Part shown: positions 1 to 64,000 of the stretch, one piece after another
Layout: every line of letters starts with the position of its first letter
How positions within the stretch are numbered: the stretch's first letter is position 1
The notes under the pieces: generated by a model
What the model was told of the DNA's origin: nothing
Databases searched by the model: none
What the model saw: only the letters and a program-made list of their open reading frames with translations
DNA from: Escherichia phage vB_EcoM_JS09
Length of the DNA stretch: 64,000 nucleotides
Strand: one strand, 5' to 3'
Sequence record: NC_024124.2
Translations under genes and position numbers: made by a program

Positions 1-1
1 C

Positions 2-78
<77 letters not shown>

Positions 79-96
79 ACTTTAAGTGAGGAAAAT

Positions 97-441
97 ATGA
101 AAGGCAATATTTATCTGGTAGTTCATGACTTAACGTTTTATTTTAACGAACGTGAAACAGTTATTTCCGATAGGTTAATTAATTCGCTGTATCAGCATGC
201 TGATTATGTCTATTTTCAAAATGAATTCGGACATTGGAAGTTTCTTAAAAACCGTTCCGGGTTAACTAGTTTTGAATACTTTGACCGTAAAGACCTTTTA
301 AACGAAATTCCATTACAACATCGGTTCCAGAAACGCGAATCACTATACTATTGTCGTCATATACCAAATGCTGAATGTGTTGATGAAGTAATTAATCTAT
401 GGCGTAGACGTAGAGAACAAATTGATGATATGTCAAAATAA
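97..441 (+). CDS. hypothetical protein (114 aa)
   Basis: ORF-track frame 49..441 trimmed to the internal ATG at 97 because its 5' part overlaps the tRNA; GAGGAAA 6 nt upstream. Confidence 0.5.
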   Translation: MKGNIYLVVHDLTFYFNERETVISDRLINSLYQHADYVYFQNEFGHWKFLKNRSGLTSFEYFDRKDLLNEIPLQHRFQKRESLYYCRHIPNAECVDEVINLWRRRREQIDDMSK

Positions 442-444
442 GAA

Positions 445-744
445 GCCGGGTCGCTACCGGCAAGTCGTCGGACTGATGTTCCCTGAGTAAGGACTGGTCT
501 TAATAAATCTTTATGATTTGTTAATATCCCCTTACATCACAGCAGAAACGGCGCAAAGAATTATCGATTCGAGGAAATATCTTTGCCGTAAGCCGAGTAG
601 CGTTTTTGACGGAACGTTCGGATATGGTCGAGATATGGCCTTTTAAAAATATTGAGTAGCGTCAACTGCTTAATAACCGGGTTCGAATCCCGGCGTTTCG
701 TACAAACACTTGCCTTAGTAGGTGGAAACCCCGACAAGGTATAT
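445..744 (+). ncRNA. candidate small stable RNA region next to the tRNA (T4 species-1/2-like by position)
   Basis: About 300 nt without a credible ORF, ending at an intrinsic terminator; contains a perfect tRNA-type T-arm CCGGG-TTCGAAT-CCCGG (677-693) and local hairpins, but no complete cloverleaf could be folded. Confidence 0.3.
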
Positions 745-774
745 AGCCCCTTCCGAAAGGTTGGGGCTTTTTTG
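745..774 (+). terminator. intrinsic terminator
   Basis: AGCCCC (745-750) / GGGGCT (763-768) stem followed by a T-run; an almost identical element recurs at 16915. Confidence 0.7.
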
Positions 775-782
775 TATAAATA
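775..782 (+). promoter_or_regulatory. T4-type late promoter box TATAAATA
   Basis: Exact TATAAATA about 35 nt upstream of the 818 start codon. Confidence 0.5.
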
Positions 783-817
783 TAGTAAACAATAAACCTA
801 CTTTCTAAGGACCATCA

Positions 818-1444
818 ATGTATACTTTTAATGAATTTTTAGCCGAAACGGAAGTAATCACCGAAGCCGGTGTACGTATGACAAAAGAGAAATGGCAAGC
901 TGCTTACGATGCTATTTCTGGTACAAAAACTAGTACAGAGTTTTTCAAAAACGTTCAAGCCATGTATGGTATCGACACTTCCAGCCAAAAAGAATATTAC
1001 AGAGCTTCTAAAGCATTCAAAGATATTGTTAGTGGCGGTGTTTCTGCTAAATCGGGTTCGCCTAAAGTAAAACCTGCTCCTACCGTTCCTAAACCTGCGA
1101 CCCCTAAAGCAATAGCAAAACCTGAGCCTAAGCCGGAAGTAAAAGCAACTCCTAAAGCTCCCGCTCTTAAGTTTGATACTTCTAGCCTGGAAAAAAAATA
1201 TAAACAACTATCTTCGCTTGTTCGTGATATTGAATCCGATACATCTTCACTCGTTCGTGAATTCAACAGTCTTCGTAATGGCCAACATATCAACAACCTT
1301 GATACCCCAGACCTTTATCGTCTTTATTTGACTATCGAAGGTTTGAAGTATACTCAACCACTTCACGATGCGATTAAAGAAAAACTTCGTCAGGCAGGTC
1401 GTTTGGCTGCTGACGCTGCTCAGTATGCAAAAACTCGTAAGTAA
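818..1444 (+). CDS. internal head protein-like (208 aa, IPIII-sized) with Pro/Lys-rich linker
   Basis: N-terminus MYTFNEFLAE resembles the T4 internal-protein capsid-targeting sequence MKTYQEFIAE; AAGGA upstream; late promoter box upstream. Confidence 0.65.
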   Translation: MYTFNEFLAETEVITEAGVRMTKEKWQAAYDAISGTKTSTEFFKNVQAMYGIDTSSQKEYYRASKAFKDIVSGGVSAKSGSPKVKPAPTVPKPATPKAIAKPEPKPEVKATPKAPALKFDTSSLEKKYKQLSSLVRDIESDTSSLVREFNSLRNGQHINNLDTPDLYRLYLTIEGLKYTQPLHDAIKEKLRQAGRLAADAAQYAKTRK

Positions 1445-1449
1445 AGAAT

Positions 1450-1468
1450 GGGGACTTCGGTCCCCTTT
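1450..1468 (+). terminator. intrinsic terminator with TTCG tetraloop
   Basis: GGGGAC-TTCG-GTCCCC followed by TTT. Confidence 0.7.
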
Positions 1469-1496
1469 AGGGGGTCTATAACTTACTGAAAAAGTT

Positions 1497-1525
1497 GTTT
1501 ACTTCTTCCCTAGATGTGTTACTAT
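1497..1525 (+). promoter_or_regulatory. T4-type early promoter
   Basis: GTTTAC (1497-1502), 17-nt spacer, TGnTACTAT extended -10 (1517-1525). Confidence 0.6.
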
Positions 1526-1553
1526 GGTCCTATTAAAACATGAGGAGAATAGT

Positions 1554-1859
1554 ATGAGTCTTTATACTGAACTGAATAAAAAATCTGAAGAATCTGCTGA
1601 AACTATTTTTAAAAACGTGCAAAAGCGTATTTTAGAAAAGATGTATAACACTGCAGCTAAAGGTGAAAAATCTTGCCGGTTCCCGATGAGGTGTTCTTCT
1701 GATTTATGCGCAAATACTATTGAATGGCTGGAAAGTGAAGGTCTTACGGTAGAGAAAAACCCGGCGATTTCTATTGACAGTGAATCATATATTAGTATTT
1801 CTTGGGATAAACCACGTACGAATGAAGGATACTACAAGTTGTTAAGTTGGAAAAATTAA
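1554..1859 (+). CDS. hypothetical protein (101 aa)
   Basis: ORF track trimmed to ATG at 1554 preceded by GAGGAG. Confidence 0.6.
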   Translation: MSLYTELNKKSEESAETIFKNVQKRILEKMYNTAAKGEKSCRFPMRCSSDLCANTIEWLESEGLTVEKNPAISIDSESYISISWDKPRTNEGYYKLLSWKN

Positions 1860-1927
1860 AAATAATGATGTACAAACACCAAGGATGGTGATACTATAGA
1901 CTTATCAACTACAGAGGAGTAAACAAA

Positions 1928-2092
1928 ATGACTACTTTAATTATTTGGTTCGATGAAAATGAAGAAACATACTGTGTGAATATTGGTGAAAGTCCAATGC
2001 CTGAATTTGAATCCTCAGATAAAAACTCTGTTGTATCTTGGGCTGAAGGTTATAAAGCCGCTAAAGGTGACGTTGAAATAATTTACATCTAA
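1928..2092 (+). CDS. hypothetical small protein (54 aa)
   Basis: Not in ORF track (<60 aa); ATG preceded by GAGGAG; fills an otherwise empty intergenic gap. Confidence 0.45.
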   Translation: MTTLIIWFDENEETYCVNIGESPMPEFESSDKNSVVSWAEGYKAAKGDVEIIYI

Positions 2093-2138
2093 GTACGTTT
2101 ATGTTATAGTAATCACATCAAATCAAGAGGAAAATAAA

Positions 2139-2366
2139 ATGGCTAAAGTTAGTATTGATGTCGTTGATTATGAATACACCGAAGAAGTTATTCGCAACCG
2201 ACACCCTGAAGTTCATATCGATTCAGTCCAAGATTCCAAGTTCTGGACAACTGAGCTTAATCTGAGTGGTCCTTATGAAGCTGTTAAGAAGTTCATGGTT
2301 GAAGAATACTGCGAAGGCATGCACCCCGAAGACGCCAAGTTTTATGTCAATTTGATTAAAAAATAA
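2139..2366 (+). CDS. hypothetical protein (75 aa)
   Basis: ORF track; AGAGGAAAA upstream. Confidence 0.6.
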   Translation: MAKVSIDVVDYEYTEEVIRNRHPEVHIDSVQDSKFWTTELNLSGPYEAVKKFMVEEYCEGMHPEDAKFYVNLIKK

Positions 2367-2436
2367 TTTACAAACTCTTGAGAGCAGAGTATAATGCTCT
2401 CGTTGGATAATAAACCACCAATTGAAAGGTAATAAT

Positions 2437-3030
2437 ATGAACACACTGAAGAAACTTGTCGAATTCATCCGCACTAAACTGGGTACTGCTATGGCTAAAA
2501 ATCTGACTGTCGAAGAACAGTATAACGCAGCTGCAGATAAGTTGATTACCCAAATCAAAGAACTAAAAACGGCTTCTGTTAAATCTATTAATGAAGAAAA
2601 ACGTATTCGCGAACTTGTTAATGAAAAGAACAAGCAAGCCGCTTCTAAGGAACGTGAAATTCGTAAGCTCCTGGCCGAAGGACAAGATGTTACCATGCAT
2701 GCTAAGCTTGGTCTTCTGTATCGTCGAACTGCCGAACAACTTAATACAAAAGCTGACGGGTATGCCGCTATGCGAATTGAAATTGCTCGTAAGGTGGTTG
2801 AACTTGACGATGCTCGTCAGAATCTGGCAATCAAACTCGAATACATTCGTGAAACTCGAGCAGCTAATGCCCTTGGTATCTCTACGGCTGATGATGTAAT
2901 TGAAATCGCTGCACTGACTAAGGTTGATATCGAAGACACTCTGACTCGTGTTGAAACGTTCAATGGCACTCCAGCTGGTGTCGAAACCACTTCTGCTGAT
3001 GTACAAGAATATATTAACTCTTTGAAATAA
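2437..3030 (+). CDS. hypothetical coiled-coil protein (197 aa)
   Basis: ORF track frame (2422 is a TTG); first ATG at 2437 with AAAGG upstream; Lys/Glu/Ala-rich heptad-like sequence. Confidence 0.6.
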
Positions 3031-3038
3031 AATAATAC

Positions 3039-3060
3039 GGAGGACTCCGGTCCTCCTTTT
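3039..3060 (+). terminator. intrinsic terminator
   Basis: GGAGGAC-TCCG-GTCCTCC followed by TTTT. Confidence 0.65.
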
Positions 3061-3079
3061 GGATAATAAAGGAGTTAAC

Positions 3080-3676
3080 ATGCGAAACCAAAATAATGAT
3101 ATTGACTCAATGTTCGAAGAGTTCCGAGATAAGGTAAATCCACCTACGTCTTTAGTTGATTCATTACGATATGTTGCAACTGGACGTAAATGGTACTGGT
3201 CGTCTTCTTATGAGACAACTGAATATGCAAATAACCGAAAATCTTTATTAGCCCCAGGTATTATGATTCATGATATCGGAGCTATTGCTAAACTAGTTGC
3301 AGACCATGATATTAGATTCACTGATTTCGTTGCTCCTACGTGGTCTGTTTGTTGTTTAAACACTGAATGGGACTATATCAGTGAACGTTCAGATGATTAC
3401 GTAGGCTTTAGAGACAAGCTTTTAAGGTCTAACATGTTTTATATTGATACAGAAGTTCTGGTCAATAATAAAAAATACTACTTCACTTTAATCGTCGATT
3501 CTGAAACTATGTATGAAGGCAAGCCTTTGCTTAAAAGAGTTGATGCTTTAAGTGCTATTGATGCGCTTTATGAAACTATGGTTGTTAGTCCTAATTTCAC
3601 TAACAATTTAATCCTTGAGCAATTTATTATGGAATGTAGAGAATATGTCAAAGCCAACCCTGTACATGCCAATTAA
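3080..3676 (+). CDS. hypothetical protein (198 aa)
   Basis: ORF track trimmed to ATG at 3080 after AAAGGAG. Confidence 0.6.
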   Translation: MRNQNNDIDSMFEEFRDKVNPPTSLVDSLRYVATGRKWYWSSSYETTEYANNRKSLLAPGIMIHDIGAIAKLVADHDIRFTDFVAPTWSVCCLNTEWDYISERSDDYVGFRDKLLRSNMFYIDTEVLVNNKKYYFTLIVDSETMYEGKPLLKRVDALSAIDALYETMVVSPNFTNNLILEQFIMECREYVKANPVHAN

Positions 3677-4040
3677 GCCCTGGGCATACGAATACAAACG
3701 TAAATTAATCCCAAATGAAGTACTATTTGGCCCTATTTTAGCTTTAGCATTTTTAATCTTTATGATTATAGGAGCTATTTTAGATTCCAATAAAGTTATA
3801 TCGTCTGATGCAGTGTTTTTACTTATTATACCCGGGTCGTTTATTGTACCATTTTTATTAATGCCTATTAACTGGGTGGGATATTGGTACCAAGGACGTC
3901 ATCATAGAGCCCGATTAAGAGAATGGAAAGTTCAGTGCGCAAAAGCCCAAGCTCAGTATGATGAAGCTGTTAAAAAGTATGAATACGAAGAAGCTATGGA
4001 ATTCGTTAAGGAAATAAGATGCAAAAGCCTCAACTCTTAA
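3645..4040 (+). CDS. small membrane protein, C-terminal tail EFVKEIRCKS
   Basis: ORF track frame (3615 is a TTG); ATG at 3645; two hydrophobic segments. Confidence 0.5.
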   Translation: MSKPTLYMPIKPWAYEYKRKLIPNEVLFGPILALAFLIFMIIGAILDSNKVISSDAVFLLIIPGSFIVPFLLMPINWVGYWYQGRHHRARLREWKVQCAKAQAQYDEAVKKYEYEEAMEFVKEIRCKSLNS

Positions 4041-4378
4041 CCGTATGGCCTTCTCTTGGTGAGAACATTCTAATTTTTATTATGAGTATTGGCATGGGAT
4101 TTGCCTTTGGATTAGTTGGATTTCTTATTGACGGCGTTGTGTTAGGATTTATAGGGAACACTGGTGGATTCACAGACCAATGGCAGGACTTACGGTATAC
4201 CCAAGCCTTTGCATCCATCGCATCATTTTGTACTGTAGTCTATTTTTACTACGATTTTATAAACCATAACAAGAAAAATAAAAAGGTTTACGCTTCTCAA
4301 ATGATTAGTTATAATGAACTCCTAGCTAGACGTGAAAATGAAACAATAGAAAACTTTATTAAGGAATGTAGAAAATGA
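4019..4378 (+). CDS. small membrane protein, C-terminal ENFIKECRK
   Basis: ORF track; AAGGAAA upstream; Gly-rich hydrophobic segment. Confidence 0.6.
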   Translation: MQKPQLLTVWPSLGENILIFIMSIGMGFAFGLVGFLIDGVVLGFIGNTGGFTDQWQDLRYTQAFASIASFCTVVYFYYDFINHNKKNKKVYASQMISYNELLARRENETIENFIKECRK

Positions 4379-4680
4379 GTAAGATTATTGAAATTAAAGT
4401 ACCAGAGTTTAATGATGCCAAATCCGCTTCAGACGCAATTTATAAACTTCTAAATCAAGCTGAACGTATCGAAGAAGAAGCAACAAAGATCGCAGACCAA
4501 TATGCAGTATCGTTTTCTGTAGGTGATTATGGTAGCGGTCGTACTTATTATCCTAAGGGTGAAATCGTATCCCAGTGGATGAAAGATGAAATTGAAAATA
4601 ATGGTGGCGATGTTAAGCGTGAAGGTAATGGTTACGTTATTACTGAAGGTGCTTGGGTTTCGTCTTCTGCGTTGTGCTAA
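4375..4680 (+). CDS. hypothetical protein, tandem family member 1 (ends GAWVSSSALC)
   Basis: ORF track; ATGA overlap with upstream gene. Confidence 0.6.
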   Translation: MSKIIEIKVPEFNDAKSASDAIYKLLNQAERIEEEATKIADQYAVSFSVGDYGSGRTYYPKGEIVSQWMKDEIENNGGDVKREGNGYVITEGAWVSSSALC

Positions 4681-4689
4681 GGAATTATT

Positions 4690-4962
4690 ATGTCTAAAGA
4701 ACAAACCGAACTGGCTGAAGCCGTAGCAAAAATCTATGCAGCTATTGAGGCTGCCAAAGAAATTGCTGATAAACAAAACACAACATTCAACTTGTATCCA
4801 GCTTATGGTATGGGTGGAACCTATCATTCACCCGGACATCTTAAAGCCGATCTTGAACGTTGTACAAAAAACGGCTATGCCGAATGGGCCGACGTTTACC
4901 AATACGACTATAACCTGAGTCTCGAAACTGGTGGTTGGGTTGCATCTTCTCACACTTGCTAA
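4690..4962 (+). CDS. hypothetical protein, tandem family member 2 (ends GGWVASSHTC)
   Basis: ORF track; CTAAGGAA upstream, the same context as member 3. Confidence 0.6.
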   Translation: MSKEQTELAEAVAKIYAAIEAAKEIADKQNTTFNLYPAYGMGGTYHSPGHLKADLERCTKNGYAEWADVYQYDYNLSLETGGWVASSHTC

Positions 4963-4971
4963 GGAAACCGT

Positions 4972-5169
4972 ATGTCTCGTGAATTAGATTGTGCTGTACG
5001 TACCGCAGTAGCTGCTCTAGAAAACCTGTTCCAAATTGCAACAGAAGAACGCGAAGAAGTTACATTATGGATTGAAGATAACGCAGGTCTGAATCTCCAG
5101 GACGCGATCTCATTATCTAATAATAGCATTACTGTTCAAGGCTGGGTATCATCTAGTTATTCTTGCTAA
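4972..5169 (+). CDS. hypothetical protein, tandem family member 3 (ends QGWVSSSYSC)
   Basis: ORF track; CTAAGGAA upstream. Confidence 0.6.
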   Translation: MSRELDCAVRTAVAALENLFQIATEEREEVTLWIEDNAGLNLQDAISLSNNSITVQGWVSSSYSC

Positions 5170-5173
5170 AACA

Positions 5174-5203
5174 GTTTACAACAAGATAGGGCTATGTTAT
5201 AGT
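5174..5203 (+). promoter_or_regulatory. T4-type early promoter inside an inverted repeat
   Basis: GTTTAC (5174-5179), TGnTATAGT around 5195-5203; arms GATAGGGCTAT / ATAGTAGTCCTATC flank the -10. Confidence 0.6.
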
Positions 5204-5231
5204 AGTCCTATCAAATTAAATGGAGTCTGCA

Positions 5232-5471
5232 ATGATTTATTACGAAAGTATTGGAACTAAAGTGGTTGCTAAAACCATTACTCGTGAAAAGTTTGCAAAG
5301 ATATTCGATATGCGTTATAAAAAATCTGAACACAAAGGCATCCGATTCGAAGATGCGCACTGTACAATTTGCCCTTATAATGAAGACATAAACGGTACAA
5401 TCGTTCCATTGGTAGAGGCTTCACATGATGACCTCTGGGATGAATATAATATCGCATGTCGTGAAATTTAA
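5232..5471 (+). CDS. hypothetical protein (79 aa)
   Basis: ORF track trimmed to ATG at 5232 after GGAG. Confidence 0.5.
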   Translation: MIYYESIGTKVVAKTITREKFAKIFDMRYKKSEHKGIRFEDAHCTICPYNEDINGTIVPLVEASHDDLWDEYNIACREI

Positions 5472-5495
5472 GTTAATTAATCCGAGGAAAATATT

Positions 5496-6452
5496 ATGAT
5501 GTTAGTTATTGGTTCTCGTGCACTTCACTATCATGGTCTTATTGATTCTAGCGCTATCAAAAATAGCGATTGGGACTTTATTGCGGACCAAGGTTCTTGG
5601 AATGCATTCAAAAATCAAATGATGGGTGTATATGTTCACCAAGACAACCCTGATGTCCAAGTTTTCAAATGCTTCCATAATGGACGCGAAACTCATTTTG
5701 AAGCATATATTGTTCCGGCAATCACTAATGTTCGTGAATTAGTCGGTGAACTCACTCCTGAAGATTTCACGTCTTCTTATGACCTTTTAAAATACGCCAA
5801 GAAAAATTTGACTAAAGATCGTTTGACCGGGTTTTACTGGGCAACTCCTGAGATATGTCTTGCAATTAAAATGTCTCATCGTTTCAAGAAAAATAATCCA
5901 TTCTTTTTAAAGACTATGAACCATATTCAGTATCTTCGTGGTAAAGGTGTTACACTGAACGATGAACTTACTGAAATTATGCTGAAACGCCAGAAAGAAA
6001 CTTTGAACTATGCTCACCCAGTTCTTGACACTTCTAAAAGTGCGTTCTTTAAAGATGACATCTATACATATGACCATGATACTATTCACGAAGCCATTGC
6101 ACTAACAGACCGTCCGGCTTATACGTTTTACATGAAAGACGGTTCTGAAGTCATGACCTCACGCGAGAAGTTCGAATCGTTACCAGAAATGGTCAAATTG
6201 GCCGGCGTATATGAAGAATCATGTGTACTAGCGTTAGAACGTTCTCAGATTCCTAATAACTTTGAAATTAACCCTGAAGCCAGTTTCATGATGGCATTAG
6301 AAAAAGTCTGCACAATCATCACCTCCGGTTGGTTCCGTGAGTTCGCTTGGGAAAATTATAGCAAAGTAGTAAGTATGTACCAAAGCTTAGGACATGACGA
6401 TTACGTCAAGCGTTTCAAACAAAACTTTCATATGGTAAAACCTTTCAAATAA
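5496..6452 (+). CDS. hypothetical protein with possible Pol-beta-type nucleotidyltransferase motif (318 aa)
   Basis: ORF track; GAGGAAAA upstream; N-terminal GSRALHYHGLIDSSAIKNSDWDF fits hG[GS]-x(9-16)-DhD only loosely. Confidence 0.55.
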   Translation: MMLVIGSRALHYHGLIDSSAIKNSDWDFIADQGSWNAFKNQMMGVYVHQDNPDVQVFKCFHNGRETHFEAYIVPAITNVRELVGELTPEDFTSSYDLLKYAKKNLTKDRLTGFYWATPEICLAIKMSHRFKKNNPFFLKTMNHIQYLRGKGVTLNDELTEIMLKRQKETLNYAHPVLDTSKSAFFKDDIYTYDHDTIHEAIALTDRPAYTFYMKDGSEVMTSREKFESLPEMVKLAGVYEESCVLALERSQIPNNFEINPEASFMMALEKVCTIITSGWFREFAWENYSKVVSMYQSLGHDDYVKRFKQNFHMVKPFK

Positions 6453-6532
6453 TTTCACAAAACAGTTTACAAGGTCTGTAGTTGTTGATACTATAGACCT
6501 ATCAAAACAAATGAGTGAATGGAGATATAAAA

Positions 6533-6733
6533 ATGACTACTTTGAATAAACGTTTCGGTAAAGCTAAACCTGGTTGTGCAGCAAAACGTCGTTATGTTTT
6601 CGCTCAGTTAGAAGATGTAGAGTATCAGATTAATCAAGTTCACATTACTGGTATCGAGCCTATGTGTGGCCTTGAAGCTCTTCGTGAAGTTCGTGATGGG
6701 TATCGTCGTGACATCGAAGAAATGTCAAAATAA
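6533..6733 (+). CDS. hypothetical protein (66 aa)
   Basis: ORF track trimmed to ATG at 6533 after GGAG. Confidence 0.5.
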   Translation: MTTLNKRFGKAKPGCAAKRRYVFAQLEDVEYQINQVHITGIEPMCGLEALREVRDGYRRDIEEMSK

Positions 6734-6789
6734 GTGTACAAACTGATAGGGCTATATTATAGTAGTCCTATCAACTTGAGGAGAATATT

Positions 6790-7095
6790 ATGAAATTAAC
6801 AGAAACCAACCGAATTGGTCTTTTAACAATACTTGCATCACCTTTTTACGCAGCCCTTTCTGTTGCAGTATTACAAAAGGCTTACGATATGGATGGTGTT
6901 CCTGGTTTTATATTCTTATCGCCGTTTTTGCTATTCGTTGGAGCATTGTTATTATATGCCACGACTGGTTTTGACCATAATGTCTGGGTCAATTATAAAC
7001 GTAAATTGTCTGAAGAAGAACACGCAGAAGCTCGTAAAAAAGCTATTGAATCTACCAATCTAGAAAATTTCATTAAAGAATGTCGAGGAAAATAA
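6790..7095 (+). CDS. small membrane protein, C-terminal ENFIKECRGK
   Basis: ORF track; GAGGAGAA upstream; two hydrophobic segments. Confidence 0.6.
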   Translation: MKLTETNRIGLLTILASPFYAALSVAVLQKAYDMDGVPGFIFLSPFLLFVGALLLYATTGFDHNVWVNYKRKLSEEEHAEARKKAIESTNLENFIKECRGK

Positions 7096-7096
7096 T

Positions 7097-7783
7097 ATGA
7101 ATAGTTCTAAAGTGTTTAATAGTCAAGCTCGTGCAGTAGGTGGTTTTGCCGGCGGTATTTCTAATGATAAAATCAAGAACGAGCCTATGTTCTTCAACTG
7201 TAGTTTAGAATTTGCTTATAATAACGGCGGTCCTATTACTCGTAGCTTCATCATGAACTTGCCGGACGATTGGAACACTGACCAGGTTGTATTTGATTCA
7301 CGAGTCCACATGCTGATGCCTGGTTGGTACCCTGCTATTCCTGGATATCACCATGATGACGTACCGCGCCCAGATATTCCAGTTGGTCAACACTTTATTA
7401 CTGCAGGACAACCTGATTATGACAATCCTCGCTATTTGTCTGAACATATTCTTGGTCTTGTTAACGCTGATGTGTGTCCTACTCATTTTGCAACAGGAAC
7501 TGCAGAGTTCAGTCAGATTCCTGATGGCGAACTTATCTATCGTCAGTGGCACAAAGAAGTCCTCGAAAAAATTGAAAAAGGTGAACTAGAGAAATGGGAA
7601 GCTCCAGATCGTACTCTTCTTCAGTTTGATTGGCAGACATGGCATACAGGTTCCCGCGCAGTAAGTAACGGTTGGCGTTGGTTCGGACGTGTATCTCGTA
7701 ATACAGACCGAGTTAAAAAGATTACCAATGAAATTCGTGTCAATGCTCAAGTTTATCTGGAATTCCCTATGGAAGGCTGGTAA
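7097..7783 (+). CDS. hypothetical protein (228 aa), His/Asp-rich
   Basis: ORF track; GAGGAAAA upstream; no confident family assignment. Confidence 0.6.
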   Translation: MNSSKVFNSQARAVGGFAGGISNDKIKNEPMFFNCSLEFAYNNGGPITRSFIMNLPDDWNTDQVVFDSRVHMLMPGWYPAIPGYHHDDVPRPDIPVGQHFITAGQPDYDNPRYLSEHILGLVNADVCPTHFATGTAEFSQIPDGELIYRQWHKEVLEKIEKGELEKWEAPDRTLLQFDWQTWHTGSRAVSNGWRWFGRVSRNTDRVKKITNEIRVNAQVYLEFPMEGW

Positions 7784-8274
7784 TGATTAGCAAAACATAT
7801 TGGTCTAATATAGACGATGTCAACGAAGGTATTTCATACTATTCAGTAGATTGGACAGGATGTCCATCCTACTTAGTGAAACATATTTGCCAAGAATTTA
7901 AAATCGACCAGCCAGCAGGTATTATCGTGAACAGATACATTAATGGATATCAACCTATCGATGAAGTAATACGAACAACTCAAGCTGAGCTTGAAAAGTT
8001 TTTCAATAAGTGCCAATGGACAACAGGATGGATTATATTTGTACCGTCGGTATGGTTTTTTAGTACTAAGGTGAGTTCTTTCGGTTTTGTTGATATTATT
8101 GCTATCTTATTAGCATCTATTATCATAAGTGTTGTTGGTGGCATCATTGGCGGCGGCACTGTCGCTATCATTATTAATCTTATTAAAAGTAGTTTACAAG
8201 AACATAAAGACAAGATAAAAGCCAAGAATAATGAAGTTGAACGTTTTATTACAGAATGCAGGAATTTGAGATGA
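7783..8274 (+). CDS. membrane protein, C-terminal ERFITECRNLR
   Basis: ORF track; TAATG overlap; Gly/Ile-rich transmembrane segment. Confidence 0.6.
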   Translation: MISKTYWSNIDDVNEGISYYSVDWTGCPSYLVKHICQEFKIDQPAGIIVNRYINGYQPIDEVIRTTQAELEKFFNKCQWTTGWIIFVPSVWFFSTKVSSFGFVDIIAILLASIIISVVGGIIGGGTVAIIINLIKSSLQEHKDKIKAKNNEVERFITECRNLR

Positions 8275-8507
8275 GTATAGCAATTTACATTAAATCAGAA
8301 TCATGTGATAGTTATCTGTACACATACGATAAAGATGTGTCAGAAGAAAAAATCAAAGACGACCTTAATACGGACCTTGATTTGTTCCGTCCTATTGCAG
8401 ATTACAAACTTGCGGTCTCTAATAGTGAAAGTCCATCTAAAGAAACGCGCATTGAAGAATTTATGTCCAAATTAATGGCCAAATCATGGGACCGAGATGA
8501 TGAGTAA
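8271..8507 (+). CDS. hypothetical protein (78 aa)
   Basis: ORF track trimmed to ATG at 8271 (ATGA overlap). Confidence 0.45.
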   Translation: MSIAIYIKSESCDSYLYTYDKDVSEEKIKDDLNTDLDLFRPIADYKLAVSNSESPSKETRIEEFMSKLMAKSWDRDDE

Positions 8508-8955
8508 GAAAAATAAAGTGAAAGAGCTATCAGCCGGTATTATCTTCATGACAAAAGATAAAGAGTTATTCATGGGGCGTGTAACTGGTTCTCGTCCTAA
8601 AGGTGCATTAGCTCATCGGTGGGATATTCCTAAAGGCCGTGTCGAACCCGGCGAATCTCCTATTGAAGCCGCTATTCGTGAATGCGAAGAAGAAACTGGG
8701 TTTACACAATATGACCCTGCCTTCCTGAAAGACCTAGGCGAACATCATTACTCAGACAATAAGAATATTCATCTGTTCCAATATACCATCCCTGTAGAGC
8801 ACGAGCAATTCAGAAACAGTGTTTGTAATTCCTATCATACATTCCCGGACGGACGACAGATTCCTGAATTTGATGCATTCGCTTTAATTAAACCTTCTCA
8901 ATGGGAATATGTAATGGGCAAATCATTATATAAGGTGCTCACTACCCTCCTATAA
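8497..8955 (+). CDS. nudE: Nudix hydrolase
   Basis: Nudix box GRVEPGESPIEAAIRECEEETGF; sits immediately upstream of lysozyme as in T4 (e.1). Confidence 0.8.
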   Translation: MMSKKNKVKELSAGIIFMTKDKELFMGRVTGSRPKGALAHRWDIPKGRVEPGESPIEAAIRECEEETGFTQYDPAFLKDLGEHHYSDNKNIHLFQYTIPVEHEQFRNSVCNSYHTFPDGRQIPEFDAFALIKPSQWEYVMGKSLYKVLTTLL

Positions 8956-8989
8956 GTAATAAATACCTCCTATAAACGTGGGAGGTATT

Positions 8990-9478
8990 ATGAATATATT
9001 TGAAATGCTTCGTAATGACGAAGGTCTTAGACTGACTTTATACAAAGACACTGAAGGCTTTTGGACGATTGGCATAGGCCATTTAGTAACAAAGAACCCG
9101 TCTTTAGCCGTAGCTAAAGCTGAACTTGACAGAATGATCGGTCGTAAATGCAACGGTACAATTACCCTTGATGAGGCTGAAAAGCTATTTAATGAAGACG
9201 TTGATAAAGCCGTCCGCGGAATCTTGGGTAATGCTAAACTTAAACCGGTATATGATTCTTTAGATGCAGTTCGTCGATGTGCATTGGTCAATATGGTCTT
9301 CCAAATGGGTGTAGCAGGTGTAGCTGGTTTTACTAATTCTCTTCGTATGCTTCAACAAAAACGTTGGGATGAAGCGGCAGTAAATCTAGCCCAATCTAAA
9401 TGGTATCGTCAGACACCTAATCGCGCGAAACGCGTAATCTCAACATTTAAAACAGGAACTTGGAAAGCGTATATATGA
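8990..9478 (+). CDS. e: T4-type lysozyme (endolysin)
   Basis: [32 protein letters not shown]... near-identical to T4 lysozyme as recalled; GGAGG before ATG at 8990 (8978 in the track is a GTG). Confidence 0.95.
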
Positions 9479-9756
9479 AAACATATAGTGAATTTTTATC
9501 AGAATCTATTCTTAACGAAGCTACTGACACATTTGCGACTAAGCTAGGTGCAGCTTTGGTTGAAGCTGAAAGTCTATTAGCACGTATTTCTGAACTTGCT
9601 AGTAAGATAGATACTCGCAAATTTGAGCGCACCAGTGATATCGTTAAGCTTGAAGCATTGTTGCGTATGTGCGATAAGCCAGAAGAAATCGCTAAGAACG
9701 GCTCGCTGATGAAACAACGTCTTGAAAAATATATTTCAGGCGCTTCAGAAAAATAG
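9475..9756 (+). CDS. internal head protein-like (93 aa)
   Basis: N-terminus [10 protein letters not shown] matches the capsid-targeting sequence; ATGA overlap with e. Confidence 0.7.
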
Positions 9757-9814
9757 TGTTTACTTCCTCCAATGGTTTTGATACTATACATTCATCAACT
9801 ACTTGGAGGAAATT

Positions 9815-10228
9815 ATGACTCGTATCAATTTAACACTTGTTTCTGAACTGGCCGACCAACATCTTATGGCTGAGTATCGTGAATTACCACGCGTATTTGG
9901 TGCAGTCCGTAAACATGTTCAAAACGGTAAACGTGTAAAGGATTTTAAAATCTCTCCAACATTTATCTTAGGCACAGGTCACGTAACATTCTTTTACGAC
10001 AAACTCGAATTTTTACGTTTACGCCAAATCGAGCTAATCGCTGAATGCTTGAAACGTGGTTTCAAAATCAAGGACACGACTGTCCAGGATATTTCCGACA
10101 TCCCTGCCGAATTTTGTAATAATTATGTCCCGTCCGAAGCGTCCATTGCGATAAGTCAAGCACGCTTAGATGAAAAAATTGCTCAACGTCCGACTTGGTA
10201 CAAATACTATGGTAAATCAATTTACTAA
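9815..10228 (+). CDS. denV: endonuclease V, pyrimidine-dimer DNA glycosylase
   Basis: [31 protein letters not shown]... about 90 percent identical to T4 endo V as recalled; GGAGGA upstream. Confidence 0.95.
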
Positions 10229-10234
10229 GGAAAA

Positions 10235-10351
10235 ATGAAAATGTATCAAGAATTTATCATTGAAGCAGAGGCCAAAGGTCCTAAAGTAGATGTTGACGAT
10301 ATTGGATATGATTTTAACAACTTCGGAATTATTTCTGGCGGTAAAGCTTAA
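10235..10351 (+). CDS. mini internal-protein-like ORF (38 aa)
   Basis: Not in ORF track; MKMYQEFIIEAE... is a capsid-targeting-like N-terminus followed by only about 28 residues. Confidence 0.4.
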   Translation: MKMYQEFIIEAEAKGPKVDVDDIGYDFNNFGIISGGKA

Positions 10352-10354
10352 ACG

Positions 10355-10384
10355 GTTTACGCTTAAGTATTAATATGGTATAAT
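10355..10384 (+). promoter_or_regulatory. T4-type early promoter
   Basis: GTTTAC (10355-10360), 18-nt spacer, TGgTATAAT (10376-10384). Confidence 0.6.
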
Positions 10385-10414
10385 TGCTCTATCAAAACAA
10401 ACAAGGAAACAAAA

Positions 10415-10729
10415 ATGAAAACGTATAAAGAATTTATTGCAGAATCCGCCAACCAACGCGTTGAAGGTGGTTATATTTGGATTGAACAAGTTGAGCCACC
10501 GAGCCGCACTTCTACAGGTAAATGGAAAATTACTGTTGATGGTCCTGGTGGTAAACGTAGGACTCTTAAAGAAATTAACGGGTACTATGAAGAAGCTCTT
10601 TCGGATGCAGGAACTTACATGATGCAAATCATGATTAAAAACCCTGAAAACCGTTTTGCAGCTAAAGTCTTCCGCCGTATTGGTAATAAACTTTATGATG
10701 CATATTCTAAAAACTTCCCTAAAGAATAA
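10415..10729 (+). CDS. internal head protein-like (104 aa)
   Basis: N-terminus MKTYKEFIAE; AAGGAAA upstream. Confidence 0.75.
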   Translation: MKTYKEFIAESANQRVEGGYIWIEQVEPPSRTSTGKWKITVDGPGGKRRTLKEINGYYEEALSDAGTYMMQIMIKNPENRFAAKVFRRIGNKLYDAYSKNFPKE

Positions 10730-10755
10730 CATAAATTAAAACAATAGGAAAAAAA

Positions 10756-11058
10756 ATGAAAACATATCAAGAATTTATTACTGAAGCGCGAGTGAGTGCA
10801 GGTAAATTAGAAGCCGCTATAAATAAAAAGGCCCATTCATTTCATGATTTGTCCGATAAAGACCGTAAGAAACTTGTAAGCCTTTATATTGACAAAGAGC
10901 GTATTCTCGCTCTTCCTGGCGCTAATGAAGGTAAACAGGCCAAGCCTTTGAATGCTGTCGAAAAGAAAATTGATAACTTTGCTTCTAAATTCGGTATGTC
11001 TATGGATGACCTTCAGCAAGCGGCTATCGAAGCAGCTAAAGTAATTAAAGGTAAATAA
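10756..11058 (+). CDS. internal head protein-like (100 aa)
   Basis: N-terminus MKTYQEFITEA; T4 IP-sized. Confidence 0.75.
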   Translation: MKTYQEFITEARVSAGKLEAAINKKAHSFHDLSDKDRKKLVSLYIDKERILALPGANEGKQAKPLNAVEKKIDNFASKFGMSMDDLQQAAIEAAKVIKGK

Positions 11059-11115
11059 CAGTTTACTTTCTCCTAGAATTGTGATAGTATATTCATAATT
11101 ACTTGGATGGGTAAA

Positions 11116-11244
11116 ATGACTTATATTAATTTGACTTTAGTATCTAAATTTGCTGATCAACATTTAATCGCCGAATACTGTGAATTGCCACGTGTTTTTG
11201 GTATAATTCGTAAACACGTGGCAAAAATATTTACATTCAAATAA
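11116..11244 (+). pseudogene. truncated second copy of denV 5' end (42 codons)
   Basis: Translates [42 protein letters not shown], matching the denV N-terminus at 9815 and then stopping; has its own GTTTAC promoter at 11061. Confidence 0.6.
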
Positions 11245-11387
11245 AATGGGAACAACCTGGACCTCATGATTCTATGAGGGATTCCCGCCAACCTGTAATA
11301 AGGTCGAGCCCAAGTGCGGTAATGGGTAAATACAGAAATGGACAATTCATGCGCCATGGAATGGCCCCCAACCTTAAGAGAAATAAT

Positions 11388-11927
11388 ATGAGAACATTTT
11401 TAACTGGACCTTATCTATCCCTGATGAATGCTTTTACACACCATTCTGATGCTAGAGTAGAAGAAATTTGTAAGAACGGTTATGCCCCACCATTTGAAGA
11501 CGTACTCAAGCAGTACTGTACACTTCGTTTAGACGGCGGCAGACAATCAGGTAAATCGACCGCAGTAACTAATTTTGCTGTTAATTGGCTGTATGACGGT
11601 GGAACAGTTATTGTTCTTTCTAATACTTCAGCTTATTCTAAAATTTCTGCTGGCAACATTGAAAAAGAATTTTCTCGTTATTCTAGCGACGATATTCGAT
11701 TCCGTTTATTTACTGATTCTGTCCGTAGTTTTATTGGCAATGAAGGTTCTAAATTCCGTGGATTAACGCTTTCTCGTATTCTGTATATAATTGACGAGCC
11801 TATTAAAGCTCCTGATATGGATAAGATTTACAACATACATATTAAAACAGTCCAACACTGTTGCAAAAGCAAATATTGCATCGGCGGTATTGCTCGTCCT
11901 CAATTTTTTGTGATTGGAATGCAATGA
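11388..11927 (+). CDS. P-loop NTPase-like protein (179 aa)
   Basis: Walker A GGRQSGKST and Walker B-like ILYIIDEP; start set at ATG 11388 (AAGAGAAA upstream); in-frame ATGs at 11274 and 11322 are alternatives. Confidence 0.55.
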   Translation: MRTFLTGPYLSLMNAFTHHSDARVEEICKNGYAPPFEDVLKQYCTLRLDGGRQSGKSTAVTNFAVNWLYDGGTVIVLSNTSAYSKISAGNIEKEFSRYSSDDIRFRLFTDSVRSFIGNEGSKFRGLTLSRILYIIDEPIKAPDMDKIYNIHIKTVQHCCKSKYCIGGIARPQFFVIGMQ

Positions 11928-12232
11928 TGACCACTATTGAAGTTTTTGAGTATTGTTATAACAGCCCAGTATGCAATAAAAGGGCTCTTGTAGAAAATTA
12001 CGAGATCTACCATTTTAAACCTAAACGATATTGTTTGACTAAAGGTCCGTTCGCAGGTCAGCAGGTTCTTTGTACTGCTCCTAATGCACGGTTGATGACT
12101 AGTATTCCGCATTTCAAAATGGAATTTATTGATGGGCCGTTTAAGGGATTAATCACTCAAAGTTTAATGGCGTTTAATTCCGTCCCATTTTTGATTAAAG
12201 AAAAAACTTGGATAAATTTATTTTCTAATTGA
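11924..12232 (+). CDS. hypothetical protein (102 aa)
   Basis: ORF track trimmed to ATGATG at 11924 (overlaps upstream stop). Confidence 0.5.
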   Translation: MMTTIEVFEYCYNSPVCNKRALVENYEIYHFKPKRYCLTKGPFAGQQVLCTAPNARLMTSIPHFKMEFIDGPFKGLITQSLMAFNSVPFLIKEKTWINLFSN

Positions 12233-12238
12233 GGTTAT

Positions 12239-12601
12239 ATGAAAGCATATCAAATTCTTGAAGGTGCGCATAAAGGCACTATTTATTTTGAAGACGGTAC
12301 TCAGGCCCGGATTATTGTCTCTAAGACTTTTAAAGAAGACGCTATTGTAGACCCGGAAATTTTCTACGGTTTGAATGCCCGTGAAATTGAAATTGAACAT
12401 CAACCTAAAGTTAAAATTGAAGGTGGTCAACACCTGAACGTTAACGTTCTGCGTCGTGAAACTCTGGAAGATGCAGTTAAGCATCCGGAAAAATATCCTC
12501 AGCTGACCATCCGTGTATCCGGTTATGCAGTTCGCTTTAACTCTCTGACTCCAGAACAGCAGCGCGACGTTATCGCTCGTACCTTTACTGAGAGTCTATA
12601 A
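12239..12601 (+). CDS. grcA: GrcA/YfiD-like autonomous glycyl radical cofactor
   Basis: C-terminus [63 protein letters not shown] carries the RVSGYAV glycyl-radical motif; C-terminal half uses CTG/CGT-rich host-like codons. Confidence 0.85.
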
Positions 12602-12825
12602 TGGCTAAATTGATTATAGAAGGGTCTGAAGATGTTTTAAAATGTTTTGCCGCCTGGTTTAGTTGCTCAGGCGAGCAATCATTCACTGAAGCATTTAGAA
12701 TGGGTGATATTACCGGAAACTATCCGACAACTGATATCACTGTACGTGGATATGGTATTAATGAGCCTATCCAATTGGTCGAATATGACCTTGCCACCGA
12801 TGAGGAAATTCCTTATGTCGATTGA
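12601..12825 (+). CDS. hypothetical protein (74 aa)
   Basis: ORF track; ATAATG overlap. Confidence 0.5.
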   Translation: MAKLIIEGSEDVLKCFAAWFSCSGEQSFTEAFRMGDITGNYPTTDITVRGYGINEPIQLVEYDLATDEEIPYVD

Positions 12826-13081
12826 AGATATTAAAGGTTACAAACCGCACACCGATGACAAAATCGGCAAAGTGAACGCTATTAAAGATGCCGAAGTCCG
12901 TCTTGGATTGATGTTTGATGCTCTGATTGAAGAAGCATATATCTTGAAAGAAAATGAAACAGAGCAACAAACCAAAGAAGATATGGATGCAGTGCAGGCT
13001 CTTAAGTACGCTAAGCAACATCTAAAAGAAGCCAGCATGTGGGCGTGTCGTGCAGTATTTCGACCTGAGGAAAAATACTAA
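12815..13081 (+). CDS. hypothetical protein (88 aa)
   Basis: ORF track frame 12647 trimmed to ATG at 12815; short overlap with upstream gene. Confidence 0.45.
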   Translation: MSIEDIKGYKPHTDDKIGKVNAIKDAEVRLGLMFDALIEEAYILKENETEQQTKEDMDAVQALKYAKQHLKEASMWACRAVFRPEEKY

Positions 13082-13296
13082 TGGCTTCTACTATTACTGG
13101 GTTATTGGACTTTCAAGAAAAGGTCAACAAAATTTGTAGTGAATACTTAAAGTATCTTGAAGAAGACCTTGAAGATTGTAAGGAAGAAGGCGAAGAAGAC
13201 TATGCTGACCAGCGCCGACGCCAAATCGAAGAGATGAGGCATTTCGCCGATATGGTATCTAAAGAATCTTGGGCTTTAACTCCATTTTATCAATAA
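13081..13296 (+). CDS. hypothetical acidic protein (71 aa)
   Basis: ORF track; TAATG overlap. Confidence 0.5.
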   Translation: MASTITGLLDFQEKVNKICSEYLKYLEEDLEDCKEEGEEDYADQRRRQIEEMRHFADMVSKESWALTPFYQ

Positions 13297-13300
13297 AGTA

Positions 13301-13329
13301 GTTTACTTCTCCTCTAGTTGTGTTACTAT
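13301..13329 (+). promoter_or_regulatory. T4-type early promoter with 14-bp inverted repeat
   Basis: GTTTAC (13301-13306), 17-nt spacer, TACTAT (13324-13329); TTCTCCTCTAGTTG (13307-13320) is the perfect reverse complement of CAACTAGAGGAGAA (13339-13352), which holds the SD of the next gene. Confidence 0.65.
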
Positions 13330-13357
13330 AGACCTTGTCAACTAGAGGAGAAACCAA

Positions 13358-13816
13358 ATGACTATCAATTCGGAAGTTTTTATCCGCCGTAATAAACTCC
13401 GTCGAATCTTTGAAACGGAGTTCCGCAAAATAAATGCCGGTATAAAAGATGCTGCAAAGTCTCTTGGACTACCAGGCTTTCATATCAAGTATTCTCAACA
13501 TCTCTTAGATCGTGCCATCCAGAGAGAAATAGATGAGAATTACGTTTTTGAATTATTTCATAAAGTAAAAAATCATGTTAAAGAAGTTGCAGAATTTTTA
13601 TCAATGCCGGCACGTCCAGATGTTGATGAAGATTTTGTCGAAGGTGTCGAATATCGCCCAGGCCGTTTAGAAATAACTGATGGAAATCTTTGGTTAGGAC
13701 TTACAGTTTGTCGCGAAAATCCAGCATTCAAAATGAAGACTCTTCAATGTAGAATGGCTATTATTAACAGTAAACGACTACCAGGAAAAGCTTCTAAAGC
13801 AGTGATTAAAATCTAG
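13358..13816 (+). CDS. regB: RegB-like endoribonuclease (152 aa)
   Basis: Size and position between denV and tk as in T4; sequence matches my recollection of RegB; GAGGAGAA upstream. Confidence 0.55.
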   Translation: MTINSEVFIRRNKLRRIFETEFRKINAGIKDAAKSLGLPGFHIKYSQHLLDRAIQREIDENYVFELFHKVKNHVKEVAEFLSMPARPDVDEDFVEGVEYRPGRLEITDGNLWLGLTVCRENPAFKMKTLQCRMAIINSKRLPGKASKAVIKI

Positions 13817-13824
13817 AGGTAAAC

Positions 13825-14367
13825 ATGAGAAAAGCACTACTCGCTGGTCTATTTGCTCTTTCGTTATCAGCACATAGCTCCGAGCATACTTTTAGTAATG
13901 TCCAACTCGATAACTTGAATTATGCTTATCAGTTTGGGGAACAGTTTTCTAAGGACGGAAAATTTAAAACGCATGAAAATATGCATAAGAAAGGACTTGG
14001 ATACATAATGGCCGCAATACTATGGCAGGAATCATCTGCTGGTATTAATCTTAAAGATAAGAAAGGTCACCATGCGTATGGAATGTTCCAAAACTATCTA
14101 CCAACAATGAGGGCAAGAATTAACCAGCTTGGTTATAATATGACTGATGCCCAAATTAAGAAAATGCTATCTAAGCGGTCTAATTCAACCAGATGGGCTT
14201 ATATCGAATTTTCTTATTGGTTAAATATACATAATGGGGATATAAGAAAAGCTATATCCTCATACAATGCGGGATGGAAGACAAGTGCTGGAAGTAAATA
14301 TGCTTCTGAAGTCCTAGAAAAGGCTAATTACCTTAAATCAAATAAACTACTGGAAATAAAAGAATGA
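13825..14367 (+). CDS. secreted lytic transglycosylase-like protein (SLT motifs)
   Basis: Signal peptide MRKALLAGLFALSLSAHS; ILWQESSAG, YGMFQNY and SSYNAGW resemble SLT domain motifs. Confidence 0.6.
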   Translation: MRKALLAGLFALSLSAHSSEHTFSNVQLDNLNYAYQFGEQFSKDGKFKTHENMHKKGLGYIMAAILWQESSAGINLKDKKGHHAYGMFQNYLPTMRARINQLGYNMTDAQIKKMLSKRSNSTRWAYIEFSYWLNIHNGDIRKAISSYNAGWKTSAGSKYASEVLEKANYLKSNKLLEIKE

Positions 14368-14711
14368 CCAAAGTGTTGGCTTTAATAGTTGGCTTGGTTT
14401 CATTTAACGCTCTTGCTAATACTACATATACTGATGTAACGGAGTATACAAACAGAACGGCGTCTGATTATTGTGGTAAAAGTCAAGAGTGTAAAGTAGA
14501 TTTTTCACAAAAATTGTTATATGCGTATAAAGACGGAGAAAAAGATGGGGCGTCTAGTAGGTTCAAGGCGTCTACCTTAATTAAAAGATACTATAAAAAA
14601 TGGCAAATATTAGAATGCTCGGTGGCGGAACCTAAAGATAAGGCAGCATGCAATTCTATGGTGGACCGTCTAGTTGACTCTTATAATAGAGGACTTGCAG
14701 CAAGTGATTAA
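14364..14711 (+). CDS. secreted Cys-containing protein (115 aa)
   Basis: Signal peptide MTKVLALIVGLVSFNALA; ATGA overlap. Confidence 0.55.
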   Translation: MTKVLALIVGLVSFNALANTTYTDVTEYTNRTASDYCGKSQECKVDFSQKLLYAYKDGEKDGASSRFKASTLIKRYYKKWQILECSVAEPKDKAACNSMVDRLVDSYNRGLAASD

Positions 14712-15171
14712 AAACTATATCAAGGGCGATATTGTCGCCCTGTTTTCTAAAGGTAATAATATTGCTCATGGGTGTAATTGTTTTCATACAATGGGCGCCG
14801 GTGTAGCAGGCCAATTAGCAAAGGCTTATCCAAAAATTTTAGAAGCCGATAAACTTCAAACCGAATTCGGAGACAAGTCTAAACTCGGGACTTATTCGGT
14901 TTATGAAAAATATTTTAAGACCCATAAAGCTTATTGCTTTAATCTTTATACGCAGTTTGAGCCGGGACCTAATTTTGAGTACTATGCTTTAATGAATTGT
15001 ATAATAGAATTAAATGAATTCGGAAAGAATAAGATAACAAAGCCTGTAATTTATATGCCAAGAATTGGTGCAGGTATCGGTGGCGGAAACTGGGATGTCA
15101 TCGAAGAGATTTTAGACACATATTCCACTAAACTAGAAATTGTGATTGTTGATTGGGAACCATTATTATGA
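14674..15171 (+). CDS. macro domain protein (ADP-ribose binding/hydrolase fold)
   Basis: NNIAHGCNCFHTMGAGVAGQLAKAYP fits the macro-domain Gly-rich signature; start overlaps upstream gene by 38 nt (only in-frame ATG). Confidence 0.65.
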   Translation: MTLIIEDLQQVIKNYIKGDIVALFSKGNNIAHGCNCFHTMGAGVAGQLAKAYPKILEADKLQTEFGDKSKLGTYSVYEKYFKTHKAYCFNLYTQFEPGPNFEYYALMNCIIELNEFGKNKITKPVIYMPRIGAGIGGGNWDVIEEILDTYSTKLEIVIVDWEPLL

Positions 15172-15380
15172 ATATACATTATCCACATCCATATGACCCA
15201 AAGAATAAGGCAGTAATTATTCGTCAATGGGAACGCATTTGTCGTACCAAATGTCCAATTAATAGTCCACACGATGTAGATAAAGACTACATCGGAACAT
15301 TCGTTGAATATACCTTTATTGATAAGAAAGGCCGTAAACAACATGTAGAAGAATATTGCTTAAAGGTGACATGGTTATGA
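15168..15380 (+). CDS. hypothetical protein (70 aa)
   Basis: ORF track frame (15153 is a TTG); ATG at 15168 overlaps macro-gene stop. Confidence 0.5.
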   Translation: MNIHYPHPYDPKNKAVIIRQWERICRTKCPINSPHDVDKDYIGTFVEYTFIDKKGRKQHVEEYCLKVTWL

Positions 15381-15583
15381 GTCAAACAAAAATTCTTACA
15401 GGTGCTAAATGCGAAAAATGCGAATGGCCTGTAGTTTTTGCTTTATGCAATGACGAAATGGCTTGTGATTTTGATTATTGGTGTTACTGTTCGAACAAAG
15501 GTTGTAGCAATCATAAAGGTGAAGGGTTTTACTCAGGATTTTACCCTTACCCGGATTTTGTTAAAGAAGGTGAACCTAAATGA
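15377..15583 (+). CDS. Cys-rich small protein (68 aa)
   Basis: ORF track trimmed to ATG at 15377; CEKCEW...CDFDYWCYCSNKGC suggests metal binding. Confidence 0.5.
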   Translation: MSQTKILTGAKCEKCEWPVVFALCNDEMACDFDYWCYCSNKGCSNHKGEGFYSGFYPYPDFVKEGEPK

Positions 15584-15762
15584 AATTAACTAAAGAAGAG
15601 AAAGCTAAACTGTTCGAACTTATCCATGACCTATTGGATGAGCAAGCAGCCACCAATGCGTACGATGAATATGCTCCTTTGACGGATGAAGAATATCAAA
15701 CATTGTTGGAATCATTTGACAGGAAAGAACAAGAACTCATTGACTACGTGAATTCACTATAA
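15580..15762 (+). CDS. hypothetical acidic protein (60 aa)
   Basis: ORF track; ATGA overlap. Confidence 0.5.
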   Translation: MKLTKEEKAKLFELIHDLLDEQAATNAYDEYAPLTDEEYQTLLESFDRKEQELIDYVNSL

Positions 15763-15771
15763 GGGACTCTT

Positions 15772-16353
15772 ATGGCTAGTTTAATTTTTACATATGCCGC
15801 TATGAACGCTGGTAAGTCTGCTTCATTACTTACTGCCGCACATAACTATAAAGAACGTGGCATGGGTGTATTAGTTCTTAAACCGGCTATTGATACTCGC
15901 GATTCAAAAGGTGAAATAGTCTCTCGTATTGGTATTCGTCAGGACGCCAATATAATTACAAAAGACATGGATATCTTTGAATTCTATAAATGGGCTGCAG
16001 CACAAAAGGATATTCATTGTGTATTTGTTGACGAAGCTCAATTCTTAACTACTGAAAAGGTGTATCAACTTAGTCGTATTGTTGACGTATACAATGTGCC
16101 GGTAATGGCATATGGACTACGAACAGATTTTAAAGGTAATCTATTTGAAGGTTCTCAAGCATTAATGGCTATTGCCGATAAGCTTGTTGAACTTAAAGGT
16201 GTCTGTCATTGTGGTAAAAAGGCCACAATGGTAGCTAGAGTCACGGAAGACGGACTTCCAATTACAGATGGCAGTCAAATTGAAATTGGTGATACCGATA
16301 GATATGTGTCATTATGCCGGAAGCATTGGAATGATTTGACAGGGTTGTTATAA
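15772..16353 (+). CDS. tk: thymidine kinase
   Basis: P-loop TYAAMNAGKSASLL, FVDEAQF and C-terminal Cys cluster; T4 tk-like. Confidence 0.9.
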   Translation: MASLIFTYAAMNAGKSASLLTAAHNYKERGMGVLVLKPAIDTRDSKGEIVSRIGIRQDANIITKDMDIFEFYKWAAAQKDIHCVFVDEAQFLTTEKVYQLSRIVDVYNVPVMAYGLRTDFKGNLFEGSQALMAIADKLVELKGVCHCGKKATMVARVTEDGLPITDGSQIEIGDTDRYVSLCRKHWNDLTGLL

Positions 16354-16380
16354 ATACTAATATCTAACCAAGAGGTATAT

Positions 16381-16593
16381 ATGCAGCAATTAAACGAAAG
16401 ACAACTTCGTAATCTTACTGTAACCCAATTGGATGAAATCCGAAGAGAATTAGGACATTCTATTTCTCATTTAAACGAGGATATCCGTCAAACTGGTTCT
16501 AAAGCTGATTATACACGCAAGCGCAAGCTGGAAAAATACCTCACAGATGTTAAGGCCGTCCAAAGGCGAAAAATAAATACTGGCCAAAATTAA
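16381..16593 (+). CDS. hypothetical protein (70 aa)
   Basis: ORF track; AAGAGG upstream. Confidence 0.5.
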
Positions 16594-16605
16594 CAGGAGG
16601 CCTAT

Positions 16606-16908
16606 ATGGCCTTAAGAGCGATAGCTGTCATGGCGATGCTGGGGTTTTTTGCAGCAACAACTCCTATCGTTGGTACTGCATATATCGACCCATATTTTGA
16701 TAACTTTATGGAATCAGGGATTAAAAACGTATATACTTTGTTTGAAATTCAAAATGTCGAGAATTCTGAAAAATTCTATAAGTATATGGCAAAGCATTAC
16801 AAAAATAGCCCCTGTGATGATGCATTTGAATGTCATGAACAAGGCATAAAAACTGCCAGACAATTTGCCGAGTTCATGAAAATAAAATTAGAGCCTACAT
16901 CTATCTAA
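16606..16908 (+). CDS. rI: lysis-inhibition protein RI-like (secreted, 100 aa)
   Basis: N-terminal MALRAIAVMAMLGFF signal-anchor and overall sequence match my recollection of T4 RI; AGGAGG upstream. Confidence 0.6.
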   Translation: MALRAIAVMAMLGFFAATTPIVGTAYIDPYFDNFMESGIKNVYTLFEIQNVENSEKFYKYMAKHYKNSPCDDAFECHEQGIKTARQFAEFMKIKLEPTSI

Positions 16909-16914
16909 TTTACT

Positions 16915-16943
16915 AGCCCCTTCCTTACGGTTGGGGCTTTTTT
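16915..16943 (+). terminator. intrinsic terminator (same family as 745)
   Basis: AGCCCC / GGGGCT stem followed by a T-run. Confidence 0.7.
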
Positions 16944-16953
16944 GCATTTAGCA

Positions 16954-16982
16954 GTTTACTTCTCCTCAGGTTGTGTTATAGT
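16954..16982 (+). promoter_or_regulatory. T4-type early promoter
   Basis: GTTTAC (16954-16959), 17-nt spacer, TATAGT (16977-16982) with upstream TG; TTCTCCTC complements the downstream GAGGAGAA SD. Confidence 0.6.
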
Positions 16983-17009
16983 AGTCCTTACTTACTAGAG
17001 GAGAACGTT

Positions 17010-17189
17010 ATGTCACGTAAAGAAAAAATTTCTAAGTTAATGTTTTTGATTGAAGAGTACGCTAATGCTGTATCTGATTGGGAAAATGCTCATGGTTGCG
17101 AAGATGGAGACATCGACATTAACAGAGCTATGAAAAAGATGACCGATGCCCACACCGAATTGCAAATGTATGTTAACGAGATTATGTGA
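17010..17189 (+). CDS. hypothetical protein (59 aa)
   Basis: ORF track frame (16971 is a TTG) trimmed to ATG at 17010 after GAGGAGAA. Confidence 0.5.
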   Translation: MSRKEKISKLMFLIEEYANAVSDWENAHGCEDGDIDINRAMKKMTDAHTELQMYVNEIM

Positions 17190-17196
17190 GGATATT

Positions 17197-17361
17197 ATGC
17201 TTTACGATTATACTGGAAAATCTGAAGACGGTGTACTTGAACTTTTACCTGAAAGCGCTGAAGATGATATGGTAGTGATGTTTTGTGTTGGTTGTCAATC
17301 AATGCGTGATGAAATTTTTAAACGTGAACCAAGAAACTGTTGGCACAGGAGCATGAGATGA
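17197..17361 (+). CDS. hypothetical protein (54 aa), paralog of 17453
   Basis: ORF track trimmed; begins MLYDYTGKSEDGVLELLPE. Confidence 0.5.
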   Translation: MLYDYTGKSEDGVLELLPESAEDDMVVMFCVGCQSMRDEIFKREPRNCWHRSMR

Positions 17362-17452
17362 TTTATTATCTTGAACCTTGGGCTTGGTTAACAATGGCTG
17401 TAGGACCTGTTTTAATTGGTTTATTCTTTTCATGGTTAGCGAGGAAACTGTA
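17358..17452 (+). CDS. possible hydrophobic micro-protein (31 aa)
   Basis: Not in ORF track; MIYYLEPWAWLTMAVGPVLIGLFFSWLARKL fills the gap and is start/stop coupled on both sides. Confidence 0.3.
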
Positions 17453-17668
17453 ATGTTATATGACCCAAGCGGCAATTTTGAAAATGGTGTGATTGTTCTG
17501 GAGCCTGAGCATCCAGTTGGTGACGTATACCGCCCAGTTGAAGTATGCGAATGTAATTTTGTTAAAGGTAATACTGGCGGAATTTCCATTGAGCAAGACG
17601 ATGATGTTATTTACCTGGATGCAAGCCAAGTAGAAGCTCTTTATAGCATTTTAAAACACAATCGGTAG
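17453..17668 (+). CDS. hypothetical protein (71 aa), paralog of 17197
   Basis: ORF track trimmed to ATG at 17453 after GAGGAAA; begins MLYDPSGNFENGVIVLEPE. Confidence 0.5.
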   Translation: MLYDPSGNFENGVIVLEPEHPVGDVYRPVEVCECNFVKGNTGGISIEQDDDVIYLDASQVEALYSILKHNR

Positions 17669-17725
17669 TTTACAACTTGGTAGGACTATGTTATAGTAGT
17701 CCTACCAAAACAAATGGAGAACAAA

Positions 17726-17836
17726 ATGAAACTTTTGCTTATCGTTTATGTTATAGTACAATACAATTATCCAATGTTTACTTATAACATGGTAAATGGC
17801 ATAGTGAATCTTATTGAAACGAGTATGGTAAAATGA
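17726..17836 (+). CDS. possible hydrophobic micro-protein (36 aa)
   Basis: Not in ORF track; GGAGAA upstream. Confidence 0.3.
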   Translation: MKLLLIVYVIVQYNYPMFTYNMVNGIVNLIETSMVK

Positions 17837-18012
17837 CACGTGAACAAGCTAATAAATTGATGGACCTTATCCATGACTTACGTGAAGCCGATTCAGATTT
17901 GAATAATGTAGCTTATCATGCGGTAAATGATAACGGAGACTTTTATGAAAATCAGGTTGACGCTTGCCAGAATGCTTTGGTGAATTTTGTTGAAACTTTA
18001 ATTGGTGAATAA
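17833..18012 (+). CDS. hypothetical protein (59 aa)
   Basis: Not in ORF track; ATGA overlap; ends at TAA immediately before the next gene. Confidence 0.45.
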   Translation: MTREQANKLMDLIHDLREADSDLNNVAYHAVNDNGDFYENQVDACQNALVNFVETLIGE

Positions 18013-18013
18013 T

Positions 18014-18544
18014 ATGAAAACCGTAATTGAAACAACCGAGTTGTTTGGTGATTTATGTATCGAAAAACGTGGGTATGTGTATGTTCTGACACAAGAAGAT
18101 GATGCTGCTACTATTCTTCCTATGGAACTGGACAAGATTTTGAAACTCAATCCACCAGGCCATGCATCTGTAATTAACATTGATGAAGACCTTCAAGTTC
18201 GTTTTTATCACGGACTTTATAGTGGGGTTAATATCGAAACTGAAGACGAATGTTTTTCTATTAATAATTGGAAAACATTCGTCACTAAAGTGAAAGAATT
18301 CATGGAATCTGAAACAGCCAAAAAGGCCAAACTTCAATGGGCTAAATGTCGTAATGCTTTTATTACAAATCAGGACCGCCCTGACTATACAACAGTCCTA
18401 GGCGTTAATCCTTCTTATGAAGATGGTGATGTCGTAGTTATTCGTCAAATTGACGACCTTCGTCAACATATCGTTACATTAGACAAAGATGAAGCAGTTG
18501 CTCTTAAAGCTTATCTTGATTCTATTATCCCGACTTTGAAATAA
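18014..18544 (+). CDS. hypothetical protein (176 aa)
   Basis: ORF track trimmed to ATG at 18014. Confidence 0.6.
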   Translation: MKTVIETTELFGDLCIEKRGYVYVLTQEDDAATILPMELDKILKLNPPGHASVINIDEDLQVRFYHGLYSGVNIETEDECFSINNWKTFVTKVKEFMESETAKKAKLQWAKCRNAFITNQDRPDYTTVLGVNPSYEDGDVVVIRQIDDLRQHIVTLDKDEAVALKAYLDSIIPTLK

Positions 18545-18553
18545 GGAATTATT

Positions 18554-19027
18554 ATGATTATCAATGAAAACTCTTGGCACTTTAAAATTTATGCCATGTT
18601 CAATAGTACATGGAATCGTCCGAAAACGTTGTGTGCTTATTTTTGGAAAACGTTTATTCCGGTATTAGCTGTTTCAATTGTTGGATTTGCAACTTTAGCA
18701 GGTGCCGCAATCATTGGCCAAGAAATTTTAACTAAGTTCTTTGTCTTTAGTAGTTTATGGACATTAGTTCCTGCTTCAATTGGTATAGGCATTTTAACAA
18801 TATCAGTAATGGTTCTTATTGCTGTCGGGTTGGTAATTGGTCCGTCTTGGTTGTTAGACAAATATAACGACAGAAAATATTATAAAGAAATTGAGCTCAT
18901 TGCGCAAAACCAAGAACGAATTAAAAATGGACTTGAGCCTATTGAACGTAAGAAATCATTAATAGGCGAATACCTTAAAGCTCGTAAAGAAAAAGTCTGT
19001 CCTACTCTTGAATATAAGGCTAAATGA
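18554..19027 (+). CDS. membrane protein (157 aa)
   Basis: ORF track; AAGGAA upstream; several hydrophobic helices. Confidence 0.6.
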   Translation: MIINENSWHFKIYAMFNSTWNRPKTLCAYFWKTFIPVLAVSIVGFATLAGAAIIGQEILTKFFVFSSLWTLVPASIGIGILTISVMVLIAVGLVIGPSWLLDKYNDRKYYKEIELIAQNQERIKNGLEPIERKKSLIGEYLKARKEKVCPTLEYKAK

Positions 19028-20013
19028 TGAAAACGATTGTTAAGGCTTACTTTGGTAGCCACCTTTATGGAACGTCTACTCCTGAATCTGACGTCGATTT
19101 TAAAGAAATTTATGTCCCTCATGCTCGTGATATCTTGACCGGTAACGTTAAAGAACATATGAGCAAGAACACGAATAACACATCTTCTAAGAACACAAAA
19201 GACGACGTGGACCATGAGTTGTATAGTCTCAAATATTTCTTTAAACTAGCTGCGGATGGTGAAACCGTCGCATTAGACATGCTTCACACTCCACAAAGTC
19301 TAGTAGTTAAATCTGATTTGCCTGATGTATGGAAGTATATTCAAGATAACAGGTCTCGTTTCTATACCACTAACATGAAATCTTATTTAGGGTATGTCCG
19401 TAAGCAAGCTTCCAAATACGGTGTCAAGGGTTCTCGACTGGCTGTTCTTCGACAAGCCCTTAAACGTTCTAATGAATGGGGACAATACTTTGATAATGGT
19501 GCAGTAATTCGTTTATCACATATGAAGAATGTTCTGCCTGTAGGTGAATTTGCTTCGTGGGTTGAAACCGAAAACGAGAAAACAGGTAAGCAAACATTCT
19601 ATAATCTGTTAGACCGTAAATTCCAAGATACGTTAACCAATAAAGAGTTCAATGCCATCCTGGTTAAACTGGAAGAGAACTATGGTGAACGTGCTCGTAA
19701 GGCAGAAGCTAACGAAGGTATTGACTGGAAAGCATTGAGTCATGCATGCCGTGGTGGACTTCAATTATTGGAAATTTACAAAACCGGTGACTTGGTTTAC
19801 CCACTTCAGGATGCTCCATTTATTCTCGATGTTAAGCTTGGTAAACATACGTTTAAAACTGTACAAGAATTCCTGGAAGACATTGTTGACCAGGTAGAAC
19901 AAGCATCAGAACAAGCCGCTAAGAACGGTATGCAACAAAAAGTAGATATGAGTTTCTGGGATGATTTCCTTGAGCAAGTCTATCTCGAAAATCATAATTC
20001 TTACTATAAATAA
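19024..20013 (+). CDS. nucleotidyltransferase-fold protein (329 aa)
   Basis: N-terminal AYFGSHLYGTSTPESDVDFKEIY fits the Pol-beta NTase motif; ATGA overlap. Confidence 0.6.
   Translation: MMKTIVKAYFGSHLYGTSTPESDVDFKEIYVPHARDILTGNVKEHMSKNTNNTSSKNTKDDVDHELYSLKYFFKLAADGETVALDMLHTPQSLVVKSDLPDVWKYIQDNRSRFYTTNMKSYLGYVRKQASKYGVKGSRLAVLRQALKRSNEWGQYFDNGAVIRLSHMKNVLPVGEFASWVETENEKTGKQTFYNLLDRKFQDTLTNKEFNAILVKLEENYGERARKAEANEGIDWKALSHACRGGLQLLEIYKTGDLVYPLQDAPFILDVKLGKHTFKTVQEFLEDIVDQVEQASEQAAKNGMQQKVDMSFWDDFLEQVYLENHNSYYK
20005..20012 (+). promoter_or_regulatory. T4-type late promoter box TATAAATA
   Basis: Exact TATAAATA about 33 nt upstream of the 20045 start. Confidence 0.45.
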
Positions 20014-20044
20014 GTAGATAAATAACTCTTAACTTGAGGTAAAT

Positions 20045-20311
20045 ATGAAAAAATTAGTAATTGGTTTATTCGCAGTAATGATGGCATTCTCTGTTGGTGC
20101 TACCACAGGTACAGGAGCCGGTGGTAACCAGTCTTCTGGGCCTTCCAACGGTTCGGTAAATGCATCACATTCTCAGGGTATTGAGAATATCAAATCAAGC
20201 TATATTAATAGCACGGCCGGACAAGCAACTGAAGCATGGTCAAAGGGACGAGTAGTTACTCGCTCCGTATTCTGTGATATGCCTAATTATGTTGCTAAGT
20301 GCGATAAGTAA
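20045..20311 (+). CDS. secreted Gly/Ser-rich protein (88 aa)
   Basis: Signal peptide MKKLVIGLFAVMMAFSVGA; GAGG upstream. Confidence 0.6.
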   Translation: MKKLVIGLFAVMMAFSVGATTGTGAGGNQSSGPSNGSVNASHSQGIENIKSSYINSTAGQATEAWSKGRVVTRSVFCDMPNYVAKCDK

Positions 20312-20315
20312 ATGC

Positions 20316-20335
20316 GGGGACCTTCGGGTCCCTTT
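20316..20335 (+). terminator. intrinsic terminator with TTCG loop
   Basis: GGGGACC-TTCG-GGTCCC followed by TTT. Confidence 0.65.
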
Positions 20336-20430
20336 AGGGGGTTAAAATATTTTTAAAAAAGTAGTGTACATGCTTTTAGGATATGTTATTATAGACCTAT
20401 CGAAACGAAATGAGTAAATTGGAGAATAAA

Positions 20431-21411
20431 ATGTTCAACGTTCAAATCAAAAAAGGTATCTATCGTAATAACGAAATCTCTGGTTCTTATGTTGCCACAA
20501 AGACCTGGTTCCCGGCAAAGCTTAATCCTGAATGTTCCCACTTAGGTGATGGTAAAATTTTCGTTATGATTGATGGTTCTGAACGTGGAGTATGGGTCTT
20601 CAAATCAGACATCGTAATGGAAGGAGTTGAGACGTCACCAGTTGCAGTTGTTGAAAGCACTGAAGATATGAAAACTCGTATCAACAAACGCTTTAAAGTA
20701 ATGAACATGATGACGAATGGCATTATCGATGGCAAAATTCGTTCACTCATTATTTCAGGTGCAGCTGGTATTGGTAAGACGTATTCTCTGGATAAAGCAC
20801 TTAATAATGCTAATGATAATGGTTTCATCAAATACAAAAGCATTAATGGTAAAATCTCCGGTATTGGCCTTTACGAACAACTTTGGCTCAACCGTGATGC
20901 AGACAGCGTTCTCTTAATCGACGACGTTGACGTATTCTCAGATATGGACATCTTGAACCTTCTTAAAGCAGCATTAGATACTGGAGATAAACGCAAAGTT
21001 TGCTGGAGCACTGCGTCATCTTATCTCGATGATAAGGGTATTGATAAAGAATTTGAGTTTGAAGGTACTATCGTTTTCATTACAAACGTTGATATCGATA
21101 AAGAGTTAGAACGCGGTTCGAAACTTGCCCCACACCTTCAAGCTTTAGTATCTCGTTCAGTGTATCTCGACCTCGGAGTACACTCTAATGAAGAGATTAT
21201 GGTTCGAGTTGAAGATGTAATATTATCTACTGACATGATGCAGAAACGTGGTCTGACTGATGCAGAAACGTATAAAGCATTGTCCTGGATGAAGGCTAAC
21301 GTATCTCGTCTTCGCAATGTATCATTACGTACGGCTCTTTATGTAGCAGATTTTATTTCAACTGATAAAGATGGTTGGGAGGAAATCTCTGAAGTAACTT
21401 TACTGAAATAA
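20431..21411 (+). CDS. AAA-type ATPase (326 aa)
   Basis: Walker A LIISGAAGIGKTYS and Walker B VLLIDDVDVF; start trimmed to ATG at 20431 after GGAGAA. Confidence 0.7.
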   Translation: MFNVQIKKGIYRNNEISGSYVATKTWFPAKLNPECSHLGDGKIFVMIDGSERGVWVFKSDIVMEGVETSPVAVVESTEDMKTRINKRFKVMNMMTNGIIDGKIRSLIISGAAGIGKTYSLDKALNNANDNGFIKYKSINGKISGIGLYEQLWLNRDADSVLLIDDVDVFSDMDILNLLKAALDTGDKRKVCWSTASSYLDDKGIDKEFEFEGTIVFITNVDIDKELERGSKLAPHLQALVSRSVYLDLGVHSNEEIMVRVEDVILSTDMMQKRGLTDAETYKALSWMKANVSRLRNVSLRTALYVADFISTDKDGWEEISEVTLLK

Positions 21412-21549
21412 TCTTATAGGAAGTTCTGAGGTAACAAAAGCCATAAAGATGAATAATCATATGGCTTACCTCAAAGAAGGACACCAGGAACCTACTGAGG
21501 GCATAGAAATATTTAAAAATAATGATGTACAAATCAAAGAGGATATGTT

Positions 21550-21837
21550 ATGGATTTTATGCAAAAAATTAAAGCCGCAGTCGAACTCTATGCTCATCGT
21601 ATGGTTAGTTCTACAATGCAATATAGCGAGGAGGTTCGCCAGGACTCTTCCTTGAAAGGAAAAACTAAAGCCTTAATTACCTTAGATTGTTTGCAAAAGA
21701 ATGCCATAGAGATGCTCCAGTACGACAAGGGTGTATATAAGAAAGAACAGGAAGAGAAACTTAAATCTGAAAAATTACAAAAAATCCCGAAGTCTGTTTG
21801 GTTCAGTGGAAAAAATACCGAAAAAAGTTTCTTTTAG
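21550..21837 (+). CDS. hypothetical protein (95 aa)
   Basis: ORF track; AAAGAGGA upstream. Confidence 0.5.
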   Translation: MDFMQKIKAAVELYAHRMVSSTMQYSEEVRQDSSLKGKTKALITLDCLQKNAIEMLQYDKGVYKKEQEEKLKSEKLQKIPKSVWFSGKNTEKSFF

Positions 21838-21839
21838 TT

Positions 21840-21868
21840 GTTTACAAGGTCTATGATTATGTTATTAT
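21840..21868 (+). promoter_or_regulatory. T4-type early promoter with inverted repeat
   Basis: GTTTAC (21840-21845), 17-nt spacer, TATTAT (21863-21868); AGGTCTAT / ATAGACCT arms. Confidence 0.6.
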
Positions 21869-21895
21869 AGACCTATCAACTACTGGAGGTAAAAC

Positions 21896-22423
21896 ATGAA
21901 CGCTAAAGATATTTTCAACCTGGTAAATTATAACGACGGTAAATTTAAATCTGAAGCACAAAGCAAGTTCTTTAATGACGTTGCTTATGGTAACGAGATT
22001 ACCGTAGACGGAGGTCAGATTTTCAAATCTCGCTGGAATTGGATTGCTATCATCGATTCAGTTGGAATTGTGGAAGTCTACAAAAACACTAACAAAAAAC
22101 GTACATTATTCTGGTCTCGTGAAACTAACGAGCAGTACAAAAAGGATAAAGCATCTCGTTTATCCAAAGTAACCCAGGAAGATATCGAGTTTATCAAGAA
22201 AGATATCGAGATGTACGAAAATTTAATCGCTGAAGACCAGGCAGTACTCGATAAGTTTGATGAAATTAAAGCTTCTCGTGAAATCCCTGACTTCATGAAA
22301 GAAACAGTAAACGAACGATACGCTCTCACTTCAGAACGTATTGCAAACTATACAAAACAGAAAGCAGAACGTATTAGTACTCTTCGGAAATTTGAAGAAC
22401 GTTTAAAGACGGTTCACGCATAA
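21896..22423 (+). CDS. hypothetical protein (175 aa)
   Basis: ORF track; GGAGG upstream. Confidence 0.6.
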   Translation: MNAKDIFNLVNYNDGKFKSEAQSKFFNDVAYGNEITVDGGQIFKSRWNWIAIIDSVGIVEVYKNTNKKRTLFWSRETNEQYKKDKASRLSKVTQEDIEFIKKDIEMYENLIAEDQAVLDKFDEIKASREIPDFMKETVNERYALTSERIANYTKQKAERISTLRKFEERLKTVHA

Positions 22424-22485
22424 ACGCTTTACCCAAGGACGGGTTATAATGGTTTTGAGTTCCAATTCAATCTGAGGAAATAGTT

Positions 22486-23481
22486 ATGAGCATTACATCT
22501 GATGCGGTAAAACATGAAATTAACGGTTTATGTGCTTCACAGATTAAAGTGTGGTTTAAAGACCATAATGATCGCAGAGCACTTAATTATGAGCAAATTG
22601 CTATCCAAGTTCATCAATTATTGACTAGTAAATTTGATTTTCATATGCCGTCTGAAATCTATACTAATCTACCGCGAGCGCTTATTAAAGCGTGTAAAGG
22701 TTACGGAAAATCAATGGCCGATGGAATCTTCAGCGCGCTGAATAAACTTAACGTTCTGTCGATGATTAACTCTAATAACATCCTGCGTAATCTAGGACGT
22801 ACTGATTTGTTCGGTCGTGAACAGTGTAAAATGCCTTTGAAATGGATTGTTGCTCATCTTAACGAGAACCAAACACGTTTTATGGCCGTATCAGCACGCT
22901 TACAAATGGGCCTAGATCGTCAGATGAACTTTAAAACTCATCCACGTTATTCAGGTTCAACAGACTTTTATAAATGTGAGCTTCAAAAGGTTGCAGGTAA
23001 AACTGTCTTAGTAGTTCGTGTAACGTTTGAAGGACGACGTCAAGGATATTTTGACCTAATCGGCTCTGGTCTTAAACATTGTGGATTTATTGACGAAGTT
23101 GTTATAAAGCGAGACGGCATTGGATATCGTATTGGATATGTTTGTACTCTTAAAGAAGAGATTTCAGGTCCAGCACCAGGACTAAAAGACGTTAGATATA
23201 AAGACGAGCTCGTTGAAGAAATAAAAGAAGTTGAATATGATATCAACCAAGAAGATGCTCTTAAAGACCTTATTGATGAACTAAACCAAGACGTTATTCC
23301 GGTTCAAAAATTTGAATCAAAACATGCTGAGCAAATCAAATACTTTGAAGCTTTGATTAACGAACTTAATGTAACTATTCAACAGACTGATGATGAAATC
23401 TCACGATTAGCAGGCTTAAACGGTAAAAATAAAACAGAACGAGCTAATCTTATTCAAGTAGTAAAACTTCTTAAGGAATGA
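22486..23481 (+). CDS. hypothetical protein with C-terminal coiled coil (331 aa)
   Basis: ORF track; GAGGAAA upstream. Confidence 0.65.
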   Translation: MSITSDAVKHEINGLCASQIKVWFKDHNDRRALNYEQIAIQVHQLLTSKFDFHMPSEIYTNLPRALIKACKGYGKSMADGIFSALNKLNVLSMINSNNILRNLGRTDLFGREQCKMPLKWIVAHLNENQTRFMAVSARLQMGLDRQMNFKTHPRYSGSTDFYKCELQKVAGKTVLVVRVTFEGRRQGYFDLIGSGLKHCGFIDEVVIKRDGIGYRIGYVCTLKEEISGPAPGLKDVRYKDELVEEIKEVEYDINQEDALKDLIDELNQDVIPVQKFESKHAEQIKYFEALINELNVTIQQTDDEISRLAGLNGKNKTERANLIQVVKLLKE

Positions 23482-23536
23482 TGTACAACCAAGGATGGTT
23501 GGAGTATAATAAATTTTTCAACATGAGGAATATAAA

Positions 23537-24472
23537 ATGGCTTCTATTACACGTAGAGAACTTATCAAAGAATTTACCTCGAACGCATATACCCCAGGTC
23601 CTAATCCTATCCGTATGCCTGTAAAGACTCCTGAAGAGATTGAGGAAATCTGTTCATATTATGGGATTACTTCTCGTAAGTTTACTCAATTTGAATGCGT
23701 TACTAACACACCCGTTAAAGAGTTCATTAAAAATGGTGAGTTCAGCCGTTTATTAGCCAAACAGAAACTTCGTAATTTTTGTATTGGCGGTGAAGGACAA
23801 TATTTCGCTAAGCAGTTCAGGAATAACCTTAACAATCTGATGGCCATTGCTTCTCGTATTCGTCCTCAAGCAATTAACATGAAACATTTGAAATATACTT
23901 ACGATAAGTTAGAAATCATGGTTATCAGTGAGAACGAGTTCACTCTTACGTATAAACCTAAGAATGATAACGTTGCTCGTGTATTCCACCAAGCGTTGGA
24001 AGTGTTAGGTGATAATATCCACCAGATTAAAGCAATTTATTCTCGTGAGCTTAATATTATCAACCCTATCAAGAATAAGGGCCATATCGCTATCCAGGCT
24101 CGTGTATCTATTGGTAAAAAGGTTCCTGCGCCATGGTGGCACAAAGACTCTGAATACTATCAAAATCTTAAAAAGGAAAATGCCACGTTCGAAGCGTCAA
24201 TTACTACAACCCCAATTGGCAATGCTGAAGTTCAAGGTGCATATTTTACTGCTCCATCTATATACACTTCACCGTCGACTAAACTGGAAATCTCTAACGG
24301 TCTTCTTCCTGCCGAAGATTACCATTACAATCAAATCAAGGCCACTATGGACAAACTGTCTGTTGAACTTGACAAAGCACAAGCTAAGCTTCGTGATGCT
24401 CAAAGTGTTGTAACGAATCTCCAGTTGCAGTATTCTAAACTTTTTAACGCAATGAATGCATTAAAATCATAA
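23537..24472 (+). CDS. hypothetical protein with C-terminal coiled coil (311 aa)
   Basis: ORF track; GAGGAA upstream; preceded by promoter cassette TACAACCAAGGATGGTTGGAGTATAAT. Confidence 0.65.
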   Translation: MASITRRELIKEFTSNAYTPGPNPIRMPVKTPEEIEEICSYYGITSRKFTQFECVTNTPVKEFIKNGEFSRLLAKQKLRNFCIGGEGQYFAKQFRNNLNNLMAIASRIRPQAINMKHLKYTYDKLEIMVISENEFTLTYKPKNDNVARVFHQALEVLGDNIHQIKAIYSRELNIINPIKNKGHIAIQARVSIGKKVPAPWWHKDSEYYQNLKKENATFEASITTTPIGNAEVQGAYFTAPSIYTSPSTKLEISNGLLPAEDYHYNQIKATMDKLSVELDKAQAKLRDAQSVVTNLQLQYSKLFNAMNALKS

Positions 24473-24534
24473 AATAGTTTACAACCAAGGATGGTTGGAG
24501 TATAATGAATCTATCTTAACGAGAGGAAAATATT

Positions 24535-25485
24535 ATGACACGTTCACATTACATTGATTATTTTGCAGGTCTTATCGCTAACGTTCATGCTCAGCGCGCT
24601 ACTGGTGCACTAGGATTTGATGTTCCACACCGAGATGTAGTAAGTGGTATTCTTCGAGATTTTGGCACATACACAGGTCAAGAAAATCATATCTGTAAAG
24701 ATACTCAGAATGCGTATTCTCATTCATTAGGGACACTGCTTCATTGGTTCAAACGTTCTCGTTTATTATCTTCTACTGTGGCTCGTGATAACATTAAAAA
24801 CTTTATGAAGCCGAGCTTTATTAAATCTGTGACATCTAAAACTGATTTGGTTGAATTTACTATTATTAACGATGTTAAAAAGACTCATTTGGCTGATTGG
24901 TTATCTACCATTCCTGAAACTAAATTTGCTGATAAATTTGCTTGTGAATTCAATAACCAAGTGAATATGCTTTTTAAACATTCACGTAAATTATTCACAG
25001 GCGGTGATGGTCGTACAAATAAAGTTCATGTTAAAGATTGGGTTACTGCAGTATTCAAACCAACTGGTAATGGTAACGCATCATTGTCAATTGATATCCA
25101 GGTTCCTTATTACTACTCACGTAATCTCGGTACCATGAAAGCCGAAGAAATTAATAAGCGCAACAAAACCGTTCGTTCGCTGTCTTATAAACTTCGTATG
25201 ATGTTACAGACTATGGATGTTGTTGAAATGTTCAGCGAAACTGAAGATAATGGTTCAATGTTATTCAGTTCTCGTATTCAAATTAAGCTGAAGAACCCTA
25301 ATACGTATAAACCTAAGCCTATTAAAGAGCCTAAAGCAGAAAAAGTTGATAACTTAAGAGAAGAACGCGAATATCTCAAATCTCGTCTGAAAGAAGTCGA
25401 AGCCCAGATTGCAGAACAAACTAAATCGTTAAAAGCTCTGAATGCGAAAGCGGATGGCTTACGAAATGCCATTGAGGTGTTATAA
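24535..25485 (+). CDS. hypothetical protein with C-terminal coiled coil (316 aa)
   Basis: ORF track; GAGAGGAAAA upstream; preceded by an identical copy of the same promoter cassette. Confidence 0.65.
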   Translation: MTRSHYIDYFAGLIANVHAQRATGALGFDVPHRDVVSGILRDFGTYTGQENHICKDTQNAYSHSLGTLLHWFKRSRLLSSTVARDNIKNFMKPSFIKSVTSKTDLVEFTIINDVKKTHLADWLSTIPETKFADKFACEFNNQVNMLFKHSRKLFTGGDGRTNKVHVKDWVTAVFKPTGNGNASLSIDIQVPYYYSRNLGTMKAEEINKRNKTVRSLSYKLRMMLQTMDVVEMFSETEDNGSMLFSSRIQIKLKNPNTYKPKPIKEPKAEKVDNLREEREYLKSRLKEVEAQIAEQTKSLKALNAKADGLRNAIEVL

Positions 25486-25790
25486 TGAAACTACGTCTTT
25501 TAGAGGATATTGATATGAGCACTAATCATGGCTTGGTTAAGTTTATTGACGATAGTTCAAAGATTGAATTTGTTCAGCGAGATAAAATCCACGGTGAAGA
25601 AGAGTTCGTTCCTCCGGCATGGAACGAAATAATGAAAATGGTTGAACGACGTGAAAATGCTGCCAAATCGGCAGCAAAACATCCATGTCCGGAATGTGGA
25701 ACTATCCAAGTCCAACTGGTTAACTGGACCACTGATAACTTGAAATTGAAATGCCGTAAATGCTTCCACAAATTTGAGAGAACATTATAA
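25485..25790 (+). CDS. zinc-ribbon-like protein (101 aa)
   Basis: ORF track; CPECG ... CRKC pair. Confidence 0.5.
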   Translation: MKLRLLEDIDMSTNHGLVKFIDDSSKIEFVQRDKIHGEEEFVPPAWNEIMKMVERRENAAKSAAKHPCPECGTIQVQLVNWTTDNLKLKCRKCFHKFERTL

Positions 25791-26203
25791 TGAGATATAG
25801 CCTTCGTTGTTTTATCGCAGCTTTAGTTTTTGCTATTATTCCATTCATTTGGAACAGCCAGAATACTTACATGGAAACTAAAGTAATTCCTGTGGAGGTA
25901 GTGGAATTAATCTCAGGCCAATCTACAGGAAAATATTCTAAATTAGAATTTATTGCAGTCTATAAAGATGAGCAAGGACGAGTTTTTGACAGGCGTGTAT
26001 CGCCATCGTTTTATACGCTTCTGAATAAAGGTGATACGATAGCTATAGAAATTCGTGAGATGGATATCAAACAAACTACTAAAGATAACTTGATTTGGTT
26101 CTTTGGTACAGTGTTGTTGGTTTCTATCTGTATCACAGGTTTTATTACATGTATTGTATTTGGCATTGCATATTTAATCGATGAAAGGAAAAATAATGTT
26201 TAA
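25790..26203 (+). CDS. membrane protein (137 aa)
   Basis: ORF track; hydrophobic N- and C-terminal helices. Confidence 0.55.
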   Translation: MRYSLRCFIAALVFAIIPFIWNSQNTYMETKVIPVEVVELISGQSTGKYSKLEFIAVYKDEQGRVFDRRVSPSFYTLLNKGDTIAIEIREMDIKQTTKDNLIWFFGTVLLVSICITGFITCIVFGIAYLIDERKNNV

Positions 26204-26459
26204 AGTGTACGGGTACGACTCTACTATTCATAAATGCATTTATTGCGATAATGCGAAACGATTGCTGACTGTTAAGAAACAGCCATTCGAATTCATTAAT
26301 GTTATGCCAGAAAAAGGTGTTTTTGATGATGAGAAAATTGCTGAGCTTCTGGTTAAGCTTGGACGTGAATCACAAGTCGGATTGACTATGCCTCAAGTGT
26401 TTGCTCCTGATGGAACTTCGATCGGTGGCTTTGACCAACTACGAGAATATTTTAAATGA
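26196..26459 (+). CDS. nrdC: phage thioredoxin/glutaredoxin
   Basis: MFKVYGYDSTIHKCIYCDNAKRLL... matches T4 NrdC as recalled, including the CIYC active site. Confidence 0.9.
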   Translation: MFKVYGYDSTIHKCIYCDNAKRLLTVKKQPFEFINVMPEKGVFDDEKIAELLVKLGRESQVGLTMPQVFAPDGTSIGGFDQLREYFK

Positions 26460-26812
26460 CATATTCATTAAATCTTAAAGATTTCCAAGATGTATACGAA
26501 GTTTGTGCCAATGAACTTGGTCCTGATGCTCCAACTATTATTGAAGTTTTAAATGTGCTCCCTTCATCATTAGCTTACGAAGCCAAATCATGGGGTTGGA
26601 GCGACACTGTCGTTCGTGATGACCTTTACGTCCTGATGAACGATATGATGGTTAAAAAGGCAGAACCGGTTGCACCAATGGTTACCATTACCGTTGAAGA
26701 ATATAATCGCCTGCAAGCCATTGAAGAGCTTCTGTGGAACATTGAATGTGACCTGCCGTCAGGGCTAGAATCCTGGATTGATTATGAAGAGCTCAATAAA
26801 CTCCGGGGTTAA
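26456..26812 (+). CDS. hypothetical protein (118 aa)
   Basis: ORF track; ATGA overlap with nrdC. Confidence 0.5.
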   Translation: MTYSLNLKDFQDVYEVCANELGPDAPTIIEVLNVLPSSLAYEAKSWGWSDTVVRDDLYVLMNDMMVKKAEPVAPMVTITVEEYNRLQAIEELLWNIECDLPSGLESWIDYEELNKLRG

Positions 26813-26940
26813 ACCGTGGTATTCGGCTCGATGGGAGACAGTCGAGCCAGACGTCGAAACAGTTTACAATGACGAAGAAACGTGTTATGATGAACCTTCA
26901 ATAAATGAATTAATTGATATGGAAATGGGAAGAGATTATT

Positions 26941-27111
26941 ATGCAAGTTAAATTATTATACCGTTTATTAAAAAATGGCAAGCATGATTGGTATTTGCTT
27001 ATTAAAACCGATCCGAATTTTTTCTCTGGACAACCATTTACAGTTCGTCCTACTAAACGTCAGCTTCGCAAAGCTAAACGTTCTCATCGTAACTTTTATA
27101 GAGAATATTGA
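26941..27111 (+). CDS. small basic protein, RPTKRQ-motif family (56 aa)
   Basis: ORF track frame trimmed to ATG at 26941 after GGGAAGAG; C-terminus VRPTKRQLRKAKRSHRNFY. Confidence 0.45.
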   Translation: MQVKLLYRLLKNGKHDWYLLIKTDPNFFSGQPFTVRPTKRQLRKAKRSHRNFYREY

Positions 27112-27113
27112 TA

Positions 27114-27526
27114 TGAATATTTCTGAAACTCGCGGTAAATGGTTCAAGATTGTTAAAGAAGACGAAGAACTCCAAGATAAGTTTCCTGAATTAAAGAAAG
27201 ATACGATCATCAAGGTAATTGGTACTACTACCGAAGATGGTTATGGCGACCATGGCATTATCGAAGTGATGTTGAACACAGGTGAGAAACTTTGCATCTA
27301 TGACCGTGATACTTCTCTTTGGTGCTTCTGGGAATCCCATTCAATAGATGAACTCGAAGAAATTGACCAAGTAGTTTGTGATGGTGGACTTGGCGAATTC
27401 GAAGGTGAACGTATTTCTTATGCTTTAGCTAAATTAGCCGCCCAAGAAAATAATGACGGTTATGAAGGTAATCTGATGCAAGCCGCAGCGGAATACATTG
27501 AATATTTAGAAAGACGTTTAAGTTAA
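27114..27526 (+). CDS. hypothetical acidic protein (137 aa)
   Basis: ORF track frame 26975 trimmed to ATG at 27114 to remove overlap with the upstream gene. Confidence 0.5.
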
Positions 27527-27535
27527 GGGCTTATT

Positions 27536-27715
27536 ATGAAAACTGCATTATTTTTTGGCGAAAGAACAAACGGTCAAAAATCTTGGAAATTTGTTATAAT
27601 TGGTGCTCCAAACAATCCGAACATGAGGACTTCAATCATTTCGGTAACACGTCCTACTAAAAGAATGATTCGCCAATACAAACGTTTCCATCGTGACTTT
27701 TATAACATTTATTAA
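27536..27715 (+). CDS. small basic protein, RPTKRQ-motif family (59 aa)
   Basis: Not in ORF track; C-terminus TRPTKRMIRQYKRFHRDFY is paralogous to 26941 and 55512. Confidence 0.45.
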   Translation: MKTALFFGERTNGQKSWKFVIIGAPNNPNMRTSIISVTRPTKRMIRQYKRFHRDFYNIY

Positions 27716-27717
27716 AT

Positions 27718-27725
27718 TATAAATA
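27718..27725 (+). promoter_or_regulatory. T4-type late promoter box TATAAATA
   Basis: Exact TATAAATA 29 nt upstream of gene 49; T4 gene 49 is known to have late expression. Confidence 0.5.
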
Positions 27726-27753
27726 CCCTTATCTAATATGGTAAGGGTTTATT

Positions 27754-28227
27754 ATGTTATTATCTGGCAAATTATACAAAGAAGAAAAACAAAAATTTTA
27801 TGATGCACAGAATGGTAAGTGTCCTATTTGCCACCGTGAATTAGACCCTGATGTTCAAGGTAACCATCTTGACCACGACCATGAATTAAACGGGCCAAAA
27901 GCCGGTAGAGTTCGTGGATTACTCTGTAATCTGTGCAACGCAGCAGAAGGCCAAATGAAGCATAAGTTCAACCGTTCCGGTCTTAAAGGACGTGATGTCG
28001 ACTACCTCGAATGGCTTGAAGCTCTTCTTGCTTATTTGAAACAAGATTATTCTGATAATAATATCCATCCTAATTTTGTTCCAGACAAAACTAAAGAGTT
28101 CTCAAGACTAGGTAAAGAGGAAATGATGGCTGAGATGCTTCAAAGAGGATTTGAATATAATGAATCTGATACCAAAACACAATTAATAGCTTCATTCAAA
28201 AAGCAGCTTAGAAAGAGTTTAAAATGA
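27754..28227 (+). CDS. 49: endonuclease VII, Holliday junction resolvase
   Basis: MLLSGKLYKEEKQKFYDAQNGKCPIC...HLDHDHELNGPKAGRVRGLLCNLCN near-identical to T4 gp49 as recalled. Confidence 0.95.
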   Translation: MLLSGKLYKEEKQKFYDAQNGKCPICHRELDPDVQGNHLDHDHELNGPKAGRVRGLLCNLCNAAEGQMKHKFNRSGLKGRDVDYLEWLEALLAYLKQDYSDNNIHPNFVPDKTKEFSRLGKEEMMAEMLQRGFEYNESDTKTQLIASFKKQLRKSLK

Positions 28228-30041
28228 AAATTGAAAAAGAAATTGAAGGATTAATTCATAAAACTAATAAAGATCTTTTGAACGAGAATGCTAATAAAGA
28301 TTCTCGTGTTTTTCCAACTCAACGGGACCTTATGGCTGGTATTGTGTCTAAGCACATTGCCAAAAATATGGTCCCGTCTTTTATTATGAAAGCACATGAA
28401 AGCGGAATTATCCATTTCCATGATATTGATTATTCCCCTGCTCTTCCATTTACTAATTGCTGTTTAGTAGATTTAAAAGGAATGCTTGAAAACGGGTTTA
28501 AGCTAGGTAATGCTCAAATTGAAACGCCTAAATCGATTGGTGTTGCTACTGCAATTATGGCACAAATTACCGCACAGGTTGCTTCACATCAGTACGGCGG
28601 AACGACTTTTGCTAATGTAGATAAAGTACTTTCTCCTTATGTTAAACGCACCTATGCAAAACATATTGAGGATGCAGAAAAATGGCAAATCGCTGATGCG
28701 TTGAATTATGCCCAATCTAAAACAGAAAAAGACGTATACGATGCATTTCAAGCTTATGAGTATGAAGTAAATACTCTTTTTAGCTCAAACGGTCAAACGC
28801 CTTTTGTAACAATTACATTTGGTACTGGAACTGACTGGACTGAACGAATTATTCAGAAAGCAATTCTTAAAAACCGCATTAAAGGCCTTGGTCGTGATGG
28901 AATAACTCCTATTTTCCCTAAACTTGTTATGTTCATTGAAGAGGGTGTCAATCTTTATAAAGACGACCCGAACTATGATATTAAGCAGCTTGCTCTAGAG
29001 TGTGCAAGCAAAAGAATGTATCCTGATATTATTTCAGTTAAGAACAATAAAGCTATCACTGGTTCATCTATTCCTGTTTCTCCAATGGGTTGTCGTAGTT
29101 TCTTGAGTGTATGGAAAGATTCGACTGGAAATGAAATTCTTGATGGACGTAATAATCTTGGTGTTGTAACACTGAATCTTCCTCGTATTGCGTTAGATTC
29201 TTATATTGGAACACAATTCAATGAACAGAAATTTGTTGAGCTATTTAATGAACGAATGGATCTGTGTTTTGAAGCCTTGATGTGTAGAATTAGTTCTTTA
29301 AAGGGTGTTAAAGCAACTGTTGCTCCTATTCTTTACCAAGAAGGTGCATTCGGGGTTCGTCTTAAACCTGATGACGATATAATTGAGTTATTTAAAAACG
29401 GTAGAAGTTCAGTGTCCTTAGGATACATTGGTATTCACGAATTGAATATTCTTGTCGGTCGTGATATTGGACAAGAAATTTTAACTAAAATGAATGCTCA
29501 TCTTAAGCAGTGGACTGAAAGAACCGGTTTTGCTTTTAGCTTGTATTCTACTCCTGCTGAAAACCTGTGCTATCGCTTCTGTAAACTTGATACCGAGAAA
29601 TATGGAAGTGTAAAAGATGTTACTGATAAAGGCTGGTACACTAATAGTTTCCATGTTTCAGTAGAAGAAAATATCACTCCGTTTGAAAAGATTTCTCGCG
29701 AAGCCCCATATCATTTCATTGCGACTGGCGGACATATTTCTTATGTTGAACTTCCTGATATGAAAAATAACCTAAAAGGTCTTGAGGCTGTATGGGATTA
29801 TGCTGCACAACATTTAGATTATTTTGGTGTTAATATGCCAGTAGATAAATGTTTTACATGTGGAAGTACTCATGAAATGACTCCTACTGAAACCGGATTT
29901 GTTTGTTCTATTTGTGGAGAAACTGACCCTAAAAAGATGAACACCATAAGAAGAACATGCGGTTATCTTGGAAATCCTAACGAACGCGGATTTAATCTCG
30001 GCAAAAATAAAGAAATCATGCATAGGGTTAAACACCAATGA
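28224..30041 (+). CDS. nrdD: anaerobic (class III) ribonucleotide reductase
   Basis: 605 aa with C-terminal glycyl-radical motif RRTCGYLGNP and Cys-rich zinc site; single uninterrupted ORF. Confidence 0.95.
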   Translation: MKIEKEIEGLIHKTNKDLLNENANKDSRVFPTQRDLMAGIVSKHIAKNMVPSFIMKAHESGIIHFHDIDYSPALPFTNCCLVDLKGMLENGFKLGNAQIETPKSIGVATAIMAQITAQVASHQYGGTTFANVDKVLSPYVKRTYAKHIEDAEKWQIADALNYAQSKTEKDVYDAFQAYEYEVNTLFSSNGQTPFVTITFGTGTDWTERIIQKAILKNRIKGLGRDGITPIFPKLVMFIEEGVNLYKDDPNYDIKQLALECASKRMYPDIISVKNNKAITGSSIPVSPMGCRSFLSVWKDSTGNEILDGRNNLGVVTLNLPRIALDSYIGTQFNEQKFVELFNERMDLCFEALMCRISSLKGVKATVAPILYQEGAFGVRLKPDDDIIELFKNGRSSVSLGYIGIHELNILVGRDIGQEILTKMNAHLKQWTERTGFAFSLYSTPAENLCYRFCKLDTEKYGSVKDVTDKGWYTNSFHVSVEENITPFEKISREAPYHFIATGGHISYVELPDMKNNLKGLEAVWDYAAQHLDYFGVNMPVDKCFTCGSTHEMTPTETGFVCSICGETDPKKMNTIRRTCGYLGNPNERGFNLGKNKEIMHRVKHQ

Positions 30042-30508
30042 ATTATGATAGATTTTATCCTTGCGATTTTGTGAATGGCCCTGGTTGCAGGGTCGTTCTT
30101 TTCGTTACAGGTTGTTTGCATAAATGCGAAGGGTGTTATAATAAATCAACATGGAACGCTAGAAATGGTATTCCATTCACGGGTGAAACACTAGAGCAAT
30201 TAATTGAATGTTTGAATAATGATTATATAGAAGGATTAACTATAACTGGAGGAGACCCTCTCTATCCCGATAACAGAGATGTTGTTCATTGCATTGCTCA
30301 AACAGTAAAAAATCTTTATCCCAATAAAAGCATTTGGTTGTGGACAGGATATAAGTTTGAAGATATTAAACAACTAGAAATGCTTAAATATGTTGATGTT
30401 ATTATTGATGGGAAGTATGAGAAAAATCTTCCGACTAAAAAGATGTGGCGAGGATCAGATAATCAGCGACTTTGGTCAAATACCGATGGGGTGTGGAAAC
30501 ATGATTAA
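30038..30508 (+). CDS. nrdG: anaerobic RNR activating enzyme (radical SAM)
   Basis: GCLHKCEGCYN radical-SAM Cys motif; ATGA overlap with nrdD. Confidence 0.9.
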   Translation: MNYDRFYPCDFVNGPGCRVVLFVTGCLHKCEGCYNKSTWNARNGIPFTGETLEQLIECLNNDYIEGLTITGGDPLYPDNRDVVHCIAQTVKNLYPNKSIWLWTGYKFEDIKQLEMLKYVDVIIDGKYEKNLPTKKMWRGSDNQRLWSNTDGVWKHD

Positions 30509-30618
30509 ATTGAATTACATTATGGATACTATAAATGATATGATTTTTCGTTTTGGTCCAGAATTTTATTCGCAGTATAGTTTGGTGTTTATCAATGCTT
30601 AGTTAATTAAGGGTAAAT

Positions 30619-30834
30619 ATGTATAAATTTCGTAAAGGTTTAGCTGATTTTCTTACAACTGTAACGTTCTTTTTGTTTATGGCAGTTGGAGCTATTTTTC
30701 TTATTCCTTTTACTGTTGTATTTTTCTTGATTAGTTTAATTTCTCCGGAAAAGGGTTTATCCTCCAGCGAATTCAATGAACGTTTGGACAAAATTACTAA
30801 TAAACTGAATTCTGTTCTTGATAAAAAGGCTTAA
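30619..30834 (+). CDS. small membrane protein (71 aa)
   Basis: ORF track; two hydrophobic helices. Confidence 0.55.
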   Translation: MYKFRKGLADFLTTVTFFLFMAVGAIFLIPFTVVFFLISLISPEKGLSSSEFNERLDKITNKLNSVLDKKA

Positions 30835-30836
30835 TT

Positions 30837-31154
30837 ATGATTAGTTTTGAGCGGTATGTGGTAGAGAGTTGGAAAGGTTTTGATATGTTCGGTAATGACT
30901 ATTATTTTTACGAATGTAATCTAAATCCTAGTTTTTGGGCTGGACGTGAACGAGATCTCGAAGAAATTAATGCTCGTGCCGAATTGTTAGGTGAACTGCC
31001 TACGGTTTATTTTACCTTTGATGAATCTGGATTTGTTATCCAGGTTTATTTTCCTGAAGAAAACTCTGGTGAGGATTCTGTTAATCCTCCTTATTGGGCT
31101 TACCAAGGAATTATTTCTCGTGGAACAAAACTCGAACTTAAAGAACAAGATTGA
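30837..31154 (+). CDS. hypothetical protein (105 aa)
   Basis: ORF track; AAGG upstream. Confidence 0.55.
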   Translation: MISFERYVVESWKGFDMFGNDYYFYECNLNPSFWAGRERDLEEINARAELLGELPTVYFTFDESGFVIQVYFPEENSGEDSVNPPYWAYQGIISRGTKLELKEQD

Positions 31155-31443
31155 AATTTATGGCATCCCTGAAGAAGTAGGACGTTGTCCAGGATGTTAT
31201 ACTGTTACAAAACTTTTAAAGGAGCTCAATGCTCCTTATACATTTTATAAAGTCCTCACTAATAATGGTAAGATTGAATACGACCGTCCTTTAATCGTAT
31301 CTCTTGCTAAACGTGCAGGATTCACTTCACTTAATATTCGTTATCCTGTCATATTTTTAAATGATAAGAAACAAAAGAATATTGCAGAGTTTAAAAAGTC
31401 CTTGATTTCATTAGGATACGACTCTGATATCATAGAAGATTGA
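31120..31443 (+). CDS. nrdH: glutaredoxin-like protein (NrdH-like), start uncertain
   Basis: IEIYGIPEEVGRCPGCYTVTKLL has a glutaredoxin-type CxxC; no in-frame ATG without large overlap, so a GTG at 31120 is proposed (ATT at 31150 is an alternative). Confidence 0.5.
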   Translation: MEQNSNLKNKIEIYGIPEEVGRCPGCYTVTKLLKELNAPYTFYKVLTNNGKIEYDRPLIVSLAKRAGFTSLNIRYPVIFLNDKKQKNIAEFKKSLISLGYDSDIIED

Positions 31444-31466
31444 CCAGGTGCCGCCTGGTCTTCTTT
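31442..31466 (+). terminator. intrinsic terminator
   Basis: GACCAGG-TGCCG-CCTGGTC followed by TTCTTT. Confidence 0.6.
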
Positions 31467-31608
31467 ATCTCATTTCTAATATAATCCATTGGAATCTTCA
31501 CTTCACTATCTCCTTGTGCCCCTCTCAAATCGAAAATATTTTCATAAAACAGTTTACATCCTCAATAGATGTGTTAAGATTAAACCATCTACTATAGAGG
31601 AAAATAAA

Positions 31609-31791
31609 ATGACAATTGAAGATAAAGAAATTAAGGTCGACCAGTACTATTCTGTCAACGGTAATGCAGTACAGATAACCAGAGTTTCAAGCCTGGATGT
31701 TTGGTACCGTTCAATCAAATATCCAGAAATTGGTGAAATGCTTTGTGACCGTGGTATCTTCTGTTCAATTGCGAAGGAAATTAAGCCATGA
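31609..31791 (+). CDS. hypothetical protein (60 aa)
   Basis: ORF track frame trimmed to ATG at 31609 after GAGGAAAA. Confidence 0.5.
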   Translation: MTIEDKEIKVDQYYSVNGNAVQITRVSSLDVWYRSIKYPEIGEMLCDRGIFCSIAKEIKP

Positions 31792-32036
31792 TTAGTTTAG
31801 ATTCAAAGAAAGTTGTTCTAACCCTTAAAGTTAATGATGAGCGTCCAGTATTCGTTACCATTTCCGATTTGCATGTTGAAATTGCTAATGGCGTCCATAC
31901 TTATCAAACGTCTAAAACACATTGGGACTATATCCCAATGTTGACGCTTACTCAGCGTTTAGAATCAATCGGTCTTAAAGACCTTTCAGTAAGTGAAGTG
32001 AATTTTATCAAACGCATTGTATCAATCAACCTCTGA
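31788..32036 (+). CDS. hypothetical protein (82 aa)
   Basis: ORF track; ATGA overlap. Confidence 0.5.
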   Translation: MISLDSKKVVLTLKVNDERPVFVTISDLHVEIANGVHTYQTSKTHWDYIPMLTLTQRLESIGLKDLSVSEVNFIKRIVSINL

Positions 32037-32043
32037 GGTACTT

Positions 32044-32337
32044 ATGGGTAAAACGTATCGTCGTAAAGATTTGAAAGTTCGTGATTACGACTATTTTGGT
32101 AAACGTAAAGCTCCTGACGGTGTTAGCCACAAAGACATGGTTGAAAACATTTTCCGCTCAGATAAATGGAAACGTATGAAAGGCGTTGATTCCGAAGTCA
32201 AGAACGAAATGAATCGACAACTTCGCAAAGAAGTTCGTAAGTTGAAAAAAGATGTTTACAGTAAAGAAGATTATGATTATAATACTTCTCATACTGAAGC
32301 CAAACGTAAAGCTAACGAATGTTATCGTTACAGTTGA
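32044..32337 (+). CDS. hypothetical basic protein (97 aa)
   Basis: ORF track trimmed to ATG at 32044 after GAGG. Confidence 0.55.
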   Translation: MGKTYRRKDLKVRDYDYFGKRKAPDGVSHKDMVENIFRSDKWKRMKGVDSEVKNEMNRQLRKEVRKLKKDVYSKEDYDYNTSHTEAKRKANECYRYS

Positions 32338-32344
32338 GGAAATT

Positions 32345-32479
32345 ATGAATATCAAACGAATGCTTTTTAAGCAGGGATTATATACTTTAAATGTTAATCC
32401 AAAGGGTGATACAACTAAATGGTCTGTAAATGACTGGATTAAGTTCATCGATGAAAATGGGACGTGGAACACAAAATGA
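32345..32479 (+). CDS. hypothetical small protein (44 aa)
   Basis: ORF track frame trimmed to ATG at 32345 after GAGGAAA. Confidence 0.4.
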   Translation: MNIKRMLFKQGLYTLNVNPKGDTTKWSVNDWIKFIDENGTWNTK

Positions 32480-32676
32480 ATCCTGAAAATATTGTGTCAT
32501 GGCAACTTCGTGAAGAACGTGCCGAATTCTTTGCCAATATGAAACTCAACGGCGTTGAGGACGAAGACTTTTTACGTTGGTTCTGGATTTACAAATACAA
32601 AGAATGCCAGCACGCTGTACTACTGACTTGTGCAGCTATGTATGAAGGCTGGAAAGGCGCTAAAAAGTTCGGTTAA
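32476..32676 (+). CDS. hypothetical protein (66 aa)
   Basis: ORF track trimmed to ATG at 32476 (ATGA overlap). Confidence 0.5.
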   Translation: MNPENIVSWQLREERAEFFANMKLNGVEDEDFLRWFWIYKYKECQHAVLLTCAAMYEGWKGAKKFG

Positions 32677-32739
32677 TAATGTACAACGATAGGAAGACGT
32701 GTTATTATCTTCCTATCGTCTTAAAATGAGGAAAATATC

Positions 32740-32979
32740 ATGGAACAAGAATTAGACGTTATTACATCGAAAAAACGTCTTGAAGTCGTAGTGAATGGCT
32801 CAACTATTAAGTTTGTATATGACACTTTAACTGATGCTATTACCGTTAGTTGTGGCGGAAAGGCTTTTAGTCTAGATTCTACTGAAAACAAATACCCGTT
32901 CTATAAAGGTATCTTTGATATGGGTGTTGATATCAGTGTTCGTCAAGCAAACTATTTACATTATCTTATCACGAAATAA
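32740..32979 (+). CDS. hypothetical protein (79 aa)
   Basis: ORF track; GAGGAAAA upstream. Confidence 0.55.
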   Translation: MEQELDVITSKKRLEVVVNGSTIKFVYDTLTDAITVSCGGKAFSLDSTENKYPFYKGIFDMGVDISVRQANYLHYLITK

Positions 32980-33045
32980 TGCATAAACTCTTGGGAGCAG
33001 AGTATAATGCTCTCATTGGATAATAAAATAACCGAGGAAAATAAT

Positions 33046-33378
33046 ATGTCTACTAAAATCAAAAACGTAGTTAATTCTTTCGCTTTCGATAAAGTTGTTG
33101 CTCTTCTGGAATCTGGCAATATTGTTACTCCTCAAGTTCTTGACGCGTGGGAATTCCGTCTTTATGAAATCATGCAAAAACACGATCAGAAAATTGGACG
33201 TAATTCTATTCGTGAAATTCTAGTACAATATATTCTTTCTGAATTTGACGTTGCTGCATTTGGTGTTGAATCTAAAGCTTATCAGAAACATGAAATCTCT
33301 GAAAAGACTATCCGTCGTATGAAAAATCAACGTAAGAAAAAATTCGTTGACCTGAAAATTGTTAAGGCGGTAAAATGA
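33046..33378 (+). CDS. hypothetical protein (110 aa)
   Basis: ORF track trimmed to ATG at 33046 after GAGGAAAA. Confidence 0.55.
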   Translation: MSTKIKNVVNSFAFDKVVALLESGNIVTPQVLDAWEFRLYEIMQKHDQKIGRNSIREILVQYILSEFDVAAFGVESKAYQKHEISEKTIRRMKNQRKKKFVDLKIVKAVK

Positions 33379-33602
33379 GCGTATTAACAGAAACTTTGAT
33401 TAATGACCTGCGTTTAGCTGGTTACGAAGTTGGTACAAATAGCCTAGGTCTTTCTCAGATTGAAGGGCTTGGATTTATCCTAGAATATGAATTCAAACAA
33501 TGGTGGCTATATGCTACGGCTGACGATGCGTTGAATATTGATTTCGTTGACCAATTTGATTCGCTGGATGCTGCTCTTGAAGCAGCAAAGGAACTAGAAT
33601 GA
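33375..33602 (+). CDS. hypothetical acidic protein (75 aa)
   Basis: ORF track; ATGA overlap. Confidence 0.5.
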   Translation: MSVLTETLINDLRLAGYEVGTNSLGLSQIEGLGFILEYEFKQWWLYATADDALNIDFVDQFDSLDAALEAAKELE

Positions 33603-33868
33603 AATTAACTCGAATCAGTATAACTGAAGAAAAGCTGGGCGAATTTTATGTTGACGAATACATGAAAGTCACGTATTTTCCATTCGTTAAAGGTGTTGGT
33701 TTTTGGGAAACTCATGTGTCTCAATTAAACGAAGGCGACTATAACGAAACACATGAGAACTTTTTAGATTTTCTTTATAATGCCGGTCTTACTGAGCTTT
33801 ATATCGATATCCATGAGTTCAAACGTTTAATGGAAAAAGTGTTTCAGGCTTATTGTTTGCTCCGATAG
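33599..33868 (+). CDS. hypothetical protein (89 aa)
   Basis: ORF track; ATGA overlap. Confidence 0.5.
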   Translation: MKLTRISITEEKLGEFYVDEYMKVTYFPFVKGVGFWETHVSQLNEGDYNETHENFLDFLYNAGLTELYIDIHEFKRLMEKVFQAYCLLR

Positions 33869-33940
33869 TATCTCGTGCTTTAAGATAGGTCTCTAAATAT
33901 TATGATATAATAGACCTATGAATTGAGCTAAGAGGTACTT

Positions 33941-34498
33941 ATGACTGAACAAAAACCTAAAAATAACTATGTGAATAATAAAGAGCTTCTCGCCGCTATA
34001 ATCGAGTGGAAAAAGGAGCTCTTAAATAATAAAGACCCAAACAAAATTATTCGTCAGAATGATACCATCGGTTTAGCAATTATGCTTATCGCCGAAGGCC
34101 TGTCCAAACGTTTCAACTTTTCAGGATATACCCAGTCTTGGAAGCAGGAGATGATTGCAGATGGGATTGAAGCCTCTATTAAGGGACTTCATAATTTCGA
34201 CGAAACTAAGTACAATAACCCACATGCATACATAACTCGAGCTTGTTTTAATGCTTTTGTCCAACGTATCAAAAAAGAACGTAAGGAAGTTGCAAAGAAA
34301 TATAGTTACTTCGTTCATAATGTCTACGACAGTCATGACGATGATATGGTAGCGTTGGTAGATGAAACGTTTATTCAAGACATCTACGATAAAATGACGC
34401 ATTATGAAGAATCCGCTTATAAAGCTCCTGGGGCTGAAAAGAAGGAAGTTGTTAGCGATTCGCCTAGTTTGGATTTTTTATATGAGGATGACAATTGA
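33941..34498 (+). CDS. 55: late-transcription sigma factor gp55
   Basis: ...[78 protein letters not shown]... near-identical to T4 gp55 as recalled. Confidence 0.95.
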
Positions 34499-34697
34499 CA
34501 TCTCTAACTACTTAGAAGAACCTTTTGACGAAGCAATCCCTTATTTGGTAAAACTGTTGGGTCGTGAATTTAAAATTAATTTTGACATCGACCCTTTGAA
34601 CCCACATGACGTGTCATTTTCGATAAATGGGACTCCGGTTGAGTATGAGTTCTGTATTGAAGAGGATGGACGTTTTTATTTTAATTTAATGAGATAA
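34482..34697 (+). CDS. hypothetical protein (71 aa)
   Basis: ORF track trimmed to ATG at 34482 (ATG at 34488 is an alternative). Confidence 0.45.
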
Positions 34698-34698
34698 T

Positions 34699-35022
34699 AT
34701 GACTACCGAGATTATTGAAAATAAAGAAGCAGAAGATGCAGTAGCTAAAATGCTACAAGAAATCCAAAAGAAAAATGAAGCTGAAGCACGTAAAAAATCC
34801 GAAAAGATTCTTAAAAAGAATCGTTTTGAACTAAACCGTCTTTATGCTCATGCTCAAGAAGCAGCAATTCAAAACAACTTCGAAGCTTACGAATATGCTA
34901 TTAAGAAATCTCGGGATATTCTACGACAACCATACAATGACAAGTTAATTAAAATCCAGTGGGTTACTACTCGTCAGGCTATTGAGGACATCATTAATGG
35001 CGCTAGTTCAAACAAAGTTTAA
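34699..35022 (+). CDS. hypothetical protein (107 aa)
   Basis: ORF track. Confidence 0.55.
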   Translation: MTTEIIENKEAEDAVAKMLQEIQKKNEAEARKKSEKILKKNRFELNRLYAHAQEAAIQNNFEAYEYAIKKSRDILRQPYNDKLIKIQWVTTRQAIEDIINGASSNKV

Positions 35023-35203
35023 ACGTCTGAAGCTGAACGCAGGGTTCACCCTTAAATTGGGAGGTCCTCTTTGTGTTAAAATTTCTGAAAAGGAATATCA
35101 CGACGGTTCTATTACAGAAATTTGTCCGCCTATTGTAAAGGCAGACCCAAAACAACTCGTGTGGGTTGATTCATTTCAAGTTAAGAAATGGTGGAAACGA
35201 TGA
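34997..35203 (+). CDS. hypothetical protein (68 aa)
   Basis: ORF track frame trimmed to ATG at 34997; weak RBS. Confidence 0.4.
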   Translation: MALVQTKFKRLKLNAGFTLKLGGPLCVKISEKEYHDGSITEICPPIVKADPKQLVWVDSFQVKKWWKR

Positions 35204-35242
35204 GAGAAATCGATTTAGGTATTTTCTGAGAGGTGATTATGC

Positions 35243-35416
35243 ATGACGAACGACCCGACCTCTGAAAATTTCGATAAAATCCGTAAAGGCAAAGCAGAAA
35301 GAATGAGACGTTTTAAAGAGTCTTATGATAAAGCTAAAGCCGAAGGAACTATTACATACAAGCCCATTCGATTTAAAAGTTCAAATGAGCCTCTGTACGG
35401 TGTACTATGTGGATAG
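35243..35416 (+). CDS. hypothetical basic protein (57 aa)
   Basis: Not in ORF track; GAGGTGA upstream; ends just before a terminator. Confidence 0.4.
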   Translation: MTNDPTSENFDKIRKGKAERMRRFKESYDKAKAEGTITYKPIRFKSSNEPLYGVLCG

Positions 35417-35440
35417 GAACTCTTCGGAGTTCCTTTTTTG
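35417..35440 (+). terminator. intrinsic terminator with TTCG tetraloop
   Basis: GGAACTC-TTCG-GAGTTCC followed by TTTTTT. Confidence 0.75.
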
Positions 35441-35485
35441 CTTTATAAACGGATGATAGAATGAATTAACTAATGAGGAAATAAT

Positions 35486-36505
35486 ATGAAAATTTTAAAT
35501 TTAGGTGATTGGCATTTAGGTGTTAAAGCCGATGATGAGTGGGTTCAATCCATTCAGTTGGATGGAATTAAACAAGCAATAGAATATTCTAAGAAAAACG
35601 GAATTACTACATGGATTCAATATGGCGATATTTTTGATGTGCGAAAAGCAATCACACATAAAACTATGGAATTCGCCCGTGAAATAGTTCAAATGCTTGA
35701 TGATGCTGGTATTACACTACATACCGTTGTAGGAAACCATGATATGCACTTTAAAAATACTTTAACTCCAAATGCTTCTACTGAGCTTTTGGCTAAATAT
35801 CCTAATGTTAAAGTATATGATAAGCCTACTACAGTAGATTTTGACGGATGTTTGATTGATTTAATTCCTTGGATGTGCGAAGAAAATACAGGTGAAATCT
35901 TAGAGCACATCAAGACTTCTTCTGCCGCTTATTGTGTTGGGCACTGGGAACTGAATGGCTTTTATTTCTATAAAGGAATGAAGTCTCATGGGCTTGAACC
36001 TGATTTCTTAAAGACCTATAAACAAGTCTGGTCCGGCCACTTCCACACAATCTCTGAAGCTGCTAACGTCAAATATATTGGGACACCATGGACCCTTACT
36101 GCAGGCGATGAGAACGACCCGCGCGGATTCTGGGTATTTGACACTGATGTTGAACGTATGGAATTTATTCCTAATGAAACAACATGGCATCGACGAATCA
36201 CTTATCCATTTAAAGGCAAAATCAATTATTCTGATTATACTAATTTAGCCGTACGTGTTATAGTATCAGAAATTGATTCAGAGTTGACTAAGTTTGAATC
36301 TGAACTTGAAAAAGTAGTTCACTCTCTTCGTATGGTTTCTAAAGTTGATAACAGTGTTGAATCTGATGACGACCAGGAAATCGAGATTAAATCACTTCAA
36401 GATATCATTAAAGAATATATTGACGCGATTCCAGATATCTCAGACGAAGACAGAGAAGCGCTGGTTAAATATTCCAACGAACTTTATATTGAGGCAACAC
36501 AATGA
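35486..36505 (+). CDS. 47: recombination endonuclease subunit gp47 (Mre11-like)
   Basis: N-terminal LGDWHLG and GNHD calcineurin-like phosphoesterase motifs; 339 aa; precedes the Rad50-like gene. Confidence 0.9.
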   Translation: MKILNLGDWHLGVKADDEWVQSIQLDGIKQAIEYSKKNGITTWIQYGDIFDVRKAITHKTMEFAREIVQMLDDAGITLHTVVGNHDMHFKNTLTPNASTELLAKYPNVKVYDKPTTVDFDGCLIDLIPWMCEENTGEILEHIKTSSAAYCVGHWELNGFYFYKGMKSHGLEPDFLKTYKQVWSGHFHTISEAANVKYIGTPWTLTAGDENDPRGFWVFDTDVERMEFIPNETTWHRRITYPFKGKINYSDYTNLAVRVIVSEIDSELTKFESELEKVVHSLRMVSKVDNSVESDDDQEIEIKSLQDIIKEYIDAIPDISDEDREALVKYSNELYIEATQ

Positions 36506-36759
36506 CTTTAGATGAATTTAACAATGCTGGGCTCGGGCTTGAAGTTGAAATGGACGTTAAAGATGATGATGGATTCGAGAACACTATCAAGTATTGGATT
36601 GAACCATTACGTGTTGAAGGCAATGAAGTTAAAGCTGTTCATGTTTGTACCGACTGGGCTATTGAATTTAGCTTTAATATAATGGACAACGATACTCCTG
36701 GCTCTATTCTTAAAATGGCTGAAGCGTGTATTGAGGATGCGTATAATGACGAAGACTGA
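36502..36759 (+). CDS. hypothetical acidic protein (85 aa)
   Basis: ORF track; ATGA overlap. Confidence 0.5.
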   Translation: MTLDEFNNAGLGLEVEMDVKDDDGFENTIKYWIEPLRVEGNEVKAVHVCTDWAIEFSFNIMDNDTPGSILKMAEACIEDAYNDED

Positions 36760-36985
36760 TTATGAAATCCATCGTCATGAATTTAGTATTGGTGACGGTT
36801 ATATTGGTATCGTTGAATGGACTGAGAATTGCGAGGAATCAACTCCTCGTTTCTTTGGAACAATGTATGTTACCTGTGAGTACGCACCAGGTGTTGTTAT
36901 GTATGCAGAACTAGATGAATATTTTGCTGATAGAGATGACATGTTAAAATATGTAGAGGACTTCATTCGAAGAGAATACATATGA
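36746..36985 (+). CDS. hypothetical protein (79 aa)
   Basis: ORF track frame trimmed to ATG at 36746 after GAGGA. Confidence 0.5.
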   Translation: MTKTDYEIHRHEFSIGDGYIGIVEWTENCEESTPRFFGTMYVTCEYAPGVVMYAELDEYFADRDDMLKYVEDFIRREYI

Positions 36986-38670
36986 AATCATTTAAATTAA
37001 ATCGTGTTCGTTATCAAAACATCATGTCGGTAGGTGGGAATCCTATTGATATCCAATTAGATAAAGTCCAAAAGACATTAATCACTGGTAAAAATGGCGG
37101 CGGTAAATCTACGATGTTAGAAGCCATTACTTTCGGACTTTTCGGTAAACCATTTCGTGATGTTAAGAAAGGGCAAATCATTAATAGCACGAACAAGAAA
37201 GAGCTCTTAGTTGAGCTTTGGATGGAATTCGATGGTAAAAAATACTTCATTAAACGTGGCCAAAAGCCCAATATTTTCGAAATCTCCGTTGACGGTGTTC
37301 GTCTTGATGAATCTGCCAGCAGTCGTGACTTCCAAGAAGAATTTGAACGTAGCATCGGAATGTCATACGCGTCTTTTAAACAAATCGTTGTGCTTGGGAC
37401 GGCAGGGTATACCCCTTTCATGGCTCTTAGCACCCCTGCTCGTAGAAAACTTGTCGAAGACCTTTTAGAAGTCGGCACGCTCGCTGAAATGGATAAAATC
37501 AATAAGTCTCAAGTTCGAGAACTTAATTCCCAGGGACAAGTTCTCGATGCCAAGAAAGATGGTGTTATCCAACAAATTAAGATTTATAACGAGAATATCG
37601 AACGTCAAAAGAAATTATCCGGTGATAATGTAGCGCGTCTACAGAATATGTATGACGACCTAGCCAAAGAAGCTCGTTCATTAAAAGCAGAAATCGAAGA
37701 AGCTAATGAGCGGCTACTTAATATCGTTCTTGATGAAGACCCTACTGAGGCATTCAACAAGATAGGACAAGAAGCATTCTTGATTAAATCTAAAATTGAC
37801 TCATATAACAAAGTTATTAAGATGTATCATGATGGTGGTACATGTCCTACTTGTGCATCACAGTTGCACCAGGGTGATCCTATTGTCTCTAAGATTACCG
37901 ATAAGCTTCATGAATGTAATCACTCATTCGAGCAACTTACATGTCACAGAGATAATCTGAGTGTCCTAGTGGACGAATATAGAGCTAATGTTAAGACTAA
38001 ACAGGACCTTGCATCTGATATTCGTACCAAGAAACAAGCAATGATTGCCACTATTGATAAAGCTAAGAAAGTTAAAGCTGCAATAGAACAAGCCTCGGCG
38101 GAATTTATCGACCACGCTGATGAGATAGCTTTGCTTCAAAAAGAACTTGATAAAATCATTAAAACAAAATCAGATATCGTTCTTGAAAAATACCATCGTG
38201 GTATTATCACAGATATGTTAAAAGATTCCGGTATTAAAGGTGCTATCATTAAAAAATATGTGCCTCTGTTCAACAAGCAGATTAACTATTATCTTAAAAT
38301 CATGGAAGCTGATTACGTGTTTTCTATTGATGAAGAATTCAATGAATCTATAAAATCACGTGGCCGTGAAGATTTTAGTTATGCTTCATTTAGTCAAGGT
38401 GAAAAAGCACGTATCGATATCGCATTGTTGTTTACATGGCGAGATATTGCTGAAAAGGTCTCTGGTGTTAAAATCAACACTCTGATTCTTGATGAGGTTT
38501 TTGATGGTGCTGTTGATTCTGAGGCTGTTAAGGCTATAGATACCATTCTTGGAAGTTTACAAAATACTAATGTGTTCATTATCTCTCATCGAGACCATGA
38601 CCCTCAACGGTATGGACAACATCTTCAGATGAGCAAAGTTGGACGATTTACGGTAATGACTGTTTCATAA
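36982..38670 (+). CDS. 46: recombination endonuclease subunit gp46 (Rad50/SbcC-like)
   Basis: Walker A GKNGGGKSTMLEAI, central coiled coil with CPTC zinc hook, C-terminal LILDEVFDG; 562 aa. Confidence 0.9.
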   Translation: MKSFKLNRVRYQNIMSVGGNPIDIQLDKVQKTLITGKNGGGKSTMLEAITFGLFGKPFRDVKKGQIINSTNKKELLVELWMEFDGKKYFIKRGQKPNIFEISVDGVRLDESASSRDFQEEFERSIGMSYASFKQIVVLGTAGYTPFMALSTPARRKLVEDLLEVGTLAEMDKINKSQVRELNSQGQVLDAKKDGVIQQIKIYNENIERQKKLSGDNVARLQNMYDDLAKEARSLKAEIEEANERLLNIVLDEDPTEAFNKIGQEAFLIKSKIDSYNKVIKMYHDGGTCPTCASQLHQGDPIVSKITDKLHECNHSFEQLTCHRDNLSVLVDEYRANVKTKQDLASDIRTKKQAMIATIDKAKKVKAAIEQASAEFIDHADEIALLQKELDKIIKTKSDIVLEKYHRGIITDMLKDSGIKGAIIKKYVPLFNKQINYYLKIMEADYVFSIDEEFNESIKSRGREDFSYASFSQGEKARIDIALLFTWRDIAEKVSGVKINTLILDEVFDGAVDSEAVKAIDTILGSLQNTNVFIISHRDHDPQRYGQHLQMSKVGRFTVMTVS

Positions 38671-38724
38671 ACGCTTTAACATGATGTGGTTATAATGACC
38701 ACATCAAATTAAATGGAGAACAAC

Positions 38725-38913
38725 ATGGAGTATTCAACTGGACAACATCTTCTCGTTGTCCCTGAAATTAAAAAATATGTTTTGACCAATACGTTTTCAG
38801 GTGAAGAACATATTGTTACTGAACAAATGCTCAAATCTGCTTTTAAAGATGAGTATAATAAAATAATGTCTAATCGCAATTCCGCATGGACAGTTACCGA
38901 CTTCTACGAATAA
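38725..38913 (+). CDS. hypothetical protein (62 aa), at the position of T4 45.2
   Basis: ORF track trimmed to ATG at 38725 after GGAGAA. Confidence 0.5.
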   Translation: MEYSTGQHLLVVPEIKKYVLTNTFSGEEHIVTEQMLKSAFKDEYNKIMSNRNSAWTVTDFYE

Positions 38914-38925
38914 GAGAGAAATAAT

Positions 38926-39342
38926 ATGTTTACTACTGCTAAAGGTTTCACTGCTGCTGATCTGAAAGTTACTTCTATCCGTACTGACGCTAACCCACAT
39001 AACCATAATCGTGTTCGTAAAGCATGGGTCCTGCATTGTGATGACGCAAGTGCTAAAAAACTCCAATCTTTGCCACAAGAAACTCGTTTTATGATTTACG
39101 GTTTTATTGATAACGATGTATCTGATATGTGGATTCATCTGATGCGTAAGCACTATAAAGATTCTATTGAAGCCGGCGGAAAAATCGTTCTTGATAAAGA
39201 TGGTTCTGAGCGTCTGGAAGATCTCTACTGTGTTGATGCCGACGAACAACTAATTGCAGCTGGCGAAATTGTTGCTTCTAAAATTCCAGAATATATTGAA
39301 TCACTGCCTGAAGCTATTAAAAAGCAGATGGTTGCTGCATAA
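38926..39342 (+). CDS. rpbA: RNA polymerase binding protein RpbA-like (138 aa), assigned by position
   Basis: Lies between 46 and 45 as rpbA does in T4; sequence itself not recognised. Confidence 0.45.
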   Translation: MFTTAKGFTAADLKVTSIRTDANPHNHNRVRKAWVLHCDDASAKKLQSLPQETRFMIYGFIDNDVSDMWIHLMRKHYKDSIEAGGKIVLDKDGSERLEDLYCVDADEQLIAAGEIVASKIPEYIESLPEAIKKQMVAA

Positions 39343-39384
39343 TAAATTTGTTATAAACTTTGAATTGTCTTGAAAGGAAATAAA

Positions 39385-40071
39385 ATGAAACTGTCTAAAG
39401 ATACTATCGCTATTCTGAAAAACTTTGCCTCTATTAACTCCGGCATTCTGCTGAGTCAAGGTAAATTTATTATGACTCGTGCAGTTAATGGCACCACTTA
39501 TGCGGAAGCAAATATCTCTGATGAAATTGATTTTGACGTAGCACTTTATGATTTGAATAGCTTCTTAAGCATTTTGAGTCTAGTGTCTGATGATGCTGAA
39601 ATTTCAATGCACACTGATGGTAATATTAAAATTGCAGATACACGTTCCACAGTTTATTGGCCTGCCGCTGACAAGAGCACCATTGTTTTTCCTAATAAAC
39701 CAATTCAATTTCCAGTGGCTTCTGTGATTACTGAAATTAAAGCTGAAGACCTTCAACAATTGCTTCGAGTTTCACGTGGTCTTCAGATTGATACAATTGC
39801 TATTACAAATAAAGATGGTAAAATTGTTATCAACGGCTATAATAAAGTTGAAGATTCTGGACTAACTCGTCCTAAGTATTCTTTGACTCTTACCGATTAT
39901 GATGGTTCTAACAACTTTAACTTCGTAATCAATATGGCTAATATGAAAATCCAGCCAGGTAACTATAAAGTAATGTTGTGGGGAGCTGGTGATAAAGTTG
40001 CAGCTAAGTTTGAAAGCTCTCAAGTAAGTTATGTTATTGCGATGGAAGCCGATTCTACTCACGACTTCTAA
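39385..40071 (+). CDS. 45: sliding clamp gp45
   Basis: MKLSKDTIAILKNFASINSGILLSQGKFIMTRAVNGTTYAEANISDEIDFDVALYDLN... near-identical to T4 gp45 as recalled; start trimmed to 39385. Confidence 0.95.
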   Translation: MKLSKDTIAILKNFASINSGILLSQGKFIMTRAVNGTTYAEANISDEIDFDVALYDLNSFLSILSLVSDDAEISMHTDGNIKIADTRSTVYWPAADKSTIVFPNKPIQFPVASVITEIKAEDLQQLLRVSRGLQIDTIAITNKDGKIVINGYNKVEDSGLTRPKYSLTLTDYDGSNNFNFVINMANMKIQPGNYKVMLWGAGDKVAAKFESSQVSYVIAMEADSTHDF

Positions 40072-40146
40072 GTCAAAGCTTTACGTTTATTGTGATACGA
40101 TTATGGAGGAGAAATCCTCCAGTTTAATGATAATGAGGAAAATTAC

Positions 40147-41109
40147 ATGATTACTATCAATTCCAAAGAACACATTCTAGAACAGAAATATCGTCCTTCT
40201 TCCATTGACGAATGTATTCTGCCTGCGTATGACCATGAAACATTCAAGTCTTTAGTATCTAAAGGAAAACTTCCTCATATTATTTTACACTCTCCATCTC
40301 CTGGTACCGGTAAAACAACCGTAGCAAAAGCATTATGTAATGATATCAATGCCGAAATGATGTTCGTCAACGGTTCTGATTGTAAGATTGATTTTGTGCG
40401 TGGTCCGTTAACTGCATTCGCTCGTTCAGTCTCAATGGAAGGCAAGCCTAAAGTTATTGTTATTGATGAATTTGACCGTAGTGGCCTCGCCGAATCACAA
40501 CGTCACCTTCGTACATTCATGGAAGAATTCTCTAGTAACTGTTCTATTATTATTACGGCTAACAACATCGATGGAATTATTGAACCATTACGTAGTCGTT
40601 GTCGAGTTATCGAATTCGGACGTCCAACCGAAGAAGATAAAATCTCGATGATGAAGAAAATGATTCATCGTATGGTTGAAATCTGTAAGAATGAAAATAT
40701 CGAAATCGCTGATATGAAAGTTGTTGCAGCTCTGGTTAAAAAGAACTTCCCGGACTTTCGTCGTACAATTGGACAATTAGACCAGTACTCGTCTAAAGGT
40801 GTTCTTGATGCAGGTATTTTGTCTATCGTAACTAATGACCGTGGCACAGTCTCTGATGTTATCGAAGCAATGAAGAACAAAGATATCAAACAGCTTCGTG
40901 CATTAGCTCCAAAATATGCCGCAGATTATTCATGGTTCATCGATAAATTAGTTTCAGAATGTTATGACCAAGTTGCACCTGGTAAAAGTATTATTTCGCT
41001 TTATGAAATTGCAGGCGAAAACAATAAGTTTCATGGATTAGCAAGTAATATTGAATTACATGTTATGTATATGCTTCTTCAACTGACCTGCGAACTGACT
41101 TGGAAATAA
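40147..41109 (+). CDS. 44: clamp loader large subunit gp44 (AAA+)
   Basis: Walker [11 protein letters not shown], Walker B VIVIDEFD; 320 aa; follows gene 45. Confidence 0.9.
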
Positions 41110-41110
41110 T

Positions 41111-41674
41111 ATGAACTTATTCGATGATGACGTCCGGCTTAACGAGCACCAAATTGCATGGAAGTCTAATGACGCTGATGCGATTCAAAAATGTGCTGAT
41201 ATGTTTAAAGAAAAACCTGAGAATGAATTCTTTAAAATCATTAATGCTATTAATGAAAAGAAATCTATGTCAATTGCTCAGGTCGACTACTCAAAATTTA
41301 TGGTTGAGAACTCATTATCCCAGTTCCCAGAATGTATGCCAGCTGTTTACATGATGAACTTAGTCGGTTCTGAATTAAGTGATGAAGCGCACTTCAACTA
41401 TATGATGGCGGCAATTCCGCGTGGTCGTCGATTCTCTAAATGGGCTAAACTGGTTGAAGACACTTCAGAGTTACTAGTTATCAAACTGTTGATGAAACAT
41501 TACACAATCAACATGAATGATGCTACTGAGTATAAGCGGCTCCTTGAAAAAAATAACAAGTTGCCAATAGTCCTTAAAGAACTGAAGGCCATGGTCACTG
41601 ATGAGTTTCTCAAAGAAGTTACAAAAAATGTGAAAGAACAAAAACAATTTAAAAAATTAGCATTGGAATGGTAA
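41111..41674 (+). CDS. 62: clamp loader small subunit gp62
   Basis: 187 aa between 44 and regA as in T4. Confidence 0.8.
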
Positions 41675-41676
41675 AA

Positions 41677-42045
41677 ATGATTGAAATTAAATTGAAGAAC
41701 CCTGAAGATTTTCTGAAAGTCAAAGAGACTTTGACCCGTATGGGCATCGCTAATAACAAGGATAAAGTCCTTTACCAGTCTTGTCATATCCTCCAAAAGC
41801 AAGGTAAATATTACATCGTCCACTTTAAAGAAATGCTGCGTATGGACGGACGTCAGGTTGATATTGATGGTGAAGACTATCAGCGACGTGATTCGATTGC
41901 TCAGTTGCTTGAAGACTGGGGATTGATTGTTATTGAAGACTCTGCTCGTGAAGATCTATTTAGCCTGACTAATAACTTCCGTGTTATCTCTTTTAAACAG
42001 AAAGATGACTGGACTTTGAAAGCAAAATATACAATTGGTAATTAA
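41677..42045 (+). CDS. regA: translational repressor RegA
   Basis: MIEIKLKNPEDFLKVKETLTRMGIANNKDKVLYQSCHILQK... near-identical to T4 RegA as recalled; start trimmed to 41677. Confidence 0.95.
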   Translation: MIEIKLKNPEDFLKVKETLTRMGIANNKDKVLYQSCHILQKQGKYYIVHFKEMLRMDGRQVDIDGEDYQRRDSIAQLLEDWGLIVIEDSAREDLFSLTNNFRVISFKQKDDWTLKAKYTIGN

Positions 42046-42050
42046 AGCAA

Positions 42051-42069
42051 TGGGACTTCGGTCCCATTT
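42051..42069 (+). terminator. intrinsic terminator with TTCG tetraloop
   Basis: TGGGAC-TTCG-GTCCCA followed by TTT. Confidence 0.7.
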
Positions 42070-42126
42070 GGAGTATAATAAGTTCATCAACAAACAAAAG
42101 ACAATAACTCGTCTAAAGGAAATTAA

Positions 42127-44838
42127 ATGAAAGAATTTTACTTAACGGTTGAACAGATTGGTGATTCAATTTTTGAACGTTACATCGATTCTAACGGCCG
42201 TGAACGTACTCGTGAAGTAGAATATAAACCATCACTGTTTGCTCATTGTCCGGAAAGTCAGGCTACGAAATATTTCGATATCTACGGTAAGCCGTGTACT
42301 CGTAAGTTGTTCGCTAATATGCGTGATGCCTCACAATGGATTAAACGCATGGAAGATATCGGACTTGAAGCACTTGGCATGGACGATTTCAAATTGGCGT
42401 ATTTGTCTGACACTTATAACTATGAAATCAAATACGACCATACAAAAATTCGTGTGGCTAACTTCGACATCGAAGTAACATCTCCGGATGGGTTCCCTGA
42501 GCCGTCACAAGCAAAACATCCTATTGATGCTATCACTCATTATGACTCAATTGACGACAGGTTCTACGTATTTGATCTATTGAATTCTCCATATGGTAAT
42601 GTGGAAGAATGGTCTATCGAAATTGCAGCTAAGCTTCAAGAACAAGGTGGTGATGAAGTTCCATCCGAAATTATCGATAAAATCATTTATATGCCGTTCG
42701 ATAACGAAAAAGAATTGTTGATGGAATATCTCAACTTCTGGCAACAGAAAACTCCTGTCATTTTGACTGGATGGAACGTTGAGTCATTTGATATTCCATA
42801 TGTGTATAACCGAATCAAGAATATTTTTGGCGAATCTACTGCGAAACGTTTATCACCACATCGTAAAACTCGTGTTAAAGTTATCGAAAACATGTATGGT
42901 TCTCGTGAAATCATTACACTGTTCGGTATCTCTGTTCTTGATTACATTGACCTTTACAAAAAATTCTCTTTTACCAATCAACCGTCGTATTCTCTGGATT
43001 ACATTTCAGAATTTGAATTGAACGTTGGTAAACTGAAATATGACGGCCCTATTTCTAAGCTTCGTGAAAGCAATCACCAACGATATATTTCTTATAACAT
43101 TATCGACGTGTATCGTGTATTGCAAATTGATGCTAAGCGTCAGTTCATCAACTTGAGTTTGGACATGGGTTATTATGCTAAGATACAGATTCAATCCGTG
43201 TTTAGCCCAATTAAAACATGGGATGCTATTATTTTTAATAGCCTTAAAGAACAAAACAAGGTGATTCCACAAGGTCGTTCTCACCCGGTTCAACCTTATC
43301 CTGGCGCTTTTGTTAAGGAACCTATTCCAAATCGATACAAATATGTAATGAGTTTCGACCTTACATCTCTGTATCCAAGTATTATTCGCCAAGTGAATAT
43401 TAGCCCAGAAACAATAGCAGGAACGTTTAAAGTAGCTCCACTGCATGATTATATTAACGCAATCGCTGAACGTCCTTCAGATGTGTACAGTTGCTCTCCT
43501 AACGGCATGATGTATTATAAAGACCGTGATGGTGTAGTTCCAACTGAAATCACTAAGGTCTTTAATCAACGTAAAGAACATAAAGGTTACATGCTTGCAG
43601 CTCAACGTAATGGTGAAATAATTAAAGAGGCATTGCATAATCCTAATCTTTCTGTTGACGAACCATTAGATGTTGATTATCGTTTCGACTTCAGTGATGA
43701 GATTAAAGAAAAGATTAAAAAGTTGTCTGCTAAATCTCTTAATGAAATGTTGTTTAGAGCTCAACGTACTGAAGTTGCAGGTATGACTGCACAGATTAAC
43801 CGTAAATTGCTCATCAACTCACTTTATGGTGCACTTGGAAACGTTTGGTTCCGTTATTATGATTTGCGTAATGCTACTGCAATCACAACATTTGGTCAAA
43901 TGGCTTTACAGTGGATTGAACGTAAAGTTAATGAATATCTGAATGAAGTTTGTGGTACAGAAGGCGAAGCTTTCGTTCTTTATGGTGATACAGACTCTAT
44001 TTACGTATCTGCTGATAAAATTATCGATAAGGTTGGTGAATCTAAATTCCGTGATACCAACCATTGGGTAGACTTCTTAGATAAGTTCGCTCGTGAACGT
44101 ATGGAACCTGCTATTGATAGAGGTTTCCGTGAAATGTGCGAATACATGAACAATAAGCAACATTTGATGTTCATGGACCGAGAAGCTATCGCTGGGCCTC
44201 CGCTTGGTTCTAAAGGTATTGGCGGATTTTGGACTGGTAAGAAACGTTATGCATTAAACGTGTGGGATATGGAAGGTACTCGTTACGCTGAGCCTAAACT
44301 CAAAATCATGGGTCTAGAGACTCAGAAATCTTCGACTCCTAAAGCAGTACAGAAAGCTCTTAAAGAATGTATTCGTCGTATGCTTCAGGAAGGTGAAGAA
44401 TCATTACAAGAATATTTTAAAGAGTTTGAAAAAGAATTCCGTCAATTGAATTATATTAGCATCGCGTCGGTATCTTCTGCGAATAACATTGCTAAATACG
44501 ACGTCGGTGGATTCCCTGGTCCCAAATGCCCGTTCCATATTCGTGGAATTCTGACGTATAACCGGGCTATCAAAGGTAATATCGATGCACCGCAAGTTGT
44601 AGAAGGTGAAAAAGTATATGTTCTGCCTTTACGTGAAGGAAACCCATTCGGTGATAAATGTATCGCATGGCCTTCTGGCACTGAAATCACAGATTTAATT
44701 AAAGACGACGTACTTCATTGGATGGACTACACTGTTCTCCTTGAGAAGACATTTATTAAACCACTTGAAGGATTCACATCAGCAGCGAAACTCGATTACG
44801 AGAAGAAAGCATCTCTATTCGATATGTTCGATTTTTGA
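42127..44838 (+). CDS. 43: DNA polymerase gp43 (family B)
   Basis: 903 aa; exonuclease FDIE motif, polymerase motifs SLYPS and YGDTDS. Confidence 0.95.
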   Translation: MKEFYLTVEQIGDSIFERYIDSNGRERTREVEYKPSLFAHCPESQATKYFDIYGKPCTRKLFANMRDASQWIKRMEDIGLEALGMDDFKLAYLSDTYNYEIKYDHTKIRVANFDIEVTSPDGFPEPSQAKHPIDAITHYDSIDDRFYVFDLLNSPYGNVEEWSIEIAAKLQEQGGDEVPSEIIDKIIYMPFDNEKELLMEYLNFWQQKTPVILTGWNVESFDIPYVYNRIKNIFGESTAKRLSPHRKTRVKVIENMYGSREIITLFGISVLDYIDLYKKFSFTNQPSYSLDYISEFELNVGKLKYDGPISKLRESNHQRYISYNIIDVYRVLQIDAKRQFINLSLDMGYYAKIQIQSVFSPIKTWDAIIFNSLKEQNKVIPQGRSHPVQPYPGAFVKEPIPNRYKYVMSFDLTSLYPSIIRQVNISPETIAGTFKVAPLHDYINAIAERPSDVYSCSPNGMMYYKDRDGVVPTEITKVFNQRKEHKGYMLAAQRNGEIIKEALHNPNLSVDEPLDVDYRFDFSDEIKEKIKKLSAKSLNEMLFRAQRTEVAGMTAQINRKLLINSLYGALGNVWFRYYDLRNATAITTFGQMALQWIERKVNEYLNEVCGTEGEAFVLYGDTDSIYVSADKIIDKVGESKFRDTNHWVDFLDKFARERMEPAIDRGFREMCEYMNNKQHLMFMDREAIAGPPLGSKGIGGFWTGKKRYALNVWDMEGTRYAEPKLKIMGLETQKSSTPKAVQKALKECIRRMLQEGEESLQEYFKEFEKEFRQLNYISIASVSSANNIAKYDVGGFPGPKCPFHIRGILTYNRAIKGNIDAPQVVEGEKVYVLPLREGNPFGDKCIAWPSGTEITDLIKDDVLHWMDYTVLLEKTFIKPLEGFTSAAKLDYEKKASLFDMFDF

Positions 44839-44878
44839 TATAATGACATGGACGGTAAACTAATTAAATGAGAGAAAT

Positions 44879-45514
44879 ATGAAAACTACTCCTATTACTA
44901 TCGCTATTGACGCAATCATAAAACAAGCTTCTTCTTTGGCCGCTATGGCCAAAGTAATTAGTCAAAACCCTGCTCGTTATAATGCTATTCTAGAAACTCT
45001 TCGACGCCCTGGACTTAGTAATTATGAAAGTCGTGTAATTATTACAGGTGTTGGTAAGAACGCTAATATCGCAACTAAAGCTTCTGAGACATTTGCTTCA
45101 CTCGGTATCCCGAGTATGTACTTGAACACCGGGCATTATTCTCACGGTGATGCAGGATTCATTGCGCCTAATGATGTGTTGATTCATATTAGTCGTTCTG
45201 GTAAAACTGAAGAAATGATAGGCGTGGCTAAGCATCTTAAAACGATTCGTCCGAACGTCAAACAGATTCTGTTGCATTGTAACCCAGACATTCCACAAGA
45301 AAATGAAGCCCTTTTTGATTACTCTTTCTGTACAGGCATCGCAGTAGAGGTTGATGAGAATTCTCTGGCTCCGACCATGTCCACTACATTGTTGTTAGCG
45401 CTTATCGATACTTTTGCTATCAACCTTTCGTCTGAGCGTGGATTTACCTCTAATGACTTCCTTAAGTTCCACCCTGGCGGTGCACTAGGTGCCATGTTAC
45501 GAGGCGAACAATGA
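44879..45514 (+). CDS. SIS-domain sugar-phosphate isomerase, arabinose-5-phosphate isomerase-like
   Basis: RVIITGVGKNANIATKASETFASLGIP ... HGDAG resembles the KdsD/GutQ SIS core; no CBS domains. Confidence 0.75.
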   Translation: MKTTPITIAIDAIIKQASSLAAMAKVISQNPARYNAILETLRRPGLSNYESRVIITGVGKNANIATKASETFASLGIPSMYLNTGHYSHGDAGFIAPNDVLIHISRSGKTEEMIGVAKHLKTIRPNVKQILLHCNPDIPQENEALFDYSFCTGIAVEVDENSLAPTMSTTLLLALIDTFAINLSSERGFTSNDFLKFHPGGALGAMLRGEQ

Positions 45515-45654
45515 AAGCAATAACAATAGGACTTTTACTATTGATGCTTGTCATGACTATCTACTGGAGCTTAACGGCTCCAGTAATGATTCCAACACTT
45601 GTAATCGGATGGATTATGATTGGACTACAAGCAAAGTATGAATGCTTTAACTAG
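45511..45654 (+). CDS. possible small membrane protein (47 aa)
   Basis: Not in ORF track; MKAITIGLLLLMLVMTIYWSL... hydrophobic; ATGA overlap with the SIS gene. Confidence 0.4.
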   Translation: MKAITIGLLLLMLVMTIYWSLTAPVMIPTLVIGWIMIGLQAKYECFN

Positions 45655-45695
45655 AATAGTGTACAATACTCCTACTTACTAATGAGGACCACAAC

Positions 45696-47381
45696 ATGAA
45701 AAAAGCTGTTATTCTTGGTGCTGGACTGGCAACTCGTTTGTATCCAATAACGCATCATATTCCTAAGGTGCTTGTTAACTATAAACAAGACACTATTCTG
45801 AGCAATTTGTATACAATTTATTCTGACCTTGGTGCAGATGAAATTATTGTAGTAGTTCATTCAAAATTTGCTGAAACTGTTCGAGCTTATTGTGAGCAAG
45901 AAGGGTTCAATGTGACTATTCGTACAGTTGATGAAGCATATGGTTCTGCTTATGCTCTTGCTAAATTACACAAAGATTTAGACGGCCATAATGTAATTGT
46001 TAACTGGTGTGATATTATTCCTGATTTTGGTTCATGGTCTTGGAATGTTAACGCAATCTATGTTAAGGGTGACGAATGTCGATATAATTTCGACGGTGAA
46101 AATATCACTAACGTAGGTTCAACAGGTGGTAATGTTGTAGGAATTTATCAGTTCAAAGACTGGGAATTCTATATGGGTTCTACTGATGAGGAAATTCATG
46201 AATACTGCAAAGGACGTGATTTCGTAGAATTCCTTTACGGCAGCGCATTCAATAAATCAGAGCTTATGAATCTAATTGATTTAGGTGATATGCCTAAACT
46301 TGAAAAAGCTCATGAAGTTCGTGAACTTAATCGTAGTTTTAATGCAGTTGAAATTGGTGAAGAAACTGTAACTAAATTCGCATTAACCGAACAGGGCCGA
46401 GCTCTTCAGAAAGATGAGATTTCATGGTATCTTAAAGTGAAATCAGATTCAGTTCCTCAGTTAGTTTCTGTTAATGAAAATAACTTTGAAATGGAACGCA
46501 TTAAAGGTAAGCCGGCATTTGAATATATTAAATCCAAATCGAGTCTTGCTCGTCCACAAATTGTTGATGCAATTTTAGACGCACTGAAATTCAGCACAGA
46601 CACTTATTTTGTAAGTCCTGAAACTGTTCGTCGTGATTTCACTAAAGAATTCTATACGAAAGTTATTGATCGTTGTGAAAGCATTCAACCATTGATTGAT
46701 TCATTTGGTAAAATCACACATGTGAACTACACTAAGATTGGACGTCTGAAGCCAATGTTGAAACAAGCTTTAGAACACCTTATTCGTTATCATAACCGTT
46801 CTCAGGGACAGTACTCTGTTATTCATGGCGACCCGAACTTCAGTAATACTATGATTACTGATAATGGTGAAGTCAAGTTTATCGACCCTCGCGGATATTT
46901 TGGCGAAACCAAGATTTATGGGCCAAAATTGTATGATGAAGCTAAAGTGCTTTATGCTGTTTCAGGTTATGATGAATTCAACGCTAATCCGACCTGGGGA
47001 CAGTTTACTATTGATGAAACAACTTGTAATGTGACTATTAACATCAATCCATTAGTTTACAAATATGGAAAGATGAGTTCGTTTAACGAGTATCATCATT
47101 TGGCTGTAGCAATTATCTGGATTGCATTAGGTGGTTATTTCAAGAATAATCCACTTAAAGCGGTAGCCGCATATTATAAAGGTATGGAACTTCTGACTAA
47201 GCAATTACGTAACATGGGCCGTGTACTTCAGGACGGCTCTATTAGTTATGACGTAGCAGAACCTGTAACGGCTACTCTGATTACAAAAAATCCTGGTAAA
47301 TGGGTACTAACTGATAAAGAAACTGGTGTTTCCTATCGTCCAATCGGTGGCGATATCACTCATCAATGGGAACGAATCTAA
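45696..47381 (+). CDS. bifunctional sugar-1-phosphate nucleotidyltransferase / kinase (561 aa)
   Basis: N-terminal MKKAVILGAGLATRLYPIT (GlmU/RmlA/LicC-type NTase); C-terminal SVIHGDPNFSNTMITDNGEVKFIDPRGYFG (APH/choline-kinase-like kinase). Confidence 0.75.
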   Translation: MKKAVILGAGLATRLYPITHHIPKVLVNYKQDTILSNLYTIYSDLGADEIIVVVHSKFAETVRAYCEQEGFNVTIRTVDEAYGSAYALAKLHKDLDGHNVIVNWCDIIPDFGSWSWNVNAIYVKGDECRYNFDGENITNVGSTGGNVVGIYQFKDWEFYMGSTDEEIHEYCKGRDFVEFLYGSAFNKSELMNLIDLGDMPKLEKAHEVRELNRSFNAVEIGEETVTKFALTEQGRALQKDEISWYLKVKSDSVPQLVSVNENNFEMERIKGKPAFEYIKSKSSLARPQIVDAILDALKFSTDTYFVSPETVRRDFTKEFYTKVIDRCESIQPLIDSFGKITHVNYTKIGRLKPMLKQALEHLIRYHNRSQGQYSVIHGDPNFSNTMITDNGEVKFIDPRGYFGETKIYGPKLYDEAKVLYAVSGYDEFNANPTWGQFTIDETTCNVTININPLVYKYGKMSSFNEYHHLAVAIIWIALGGYFKNNPLKAVAAYYKGMELLTKQLRNMGRVLQDGSISYDVAEPVTATLITKNPGKWVLTDKETGVSYRPIGGDITHQWERI

Positions 47382-47767
47382 TGCACCGTGTAGAAAACAT
47401 GCTTAATCTTTGTTTTGATGTCGATGATTGTATAACAGAGTGGAATAACAATCGTGATTACGTGAACTTCAAACCAGACGTCGAAATGGTGACTGCCATT
47501 AATGCCCTGTATGATGCAGGGCATACAATAACGCTTTACACTGCTCGCGGTATGAAGTCAGTCGGTCCTGGTCGTATAGCAATTGACATTCTCCCAAGTC
47601 TGATTCAGAACTTGGCAAACATTGGATTGAAGTACCATAATTTGCTAACACATAAACCAGTATATGATTGGATTATCGACGACAAAGCTATGCGTCCTGA
47701 CGAATTCAAAGCTCTTATGAATAAAGGCGAATTCGAAACATTTAAATCATATAAACCGAATCTATAA
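47381..47767 (+). CDS. HAD-like phosphatase (128 aa)
   Basis: N-terminal CFDVDDCIT resembles HAD motif I; start trimmed to ATG at 47381 (TAATG overlap). Confidence 0.5.
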   Translation: MHRVENMLNLCFDVDDCITEWNNNRDYVNFKPDVEMVTAINALYDAGHTITLYTARGMKSVGPGRIAIDILPSLIQNLANIGLKYHNLLTHKPVYDWIIDDKAMRPDEFKALMNKGEFETFKSYKPNL

Positions 47768-47821
47768 TAATTTAAGTAAGACCTGCAAAAACCATCGCAA
47801 CAATTAACGCGAGATGCAAAA

Positions 47822-48982
47822 ATGAATACCTTTAAAATCGGAACGAATTTTGATTTAGCTCTTCTTGATAAAATCGTAGAGCTCAATAAAACTTATCCTA
47901 ATAGCTTGATAAACGAAGTATACGGCTCTACAAGAGAAATGGCTTTTGTAGCAGCCAGACCTGATTTTAGGCTTCCTGACGTTGACAAAAAGATGTTAGA
48001 AGATTACGTTAAACGTTGTAACGAATTAGGTATTTGCTTTAACTATACACTCAACACGATAAATCCTGGTTCAAAAAGAGAACTAGTTGAGTGGAAGAAG
48101 AAAGCTATTCAGGATTATGTTCAGTATCTTTGGTCAATAGGCGTATGGCGTATTACTATCGCTAACCCTGTTGTTATGGAAATTGTTCGTGAAGTCAATA
48201 AAGACATTGAGATTGAAGTTTCAACAATTCTACATGTCGATGCTGTAACTCAAATCAAATACTTGCATGACCAGTATAATATCAAAAAGGTCTGCTGTGG
48301 AATTCATAAGAACCGTTCAGTTTCTTTCCTGAAGCGTGCAGCAGAGTTTTGCAATAAGAACAATATAATATTTGAAGTTCTTGTAAATGAGTTCTGTTCT
48401 AATGCTGGTAAAGGGTATACAACACATTGTAGCTATCGTGACTCTTGCTATATTTTCCATAGTACTGATGTTACAGCTGATGATGCTAAATCCTTAAACG
48501 GATATCCTATGCAGCACTGTATTAAAGCTCGTGATACAGACCCATTTAACTGGTTGAGAACTCGTTTTGTTCGCCCCCAAGATTTGAAACTTTATAATGA
48601 TATTGGTATCACTCAATTTAAAGTTTCGGGACGTACAGGTAGCACCGACTACATTTTGAAAGTTCTTGAAGCTTATGCTTCTGAAAAGTTTGAAGGTAAT
48701 TTGTTGGAATTGTGGAAGCCTTTAGAGACCATTTTCACTCTTGAAAATGAGACAGAGTTTTCACATACAGTAAATATTGAAACCTCTTTGTTAGATGGCT
48801 TTTTAGAAAAAAGGTGGTTCAGACATCCAGATTTCGATTGTGCTAATGAAATCTGCGGGACGACGTGTACATATTGTGAAAGATATTATAAACGTCAATT
48901 ATCTAAAAACGGGTTAGCAGAAAACTCTATATCTATTATTGATATAACTAACTCTGATGACGCTTTGAGGTACCCGGAATGA
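47822..48982 (+). CDS. Cys-rich U32-family-like protein, possible Fe-S enzyme (386 aa)
   Basis: Cys clusters NEFCSNAGKGYTTHCSYRDSCY and CANEICGTTCTYCERYY; overall resemblance to peptidase-U32 (RlhA/UbiU-type) proteins is from recollection only. Confidence 0.55.
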   Translation: MNTFKIGTNFDLALLDKIVELNKTYPNSLINEVYGSTREMAFVAARPDFRLPDVDKKMLEDYVKRCNELGICFNYTLNTINPGSKRELVEWKKKAIQDYVQYLWSIGVWRITIANPVVMEIVREVNKDIEIEVSTILHVDAVTQIKYLHDQYNIKKVCCGIHKNRSVSFLKRAAEFCNKNNIIFEVLVNEFCSNAGKGYTTHCSYRDSCYIFHSTDVTADDAKSLNGYPMQHCIKARDTDPFNWLRTRFVRPQDLKLYNDIGITQFKVSGRTGSTDYILKVLEAYASEKFEGNLLELWKPLETIFTLENETEFSHTVNIETSLLDGFLEKRWFRHPDFDCANEICGTTCTYCERYYKRQLSKNGLAENSISIIDITNSDDALRYPE

Positions 48983-49140
48983 TTTCTAGAAAAACTTTTA
49001 ACCACCAACTTAACGAAGAGATTTTGACTATGAAACTGAACACTAATGAACAAATTCTTAAAAAGGCCCTGATGGGCCTGTTTGAAACTAAAGCGGCTAA
49101 AGTGATTAAAGAAACCTGTTCAATTGGAATACTACGCTGA
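48979..49140 (+). CDS. hypothetical small protein (53 aa)
   Basis: Not in ORF track; ATGA overlap. Confidence 0.35.
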   Translation: MISRKTFNHQLNEEILTMKLNTNEQILKKALMGLFETKAAKVIKETCSIGILR

Positions 49141-49261
49141 TGCATTTCTTCATAGTGTTCTTGGAAGTATCGATGCTGAAGCTTTACGTTATATCAACAT
49201 TGTCAAGAAATTCAAATAAGCTTTACGAATTGAGTATATAATAAATTGTATTGAGGTAAAC

Positions 49262-49978
49262 ATGGGAAAACATAACACAATGAAATATATCAAAGCCGCA
49301 GATTTTCAAACCGCATTTAAAGCAGTCAATCGTGAAATTTTAGAAAACCCGGAATTCGTAACTGATTCTCGTATTGGACGTTGTAATGAAATTGGGTCTA
49401 TGACAGTAGTTGTTGACACTCCATCATCATTCAAAATGACCGACCCACGTATTAACCGCATCTCTTATGAATATGCCGAAGACTTCTGGAAGTTTATGAT
49501 TTCTGGTGGTACCAACGCAGAAGAAGCGTTTAAGGCATATCCTAATGTCGCTAAATTTATTTCTAAACCAAAATCAGATGTTTTGCCGGCGAACTTCAAC
49601 ACTTTCTATGGTCCTCGCATTGCGGCCCAATTACCAGCTCTTCTAAAAGAACTTAAAGAGAAGCCTAACTCCCGAAGAGTTGTGTTCCAAATTCTAGAAA
49701 GTTCTGATCAGGCTTTGCTTGATTCAGACGAAACGCTTGAATATCCATGTACTGACTCAGTGACTTATTATATTCGTGATGGTAAGCTTTATACCCACTG
49801 TCATATGCGTTCTCAGAACTGTGCTGTTGTTATGCAGTTGGATTTTTATCTCCAAGGAAAATTACTTCATTATATCGCTAACGAATGTGGTGTAGAAGTT
49901 GGTGATTATACTCATACCATGGTAAGTGCCCATGTGTTTGAACGTGATTTTGATTATGTTAAAGGATTCCTTGACTAA
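49262..49978 (+). CDS. 42: dCMP hydroxymethylase-like (thymidylate synthase fold)
   Basis: EYPCTDSVTYYIRDGKLYTHCHMRSQN...D aligns with the T4 gp42 core around the catalytic Cys and Asp; 238 aa. Confidence 0.65.
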   Translation: MGKHNTMKYIKAADFQTAFKAVNREILENPEFVTDSRIGRCNEIGSMTVVVDTPSSFKMTDPRINRISYEYAEDFWKFMISGGTNAEEAFKAYPNVAKFISKPKSDVLPANFNTFYGPRIAAQLPALLKELKEKPNSRRVVFQILESSDQALLDSDETLEYPCTDSVTYYIRDGKLYTHCHMRSQNCAVVMQLDFYLQGKLLHYIANECGVEVGDYTHTMVSAHVFERDFDYVKGFLD

Positions 49979-50877
49979 TGGCTATTTTCCGCGTACCTAT
50001 TTTGAGTATGCGGTCTTATGAAACTGGACAGTATGCTATCCTTAAGGATGGCAACTTCCAACTTCATTTGCACCGTGCTAATCCAGGTGATGTGATTACA
50101 TATCCACGTAATGCATCTGATATTAAAGAATGCGAACGTCTTTTTCCGGAATTTAAGTTTGTTCCATTATGGTATAAAGATAACGCGTATAACACTCGTA
50201 AATATTTCTGGTCTGAAAATGAATTTGTGGTTGATTCATTAATTGCTTATTATGATTGTGATTTTCTAATCACAGATATCACTGGATATGATGGCGCTTT
50301 TGACGTAGAATTCAATTTCAATATCACTGCAGACCCTAATAAACCACGTTTTTATATTGATGAATTCTTAAAAACCGACATGTTGTCTGTTAATCGTTCA
50401 CTTCAAACTACTGTGTTGAATGAACGTCAAAAAGAAGTGCTGGTTAACGCAGGTGCAGATGGTAATAAGATTATCGTAACACAGAAAGTTATACGTCCTT
50501 CCGTCATGCAGCGTCTTGTAGGTGATTTGGCTCCTATTCATCTAGATGGTATTTTTCATCCATTTCGAATTAGTGACCCATGCTATCGTTTTGAACAAGT
50601 GGTTGAATGCGCAATTCAATTAGGTCAACCGCTTTATATAACTGATCCAAATAATAGTTTCGACAGAAATAAGTATCCTGAAGAAGCGCTGATTCGAATT
50701 TTTAATCCAACTAAAACTGAGTACTATCAAATTCTTAAAGGACGTCCGAAGATTCAATATTTCGAAAATCCTGAAGAAGTATTCCATCCAGGTCTTGGTG
50801 AGTTCATCTACTTTAATGCTTTAATTTCTTCGCCGTATAATATACCTAAATACGAAGATGTCGTAATCGAGGAATAA
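49978..50877 (+). CDS. hypothetical protein (299 aa), candidate DNA sugar transferase by position
   Basis: Occupies the slot between gene 42 and uvsX where T4 has beta-glucosyltransferase; no motif recognised. Confidence 0.55.
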   Translation: MAIFRVPILSMRSYETGQYAILKDGNFQLHLHRANPGDVITYPRNASDIKECERLFPEFKFVPLWYKDNAYNTRKYFWSENEFVVDSLIAYYDCDFLITDITGYDGAFDVEFNFNITADPNKPRFYIDEFLKTDMLSVNRSLQTTVLNERQKEVLVNAGADGNKIIVTQKVIRPSVMQRLVGDLAPIHLDGIFHPFRISDPCYRFEQVVECAIQLGQPLYITDPNNSFDRNKYPEEALIRIFNPTKTEYYQILKGRPKIQYFENPEEVFHPGLGEFIYFNALISSPYNIPKYEDVVIEE

Positions 50878-50878
50878 A

Positions 50879-51427
50879 ATGGCTAAAATTATTTTAGTAG
50901 ATGGCCCGGATAATGCCGGTAAAACAACTTTCATTAATGACATAATGGAAATTAGTGAAAGATATGTAAAGATTGATTTCCCTAAACGAACAGTTGATGG
51001 ACGTTTCGATGTTAAGTCTCGAAATGAAGTTGGCTGTTTCGAAACGATGTTGAATTATTTAGACCCTACTAAGATTTATCTGTTAGACCGTGGATATATT
51101 AGTAACTGGGTTTATGGACGTATTCGACAAGATGTGGACTCGGTTCTTGACGTTTATGAACAGGATTATGTTCGTCTTTGCCAAAACCATGATGTGTTCA
51201 CAATTATTTTAACACGTAACGAAATGACTGAAAGTTTTGAAGACGACCTTATTACTTTGTCTTCATTCGGTTTTAATACAGTCATTTCATATTTTGAAGA
51301 GTTTGCAATTCATAACAAAATCCAAACGTATCAATTACTTAATCATGACGGTGCTAACAAAGTTATAGGATTTAATGCAAGCGAACGTAATTATTTGATT
51401 ACAGAAATTATCAAATGGGCTCGTTAA
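50879..51427 (+). CDS. P-loop nucleotide/nucleoside kinase-like (182 aa)
   Basis: Walker A VDGPDNAGKTTF typical of thymidylate/dNMP-kinase-like enzymes. Confidence 0.6.
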   Translation: MAKIILVDGPDNAGKTTFINDIMEISERYVKIDFPKRTVDGRFDVKSRNEVGCFETMLNYLDPTKIYLLDRGYISNWVYGRIRQDVDSVLDVYEQDYVRLCQNHDVFTIILTRNEMTESFEDDLITLSSFGFNTVISYFEEFAIHNKIQTYQLLNHDGANKVIGFNASERNYLITEIIKWAR

Positions 51428-51527
51428 GAGCCTGTTTAAAGTTTTTAAATGCTGTATAACCCTTAGTATATAATCGTCTTATCTTTTAAACATGAGTAAA
51501 ATATAATGATGCCTATGGAAAAATACA

Positions 51528-52700
51528 ATGTCTGATTTAAAATCTCGTCTGATTAAAGCTTCTACTTCTAAAATGACTGCAGACTTGACTAAGTCTAAGC
51601 TGTTTAATAATCGTGATGAAGTCCCTACTCGTATTCCGATGTTGAATATTGCATTAGGTGGTGCACTGAATGCAGGGTTGCAATCAGGCTTAACTATTTT
51701 TGCTGCTCCTTCTAAACACTTTAAAACGTTGTTTGGACTAACTATGGTTGCAGCATATATGAAGAAATATAAAGATGCAATCTGTTTGTTTTATGACTCA
51801 GAATTCGGTGCTTCAGAATCTTATTTTCGTTCAATGGGTGTTGATTTAGACCGTGTAGTTCATACGCCAATTCAGTCCGTCGAACAACTTAAAGTTGATA
51901 TGACTAATCAGCTTGACGCGATTGAACGCGGTGATAAAGTTATTATCTTTATCGATTCAATCGGTAATACTGCATCTAAGAAAGAAACCGAAGATGCGTT
52001 GAACGAGAAAGTTGTAGGTGATATGTCTCGTGCTAAGGCACTTAAATCTCTTTTCCGTATTGTGACTCCTTATCTGACTATTAAAGATATTCCGTGTGTT
52101 GCAATTAACCATACCGCAATGGAAATTGGTGGATTGTATCCTAAAGAGATTATGGGCGGTGGTACAGGTATTCTTTATTCTGCCAACACGGTATTTTTTA
52201 TCTCTAAACGTCAGGTTAAAGAAGGTACAGAATTGACCGGTTATGACTTCACGTTGAAAGCAGAAAAATCTCGCACCGTTAAAGAAAAATCTACTTTCCC
52301 AATCACGGTTAATTTTGATGGTGGTATCGACCCATTCAGCGGCTTGCTAGAAATGGCAACCGAAATTGGTTTTGTAGTTAAGCCTAAAGCCGGTTGGTAT
52401 GCTCGTGAATTCCTTGACGAAGAAACAGGTGAAATGATTCGTGAAGAGAAATCGTGGCGTGCTAAAGCTACTGATTGTGTAGAATTCTGGGGACCTTTGT
52501 TTAAACACAAACCTTTCCGAGATGCAATTGAAACTAAATATAAACTAGGTGCTATCTCTTCTATTAAAGAAGTTGATGATGCTGTTAACGACCTTATTAA
52601 TTGCAAAGCAACAACTAAAGTTCCGGTTAAAACTTCTGATGCTCCGTCTGCAGCAGATATAGAAAACGACCTTGACGAAATGGAAGATTTCGATGAATAA
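51528..52700 (+). CDS. uvsX: recombinase UvsX (RecA-like)
   Basis: MSDLKSRLIKASTSKMTADLTKSKLFNNRDEVPTRIPMLNIALGG... near-identical to T4 UvsX as recalled; 390 aa. Confidence 0.95.
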   Translation: MSDLKSRLIKASTSKMTADLTKSKLFNNRDEVPTRIPMLNIALGGALNAGLQSGLTIFAAPSKHFKTLFGLTMVAAYMKKYKDAICLFYDSEFGASESYFRSMGVDLDRVVHTPIQSVEQLKVDMTNQLDAIERGDKVIIFIDSIGNTASKKETEDALNEKVVGDMSRAKALKSLFRIVTPYLTIKDIPCVAINHTAMEIGGLYPKEIMGGGTGILYSANTVFFISKRQVKEGTELTGYDFTLKAEKSRTVKEKSTFPITVNFDGGIDPFSGLLEMATEIGFVVKPKAGWYAREFLDEETGEMIREEKSWRAKATDCVEFWGPLFKHKPFRDAIETKYKLGAISSIKEVDDAVNDLINCKATTKVPVKTSDAPSAADIENDLDEMEDFDE

Positions 52701-53034
52701 TCTCGATGATTTAAATCTAGAAATCGTTGATGAATCCCCTTCTTCGGAAGGGGAAGACATTCGCAAAGAACGAGTGTTTAATGAATCTCTTAAAATTATC
52801 CGTTCAGCAATGGAAAATGTCATTCAAGAGATTCTGATTACACTTGAAGATGGTTCTCATCATATAGTCTATATTACAAAACTAGACTGGGTTGATGGTA
52901 AAATCGTAATGGACTTTGCAGTTCTTGACCAGGACAGAAAAGCAGAACTTGCACCGCATGTTGAAAAATGTGTTACAATGCAAGTACAACAAGCTTTTAA
53001 TGAACGGACCAAGAAAAAATTTAAATTCTTTTAA
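52693..53034 (+). CDS. hypothetical acidic protein (113 aa), at the position of T4 gene 40
   Basis: ORF track frame trimmed to ATG at 52693, overlapping the uvsX stop. Confidence 0.5.
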   Translation: MNNLDDLNLEIVDESPSSEGEDIRKERVFNESLKIIRSAMENVIQEILITLEDGSHHIVYITKLDWVDGKIVMDFAVLDQDRKAELAPHVEKCVTMQVQQAFNERTKKKFKFF

Positions 53035-53043
53035 GGAGTTATC

Positions 53044-54486
53044 GTGGTAGAAATTATTTTGTCTCATCTAGTATATGACCAGGCTTATTTTTCTAAGGTC
53101 TGGCCTTATATGGATTCTGAGTATTTTGAGCGTGGACCGGCAAAAAATGTCTTTAAAATTATAAAGAGCCACGTTAACGAATATAATGCAATGCCGTCTA
53201 TCAATGCGTTAAAGGTGGCTTTAGATAACAGTTCTTTAACTGAAGCCGAATATAAAGGAACTTCAGACCTAATTGAAAAATTGGCTGATACTCCTGAAGA
53301 CCACGAATGGTTGGTTAAAGAAACTGAGAAATATGTCCAGCAAAAAGCGATGTATAATGCTACATCCAAAATCATTGAGATTCAGTCTAATGCTGAACTA
53401 CCTCCAGAACAACGTAACAAGAAAATGCCTGATGTAGGAGCTATTCCTGATATTATGCGTCAAGCACTTTCAATTTCGTTTGATAGTTATGTTGGACATG
53501 ACTGGATGGAAGACTATGAAGCCCGCTGGCTTTCTTATCTGAACAAAGCACGTAAGGTCCCGTTCAAATTAAACATTCTGAATAAAATCACTAAAGGTGG
53601 TGCTGAAACTGGTACACTGAATGTTTTAATGGCTGGTGTTAACGTTGGTAAATCTTTAGGCCTTTGTTCACTTGCTGCAGATTATCTTCAAACAGGTCAT
53701 AATGTTCTTTATATTTCCATGGAAATGGCTGAAGAAGTTTGTGCTAAGCGTATAGATGCAAACATGCTTGACGTATCACTTGATGATATTGATGATGGTA
53801 ACGTATCTTATGCCGAATATAAAGCCAAGATGGAAAAATGGCGTTCAAAAACAACATTAGGACGTTTAGTAGTTAAACAGTATCCTACTGGCGGAGCTAA
53901 TGCTAATACATTCCGTGCGTTGCTTAATGAATTGAAACTCAAGAAGAACTTTGTGCCATCTGTAATCATGGTTGATTACTTAGGTATTTGCGGGTCTTGT
54001 CGTATAAGAGTTTACACTGAAAATAGTTACACGTTAGTTAAAGCTATCGCAGAAGAACTTCGTGCATTAGCAGTAGAATCTGAAACAGTTCTATGGACTG
54101 CAGCTCAAGTAGGACGTGCAGCATGGGATGCTTCGGATATGAACATGAGCGATATTGCAGAATCAGCAGGTTTACCAGCAACAGCAGATTTCATGTTGGC
54201 CGTAATTGAAACCGAAGAACTTGCACAAGCTGAACAACAACTTATCAAACAAATCAAATCACGATACGGCGATAAGAATAAGTGGAATAAATTCCTGATG
54301 GGCGTACGTAAAGGCAACCAGAAATGGATTGAGATTGAGCAAGAAGGCATGAACACATCTAACACAGTAAATGAAAACGCAGGTGCTCAGATGCGCCAGG
54401 CAGAGGTGAATCGTACGGAACGCGTAGGTAAAGCCAAAGCAACACGTGCTGACCTAGATAGCTTAGCCAATGAGTTAAAATTTTAA
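53044..54486 (+). CDS. 41: replicative DNA helicase gp41 (DnaB-like)
   Basis: MVEIILSHLVYDQAYFSKVWPYMDSEYFE... and Walker A GVNVGKS near-identical to T4 gp41 as recalled; GTG start preceded by AAGGAG. Confidence 0.95.
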   Translation: MVEIILSHLVYDQAYFSKVWPYMDSEYFERGPAKNVFKIIKSHVNEYNAMPSINALKVALDNSSLTEAEYKGTSDLIEKLADTPEDHEWLVKETEKYVQQKAMYNATSKIIEIQSNAELPPEQRNKKMPDVGAIPDIMRQALSISFDSYVGHDWMEDYEARWLSYLNKARKVPFKLNILNKITKGGAETGTLNVLMAGVNVGKSLGLCSLAADYLQTGHNVLYISMEMAEEVCAKRIDANMLDVSLDDIDDGNVSYAEYKAKMEKWRSKTTLGRLVVKQYPTGGANANTFRALLNELKLKKNFVPSVIMVDYLGICGSCRIRVYTENSYTLVKAIAEELRALAVESETVLWTAAQVGRAAWDASDMNMSDIAESAGLPATADFMLAVIETEELAQAEQQLIKQIKSRYGDKNKWNKFLMGVRKGNQKWIEIEQEGMNTSNTVNENAGAQMRQAEVNRTERVGKAKATRADLDSLANELKF

Positions 54487-54492
54487 TAAAAA

Positions 54493-54511
54493 GGAGACTT
54501 CGGTCTCCTTT
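54493..54511 (+). terminator. intrinsic terminator with TTCG tetraloop
   Basis: GGAGAC-TTCG-GTCTCC followed by TTT. Confidence 0.7.
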
Positions 54512-54574
54512 CGGGGTTTACATCTTCCTCTAGGCATGATATGATGTACTTACACCAACCAAGAGGAAAACATT

Positions 54575-54949
54575 ATGAATATGTCTCAGGCAATTTTTAC
54601 TGCAATCACCGAAAACACAACTGTTGAAGTAGTTTCTCCGCTGGCAACCTACGTTATTCTTGCTCCTAAAACTATTGTATCTCGTATGGAAAACATGGGC
54701 AAACGTATCGTACAAATTGTTGGAGCCGGAAATCAAAAACTTGATTATCTGCGAACCATCAAAGCTTATGAACATTTCCAACTCGAAAAAGGTTCTCCTA
54801 TCCAGGTAGAACTCGTAAATGGTGATATCGTTCGAGCAATGTTCCATCATTTCTATGCATTGAATGACCCATCTAAAGCGGTTCGTTTAATTGCATACGA
54901 CGCAAACCAAAACGAAATCAACGCAGATATATCTAAATTACGTTTTTAA
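54575..54949 (+). CDS. hypothetical protein (124 aa)
   Basis: ORF track; AAGAGGAAAA upstream. Confidence 0.55.
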   Translation: MNMSQAIFTAITENTTVEVVSPLATYVILAPKTIVSRMENMGKRIVQIVGAGNQKLDYLRTIKAYEHFQLEKGSPIQVELVNGDIVRAMFHHFYALNDPSKAVRLIAYDANQNEINADISKLRF

Positions 54950-54978
54950 GTTTACTTCTCCAGTAGTTGTGTTATTAT
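54950..54978 (+). promoter_or_regulatory. T4-type early promoter with 14-bp inverted repeat
   Basis: GTTTAC (54950-54955), 17-nt spacer, TATTAT (54973-54978); TTCTCCAGTAGTTG (54955-54968) is the perfect reverse complement of CAACTACTGGAGAA (54987-55000). Confidence 0.65.
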
Positions 54979-55004
54979 AGACCTATCAACTACTGGAGAA
55001 CAAA

Positions 55005-55322
55005 ATGAAAACCATCGATTGTAAAGCAGAATTTAAGATTTTTTATCACGGTTCAAGTAGTTCAGCTAACATCGAAAACATGCTTTGTCCTCCTGAAGAA
55101 ACAGGAGTTCTGTCTGAAACAGGACGTAAGAAAAACTTGGATCGTGTATTCTTTACCGAAGATATCGGTTTAGCAAAGATTTATGCAGGACGAGCAGCAC
55201 GCTCTTATGGAGGTGAACCACGTCTCTATCGAGTAATTTCTCCGGTAGATGTAGTTCAAATGAATAATACTAAAGGTGCTACAGTTTATCACGCTGAATG
55301 GGCATTTTGCGAGGAAATATGA
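55005..55322 (+). CDS. hypothetical protein (105 aa)
   Basis: ORF track; GGAGAA upstream. Confidence 0.55.
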   Translation: MKTIDCKAEFKIFYHGSSSSANIENMLCPPEETGVLSETGRKKNLDRVFFTEDIGLAKIYAGRAARSYGGEPRLYRVISPVDVVQMNNTKGATVYHAEWAFCEEI

Positions 55323-55510
55323 GCAAATTAACTAAAGTTACTTTTATTGGCTGGTTTAAAAATGATAATACGTTCACTAAAGATATCATGTTATCAGGTG
55401 ACCGTGAAGAAATCGAGTGGGTTGCGGTACAACTTGCTGAAGTGAACAAAGCATTAGTTAAAGCATTTGTTAATGACGAGAAAGTTTTTGAAGCTGATTT
55501 CAGAGGATAA
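55319..55510 (+). CDS. hypothetical protein (63 aa)
   Basis: ORF track trimmed to ATG at 55319 (ATGA overlap). Confidence 0.45.
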   Translation: MSKLTKVTFIGWFKNDNTFTKDIMLSGDREEIEWVAVQLAEVNKALVKAFVNDEKVFEADFRG

Positions 55511-55511
55511 T

Positions 55512-55724
55512 ATGTATTCAACTGTGTTTAAACCATCAACATACGAATTTGCATCAACTACACAATGGAAAGCTCTTATTCTGGAAGGATGGGAACTAAT
55601 GATGGACTGTGAAGCATCTGAAAAGTTTCCACACGGCAAAGTGGACTTCGTTAAATTTGCTGTACGTCCGACTAAACGACAGATTCGTCAAGAAAAACGC
55701 AAATTTCGCAAAAGTTTAAAATAG
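55512..55724 (+). CDS. small basic protein, RPTKRQ-motif family (70 aa)
   Basis: ORF track trimmed to ATG at 55512 after GAGGATAA; C-terminus VRPTKRQIRQEKRKFRKSLK. Confidence 0.5.
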   Translation: MYSTVFKPSTYEFASTTQWKALILEGWELMMDCEASEKFPHGKVDFVKFAVRPTKRQIRQEKRKFRKSLK

Positions 55725-55784
55725 CTGTTTACAAGCACCACATACTGTGTTACTATCTTTCTATCAACTACAGAGGAAATTGAA

Positions 55785-56153
55785 ATGAAAAAATTAATCG
55801 CTTTAGCAATGGTATTTGGATTAACCGGATGTGGTGCCCATGGCTTTATCCCTAATAACGTCGGCCAATTGATTTACAATCCGAATGTTAAACAGTACGA
55901 CCAACCTAAAGTTGAAGTGGAAGACCCGGTTACTGTAGGTAATCGAATGATTCAAGCTGATGCCCATGCTCAACGTTATCGTGACTCTGATACTGTAGCA
56001 TTGTCAAAAGAACAACGCGTTAAAGAACATTGTCTACAGGCTACTGAAATCGCATTCATTCGCTATGTTGAAACAACTGGTAAAGAGCCTACCCAGAAAC
56101 AAATCGCGAATAACTACGTCCAGTGTATTGAACGTTTAAACAAATTTAATTAA
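55785..56153 (+). CDS. lipoprotein (122 aa)
   Basis: Signal peptide with lipobox MKKLIALAMVFGLTGC; AGAGGAAA upstream. Confidence 0.6.
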   Translation: MKKLIALAMVFGLTGCGAHGFIPNNVGQLIYNPNVKQYDQPKVEVEDPVTVGNRMIQADAHAQRYRDSDTVALSKEQRVKEHCLQATEIAFIRYVETTGKEPTQKQIANNYVQCIERLNKFN

Positions 56154-56214
56154 TTGGTTTACACCAAAGTTAAAACAAGATACTATAAACATAACAAATC
56201 AAGAGGAAATTAAC

Positions 56215-56463
56215 ATGGAATTATTCGTAGCTAGTTCAGTAGCAGTTTTAATCGCAGGTATTGGTTCAATCATCATTTACATGCTGCCTTGGGTAATCGC
56301 ACTTATTCGTGGCACAAAAAGCACAACAGCAATCTTCTTTGTATCTTTACTCTTTAACTGGACGATGGTTGGTTGGATTGGAACTTTAATTTGGTCTATC
56401 GTTGCCGAAAAGAAATCGGCTCAGCAGCCTCAACAAGTAATTATTATTCGCGAAAAAGAATAA
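56215..56463 (+). CDS. Imm-like superinfection immunity membrane protein (82 aa)
   Basis: YMLPWVIALIRGTKSTTAIFFVSLLFNWTMVGWIGTLIWSIV fits the Imm-type pattern (P..IA..R ... N....GWI..LIW) as I recall it. Confidence 0.5.
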   Translation: MELFVASSVAVLIAGIGSIIIYMLPWVIALIRGTKSTTAIFFVSLLFNWTMVGWIGTLIWSIVAEKKSAQQPQQVIIIREKE

Positions 56464-56526
56464 ACTTGTTTACATTATAGATGGACTATAGTATAGTAGT
56501 CCTATCAAATCAACTAAGGAGTTAAA

Positions 56527-56820
56527 ATGAAAAAGTTATCATTGGCAGCAATCTTACTTGCAGTATCATGTGCACCGGCTCCAGTTACGGCAGGTTATGA
56601 TAAAGACCTCTGTGAGTGGTCAATGACTGCAAATCAAGAAGATGTTGAACAACAAATCTTCTCTGATATCATGAACATCACTAAACGAGACCGTCCTAAT
56701 ATGGTTAATAAAGTTGTTGAACAACTTAAGTCTGGCGGTATCATGCAGTACAACTATGTTTTGTATTGTGACCCTAATTTCGATAACAAAGATATCGTAA
56801 CCGAAATCACAGGTGAATAA
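56527..56820 (+). CDS. sp: Spackle-like periplasmic protein (97 aa)
   Basis: 97 aa with signal peptide MKKLSLAAILLAVSCAPAPVTA, close to the primase gene; matches my recollection of T4 Sp in size and features. Confidence 0.5.
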   Translation: MKKLSLAAILLAVSCAPAPVTAGYDKDLCEWSMTANQEDVEQQIFSDIMNITKRDRPNMVNKVVEQLKSGGIMQYNYVLYCDPNFDNKDIVTEITGE

Positions 56821-56821
56821 C

Positions 56822-57472
56822 ATGATTTATTACATGCACAAAAATGCGCCATTTAAATATGGTAAATTTCCTAATGCGCAATGTTATAATATAACGCCGA
56901 ATGAAAATAATAACGGATATCATATTGGTGTAATTTTTGTAATTGTTAAAGATAACGAAATCGTTGCCTGGGCAGATTTTAAAGGTACAACATATGATGT
57001 TAATCCTGTGCCTTTCACATATTACAATATAATGGATTTGGCATATGATTATAATTGGTTTAATCATGACGCGTTGGTTCATATTGAAGGTGTAGGATTT
57101 GACATCTCCTATTCTAGCTATTCATTATGTCCTATGAGCCGAGCTCACGGTAAAGATGTATCATATCTTTCAATTCGGAAACGTGTAAACTTCAAACGTA
57201 GTACAGAGTATGTTGGTGGACTCTTTGTTAAAGATAATAAAATAACCCGTATTAGTTATCCTCTAAGTGTAGGTCAAAAAGATGTTGATGTTGATTTAGA
57301 CTTAACTGAAAATAACATTAATCATATTGCTTCTGTATATTTTGATATCGATGAAAAAATTGTAGTGTGTGGATACGAATTACCACCCGAAGAAAAGGCT
57401 GAAGCAATTGAAGTCGAATTAGAAATTTCTGTCGATGACCAAATATTTAATGCATTTATGAATCGAGGTTAA
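56822..57472 (+). CDS. hypothetical protein (216 aa)
   Basis: ORF track frame (56813 is a GTG) trimmed to ATG at 56822. Confidence 0.6.
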   Translation: MIYYMHKNAPFKYGKFPNAQCYNITPNENNNGYHIGVIFVIVKDNEIVAWADFKGTTYDVNPVPFTYYNIMDLAYDYNWFNHDALVHIEGVGFDISYSSYSLCPMSRAHGKDVSYLSIRKRVNFKRSTEYVGGLFVKDNKITRISYPLSVGQKDVDVDLDLTENNINHIASVYFDIDEKIVVCGYELPPEEKAEAIEVELEISVDDQIFNAFMNRG

Positions 57473-57473
57473 A

Positions 57474-57671
57474 ATGACTACTGCAATTTGCACTGGTTCT
57501 AAAATTAGTGTTTTTACAAGTTTTGAAGATTATGAAGTTATTTCAAAACACCAATGCCATATTAGCGTAAAAGCTAATGACGGTGTAATTTGGAATATTC
57601 CACAGTATGAAGGCACTACATATGAAGTCACAGATATAAATGGTGACAAAGCAATCTTTGTAATTGATTAA
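57474..57671 (+). CDS. hypothetical protein (65 aa)
   Basis: ORF track; GAGG upstream. Confidence 0.5.
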   Translation: MTTAICTGSKISVFTSFEDYEVISKHQCHISVKANDGVIWNIPQYEGTTYEVTDINGDKAIFVID

Positions 57672-57690
57672 ATATACTCAGGAGGTACCT

Positions 57691-58158
57691 ATGGGTATTA
57701 TTAACACTGCAATAGATTCTGTTTACGCATATAAGTTTATTCGACTAATGCAAAAACCTTTTACTGAATGGAAAGCATACGAAGCCAAAATCATCGATGA
57801 ACGTGGAAGTGTTCTTAAACGTCCTTCCACTCCTGAAGAGAAAGCGGCTTATACACCTTTTCATGCTTCAGTTCGTTCAATGAAGCGAATGATGAGCACT
57901 GTTCCAGGTCTTAATGGAATGGCCTCAATGATGTCTGCCTGGAGTGCTGTAGCTTCACGCTATAACATTACGGAAGAACAGCAGAAAGAAATATTTAAAG
58001 AACTCCCTTTATTTGAGGATATGGTTGCTGGTGATTCAGGTGGCAGCCCTCAAGCTATTGCATCAGGAACAACTACAGGTGCAGTAGTAAATAAAGGTCC
58101 AGAACAAATTCCTTCCAAGAAAAGAAAGCGAATTAAAGTAAATATTAATAAGTTGTGA
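57691..58158 (+). CDS. hypothetical protein (155 aa)
   Basis: ORF track trimmed to ATG at 57691 after GGAGG. Confidence 0.55.
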   Translation: MGIINTAIDSVYAYKFIRLMQKPFTEWKAYEAKIIDERGSVLKRPSTPEEKAAYTPFHASVRSMKRMMSTVPGLNGMASMMSAWSAVASRYNITEEQQKEIFKELPLFEDMVAGDSGGSPQAIASGTTTGAVVNKGPEQIPSKKRKRIKVNINKL

Positions 58159-58197
58159 TAAGATGGCCTTATTAATTTAAGGCCTCTGGAGAATACT

Positions 58198-59220
58198 ATG
58201 GCTGAATGGATAGATAATGAATTTGCTTATCGTGTGTTTTCTCACCTCCCTCGTTTTAGACAAATCAATAATTCAAGCACATTTAAATTAACGTTTCGTT
58301 GTCCAGTTTGTGGCGACTCCCAGACAGATGCAATGAAAGCTCGCGGTTGGTATTATGGCGGTACTCCTGGTAATGTACATTGCTATAACTGTCAATACCA
58401 CAATACAATTTCCGGATACTTAAAAGAGTATGATGAAGAGCTTTATCGCGAATATCTAATGGAAGTTCGTAAAGAAAAAGCTAGAATGGAACCAAAGATT
58501 GAAAAGGTTCCTGAACATAAACCAGAACCGGAGAAAAAGACTATAAATTCTTTGCCGTCTTGTTCTCGTCTGGACAAGTTGCCTGAAGAGCATCCTATTG
58601 TGAAATATGTTAAGTCTCGGTGTATTCCTAAAGAATCGTGGAACAGATTATGGTTCACATTAGAATGGCCCAAATTGGTCAACAAGATTCAACCTGGTAC
58701 GTATAAGAAAGAGATTCCTGAACCACGTTTAGTTATTCCTATTTTTAATAAAGATGGGAAGGCCGAGTCATTCCAAGGACGTGCACTTCGTAAAGATGCT
58801 CCTCAGAAATATATCACTATTAAAGCGTTTGAGTCTGCAACAAAAATTTATGGTGTTGAACGTGTTAAGGAAGGGGACGTCTGGGTAATGGAAGGCCCTA
58901 TTGATAGTTTATTCATACCCAATGCAATCGCTATTACAGGAGGCTCGATAGATTTAGATGTGGTACCATTTAAAGAACGTCGGGTATGGGTAATGGATAA
59001 TGAACCTAGGCATCCGGATACTATAGCTCGCATGAAGCGATTAGTTGATGCAGGCGAACGTGTCATGTTCTGGGACCGAGCTCCATGGAGATCAAAGGAT
59101 GTGAATGATATGGTAATGAAAGAAAATGCAACACCACAAGAAATTTTAGAATATATGAAACAGAATATTTCAAGTGGGTTGCATGCTAAAATGAGATTAT
59201 CTCGTTATTCGAAGATTTAA
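58198..59220 (+). CDS. 61: DNA primase gp61
   Basis: Zinc ribbon FRCPVCGDSQTDAMKARGWYYGG ... HCYNCQYH and TOPRIM-like core; near-identical to T4 gp61 as recalled. Confidence 0.95.
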   Translation: MAEWIDNEFAYRVFSHLPRFRQINNSSTFKLTFRCPVCGDSQTDAMKARGWYYGGTPGNVHCYNCQYHNTISGYLKEYDEELYREYLMEVRKEKARMEPKIEKVPEHKPEPEKKTINSLPSCSRLDKLPEEHPIVKYVKSRCIPKESWNRLWFTLEWPKLVNKIQPGTYKKEIPEPRLVIPIFNKDGKAESFQGRALRKDAPQKYITIKAFESATKIYGVERVKEGDVWVMEGPIDSLFIPNAIAITGGSIDLDVVPFKERRVWVMDNEPRHPDTIARMKRLVDAGERVMFWDRAPWRSKDVNDMVMKENATPQEILEYMKQNISSGLHAKMRLSRYSKI

Positions 59221-59414
59221 ACAAGCCCTATAATAGCAAAGGCCAAATCAACTACAGTATCCAATGGAACAGAAGGAACTATAATACCATTAGCAACTAA
59301 TAATGGTGCGATACCGAAGTTCCATGAAATAATGCCACCTACAACTATTGCGGCGATAGCAGTTTTCTTTTTATTGCCTTTAATAGCATTGATTAACGAT
59401 GGAAGTTTAAACAT
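59217..59414 (-). CDS. small hydrophobic membrane protein (65 aa), opposite strand
   Basis: Minus-strand ORF in the primase-to-56 gap; AAGGAG 5 nt upstream of its ATG; two hydrophobic segments. Confidence 0.5.
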   Translation of the reverse strand: MFKLPSLINAIKGNKKKTAIAAIVVGGIISWNFGIAPLLVANGIIVPSVPLDTVVDLAFAIIGLV

Positions 59415-59502
59415 AATATCTCCTTAGTTACCTATTATTTATTACGCTTTATAAAATTAATGTTAGAATTAACTCTCTTATACTGAATTGAAAGGAAAAA
59501 TA

Positions 59503-60024
59503 ATGGCACACTTTAACGAATGTTCACAACTTATTTCTGGTGTTGATAAAGCAGAAGAAGCTTATTTTAATGCTCTGATTCACGAAGATAAAGACCCACT
59601 TCAGGTAATGCTTGATATGCAGAAATCTTTACAGGTTCGTTTGGCAAATGACAAGCCTGAACATAACAAACATCCTGATGAATTGGCCACTGCAGGCGAC
59701 GTTGTTGATTGGCTGCGTAATCAGAAAGATTATATTGATGATGAATTCCGTGAACTGCTGACTTCACTTGGTGGTATGAGCAATGGTGAAAAAGCCGCCA
59801 GCAGTGTATGGAAGCCGTGGAAAGCACAACATGCTGAATATCGTAATCGTCGTATCGATGAACTGTCTCCTGAAGACCAGCTTGAAATTAAATTTGAGAT
59901 GATTGATATTCTGCACTTCGTTCTGAACATGTTCCAAGGTCTGGGTCTTTCTGCTGAAGAAATCTTTAAACTTTACTACTTGAAAAACCAACACAACTTT
60001 GAACGCCAGGATAATGGTTACTGA
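59503..60024 (+). CDS. 56: dCTP pyrophosphatase gp56 (MazG-like)
   Basis: MAHFNECSQLISGVDKAEEAYFNALIHEDKDPLQVMLDMQ... near-identical to T4 gp56 as recalled; start trimmed to 59503. Confidence 0.95.
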   Translation: MAHFNECSQLISGVDKAEEAYFNALIHEDKDPLQVMLDMQKSLQVRLANDKPEHNKHPDELATAGDVVDWLRNQKDYIDDEFRELLTSLGGMSNGEKAASSVWKPWKAQHAEYRNRRIDELSPEDQLEIKFEMIDILHFVLNMFQGLGLSAEEIFKLYYLKNQHNFERQDNGY

Positions 60025-60030
60025 TTAAGT

Positions 60031-60038
60031 TATAAATA
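60031..60038 (+). promoter_or_regulatory. T4-type late promoter box TATAAATA
   Basis: Exact TATAAATA 32 nt upstream of soc, a late capsid gene. Confidence 0.55.
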
Positions 60039-60069
60039 CACCTGTAATTAAACAACAAAGGAGTTAATT

Positions 60070-60306
60070 ATGGGTGGTTACGTTAATATCAAAACCTTTA
60101 CGCATCCTGCAGGTGAAGGCAAAGAAGTTAAAGGTATGGAAGTTTCTGTACCGTTTGAGATTTATTCAAACGAACATCGGATTGCAGATTCTCATTACCA
60201 AATCTTTCCATCAGAAAAGGCAGCTTATTCTGATGTCGTTTCTGATGCAGCAACTTGGAAAACTAAGAACGCAGCAATGTTTACCCCTACACCAGTAAGT
60301 GGTTAA
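60070..60306 (+). CDS. soc: small outer capsid protein Soc
   Basis: GYVNIKTF...HYQIFPSEKAAYS resembles T4 Soc as recalled; AAAGGAG upstream. Confidence 0.85.
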   Translation: MGGYVNIKTFTHPAGEGKEVKGMEVSVPFEIYSNEHRIADSHYQIFPSEKAAYSDVVSDAATWKTKNAAMFTPTPVSG

Positions 60307-60315
60307 ATAATTTAA

Positions 60316-60343
60316 GGAATCCTTCGGGATTCCTTTTTTTTTT
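60316..60343 (+). terminator. intrinsic terminator with TTCG tetraloop
   Basis: GGAATCC-TTCG-GGATTCC followed by a 10-T run. Confidence 0.8.
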
Positions 60344-60410
60344 GTTTCTACAGTTTACAACCACTAAAAACTGTGTTAAGATATTATTACTTACTCAAGA
60401 GGAGAACAAT

Positions 60411-60638
60411 ATGTTAAATCGTTGGATTAAACCTAATAACACATTAGGTGCTTTGATTGCTCAAGAAGTTTCGTTGAAATATGGTCTTGGATATTATGAC
60501 GACGTAGTCGTACACTCATTCATGATGGATGGTGAAGACGTCAAATTTAATGCCGAAATCCGTTGGGATGATGGTGGTGTTCGTTTTGTTCGAGGAACAA
60601 TTAATGCTTACGATGCTGAAGAAGTTGTTTGCTGTTAA
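60411..60638 (+). CDS. hypothetical protein (75 aa)
   Basis: ORF track trimmed to ATG at 60411 after GAGGAGAA. Confidence 0.5.
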   Translation: MLNRWIKPNNTLGALIAQEVSLKYGLGYYDDVVVHSFMMDGEDVKFNAEIRWDDGGVRFVRGTINAYDAEEVVCC

Positions 60639-60651
60639 ACCAGGCGAAGGT

Positions 60652-60840
60652 ATGATGCCTATTCCTGATACACGTGAAAAGGCTTGGGAATACATTGGTG
60701 ACGGAATGATGGAAGAAGTTGTTCGTCCTAAGTCTGCTTCAAACTCTTCAAGTTATAATCATTCATACGTATCGTCTTGGCCCGGTGATTCTGGGTCAAG
60801 TTATTCTGATTGTGGTTCAAGCTCAGGGAGCTGCGAATGA
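60652..60840 (+). CDS. hypothetical Ser-rich protein (62 aa)
   Basis: ORF track frame trimmed to ATG at 60652 after GAAGG. Confidence 0.45.
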   Translation: MMPIPDTREKAWEYIGDGMMEEVVRPKSASNSSSYNHSYVSSWPGDSGSSYSDCGSSSGSCE

Positions 60841-61016
60841 ACAAGATAGTTAAATGGTTTAAAAGCTGGGACGATGGTGTCGGTCCAGAAGATTGGCTGG
60901 ATGTTCTTGAAGAGAATATGGCTAAAGAATTCCAGAAACATGAAGAAAAGCTCGTCGAAGATGAAGGCGAACGTATTGTAAAACTTTATATGGGTGAACC
61001 ATCGAGGAAATTATAA
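60837..61016 (+). CDS. hypothetical acidic protein (59 aa)
   Basis: ORF track trimmed to ATG at 60837 (ATGA overlap). Confidence 0.45.
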   Translation: MNKIVKWFKSWDDGVGPEDWLDVLEENMAKEFQKHEEKLVEDEGERIVKLYMGEPSRKL

Positions 61017-61480
61017 TGGATGCTATGCTATTTAAAATGTATTTGCTTGAAGCCAAGTCGTTTAAACATATACCAGTAGAAGATAAGACTCCACTAGAAA
61101 TAGCTATTCTAATTAACAAAAGTCTAAATAATCCGCAATATATCGTAGAAGAATTCTGCAAATTGCAGATTCCTAAAGGTTACAAAATTCGTGTAGAGCG
61201 AGTTGGAGCTATTACTCGTTCTAAAAATTCTCCGTTTAGTCTTGAAGAAGGCATAAAGGACTTAGGTTATGAATCTACGGAAAATGCAGTTTATGTGAAT
61301 CCTGAAAAGCGTTTAGACTTGTTTGAAAAGCGAGACCATAAGTATTTTGCCAAAAAATACTTTATTACATCATTAGCAGATTTAGTCCATTTGCAACGAG
61401 CTATTTGGAAATTTTTTAAGACAAAAGGTGTAGCGCTAGAAACATTCTCTGAACCTGCTAGTTTTTATCTAGGTGAATAA
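61016..61480 (+). CDS. hypothetical protein (154 aa)
   Basis: ORF track; GAGGAAA upstream. Confidence 0.55.
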   Translation: MDAMLFKMYLLEAKSFKHIPVEDKTPLEIAILINKSLNNPQYIVEEFCKLQIPKGYKIRVERVGAITRSKNSPFSLEEGIKDLGYESTENAVYVNPEKRLDLFEKRDHKYFAKKYFITSLADLVHLQRAIWKFFKTKGVALETFSEPASFYLGE

Positions 61481-61481
61481 T

Positions 61482-61661
61482 ATGGACCTTATGAGTATGT
61501 TTGACGAGCCTGAAGTTGAGGCTCCTAAAGTGCATCGTAGTGAACTTATTGATGAACTAGATAGTATTATACAACGACACGGCTTTAGTTTACCTGTTGA
61601 AGCCCTGAAAGACCTTGCATCTTATTATGACGACCCTCCACCATGGAGTCCTTGGAAATGA
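61482..61661 (+). CDS. hypothetical acidic protein (59 aa)
   Basis: ORF track frame (61473 is a GTG) trimmed to ATG at 61482. Confidence 0.45.
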   Translation: MDLMSMFDEPEVEAPKVHRSELIDELDSIIQRHGFSLPVEALKDLASYYDDPPPWSPWK

Positions 61662-61822
61662 AAGAGAAATTGAAAGAGAAATTCTTACTAGAAATCAAGG
61701 AAAAAGACTTTGAGACATGGTATCGAATGGTGAAAGGGCTGACATTGCTTTTTAAAGCATCGTTATTCATGTTAGAACAACCTGGTCCTGATGGGCCTTT
61801 AGTAGGAAAGCTTAAAAAGTAG
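61658..61822 (+). CDS. hypothetical protein (54 aa)
   Basis: Not in ORF track; ATGA overlap; ends at the next promoter. Confidence 0.4.
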   Translation: MKEKLKEKFLLEIKEKDFETWYRMVKGLTLLFKASLFMLEQPGPDGPLVGKLKK

Positions 61823-61877
61823 TTTACATTCCCTCCTCTCGTGTTATGATAGGCTTATCTTTAAATGGAGGTCTATC

Positions 61878-62459
61878 ATGACATGTCAATCTGAACTTCA
61901 AGAACGCGAATACCTAACAAATCTGATTGATAGCAAATTCACCCGCCAAGAACAAAACATTCTCTGGGCCTGCACCGATTCTAAGGAAGACCCGGATTTC
62001 CACTATGAATTAGACCATCTTGTTCGTAAGCATATGACTTCTACAGTGCCAGTAGAACTCTACCGTGGTGTAACTCCAGAAGAAGTAGAACGTCTTTCCC
62101 TTCTTTCTGTGGGATGCCATTGGTCTCCTGGACGAGTAACATCGTTCACAACTGATTTCAGTACAGCTCGTCAATTCTCCGGGAGATGGGAATATCAGAC
62201 GTACACTATTCTTAGTCTCAGGAATGCTCCATTCATTTTTGATTACTACCAAAACATGGTTAACATTGTACTTGCCGGAAAGAACCCTAAGCATGTTATG
62301 GAAGAAACGCGTGTTGACGTCCTAGATATGATTGAATCTGAACAAGAATACATGGTCTCAGGTATCTCTAGATTTGAGATTGCGGAAATTGAAGAGTTAG
62401 AGTATGACCCTTTGTCTCGAGTATACAAAATCATTCACTTAAAGATGTTGAATTTTTAG
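61878..62459 (+). CDS. ModA/ModB-family ADP-ribosyltransferase-like protein (193 aa)
   Basis: R-S-E-type triad candidates: VELYRGV, SFTTDFSTARQF, ESEQEYMVSG; paralog of the next gene. Confidence 0.6.
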   Translation: MTCQSELQEREYLTNLIDSKFTRQEQNILWACTDSKEDPDFHYELDHLVRKHMTSTVPVELYRGVTPEEVERLSLLSVGCHWSPGRVTSFTTDFSTARQFSGRWEYQTYTILSLRNAPFIFDYYQNMVNIVLAGKNPKHVMEETRVDVLDMIESEQEYMVSGISRFEIAEIEELEYDPLSRVYKIIHLKMLNF

Positions 62460-62516
62460 TGTACAAACTCTACCTACGATGATACTATACTTTTATCAAC
62501 CACAGGAGAAACCTAA

Positions 62517-63125
62517 ATGTTTATGCCGTATAACGAGTGTGAAATTGAAGAAATGGTTCGTCGTGCTCAAAACCCCGAATATCAAGATGTATTGCAGTAC
62601 GAAATTGATAGTCAATTCAGCGACATTGAACAAAGTGTACTGTGGCAGTGTATGGAAAACAAGCCAGACTGTATTCAACAGGAGTTAAGTTCAATCGTTC
62701 GTAGAAATTGGACGTCTTCTGTTCCTGAGACAATGTATCGTGGAATCTCTAAGAAAACTATGGCCACACTCGATGATAAAGGTATTGGTAGTATTATTAA
62801 ATTTGACAGAGTAATGAGCTTCAGCCCAGTGTTCGGTGTAGCACGTAACTTTGCTTCGTATAATTTTTACGGAACATTTAATATGTTCTGCATCAAAGAT
62901 GCACCATTTGCTTTCAACTTCCGTGAACATATGCTTAATATGATTCTGGCTGCACCATCTTGTGAGTTCAATGGAGCTTTCCCTGAAGCGACAAGACGGT
63001 CTAATGCTAGACTTATATCTGACGAATGTGAATTTATGCTCCCTATAGGGACTACACTGCATGTAGATTCTATTATTCAAGATGGACGTTATACAATCTG
63101 GAATCTGTCTATTGTCAGTTACTGA
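62517..63125 (+). CDS. ModA/ModB-family ADP-ribosyltransferase-like protein (202 aa)
   Basis: R-S-E-type triad candidates: TMYRGISK, SFSPVFGVARNF, DECEFMLPIG; GGAGAA upstream. Confidence 0.6.
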   Translation: MFMPYNECEIEEMVRRAQNPEYQDVLQYEIDSQFSDIEQSVLWQCMENKPDCIQQELSSIVRRNWTSSVPETMYRGISKKTMATLDDKGIGSIIKFDRVMSFSPVFGVARNFASYNFYGTFNMFCIKDAPFAFNFREHMLNMILAAPSCEFNGAFPEATRRSNARLISDECEFMLPIGTTLHVDSIIQDGRYTIWNLSIVSY

Positions 63126-63278
63126 CTGAATTGGAATAACCGGATGGAACTCAGAACCATTATAACACATAAAAAATTAAAGCATTTTATGAAAAAAGAG
63201 TGTACACTACCTGAGGGCATGATATTATAAGCTTATCAGCTAAATGACCTAACGTCCGTAAGACAGAGGAAAATATTA

Positions 63279-64000
63279 TGTTGTCAAATAATAAAATTAA
63301 CAAAATCAATCGTCGTCTTGACCACACCAGAGCTTCTGCGAAGAGACGCTCTAAGGATTTTAACTTAGACTTTAATTACCTTAAAAACATTCTTGATCAA
63401 AAGGTCTGCGCTTACTCAGGTGAATCTTTCAATAACTCTGTTGAAGGTGAGAAATTATCCTTAGAACGTTTTAATAACGATATCGGCTACATTAAAGGTA
63501 ATGTTATCCCGGTTAAGAAAAAATATAACACGGCTCGTTCTGATTTAACATTAGAAGAACTTATTGAGAAACGTGATGCCATTGCAAGACGTATCGCTAA
63601 TCCTTCTGCCCGTAAAGTAGAGAAACTTAATCTCGACGAGAAGAAATGGGCCCAAATTAAAAAGGTTTATGGTACTATTTTAAAAATCCGAGCAAAACGT
63701 GAAAATCGTGTTAAGCATATGGCAAACATGATGAAAAATCAACCTTTATCTAACGAATCTAAACTTAGAATTGTTGCTTTGAAAGCACGCATTAATGGCT
63801 CACATCAAGCAGAAGGCCATGAACTTACTAAACTCAACGTTCTTCTTAAAGGCTCTGACTGGAAAACTAAAACTAAATTAACTGACGCTGAATCGCTTTT
63901 CGATACATATGATAAAGTTATCCAAGGTCTGCAACGTTTTGAAAAGATTGGTTTCATTGGTAAATTAAAATTGAAACGTGGCTTACCACTTAGCGCATCA
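63279..64000 (+). CDS. hypothetical basic protein, 3' end beyond the window; weak HNH-like motif
   Basis: ORF open to the window end; AGAGGAAAA upstream; CAYSG ... LSLERFNNDIGYIKGNVIPV faintly resembles phage HNH endonuclease cores. Confidence 0.5.

Follow-up and report, generated by a model that had tools for sequence, protein, structure and literature searches.

Does a short open reading frame between denV and regB in a T4-like phage genome represent a phage gene, a host gene or a mosaic of the two, and, if it is a mosaic, how and how recently was the host part acquired? The frame lies in the window (the whole 64-kb stretch of DNA that was analyzed), whose source is a T4-like Mosigvirus. 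A first-pass annotation of this DNA had read the frame as a GrcA-like glycyl radical cofactor gene, part of which was taken from the host fairly recently. Our results showed that the gene is the ortholog of T4 vs.6 and that its 3' half carries DNA nearly identical to E. coli grcA. The questions of where this segment came from and why it stays so close to the host gene are taken up below.

Genomic context of the gene

The 363-nt gene was 99.7% identical to its counterpart in Escherichia phage AV110 and was matched at the megablast level by 785 phage records. The gene order of the region (e, denV, vs.8/vs.7/vs.6/vs.5-like, regB, vs.1, vs, tk, rI) was that of T4. The Shine-Dalgarno sequence of vs.6 overlapped the TGA stop codon (12230-12232) of the upstream vs.7-like ORF, and via the overlapping stop and start codons vs.6 is probably translationally coupled to the downstream vs.5-like ORF (Table 1). 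Promoter and terminator scans around vs.6 stayed at chance level, and no MotA-box motif was found directly upstream of the gene, the nearest copy on the + strand being at 9346. In the whole window, the MotA-box-like motif WWTGCTTYA occurred 27 times against 10.1 expected, a count reached by 0 of 100 shuffles, and this excess is consistent with middle promoters of the T4 type.

Two features of the surrounding DNA were also observed. A truncated second 5' end of denV, 35 codons long, was present at 11116-11220 inside the ORF at 11107-11244, with 80% amino acid and 73% nucleotide identity to the intact denV located 1.3 kb upstream (9815-10228). This relic lay in a stretch that is unannotated in AV110, just 5' of the vs.8-like gene, which is the site of denV in T4, and it suggests the insertion or duplication of a block comprising denV and three small ORFs, with the relic left behind. 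In addition, the start of nrdD was about 1.2 kb farther from vs.6 than collinearity with AV110 predicts, which points to extra DNA in the window somewhere within 12600-28200.

Table 1. Features of the vs.6 locus and of the anaerobic ribonucleotide reductase genes, in positions of the window
Feature	Position	Strand	Remarks
Shine-Dalgarno sequence GAGG	12231..12234	+	4 nt 5' of the vs.6 ATG; direct reading of the sequence
vs.6/Y06I ortholog, GrcA-like autonomous glycyl radical cofactor, 120 aa	12239..12601	+	ATG start, TAA stop
Phage-type N-terminal half, codons 1-60, diverged GrcA N-domain	12239..12418	+	~46% nt identity to E. coli grcA
Putative host-derived tract, glycyl radical domain	12417..12591	+	175 nt, 2 mismatches (12499, 12553) to E. 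coli grcA
Predicted radical-bearing Gly95 codon, in RVSGYAV	12521..12523	+	Alignment to E. coli GrcA and PDB 6OWR
3' end with phage-type wobble bases, GAG AGT CTA	12592..12598	+	As in Cronobacter phage leB and Klebsiella phage RCIP0006; 3' edge of the host tract
vs.5-like ORF, 74 aa	12601..12825	+	ATG overlaps the vs.6 TAA (TAATG); downstream sequence of T4 homologous
nrdD, anaerobic class III ribonucleotide reductase	28224..30041	+	Pfam NRDD 8e-171, Gly_radical 2e-25
nrdG, radical-SAM activase of NrdD	30038..30508	+	Pfam Fer4_12 7.7e-48, Radical_SAM 5e-7

Identity of the protein

The frame proved to be a real ORF of the kind first proposed, with a Pfam Gly_radical match of 2e-18 over residues 60-101, and the claimed likeness of its C-terminal 60 residues to GrcA was exact, since residues 61-120 equaled residues 68-127 of E. 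coli GrcA at 60 of 60 positions. The gene is the ortholog of T4 vs.6 (Y06I), and both gene and function are already known. The window protein was 93% identical to the T4 protein (NP_049730) at equal length and matched phrog_1209, the orthologous group of T4 vs.6, over its full length of 1-120 (9.1e-63); NP_049730, encoded in the denV-to-regB interval of T4, is annotated as "autonomous glycyl radical cofactor GrcA". The NCBIfam model TIGR04365 "spare_glycyl" was matched at 5.8e-47, with residues 18-120 on profile positions 23-126 of 126. The score of 159.1 bits fell just short of the curated equivalog cutoff of 170 because the N-terminal half is diverged; the cutoff was set for bacterial GrcA. 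The top solved structure was E. coli GrcA (PDB 6OWR, 2e-42), and with 120 residues and its own Shine-Dalgarno sequence and stop codon the protein fell within the size range of GrcA/YfiD proteins (TIGR04365, IPR011140; ~14 kDa, 120-127 aa). The model of pyruvate formate-lyase proper (TIGR01255) was matched by residues 55-120 only, at positions 679-744, with 89.6 bits against a cutoff of 994. As the likeness to PflB is confined to the last ~65 residues, the label "pyruvate formate-lyase" in AV110 and many other phage records is a misnomer. Gly95 of the phage protein aligned with Gly102 of the 127-residue E. coli GrcA, and the radical role of the glycine in RVSGYAV is established for the GrcA/glycyl radical family. 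Constraint on this domain was strong, with 50 invariant columns across 10 diverse phages.

The N-terminal half had been described as phage-like. This was correct insofar as it tracked phage taxonomy, its nucleotide identity falling from 88% with T4 through 74% with Jiaodavirus, 73% with Karamvirus and 59% with Pseudotevenvirus to 40-46% with host genes, but it was not an unrelated phage module. The profile of the phage N-terminal halves aligned end to end with that of the host GrcA N-terminal halves (hhalign Prob 94.6%, E 6.6e-8, 31% identity), which identified a diverged GrcA N-domain, and the phage N-terminal half matched the corresponding part of TIGR04365 at E=0.054. A vs.6 gene was present in 6 of 6 early T4-like genomes (Nolan et al. 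2006, PMC1524935), and a vs.6/grcA-like gene was found in 1,590 phage records. Together with the GrcA-type N-terminal half, this distribution indicates that phages have long carried vs.6 as a copy of grcA, of which only the 3' half is recent. The picture that would have spoken against a recent acquisition, an ancient T4-family gene with uniform phage codon usage, was thus accurate in one respect, the gene being old and widely conserved in the T4 family, but uniformity held neither for its codons nor for its DNA.

Genes resembling grcA were also observed outside the T4 family, in T5-like Demerecviridae of E. coli and Salmonella, in Vibrio phage KIT04 and in an Erwinia jumbo phage, and in the jumbo Salmonella phage 7t3 such a gene adjoined an nrdG-like gene. 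These genes had N-terminal parts of their own and carried no recent E. coli-type tract.

A host-identical DNA tract in the 3' half

When the window was compared by megablast with 5,426 complete E. coli genomes, the sole match was 12417-12609, and in each genome the matching sequence was grcA. The remaining 50 kb, in which nrdD, nrdG, tk, the DNA polymerase gene and further genes with homologs in the host are located, had no megablast match to these genomes. The comparison with enterobacterial grcA that had been proposed placed a sharp edge at codon 60/61: codons 61-120 were identical to E. coli grcA at 55 of 60 codons and 175 of 180 nt, whereas identity upstream was ~46%. The corresponding tract of T4 shared 57 of 59 codons with E. 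coli grcA and had one non-synonymous difference, and that of Tequatrovirus OES_C-3 shared 179 of 180 nt and was the freshest E. coli-type tract seen. The vs.6 gene of OES_C-3 (229-585) encodes 118 residues, with a deletion of 2 codons in the N-terminal half. Exact runs shared with host genes measured 80-173 nt in the converted copies and 9-20 nt in the unconverted ones.

Other T4-like phages in which these 60 residues were unchanged or nearly so differed from E. coli grcA at 26-38 mostly synonymous sites. Over the 180 nt, the differences numbered 29 in Cronobacter phage leB (0 amino acid changes), 33 in the E. coli phage RB43, 38 in CC31, 47 in RB49 and 45-52 in T5-like phages; among E. coli phages of these other genera (RB43, RB49 and T5-like), no recent tract was found. 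The dS values, calculated with the Nei-Gojobori method for codons 61-117, were 0.048 between E. coli grcA and the window and 0 for both T4 and OES_C-3, as compared with 0.60 between the host genes of E. coli and K. pneumoniae and 1.2 to saturation for the unconverted phages (RB43, leB, CC31, RB49, T5-like). DNA identity and dS together confirmed what the first-pass annotation had observed and supported its interpretation as a GrcA-type spare part containing recent host DNA, with the recently acquired part now assigned to the 175 nt of the tract.

The two halves of the gene also differed in apparent age. Between the window and T4, dS was 0.49 in the N-terminal half and 0.048 in the tract, with synonymous changes at 11 of 40 and 2 of 56 sites, respectively (Fisher p=0.0014), so that the tract is either far younger than the split of Tequatrovirus and Mosigvirus or has been homogenised since. 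The C-terminal part placed the window next to E. coli (97%) and Jiaodavirus next to K. pneumoniae (93-94%), while the N-terminal part followed phage taxonomy. The gene thus consists of segments with incompatible relationships and an identifiable host donor, which is the mosaic pattern of host-phage recombination of the psbA type.

The host grcA DNA used for these comparisons was that of E. coli and of the genera with the LLDAVEH variant described below, and "E. coli" as a donor includes bacteria with near-identical grcA, such as Shigella. Phages of Salmonella, Citrobacter, Enterobacter, Cronobacter, Yersinia, Aeromonas and Vibrio were judged against E. coli and Klebsiella-type hosts and by composition only. 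In the Karamvirus and Aeromonas phages the GC3 of the tract was 0.28-0.37, which argues against recent tracts from GC-rich hosts.

Codon usage and composition

The first-pass annotation had based its case on codons, describing the C-terminal half as rich in CTG, CGT and CGC. The CTG part of this description was significant, with 5 of 6 Leu codons in the C-terminal half against 11.4% in the window's remaining ORFs (binomial p=1e-4). The CGT and CGC part was not, with 6 of 6 Arg codons against a background of 67% (p=0.09); CGT is the preferred Arg codon of the phage itself (57% of Arg codons) and does not discriminate. The two profiles that had been suggested along the gene were hardly informative. 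GC3 rose weakly from 0.27 in the N-terminal half to 0.38 in the C-terminal half, and the general codon-usage score of the C-terminal half lay at the 40th percentile of 630 background windows. Neither result stands out, since T4 and the highly expressed genes of E. coli have many of their preferred codons in common, and E. coli grcA itself uses major codons ending in T or A and has a GC3 of 0.43. A clear GC3 step was seen in the Klebsiella phages only, from 0.23-0.27 in the N-terminal half to 0.60-0.63 in the tract, K. pneumoniae grcA having a GC3 of 0.67.

A second host donor and the spread of the tracts

The radical domain of the Klebsiella phages contained two residue changes, L77 and E81 (the LLDAVEH variant). 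A scan of one genome per bacterial species showed that LLDAVEH is the native GrcA sequence of Klebsiella, Raoultella, Kosakonia, Kluyvera and their relatives. At the DNA level, codons 61-95 of Jiaodavirus Kp122 were 100% identical to K. pneumoniae ATCC 13883, from which E. coli differs at 14 sites, and of codons 61-112 in phage KPV15 all but one (51 of 52) were those of K. pneumoniae grcA. Since the Klebsiella Jiaodaviruses hold K. pneumoniae-specific DNA in the same segment in which the window and T4 hold E. coli DNA, the patch has taken up host DNA in at least two independent events, from E. coli and from K. pneumoniae. In KPV15, whose tract had its best match in K. pneumoniae grcA, the N-terminal half of vs.6 (224-586) was out of frame and only a C-terminal CDS of 51 residues was annotated, which represents either a pseudogene or a sequencing error.

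At least 95% identity to the last 185 nt of E. coli grcA was found in 486 phage records, and 138 records of Klebsiella or Raoultella phages were 90-97% identical to nt 199/202-374 of K. pneumoniae grcA. In a sample of 80 uncultivated viral contigs, recent tracts were of two types only, that of Tequatrovirus/Mosigvirus, with 2-6 differences from E. coli, and that of Jiaodavirus, with 10 from K. pneumoniae.

Among the bacterial records, those labelled Vagococcus sp. WN89Y and Salmonella enterica strain s1 carried grcA of the Kosakonia/Klebsiella type, and these assemblies are probably mislabelled or contaminated. In Klebsiella sp. WOUb02, grcA was located on a 275-kb "plasmid". Full-length PFL genes in Actinobacillus MAGs ended in a GrcA-like C-terminus (LLDAVEH...), indicating that the tails of PflB and GrcA are not cleanly separated in Pasteurellaceae.

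Origin of the tract

The reading that best accounts for these observations, and which we hold with considerable confidence from the sequence comparisons, is that the gene is the vs.6 ortholog, a PFL spare part, whose 3' 175 nt were recently overwritten by host grcA, with an independent overwriting in the Klebsiella phages. The most likely route suggested by the sequence patterns would be homologous recombination between phage DNA and fragments of the host chromosome during infection. The 5' limit of the tract is codon 60/61, the end of DNA homology, and its 3' limit lies immediately ahead of the stop codon. The 5' junction, AAA ATT/GTT|GAA GGY, was common to all converted phages and coincided with the limit of phage-host DNA alignability, whereas the 3' edge fell within the last few codons and varied between phages. 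In the Klebsiella phages the same replacement would have occurred independently, with K. pneumoniae grcA as the donor.

A broader proposal, which we regard as evenly balanced, is that enterobacterial T4-like phages repeatedly overwrite the half encoding the radical domain with the grcA DNA of their current host, in a self-reinforcing "homology trap". Protein constraint would keep enough DNA identity for recombination, conversion would restore perfect identity, and the spare part would stay matched to the PFL of the host. A converted copy would be a much better substrate for the next conversion, giving a positive feedback. The recurrent donors would be E. coli for Tequatrovirus and Mosigvirus and K. 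pneumoniae for Jiaodavirus, in addition to older, decayed events in other genera.

The number of events in each lineage is the point at which the main alternative arises. The E. coli phages may have undergone a single conversion that then spread by phage-phage recombination between Tequatrovirus and Mosigvirus, with one event per host lineage, and we consider this account unlikely but worth serious weight. T-even phages recombine freely in co-infection, and Tequatroviruses isolated on Salmonella, Yersinia or Citrobacter also carried the E. coli-type tract, showing that the tract does not simply track the isolation host. The same 5' junction was present in all E. coli-type tracts as well, but this position is forced by the end of homology and is uninformative about the number of events. 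The 3' edges, by contrast, differed: OES_C-3 was host-type to the stop codon except for the wobble base of codon 118, T4 had AGT TTG, and the window had GAG AGT CTA. Within Jiaodavirus, phages with N-terminal halves 96-99% identical had different tract edges and donor alleles; the tract of Nispero was two codons longer at the 3' end and showed other donor-allele differences. Phage PKO111 was 96-97% identical to Kp122 and Nispero in the N-terminal half but only 92% in the tract, and between Kp122 and PKO111 dS was higher in the tract (0.42) than in the N-terminal half (0.24), which indicates tracts of different age or donor within nearly identical phages.

A much weaker case can be made for one ancient capture of grcA followed by codon selection, for translation efficiency or mRNA structure, that kept the 3' half host-like. 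The extreme constraint on the protein noted above and the strong codon bias of grcA, a highly expressed host gene, are in line with such selection. Against it, leB encodes the domain unchanged with 29 nucleotide differences, the dS of unconverted copies, the E. coli phages RB43 and RB49 included, ranged from 1.2 to saturation, the window and T4 also shared the non-optimal codons of E. coli (GTA, CAA, AAG, GCA), and the Jiaodaviruses matched the K. pneumoniae-specific synonymous states at 14 of 14 sites in codons 61-95. We therefore regard codon selection as very improbable.

Still less probable is a transfer in the opposite direction, in which the 3' halves of E. coli and Klebsiella grcA came from phage genes, although two-way intragenic exchange has been proposed for cyanophage psbA (PMC1484495). 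The host genes were evenly diverged along their length (E. coli and K. pneumoniae grcA 85% identical in the N-terminal part and 88% in the C-terminal part), host GC3 (0.43 and 0.67) followed the host genome while the tract raised GC3 over that of the phage N-terminal half, and a single allele family occupied the chromosomal grcA locus in all 5,426 E. coli genomes. The direction of transfer is thus from host to phage. Mis-assembly of host reads into phage genomes has a negligible probability, since hundreds of genomes sequenced independently of one another, those of the T4 reference and the RB phages among them, had the same in-frame junction, and phage-type sequence resumed inside the gene at the 3' end.

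Function in infection

The radical-SAM activase of PFL activates both E. coli YfiD and T4 Y06I, and the two restore O2-cleaved PFL, according to Wagner et al. 2001 on the account given in PMC8683613, where these two proteins, studied by Knappe and coworkers, are described as the only validated spare-part proteins. By orthology with the T4 protein, the host activase PflA would place the glycyl radical on Gly95. When O2 cleaves host PFL at its radical glycine, the small protein would dock on the truncated enzyme and supply a new radical domain. The benefit might be that, with host protein synthesis shut off, output of acetyl-CoA, ATP and formate continues under microaerobic conditions. Formate would in turn serve as the reductant of class III ribonucleotide reductases, for example the NrdD of the phage.

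The NrdD subtype of E. coli and T4 uses formate. T4 NrdD has been grouped with the E. coli enzyme (PMC4493059), and formate can directly reduce the active sites of ribonucleotide reductases (PMC5704485). Both nrdD and nrdG, to which the first-pass annotation had pointed, were present in the window, and the suggestion that the phage invests in anaerobic glycyl-radical metabolism is plausible, as is the inferred link between vs.6 and nrdD/nrdG.

The presence of NrdD and NrdG in the same genome also admits another role, in which the protein is a spare part for the phage NrdD, or a decoy that titrates the PflA activase, rather than a repair factor for PFL. Nolan et al. 2006 (PMC1524935) guessed at a role in nucleotide metabolism, and the N-terminal half is far removed from host GrcA, at 31% identity. 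We find this role improbable, as the radical domain is identical at 60 of 60 residues to the PFL-specific spare part of the host and 100% host-type in each host lineage, the radical loop of NrdD differs in sequence (RRTCGYLG), and T4 Y06I restored cleaved PFL in vitro (Wagner et al. 2001, cited in PMC8683613). The host-identical patch may confer an advantage, or it may reflect neutral recombination.

Significance

In the searchable literature, we found no description of host-identical, host-specific tracts in vs.6, and an earlier remark on the DNA identity is possible. The gene is an ordinary known one, and the evolutionary signature carried by its DNA is possibly unreported. The tracts suggest that strictly lytic T-even phages, though they degrade host DNA, take up short stretches of the host chromosome by homology, repeatedly and in a host-specific manner. 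If the proposal of recurrent, self-reinforcing conversion is true, vs.6 would provide a clean and datable case of recurrent recombination from a chromosomal gene to a virulent phage. The series from fresh tracts (0-2 differences) through intermediate (PKO111) to decayed ones (RB43, CC31) would form a natural time series for the decay of acquired DNA. In practical terms, a host-identical patch of 175 nt could mislead tools for host prediction or contamination screening.

Comparison with known systems

The closest relative of the window gene, T4 Vs.6/Y06I (NP_049730; GRCA_BPT4), has the same 120 residues in length, the same position between vs.7-like and vs.5-like ORFs, the same mosaic and the same 5' junction. 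The two proteins differ at 8 amino acids, 7 in the N-terminal half and 1 at residue 73, where T4 has His and both the window and the host have Arg. In the DNA, the tract of the window deviates from E. coli at 2 synonymous sites and that of T4 at none, and the window and T4 do not have the same last three codons.

E. coli GrcA (YfiD) likewise consists of an N-domain followed by a C-terminal glycyl radical domain, with the last 60 residues identical, and presumably shares with the phage protein both the activase, PflA, and the target, O2-cleaved PflB. With 120 residues against 127, the phage protein is the shorter by 7, identity over its first 60 residues is only ~31%, and its gene lies in a phage operon, whereas the host gene is under anaerobic and acid-stress control. 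Compared with PflB (PDB 1H16, 2PFL), residues 57-120 of the phage protein align to residues 696-759 (E 3e-26), the very segment for which the spare part substitutes, but the phage protein has neither the catalytic barrel nor Cys418/Cys419.

For the pattern of exchange, cyanophage psbA/psbD is the closest precedent of intragenic recombination between host and phage (Sullivan 2006, PMC1484495). In both systems a host-derived metabolic gene of T4-like phages has a patchy composition and exchanges segments with host alleles. The vs.6 case differs in that its donor species can be named, its edges can be placed with codon precision and its tract hardly deviates from the donor sequence. Zeidner, in 2005, reportedly also found intragenic recombination between host and phage in psbA/psbD of cyanophages. 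In vs.6, moreover, there are two independent cases with different enterobacterial hosts, and exchange is restricted to the domain with DNA homology.

What the first reader, a model, noticed from the sequence alone, without database searches (positions are those of the whole stretch)
14674..15171. Phage macro domain protein in the regB-to-tk variable region
The ORF has a clear macro-domain Gly-rich signature (NNIAHGCNCFHTMGAGVAGQLAKAYP). Macro domains bind or remove ADP-ribose. The same window encodes NudE and two ModA/ModB-like ADP-ribosyltransferases (61878-63125), so the phage appears to carry writer and eraser functions of ADP-ribosylation. Possible roles are reversal of host DarT-type DNA ADP-ribosylation (anti-defence) or recycling of the phage's own ADP-ribosylation products. 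I do not recall a macro domain gene in T4 itself.
Basis: partly seen in the sequence, partly recalled or inferred. Interest (0 to 1): 0.6.

Follow-up and report, generated by a model that had tools for sequence, protein, structure and literature searches.

The report
Known phage anti-DarT2 macrodomain (Tk.4/AdfM)

Summary
The ORF and its macrodomain signature are real. The gene most likely starts at GTG 14704 (155 aa), not at TTG 14674. It is not a novelty of this phage. It is the orthologue of T4 tk.4 (84% identical, no gaps, same vs–tk.4–tk order) and of RB69 tk.4 (98%), annotated "A1pp phosphatase/macro domain" since the early 2000s. About 2,800 of 50,697 phage records carry a homologue.

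A 2025 preprint found tk.4 to be the only T4 gene needed to resist DarTG2. A clean knockout sensitised T4, and the gene was renamed adfM.

The predicted fold (pLDDT 95) falls in the ALC1/TARG1/DarG class and is closest to Bt_1257. The catalytic lysine of DarG/TARG1 is an invariant glutamine here (Q84). The characterised thymidine-ADP-ribose DNA hydrolase SCO6735 has the same arrangement, with an essential Gln85. The likely mechanism is therefore Gln-type hydrolysis of DarT2-made thymidine-ADP-ribose on phage ssDNA. This is inferred, not assayed.

Side observations: a conserved GC-rich hairpin lies inside the 5' coding region, and the window also encodes AdfA carrying the DarT1-neutralising H164 allele.

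Verdict: already known, low interest.

The parts
14704..15171 (+). tk.4 / adfM orthologue: 155-aa single-domain macrodomain protein with a GTG start that overlaps the vs stop codon by 8 nt. Key residues in 155-aa numbering: H22, N25, G31-A-G33, D49, N80, Y82, T83, Q84, G122-A-G124, W130.
   Evidence: ORF. Annotated start in near-identical phages. 84% identity to T4 Tk.4 and 98% to RB69 Tk.4. Pfam Macro. phrog_335 at 4e-66. Invariant residues. Model and fold matches.
14689..14693 (+). GAGGA Shine-Dalgarno-like element upstream of GTG 14704 (10 nt between the element and the GTG).
   Evidence: Read from the sequence. These columns are invariant in the window, RB69 and T4.
14674..14703 (+). Probably not translated as part of Tk.4. 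It is the 3' end of the vs coding region, read in another frame.
   Evidence: Homologues of 84% identity or less align only from residue 11 of the 165-aa ORF. T4 has a TAG stop at the codon before its ATG.
14723..14741 (+). GC-rich hairpin AGGGCGAT-ATT-GTCGCCCT (8 bp, about -13 kcal/mol) inside codons 7-13 of tk.4, followed by GTTTTCT. It looks like a terminator. Its role is unproven.
   Evidence: Terminator-like scan. Identical 26-nt run in T4, RB69 and teqdroes. Annotated 'terminator' in phage NBG1. Survey and pair counts.

Best explanation
Window 14704-15171 encodes the Mosigvirus (RB69-group) orthologue of T4 Tk.4, recently renamed AdfM (anti-DarT factor, macrodomain). It is an orphan antitoxin-like enzyme made by the phage. 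When a host DarTG2 system releases DarT2, that toxin ADP-ribosylates thymidines in single-stranded phage DNA and blocks replication. Tk.4 most likely binds the ADP-ribose in its macrodomain cleft and hydrolyses the thymidine-ADP-ribose bond, restoring the DNA.

Its active site is not the lysine type of DarG/TARG1. It is the glutamine type described for Streptomyces SCO6735, where the Gln (Q84 here), held by the conserved Asn (N25 here), positions the distal ribose and a backbone-held water starts the reaction.

Shown here: the identity of the gene, the fold, and the residue equivalences.
Shown in the literature for T4: the gene is needed for resistance to DarTG2.
Inferred: this copy has the same phenotype, and the mechanism is enzymatic removal of thymidine-linked ADP-ribose.
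For: Orthology. 84% identity over all 155 residues without gaps to T4 Tk.4 and 98% to RB69 Tk.4. The order regB-vs.1-vs-tk.4-...-tk is the same.

Phenotype of the orthologue. tk.4 was the only significant hit on a DarTG2 host, a clean knockout sensitised T4, and the gene was named adfM (10.1101/2025.11.20.689424). T4 lacking adfA and adfN stayed DarTG2-resistant, which had predicted a further factor (PMC11825919).

Active site. hhalign (98% probability) places Tk.4 N80-L-Y-T83-Q84 on DarG N76-F-P-T79-K80. The profile alignment places it on TARG1 T-K84. Q84 is present in all 119 database homologues and in 71 of 72 IMG/VR loci, and the exception has Lys.

Precedent. SCO6735 has Gln85 at exactly this position. 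It removes thymidine-ADP-ribose from DNA faster than DarG or TARG1 and rescues E. coli from DarT. Q85A and Q85E are inactive, N27S is nearly inactive, and it has no activity on guanosine-ADP-ribose (PMC9411070). A different phage macrodomain, PhiKZ gp104, removes DarT2-made ADP-ribose from DNA in vitro (PMC13309987).
Against: No biochemical assay of any Tk.4-family protein was found. The T4 preprint itself says only that enzymatic removal 'seems likely'.

Tk.4 lacks the DarG/TARG1 catalytic lysine. It also lacks the five-residue-longer 'mobile loop' that PMC9411070 gives as characteristic of the SCO6735/Bt_1257 subclass (alignment). It carries its own invariant residues (D49, Y82) of unknown role. 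Its chemistry could therefore differ from both models.

SCO6735 Q85A still inhibits DarT by direct interaction, so part of the protection could be non-catalytic.

The phenotype was shown for T4, not for this phage, and it comes from a preprint.
Confidence: 0.8

Rival explanations
1. Mainly non-catalytic protection. Tk.4 neutralises DarT2 by binding the toxin, or by binding and shielding ADP-ribosylated or single-stranded DNA, and hydrolysis is secondary or absent.
For: Catalytically dead SCO6735 Q85A, DarG K80A and TARG1 K84A all inhibit DarT in vitro by interaction, SCO6735 most strongly (PMC9411070). The other phage factors AdfA and AdfB act by binding DarT. Tk.4 lacks the DarG catalytic lysine.
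Against: The residues SCO6735 needs for hydrolysis (Gln, Asn, the G-x-G loops) are invariant or nearly so across 119 homologues down to 37% identity. That fits selection for catalysis. Tk.4 has no counterpart of the DarG C-terminal DarT-binding domain (155 aa).
Confidence: 0.1
2. Housekeeping processing of small ADP-ribose metabolites. This is the old 'A1pp phosphatase' annotation: an ADP-ribose-1''-phosphate phosphatase or O-acetyl-ADP-ribose deacetylase like yeast Poa1p, working alongside NudE in nucleotide salvage.
Against: These labels are transferred from domain names, not tested. The only phenotype found for the T4 gene is sensitivity to DarTG2. T29 is not conserved (76 of the 120 aligned sequences). 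H22 is also present in TARG1, Bt_1257 and, as H24, in SCO6735, so it is not specific to phosphatases. An in vitro side activity on such metabolites is not excluded.
Confidence: 0.06
3. Eraser for the phage's own ADP-ribosylation. Tk.4 reverses or recycles the marks (or RNA attachments) placed on host proteins by Alt, ModA and ModB.
For: Two ModA/ModB-like genes and NudE are in the same window. SCO6735 and TARG1 have some activity on Glu/Asp-linked protein ADP-ribose.
Against: There is no linkage: tk.4 is about 47 kb from modA/modB and sits in a different conserved block. By established knowledge (not tested here), the T4 transferases modify arginine, a linkage removed by ARH-type enzymes and not by TARG1-class macrodomains. 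Homologues are present in about 2,800 phage records from many hosts and phage groups; whether those phages also carry Mod genes was not checked.
Confidence: 0.03

Closest known systems
T4 Tk.4 = AdfM (anti-DarT factor, macrodomain; bioRxiv 10.1101/2025.11.20.689424) and RB69 Tk.4
   Same: Orthologues: 84% (T4) and 98% (RB69) identical, same length within one residue, same gene order, same invariant residues.
   Different: 16% of residues differ from T4. The start codon is GTG with an 8-nt overlap with vs, where T4 has ATG with a 4-nt overlap. The DarTG2 phenotype has not been tested for this phage.
SCO6735 (Streptomyces coelicolor) and Bt_1257 (Bacteroides thetaiotaomicron): the Gln-type subclass of ALC1/TARG1-like macrodomains, thymidine-ADP-ribose DNA hydrolases (PMC9411070)
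   Different: Only about 26-29% identical. Tk.4 lacks the longer mobile loop after the Gln. It has family-specific invariants D49 and Y82 (Tyr and Ile in Bt_1257). It is phage-encoded.
DarG antitoxin of DarTG2 (Thermus aquaticus 5M31/5M3E, M. tuberculosis 5M3I)
   Different: DarG has Lys80 (TK-G-G signature) where Tk.4 has Gln. DarG carries a C-terminal DarT-binding domain and is encoded next to darT; Tk.4 has neither.
PhiKZ gp104, also named AdfM (Cell Rep 2026, PMC13309987)
   Same: A phage-encoded orphan macrodomain that protects against DarTG2. It was shown in vitro to remove DarT2-made ADP-ribose from DNA. Its conserved Asn (N23) corresponds to Tk.4 N25.
   Different: A DarG-like lysine type ('MFPTKDNW'), only about 21% identical to the Tk.4 family (hhalign E 1.4e-9), and imported into the phage nucleus. 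The shared name hides two different subclasses.
Human TARG1 (OARD1) and yeast Poa1p
   Same: Same fold class (Foldseek E 4e-10 and 7e-10). The H-x-x-N/S first loop and the G-x-G loops are shared.
   Different: The TARG1 Lys84/Asp125 pair is Gln84/Gly126 here. Poa1p is a phosphatase acting on a small metabolite.

Membership tests
Macro domain (Pfam PF01661) | Score above Pfam's curated gathering threshold | tested here: met
   27.6 bits against a cut-off of 22, residues 32-146 of the 165-aa ORF on profile positions 2-117 of 118.
Macro domain (Pfam PF01661) | Three-layer alpha/beta macro fold with the glycine-rich ADP-ribose-binding loops | tested here: met
T4 Tk.4 / AdfM orthologous group | Full-length high identity to T4 Tk.4 | tested here: met
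   130 of 155 residues identical, no gaps, E 7e-104.
T4 Tk.4 / AdfM orthologous group | Conserved position between vs and tk | tested here: met
   regB, vs.1, vs, tk.4, small ORFs, tk in the window and in T4, RB69, teqdroes and PWKp18.
T4 Tk.4 / AdfM orthologous group | Required for plating on a DarTG2-expressing host | not testable with these tools
   Shown for T4 only. Needs a deletion mutant of this phage.
DarG antitoxin (NCBIfam NF048014 equivalog; PADLOC DarG) | Whole-protein score above the curated cut-off | tested here: not met
   29.9 bits against a cut-off of 250. Only profile positions 4-146 of 338 are matched. PADLOC matches positions 4-145 of 329.
DarG antitoxin (NCBIfam NF048014 equivalog; PADLOC DarG) | Catalytic lysine (TK-G-G signature, K80) | tested here: not met
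   Gln84 aligns with K80 of Mtb and Taq DarG. The signature is taken from PMC8120803.
DarG antitoxin (NCBIfam NF048014 equivalog; PADLOC DarG) | C-terminal DarT-binding domain and an adjacent darT gene | tested here: not met
   The protein is 155 aa and a macrodomain only. The neighbours are vs and a DUF7202 ORF.
SCO6735 / Bt_1257 Gln-type ALC1-like subclass | Gln at the DarG K80 / TARG1 K84 position, with the Asn that holds it | tested here: met
   Q84 and N25 are invariant in 119 homologues. Bt_1257 shows Q and N in the same columns. The equivalence of SCO6735 Q85 and N27 is taken from PMC9411070.
SCO6735 / Bt_1257 Gln-type ALC1-like subclass | Mobile loop five residues longer than in DarG/TARG1 | tested here: not met
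   After the Gln, Tk.4 reads FE-PGP-N-FE, against HGIYKDSKGLPPIR in Bt_1257. It is shorter than both Bt_1257 and DarG.
SCO6735 / Bt_1257 Gln-type ALC1-like subclass | Hydrolysis of thymidine-linked ADP-ribose on ssDNA | not testable with these tools
   Needs an enzyme assay on DarT2-modified oligonucleotide.
Poa1p-type ADP-ribose-1''-phosphate phosphatase | Residues at the positions mutated in the deposited Poa1p structures (H23, S30) | tested here: inconclusive
   H22 aligns with H23 and T29 with S30. T29 is present in only 76 of the 120 aligned sequences, and the His is shared with non-phosphatase relatives.

The most novel reading that the evidence does not exclude
The Tk.4 family is a third catalytic variety within the ALC1/TARG1-like class. 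It has the Gln type of active site like SCO6735, but a short loop after the Gln and its own invariant Asp49 and Tyr82. It could therefore have a substrate range wider than DarT2 damage, for example uracil-linked ADP-ribose on RNA, or adducts made by other ADP-ribosylating defences. In addition, the conserved hairpin at codons 7-13 may be a real attenuator or terminator that sets how much Tk.4 and downstream tk-region mRNA is made.
Probability: 0.15. Interest if true: 0.4.

Novelty: already known. Interest (0 to 1): 0.12.

Why it matters
For the scan, little: the gene is a long-annotated, widely distributed T4-group gene whose anti-defence role was published in 2025.

Three points have practical value.
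- Annotation. Many records call it 'phosphatase' or 'hypothetical', and at least one truncates it.
- Naming. Two unrelated subclasses of phage macrodomain now share the name AdfM, a Gln type (T4) and a Lys type (PhiKZ).
- Biology. This RB69-like phage appears to carry at least two anti-DarT factors in one 64-kb stretch: Tk.4 against thymidine-modifying DarT2, and an H164 AdfA allele against DarT1.

Tried and rejected
(1) I suspected that the Lys-to-Gln replacement at the DarG/TARG1 catalytic position argued against hydrolase activity. I dropped this after finding that SCO6735 has the same Gln, needs it, and is a faster thymidine-ADP-ribose DNA hydrolase than DarG. One natural family member (L032) has Lys there.

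(2) I considered ICP1 AdfB as a phage macrodomain precedent. It is not one. It acts as an antitoxin, probably by binding DarT directly.

(3) To get DarG sequences for alignment I used a remembered Mtb DarG sequence only as a probe. The PDB search confirmed it as 100% identical to 5M3I and supplied the Taq DarG sequence.

I rebuilt the alignment without it.

(5) The sigma-70 promoter scan of 11000-17200 gave no more sites than shuffles (21 against 20.9), so no promoter is claimed.

(6) Rfam gave no match in 14300-15300.

(7) The T4 genome review (PMC150520) is not held.

(8) My first residue count showed one 'K' among database homologues. That was the PhiKZ reference caught by my own filter. 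Two 'A' calls in IMG/VR loci were misalignments.

(9) I did not run the large representative-protein search. The phage-collection and IMG/VR results already showed how widespread the family is.

Full report
**What is at the coordinates**

An ORF runs from TTG 14674 to the stop at 15169-15171 on the + strand and contains the quoted motif. The extra N-terminal 10 residues are probably not real. Annotations of near-identical phages start the gene at GTG 14704 (mogra; O157 typing phage 3 RefSeq). T4 Tk.4 aligns with the 155-aa product from residue 1 without a gap. More distant homologues align only from residue 11 of the long ORF. In T4 the codon before the ATG is a TAG stop. A GAGGA element at 14689-14693 is invariant in the window, RB69 and T4. 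The GTG overlaps the stop of the upstream gene vs by 8 nt.

**Is it a macrodomain, beyond chance?**

Yes.
- Pfam Macro is passed (27.6 bits against 22), and phrog_335 matches at 4e-66.
- A profile of 69 family members hits solved macrodomains at E 6e-18 (Bt_1257), 1.7e-15 (TARG1), 2e-14 (SCO6735), 3e-13 (Poa1p) and 7e-13 (Mtb DarG).
- The AlphaFold2 model is confident (pLDDT 95, pTM 0.90).

**Which gene is it?**

The window is an RB69-group T-even phage (genus Mosigvirus). The 3.1 kb around the gene is 98.5-98.8% identical to the best-matching of the 154 phage records that lie in the 95-99% identity band.

T4 has the same gene. tk.4 (NP_049723, 155 aa, 'phosphatase; contains A1pp phosphatase motif') lies between vs and tk.3/tk.2/tk.1/tk and is 84% identical. 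RB69 tk.4 is 98% identical. The order regB-vs.1-vs-tk.4-...-tk also holds in Tequatrovirus teqdroes and a Klebsiella Marfavirus. The A1pp match of tk.4 orthologues was reported in 2006 (PMC1524935).

Homologues occur in 2,791 of 50,697 phage records across Escherichia, Klebsiella, Salmonella, Pseudomonas, Vibrio, Acinetobacter, Aeromonas and other hosts, and in at least 570 IMG/VR stretches. Only the small ORFs between tk.4 and tk differ between phages.

**What is known about its function**

A November 2025 preprint (HIDEN-SEQ, 10.1101/2025.11.20.689424) screened a T4 transposon library on a DarTG2 host. tk.4 was the single significant hit. A clean knockout sensitised T4 to DarTG2, and the gene was named adfM. 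The authors state that enzymatic removal of ADP-ribose from DNA 'seems likely', so the chemistry is inferred.

This fits earlier work showing that T4 lacking adfA and adfN stays resistant to DarTG2 (PMC11825919). Independently, a macrodomain of phage PhiKZ (gp104), also named AdfM, was shown in vitro to remove DarT2-made ADP-ribose from a DNA oligonucleotide and to rescue cells from DarT2 (PMC13309987).

**Mechanism: the active site is not DarG's**

The review PMC8120803 gives DarG the signature TK-G-G with K80, whose mutation inactivates it, and TARG1 the pair K84/D125.

I confirmed a DarG probe sequence against PDB 5M3I (100% identity) and obtained Taq DarG from the same output. hhalign of the family alignment against both (98% probability) places Tk.4 N80-L-Y-T83-Q84 on DarG N76-F-P-T79-K80. 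The profile-to-TARG1 alignment places Q84 on K84 and G126 on D125. An independent MAFFT alignment agrees.

Q84 is present in all 119 database homologues of at least 120 aa and in 71 of 72 distinct IMG/VR loci. The one exception, L032, has Lys. PhiKZ gp104 keeps the lysine ('MFPTKDNW') and is only distantly related to Tk.4 (hhalign E 1.4e-9, 21% identity). The two 'AdfM' proteins therefore belong to different subclasses.

The glutamine is not evidence against catalysis. SCO6735 of Streptomyces coelicolor is 54% identical to Bt_1257, which is Tk.4's best structural match. It has Gln85 at this position and removes thymidine-linked ADP-ribose from DNA faster than DarG or TARG1. It does not touch guanosine-linked ADP-ribose, and it rescues E. 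coli from DarT. It loses all activity as Q85A or Q85E and nearly all as N27S. The proposed mechanism is a backbone-positioned water, with the Gln holding the distal ribose (PMC9411070). Tk.4 has the corresponding H22, N25, Q84 and glycine loops.

Tk.4 differs in two ways. It lacks the longer 'mobile loop' given as typical of the SCO6735/Bt_1257 subclass, and it has its own invariant D49 and Y82.

**Family membership**

The protein is a macrodomain and a Tk.4/AdfM orthologue. It is not a DarG:
- the NCBIfam equivalog score is 29.9 against 250;
- only the N-terminal macrodomain part of the DarG models is matched;
- it has no C-terminal DarT-binding domain, no catalytic lysine and no adjacent darT.

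It works like the SCO6735 type but fails one of that subclass's stated structural features.

**Rival explanations**

- Protection mainly by binding DarT2 or the DNA remains possible, because dead SCO6735, DarG and TARG1 mutants all inhibit DarT in vitro. The strict conservation of the catalytic residues argues for hydrolysis.
- The old 'phosphatase' reading rests on domain-name transfer and on resemblance to Poa1p. A side activity is not excluded, but the only phenotype found is DarTG2 sensitivity.
- An eraser role for the phage's own ModA/ModB marks has no support. The genes are 47 kb apart. By general knowledge, those enzymes make arginine-linked marks that this macrodomain class does not remove.

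**Context claims**

The window does encode two ModA/ModB-like proteins (61878-62459 and 62517-63125; phrog_832, E about 1e-38) and a NudE-like Nudix protein (8497-8955).

**Seen in passing**

1. *A hairpin inside the gene.* A GC-rich hairpin (14723-14741, 8 bp, about -13 kcal/mol), followed by a T-rich stretch, lies in codons 7-13.
   - A 26-nt run containing it is identical in the window, RB69, T4 and teqdroes. Yet tk.4 is only 80.8% identical at the nucleotide level between the window and T4, and teqdroes Tk.4 is 58% identical in protein.
   - Phage NBG1's record annotates it as a terminator and calls a truncated tk.4.
   - Among 72 distinct homologue 5' regions, 19 fold at -9 kcal/mol or better at the same codons. 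Of these, 18 beat at least 99% of synonymous recodings. Several stem variants differ by paired changes, for example GGGCGAT/GTCGCCC, TGGAGAT/ATCTCCA and AGGCGAC/GTCGCCT.
   - Over all 72, 60.8% of cells pair, against 56.2 +/- 1.0 in shuffles and at most 49.8% in slid registers. The covariation score is 0.193 against 0.139 +/- 0.012.
   - This is suggestive and restricted to some lineages, and relatedness can inflate such numbers. About two thirds of lineages lack the hairpin. Rfam has no match.
2. *AdfA allele.* The window encodes AdfA (56822-57472; Pfam AdfA E 5.8e-120). It is 98% identical to RB69 gp61.2 but has His at RB69 position 164. RB69 has Arg there, and R164H is the change reported to let AdfA neutralise DarT1 (PMC11825919).
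3. *Sugar-metabolism genes.* In the near-identical reference phage, KpsF-, GlmU- and phosphoheptose-isomerase-like genes follow the DNA polymerase.

**Verdict**

The gene is the already-known tk.4/adfM. Novelty: already known. Interest: low.

Noticed in passing
window 14723-14741 (with T-rich tail to about 14750): A GC-rich 8-bp hairpin (about -13 kcal/mol) inside codons 7-13 of tk.4. It is nucleotide-identical in T4, RB69 and teqdroes although the genes have diverged, and phage NBG1 annotates it as a terminator. In a survey of 72 homologue 5' regions, 19 have a strong hairpin at the same codons, with paired stem changes between lineages; about two thirds have none. It could be an attenuator or terminator, an RNA-stability element, or a by-product of recombination or coding..
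   Followed up: partly
window 56822-57472 (+): An AdfA (gp61.2, anti-DarT factor A) homologue: Pfam AdfA E 5.8e-120, 98% identical to RB69's copy, but with His at RB69 position 164 where RB69 has Arg. R164H is the published escape change that lets AdfA neutralise DarT1, so this RB69-like phage naturally carries the 'active' allele..
   Followed up: partly
L006 (Escherichia phage teqdroes) 1501-1980, compared with window 14704-15171: teqdroes tk.4 is only 58% identical in protein to the window's copy. Yet in the stretch compared (30 nt upstream plus the first 90 nt of the gene) it matches T4 through the hairpin and diverges soon after it. This looks like a recombination junction inside the gene, an alternative explanation for the conserved 26-nt run..
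   Followed up: partly
window 15134-15171: The last 38 nt of tk.4 are 100% identical between the window and T4, the longest identical run in the gene. They overlap the start of the next ORF (ATGA overlap with the DUF7202/tk.3-like ORF at 15168-15380), so this is probably a translational-coupling region..
   Followed up: no
L032 (IMG/VR contig IMGVR_UViG_2974573495_000001) match 1501-1950: This is the only Tk.4-family member found with Lys instead of Gln at position 84 ('NLYTKFRPGPN'). It is otherwise a typical family member (44% identity) and also has the 5' hairpin. It suggests Gln and Lys can be exchanged on this scaffold..
   Followed up: partly
L003 44634-47522 (about the same in the window, just after the DNA polymerase gene): KpsF-like arabinose-5-phosphate isomerase, GlmU-like and phosphoheptose-isomerase-like genes follow the DNA polymerase in the near-identical reference phage. 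From memory, RB69-group phages modify hydroxymethylcytosine with arabinose, and this may be that gene set. Not examined..
   Followed up: no
L088 (phage NBG1 MH243438) 1614-2072; L001 (phage mogra) 1-2568: Annotation errors in public records. NBG1 calls tk.4 as a truncated 126-aa ORF starting downstream of the hairpin. mogra labels vs.7, vs.8, vs.3-like and vs.1 ORFs all as 'endoribonuclease', through transfer of the RegB name. Many records call tk.4 'hypothetical' or 'phosphatase'..
   Followed up: no
L003 646-802 (near the start of the window): Two adjacent tRNA genes (Met, Arg) are annotated in the near-identical reference phage. An indel-bearing stretch between the reference and the window lies upstream of about 13300: the Nudix gene is at 9087 in the reference and 8497 in the window..
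   Followed up: no

Follow-up and report, generated by a model that had tools for sequence, protein, structure and literature searches.

Organization of the interval between gene 43 and uvsX

The window analysed here is a stretch of 64,000 nucleotides of Escherichia phage vB_EcoM_JS09 (NC_024124.2), a Mosigvirus (RB69-like). Between the gp43 DNA polymerase (42127-44838) and UvsX (51528-52700), an ORF check recovered seven genes, all on the plus strand (44879-51427), where a first-pass annotation had placed them and with the motifs that it quoted present in the translations. The domains it had named agree with Pfam (SIS, NTP_transferase, weak kinase hits, Peptidase_U32 and Thymidylat_synt). Its count of seven was nevertheless incomplete, as two small ORFs had been overlooked (Table 1). 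The first shows the same size, place and motif (PVMIPTL...LQAKY.CFN) in 7 loci from several genera, and a Pfam search of it gave no match. In the second, a homolog of RB69 ORF049c, one extra A at 49112-49114 leaves a 53-residue ORF ending at 49140, compared with 79 residues in its relatives; the gene is also broken in HY126, AV116, ECCR664 and SSE1. It has no Pfam match, and its identification as a chorismate mutase was rejected (hhalign probability of 0.1% against phage chorismate mutases).

The cluster is at least 80% covered, with 95-99% DNA identity, in 150 phage records, which excludes a chance arrangement. Genes, order and position between gene 43 and uvsX are those of RB69 gp45-gp55 and of the HY126 Afh cluster. 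With protein identities of 97-100% to RB69 and HY126, the identity of this cluster with that of RB69, previously considered undecidable from sequence, can be decided. The window has unbroken reading frames for 052/053 and 046/047, both of which sequencing errors have split in the GenBank record of RB69, whereas ORF049c is frameshifted; NRG-P0074 has a homing endonuclease that the window lacks.

In T4, the homologous slot holds imm.1, imm, 42, beta-gt and segA, and the cluster thus occupies the genomic slot of the T4 glucosyl-hydroxymethylcytosine system (gp42, gp56, gp1, alpha-gt, beta-gt). No T4-type glucosyltransferase (alpha-gt or beta-gt homolog) was found within the window. The interval between gp55 (33941-34498) and gp47 (35486-36505) contains four small ORFs; an alpha-gt-sized gene is therefore absent there, as had been noticed before.

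Table 1. Features of the cluster and of related loci in the window
Feature	Position	Strand	Evidence or remark
NrdD (28224-30041) and NrdG (30038-30508), anaerobic ribonucleotide reductase and activase	28224..30508	+	Pfam NRDD 8e-171, Gly_radical, Fer4_12, Radical_SAM
55-to-47 interval	34499..35485	+	ORFs of 97, 107, 73 and 57 aa only; no alpha-glucosyltransferase
SIS-domain arabinose-5-phosphate isomerase, 211 aa, RB69 gp55 ortholog	44879..45514	+	Pfam SIS 6.6e-11
Conserved hydrophobic small ORF, 47 aa (RB69 ORF054c-like)	45511..45654	+	4-nt overlap with SIS stop codon
Bifunctional arabinose-5-P 1-kinase/UDP-arabinose pyrophosphorylase, 561 aa, AfhE / RB69 gp52:53 ortholog	45696..47381	+	Pfam, PDB
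HAD-type phosphatase, 133 aa, AfhF / RB69 gp51 ortholog	47366..47767	+	PDB, NCBIfam
U32-family Fe-S protein, 386 aa, RB69 gp50 ortholog	47822..48982	+	Pfam Peptidase_U32 7.3e-11
RB69 ORF049c homolog	48979..49219	+	Frameshifted; aligned with NRG-P0074
Thymidylate-synthase-fold flavin/O2-dependent dCMP 5-hydroxylase (5-hydroxy-dCMP synthase), 238 aa, RB69 gp48 ortholog	49262..49978	+	Structure matches, signature
GT-B (GT4-like) glycosyltransferase, 299 aa, predicted first arabinosyltransferase, RB69 gp46:47 ortholog	49978..50877	+	
Thymidylate-kinase-like P-loop nucleotide kinase, 182 aa, RB69 gp45 ortholog	50879..51427	+	PHROG 761, P-loop
gp56 dCTPase/dUTPase, outside the cluster	59503..60024	+	97% identical to RB69 gp56; Pfam dUTPase_2

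Probable synthesis of UDP-arabinofuranose

The SIS protein, 100% identical to that of RB69, matched KpsF/GutQ (1.4e-32) and KdsD (7e-31) in NCBIfam and 3etn (1.4e-25), 5uqi and 2xhz in the PDB; by homology, it would convert ribulose-5-phosphate to arabinose-5-phosphate. The 561-residue protein carries an N-terminal NTP_transferase domain (Pfam 8.5e-10) and an APH/choline-kinase-like C-terminal domain, with weak kinase matches at residues 344-409. It matched PDB 1jyk (2e-5) and is 97% identical over its full length to HY126 AfhE, the activity of which is reported as demonstrated in PMC13326640. The HAD phosphatase, whose true start is probably the ATG at 47381, is about 99% identical to PDB 9iqw (2e-87), is related to 1xpj and matched the capsule biosynthesis phosphatase EcbF/BcbF of NCBIfam (4.6e-13).

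These results agree with the first-pass annotation as to the isomerase reaction and arabinose as the sugar, the kinase/nucleotidyltransferase fusion, the HAD phosphatase and, more generally, a non-glucose NDP-sugar that is made and moved onto a modified cytosine. By contrast, the phosphatase had been placed before the kinase, and the order is the reverse: according to He et al. 2026, as cited in PMC13326640, arabinose-5-phosphate first gains a phosphate at C1, giving the 1,5-bisphosphate, and then loses the one at C5. In the present phage, the C-terminal kinase domain would yield arabinofuranose-1,5-bisphosphate, the HAD phosphatase would take off the 5-phosphate to give arabinofuranose-1-phosphate, and the N-terminal nucleotidyltransferase domain would produce UDP-arabinofuranose, steps demonstrated for HY126 AfhE, AfhF and AfhE, respectively, in the account given by Lee et al. 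(PMC13326640).

Hydroxylation of cytosine and predicted transfer of arabinose

Regarding the base, gp56 would turn dCTP into dCMP, leaving only modified dCTP for incorporation. The ThyA homolog is 98% identical to PDB 9iqc/9ir2/9iqu (7.9e-161 for 9iqc/9ir2, with 5 differences over 238 residues), and the signature E143, C146, N169 and D177 is shared by the window protein and 16 homologs. The substitution D169N has been published as diagnostic for 5-hydroxy-dCMP synthases, and the activity of RB69 gp48, with incorporation of 18O2, has been demonstrated (Lee et al. 2026, PMC13326640). The enzyme of the window would hydroxylate dCMP at C5 with flavin and O2, as its orthologs in RB69 and HY126 have been shown to do; a dNMP kinase encoded outside the window would then give 5-hydroxy-dCTP, to be incorporated by the polymerase.

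The 299-residue gene had been placed correctly at the beta-gt slot but left as an unknown; fold matches, among them the HY126 glycosyltransferase 9iqz, identify a GT-B glycosyltransferase. This enzyme is predicted to be the arabinosyltransferase that would place the first arabinose on the 5-hydroxyl, either of DNA or of the nucleotide. A second transferase (RB69 ORF003c type) would add a second arabinose; its gene lies outside the window, from which the number of arabinoses is for this reason not readable. It should be noted that individual glycosyltransferases were inactive on 5-hydroxycytosine-containing DNA in the hands of Lee et al. (PMC13326640). The P-loop kinase previously seen at the end of the cluster matched the thymidylate kinases of PHROG 761 (7.9e-45), with a weak dTMP-kinase P-loop match, and is the constant companion of the glycosyltransferase, which it adjoins in every lineage examined.

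T4 and the window have in common a dCTPase, modification of dCMP by a ThyA-fold enzyme, a kinase, incorporation by the polymerase and then a GT-B transferase. They differ in the group introduced (a hydroxyl, with flavin/O2 and Asn169, versus the hydroxymethyl of T4, with folate/water and Asp) and in the sugar, arabinofuranose from a phage-made UDP-sugar as opposed to host UDP-glucose. In Acinetobacter phage DLP3/Lazarusvirus and Pseudomonas phage PspYZU05, the SIS, NTase/kinase, HAD, ThyA(N169), glycosyltransferase and TMK-like kinase genes follow the same order, without U32 or chorismate mutase; the Acinetobacter phage clusters have two further glycosyltransferases, for a third arabinose.

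Taken together, the region is very probably a Mosigvirus (RB69/HY126-type) module that converts cytosine to 5-O-arabinosyl-5-hydroxycytosine in phage DNA, a pathway already published for RB69/HY126 (Thomas 2018, Mahler 2025, He 2026, Lee 2026; biochemistry in PMC13326640 and PMC6024577). Solved structures of the hydroxylase and the phosphatase are matched at 98-99%, and no sequence evidence contradicting the main pathway was seen in the window. The first-pass annotation and the 2018 model took the ThyA homolog for a dCMP hydroxymethylase and hydroxymethylcytosine for the acceptor of arabinose. Thomas et al. 2018 so named the base, some GenBank records carry the dCMP hydroxymethylase annotation, and the enzyme resembles T4 gp42 in its ThyA fold and in Asp177, the residue that specifies dCMP. 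However, gp42 keeps Asp at position 169 and is only 25% identical, whereas the window protein has the D169N signature and nearly the whole sequence of the crystallised HY126 enzyme (9iqc), so the acceptor is 5-hydroxycytosine. The published nucleoside structures, with an ether link to C5 established by NMR/MS, together with the 18O2 incorporation (Lee et al. 2026, PMC13326640), also contradict a hydroxymethyl group, which we regard as highly improbable. Still less credence can be given to a sugar other than arabinose in this particular phage: every enzyme is near-identical to its counterpart in RB69/HY126, whose sugar is arabinose.

The U32-family protein and its genomic neighbourhood

The Cys-rich U32-like protein had been correctly recognized but left without a role. 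It is the best-conserved protein of the cluster, with 79-87% identity across genera versus 40-73% for the glycosyltransferase, the kinases and the NTase. Ten cysteines are invariant among 56 homologs, and the C-terminus bears a CX4CX3CX2C motif. The Peptidase_U32 domain and conserved cysteines are shared with RlhA (ho5C2501 of 23S rRNA), TrhP (ho5U34 of tRNA) and UbiU/UbiV (ubiquinone), yet identity to these is only 17-22% and Gly occupies the second canonical Cys position. Carriers were found only among phages of Enterobacterales and Shewanella, hosts that are facultative anaerobes.

A chorismate mutase (Pfam CM_2, above the gathering threshold) adjoins U32 in nine other phage genera; despite the rearranged gene order of Thanatos, the two genes are still adjacent there. 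The spacing of the mutase's invariant residues agrees with that of the catalytic residues of EcCM. Such mutases occur in 56 of 50,697 phage records (55 from Enterobacterales or Shewanella phages, the exception being an unclassified phage record from human faeces), at this cluster wherever position or annotation was checked; none is present in Mosigviruses, including this window. In an unrelated phage contig, a DAHP synthase gene directly follows the U32 homolog. In metagenomic phage contigs, U32 homologs lie beside genes for dCMP deaminase, TMK, deoxynucleoside kinase and a TET-associated glycosyltransferase, and beside members of the family of the 299-residue glycosyltransferase (GT299); a ThyA homolog is lacking within 7 kb of them. 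Conversely, other lineages combine Flavodoxin_2, ThyA(N169), glycosyltransferase and kinase without U32. The ThyA homolog occurs in phages of Acinetobacter (57 records) and Rhizobium (20 records), neither of which is represented among the U32 matches; the Acinetobacter and Pseudomonas cluster regions examined contain no U32, and Dhakavirus (some E. coli phages) has the pathway without U32. Finally, NrdD and NrdG predict a phage equipped for O2-free synthesis of DNA precursors.

Going beyond the published pathway, we propose that the U32 protein may be a prephenate-dependent, O2-independent cytosine C5-hydroxylase that backs up the ThyA-fold enzyme and would take oxygen from prephenate. If so, 5-hydroxycytosine could still be produced by the phage in an anoxic host, in which the flavin enzyme, whose oxygen source is O2 (PMC13326640), cannot work. 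Prephenate and Fe-S clusters are needed for 5-hydroxycytidine formation by RlhA in rRNA (PMC5727448), and prephenate is the oxygen donor for UbiU/UbiV, as shown genetically (PMC10990095); for RlhA and TrhP, both RNA enzymes, oxygen from prephenate has been proposed, and direct in vitro hydroxylase activity has been demonstrated for no U32 protein (PMC10990095). The phage protein shares with the O2-independent U32 systems a genomic tie to prephenate supply (chorismate mutase, DAHP synthase), and the 5-hydroxypyrimidine expected from its context corresponds to RlhA chemistry; its substrate would presumably be a deoxynucleotide or DNA, in contrast to RNA or quinone. Conservation, the ten cysteines, the adjacent mutase, the DAHP synthase, the ThyA-less contigs, the ThyA-carrying lineages without U32 (Acinetobacter and Pseudomonas phages among them), NrdD/NrdG and the precedents of RlhA and UbiU/UbiV count for this role, and the low identity, the Gly for Cys, the lack of a mutase in Mosigvirus, the U32-less Dhakavirus and the reductase label given by Lee et al. 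count against it.

That U32 serves the sugar branch, or is a reductase, is rather unlikely. The gene does sit between sugar and base genes, Lee et al. labelled it 'sugar or heterocycle reductase' (Table 1 of PMC13326640), and the homolog of contig L026 adjoins an epimerase and a choline-kinase-like protein. However, Acinetobacter and Pseudomonas phages have all the other genes without U32, and DLP3 makes arabinosyl-5-hydroxycytosine (Lee et al., PMC13326640). Moreover, such a function leaves unexplained both the chorismate mutase or DAHP synthase next to it and a conservation far above that of the sugar enzymes, and characterised U32 proteins are tied to hydroxylations, not reductions. That U32, with chorismate mutase elsewhere, hydroxylates RNA, for instance U34 of phage or host tRNA or rRNA, its position in the cluster being incidental, is very unlikely. 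T4-like phages encode tRNAs of their own, and TrhP and RlhA, the only characterised pyrimidine-modifying U32 proteins, use RNA; yet in at least ten genera the phage gene keeps its place beside those for hydroxylase, glycosyltransferase and kinase, distant homologs lie next to DNA-precursor and DNA-related genes (deoxyribonucleotidase and UDG in addition to those listed above), and the protein is without the DUF3656 and C-terminal extensions of RlhA.

The hydroxylase role proposed for U32 also recalls the phage TET/JBP and TAGT systems, in which, as in the window pathway, a hydroxyl of the C5 substituent is made on a pyrimidine and then glycosylated. TET enzymes require Fe/2-oxoglutarate and O2, and their substrate is 5mC in DNA. 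Unlike these systems, the window has no TET; in contig L028, TAGT stands directly beside a U32 homolog.

Organization and identity of the polymerase-uvsX cluster

The seven ORFs that the first-pass annotation had placed between the genes of gp43 DNA polymerase and UvsX were all recovered on the plus strand at the same coordinates (see table), in a slot where T4 carries imm.1, imm, 42, beta-gt and segA. The interval between genes 55 and 47 contains only four ORFs, of 97, 107, 73 and 57 aa, and no gene for an alpha- or beta-glucosyltransferase was found in the 64-kb window. As the seven ORFs, their domains, the 55-to-47 interval and the T4 slot were all verified, the original observation is confirmed.

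Comparison with phage records showed that the cluster matches 150 of them along 80% or more of its length with 95-99% DNA identity, the best being 98.5% identical, and that all 150 are RB69-like Mosigviruses. The cluster proteins are 97-100% identical to their RB69, HY126 and NRG-P0074 counterparts, and the gene order is syntenic with RB69, HY126 and ten other genera. The first-pass annotation correctly predicted a non-glucose, arabinose-type modification; it further held that identity with the RB69 cluster could not be decided from sequence, whereas the protein identities do decide it, in the affirmative. Judged by sequence, the first-pass finding correctly re-discovers a published system. 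In the RB69 GenBank record, genes 052/053 and 046/047 are split, whereas both genes are intact in the window; the splits have been shown to be sequencing errors, for 052/053 by Thomas et al. (PMC6024577) and Lee et al. (PMC13326640) and for 046/047 by Lee et al. The differences between the cluster genes and those of RB69 are mostly synonymous (for the U32 gene, 22 nucleotides versus 2 amino acids), so the divergence looks natural. Alignment with phage vB_EcoM_TU01 (MZ560701.1) revealed an offset that stays at exactly 96,000 bases throughout, at about 98% identity (1-25000 to 96001-121000; 44879-51427 to 140879-147427), which implies no net insertion or deletion across 51 kb despite about 2% substitutions. 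Homing endonuclease genes lie inside the cluster in some relatives, and the window has none.

Table. Coordinates of features of the window, of relatives and of metagenomic phage contigs
Locus	Feature	Coordinates	Remarks
Window	gp55	33941-34498	
Window	gp47	35486-36505	
Window	gp43 DNA polymerase	42127-44838	
Window	47-aa ORF	45511-45654	strongly hydrophobic; overlaps the SIS stop codon; between isomerase and kinase/NTase genes
Window	U32 protein	47822-48982	386 aa; RB69 gp50 ortholog
Window	RB69 ORF049c homolog	48979-49219	an additional A at 49112-49114 shifts the reading frame; 53 aa, versus 79 in relatives
Window	ThyA homolog	49262-49978	RB69 gp48 ortholog
Window	299-aa transferase	49978-50877	RB69 gp46:47 ortholog
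Window	UvsX	51528-52700	
Window	gp56 dCTPase	59503-60024	
NRG-P0074 (L001)	homing endonuclease	5488-6249	directly after kinase/NTase gene
PEi26 (L011)	homing endonuclease	4352-4990	between HAD and U32 genes
CBH8 (L012)	homing endonuclease	4352-4990	between HAD and U32 genes
Contigs L017, L027	U32 neighbours		dCMP deaminase, TMK, UDG, Pol III alpha
Contig L018	U32 neighbours		deoxyribonucleotidase, deoxynucleoside kinase, nucleoside deoxyribosyltransferase
Contig L028	U32 neighbours		TET-associated glycosyltransferase, dUTPase-family protein, UDP-galactopyranose mutase
Contig L029	U32 neighbours		ThyX, dCMP deaminase

The sugar branch

Arabinose was found in RB69 DNA by Thomas et al. in 2018, who proposed the polymerase-UvsX module as the likely source of UDP-arabinose (PMC6024577). 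Lee et al. (2026) then showed that the modified base is not hydroxymethylcytosine: the sugar is joined to C5 by an ether bond whose oxygen is that of 5-hydroxycytosine, and RB69 DNA contains mono- and di-arabinosylated forms (PMC13326640). According to the part of the HY126 work of He et al. (2026) that is relayed in PMC13326640, the kinase/NTase fusion AfhE converts arabinose-5-phosphate to the 1,5-bisphosphate, the HAD phosphatase AfhF strips the 5-phosphate, and AfhE then produces UDP-arabinofuranose. Within the searchable literature, the Afh gene names occur in Lee et al. alone.

The proteins of the window agree with this scheme. Pfam detects a SIS domain in the 211-aa protein, which in NCBIfam matches the KpsF/GutQ/KdsD-type arabinose-5-phosphate isomerases and which also matches solved enzymes of this activity (PDB 3etn, 2xhz). 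It should be noted that the matches to the KpsF/GutQ/KdsD profiles (E-values of 1e-32 to 6e-23) score below the full-length cut-offs, since they end after roughly 200 of the 268-328 positions of the profiles. The 561-aa protein, 97% identical to its HY126 counterpart with NTP_transferase and kinase domains, has a Pfam NTP_transferase match in its N-terminal 100 residues and weak kinase matches at residues 344-409. With PDB 9iqw the HAD protein shares about 99% identity, and in NCBIfam it matches the EcbF/BcbF capsule phosphatase. The roles of isomerase, kinase/NTase, phosphatase and transferase had been called correctly; the proposed order, dephosphorylation followed by anomeric phosphorylation, has to be reversed, since in HY126 the kinase precedes the phosphatase, as far as that work is relayed in PMC13326640. 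The isomerase gene is missing from phages Potts1 and dhaeg, the latter being also without U32; in phages of this type, arabinose-5-phosphate presumably comes from the host KdsD or GutQ.

The ThyA homolog is a hydroxylase

[quoted passage not shown] The 238-aa protein of the window contains the Pfam Thymidylat_synt domain and is 98% identical to PDB 9iqc/9ir2/9iqu (5 differences in 238 residues). Alignment to E. coli ThyA places Glu143, Cys146, Arg166, Asn169 and Asp177 in this protein, and likewise in 16 homologs from other phages. T4 gp42 is 25% identical to it and keeps an Asp at the position equivalent to 169 (MRSND), whereas the window protein has N169 and thereby lacks the residue expected of a gp42-type dCMP hydroxymethylase. 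The hydroxymethylcytosine that the first-pass annotation had named as acceptor base is wrong: the base, as established for RB69 DNA, is 5-hydroxycytosine (PMC13326640), and the "hydroxymethylase-like" gene is that of a hydroxylase. The annotation is corrected in three respects: the base (5-hydroxycytosine), the enzyme (a hydroxylase) and the order of steps (kinase before phosphatase). The cluster accounts for the resistance of RB69-type phages to many restriction enzymes and CRISPR nucleases, and for the different way in which type IV and glycosylase defences see them.

In other myovirus lineages (contigs L030-L033, for example L031:6739-9594), a Flavodoxin_2 gene, FMN-reductase-like, precedes ThyA(N169), with a glycosyltransferase and a P-loop kinase gene after it. 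This order looks like a two-component flavin monooxygenase arrangement; the cluster of Mosigviruses has no reductase gene of the Flavodoxin_2 type.

Transferases and the TMK-like kinase

The 299-aa protein, with a GT-B fold, is encoded between gene 43 and uvsX directly 3' of the hydroxylase gene and is followed by a 182-aa member of the phage thymidylate-kinase-like family. Sequence searches of the PDB returned nothing for the U32 protein, the glycosyltransferase or the P-loop kinase. RB69 gp46:47 is the predicted first arabinosyltransferase, and the second is ORF003c, encoded beside rIIA (PMC13326640). No homolog of ORF003c occurs anywhere in the 64-kb window; from the synteny with RB69, its equivalent is expected about 8 kb past the window end, so that this absence is uninformative about the genome.

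The glycosyltransferase and TMK-like kinase genes are adjacent in every lineage examined (49978-51427 in the window, and the related loci). Lee et al. reported that a phage gp1-type dNMP kinase already phosphorylates 5-hydroxy-dCMP, and that single glycosyltransferases gave no transfer to 5hoC-DNA (PMC13326640). Taken together, these observations suggest a candidate scheme in which the mononucleotide may receive the first arabinose, the product then being phosphorylated by the dedicated TMK-like kinase.

Conservation and genomic contexts of the U32 protein

The RB69 ortholog of the U32 protein, gp50, was labelled just "sugar or heterocycle reductase" by Lee et al., without discussion (PMC13326640). 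The window protein matches Peptidase_U32 (PF01136) at residues 94-286, scoring 42.2 bits where the cut-off is 22.4. No other cluster protein is as well conserved: U32 keeps 79-87% identity between Escherichia and Shewanella phages, compared with 71-83% for the hydroxylase, 40-73% for the transferase, both kinases and the NTase, and 64-89% for the flanking replication proteins. Ten cysteines are invariant among 56 U32 homologs down to 46% identity, namely C158, C177, C192, C203, C209, C233 and a C-terminal C340-x4-C345-x3-C349-x2-C352.

In nine loci of other phage lineages (two Kanagawavirus phages, Mosugukvirus, Gualtarvirus, Tegunavirus, Bragavirus, Winklervirus, Kagamiyamavirus and Shewanella phage Thanatos-2), a CM_2 chorismate mutase above the Pfam gathering threshold is encoded between the U32 and hydroxylase genes; in Thanatos-2, where the cluster is rearranged, the mutase still directly follows U32. 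The spacing of the invariant residues in the phage mutases matches that of the catalytic residues of the E. coli enzyme (R11, R28, K39, E52, S84, Q88). Of 50,697 phage records, 56 contain such a mutase, all but one of them from phages of Enterobacterales or Shewanella, and it lies at this cluster wherever position or annotation was checked. Mosigviruses, the window included, keep U32 and are without the mutase, which they have lost. Klebsiella phage Potts1 likewise has U32 and no mutase.

Among those listed of the 220 U32-bearing records, all are phages of Enterobacterales and Shewanella. The ThyA homolog also occurs in phages of Acinetobacter (57 records) and of Rhizobium (20 records), neither of which is among the 220, and the cluster regions examined in Acinetobacter and Pseudomonas phages have no U32 gene. 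The idea that U32 is obligatory in phages of facultative anaerobes was rejected, E. coli Dhakavirus dhaeg having none. Genes for an anaerobic ribonucleotide reductase (NrdD/NrdG) are present in the window.

Metagenomic phage contigs commonly carry U32 homologs (48-58% identity), and all six contexts fetched proved to be deoxynucleotide or DNA-modification neighbourhoods (see table). In contigs L026, L028 and L029, U32 adjoins a homolog of the 299-aa transferase (E-values of 3e-38, 2e-26 and 7e-35) together with a weak P-loop-kinase homolog, and no ThyA homolog was found within 7 kb of U32. The gene after U32 in L026 encodes a DAHP synthase (237 bits, versus 63 for KDO8P synthase). Conversely, four other phage contigs with Flavodoxin_2, ThyA(N169), transferase and kinase genes contain no U32. 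The transferase and kinase thus form a constant pair, accompanied by the ThyA-type hydroxylase, U32 or both.

Contig L018 (L018:13227-14360) has two divergent U32 genes, with subfamily-profile scores of 566 and 112 bits, the second one lying between a radical-SAM/SPASM gene just upstream and a nucleoside deoxyribosyltransferase gene downstream. This contig may hold a more elaborate anaerobic nucleotide-modification cluster.

A possible oxygen-independent hydroxylase

Proteins of the U32 family have been connected with hydroxylations that proceed without O2 and depend on Fe-S clusters and prephenate (PMC5727448, PMC6599085, PMC10990095). RlhA makes 5-hydroxycytidine in 23S rRNA (PMC5727448) and TrhP 5-hydroxyuridine in tRNA (PMC6599085); in the case of UbiU/UbiV, the oxygen has been shown to come from prephenate, and no in vitro reconstitution of a U32 enzyme had been reported (PMC10990095). 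Since the gp48-type enzyme needs O2 and gp56 removes dCTP, an anoxic infection by an RB69-type phage would be left without any C-type dNTP unless another route exists. We tentatively propose, as a possibility somewhat short of probable, that the phage U32 protein is an O2-independent, prephenate-dependent C5-hydroxylase of deoxycytidylate or of DNA cytosine. Genomic context (the mutase, the DAHP synthase and the other neighbours) and family precedent would both be consistent with such a role. Against it, identity to E. coli UbiU, UbiV, RlhA and TrhP is 17-22%, and the cysteine pattern is atypical: of the canonical 4Fe-4S cysteines (CX6CX15CX3-4C type) positions 1, 3 and 4 align in the phage protein, whereas position 2 is a Gly. 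Invariant cysteines nevertheless abound in the phage family, with C192, C203, C209, C233 and the C-terminal set among the ten. Moreover, some enterobacterial phages manage without a U32 gene.

Under the proposed hydroxylase function, U32 would supply 5-hydroxycytosine in anoxic hosts and the flavin/O2 ThyA-type enzyme would do so in oxic hosts, the phage chorismate mutases would be auxiliary genes providing the oxygen donor, and in many uncultured phages U32 would be the sole hydroxylase feeding DNA glycosylation. It would then be the first U32 enzyme in DNA metabolism, and many Straboviridae would carry two routes to 5-hydroxycytosine, ThyA-type and U32, in parallel with UbiI/H/F versus UbiU/V, TrhO versus TrhP and phage NrdAB versus NrdDG. 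Such a function would explain O2-free modification in gut-infecting phages with an anaerobic ribonucleotide reductase, extend a newly recognised oxygen-donor chemistry beyond RNA and quinones to DNA precursors, give the phage chorismate mutases a function, and offer U32 enzymology a small, soluble and easily assayed nucleotide substrate. Nothing in the searchable literature connects phage DNA modification with U32 or with prephenate. The cluster itself being published biology, the interest of the finding lies in the corrected chemistry and in a testable hypothesis for U32.

Small ORFs of the cluster

Two small ORFs had been overlooked in the first-pass annotation. The 47-aa ORF has no Pfam match; its size, position and motif PVMIPTL...LQAKY.CFN are kept in Mosigvirus, Mosugukvirus, Tegunavirus, Kanagawavirus, Winklervirus and Kagamiyamavirus. 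The other is the homolog of RB69 ORF049c. The possibility that ORF049c, which occupies the position of the mutase, is a degenerate chorismate mutase was rejected, as it gave no Pfam match, no BLAST similarity and an hhalign probability of 0.1%. Yersinia phage TG1, Pectobacterium phage PM2 and Serratia phage 92A1 have both an ORF049c-like ORF and a true chorismate mutase. ORF049c is also truncated or split in two in HY126, AV116, ECCR664 and SSE1, so that the gene looks dispensable or slippage-prone.
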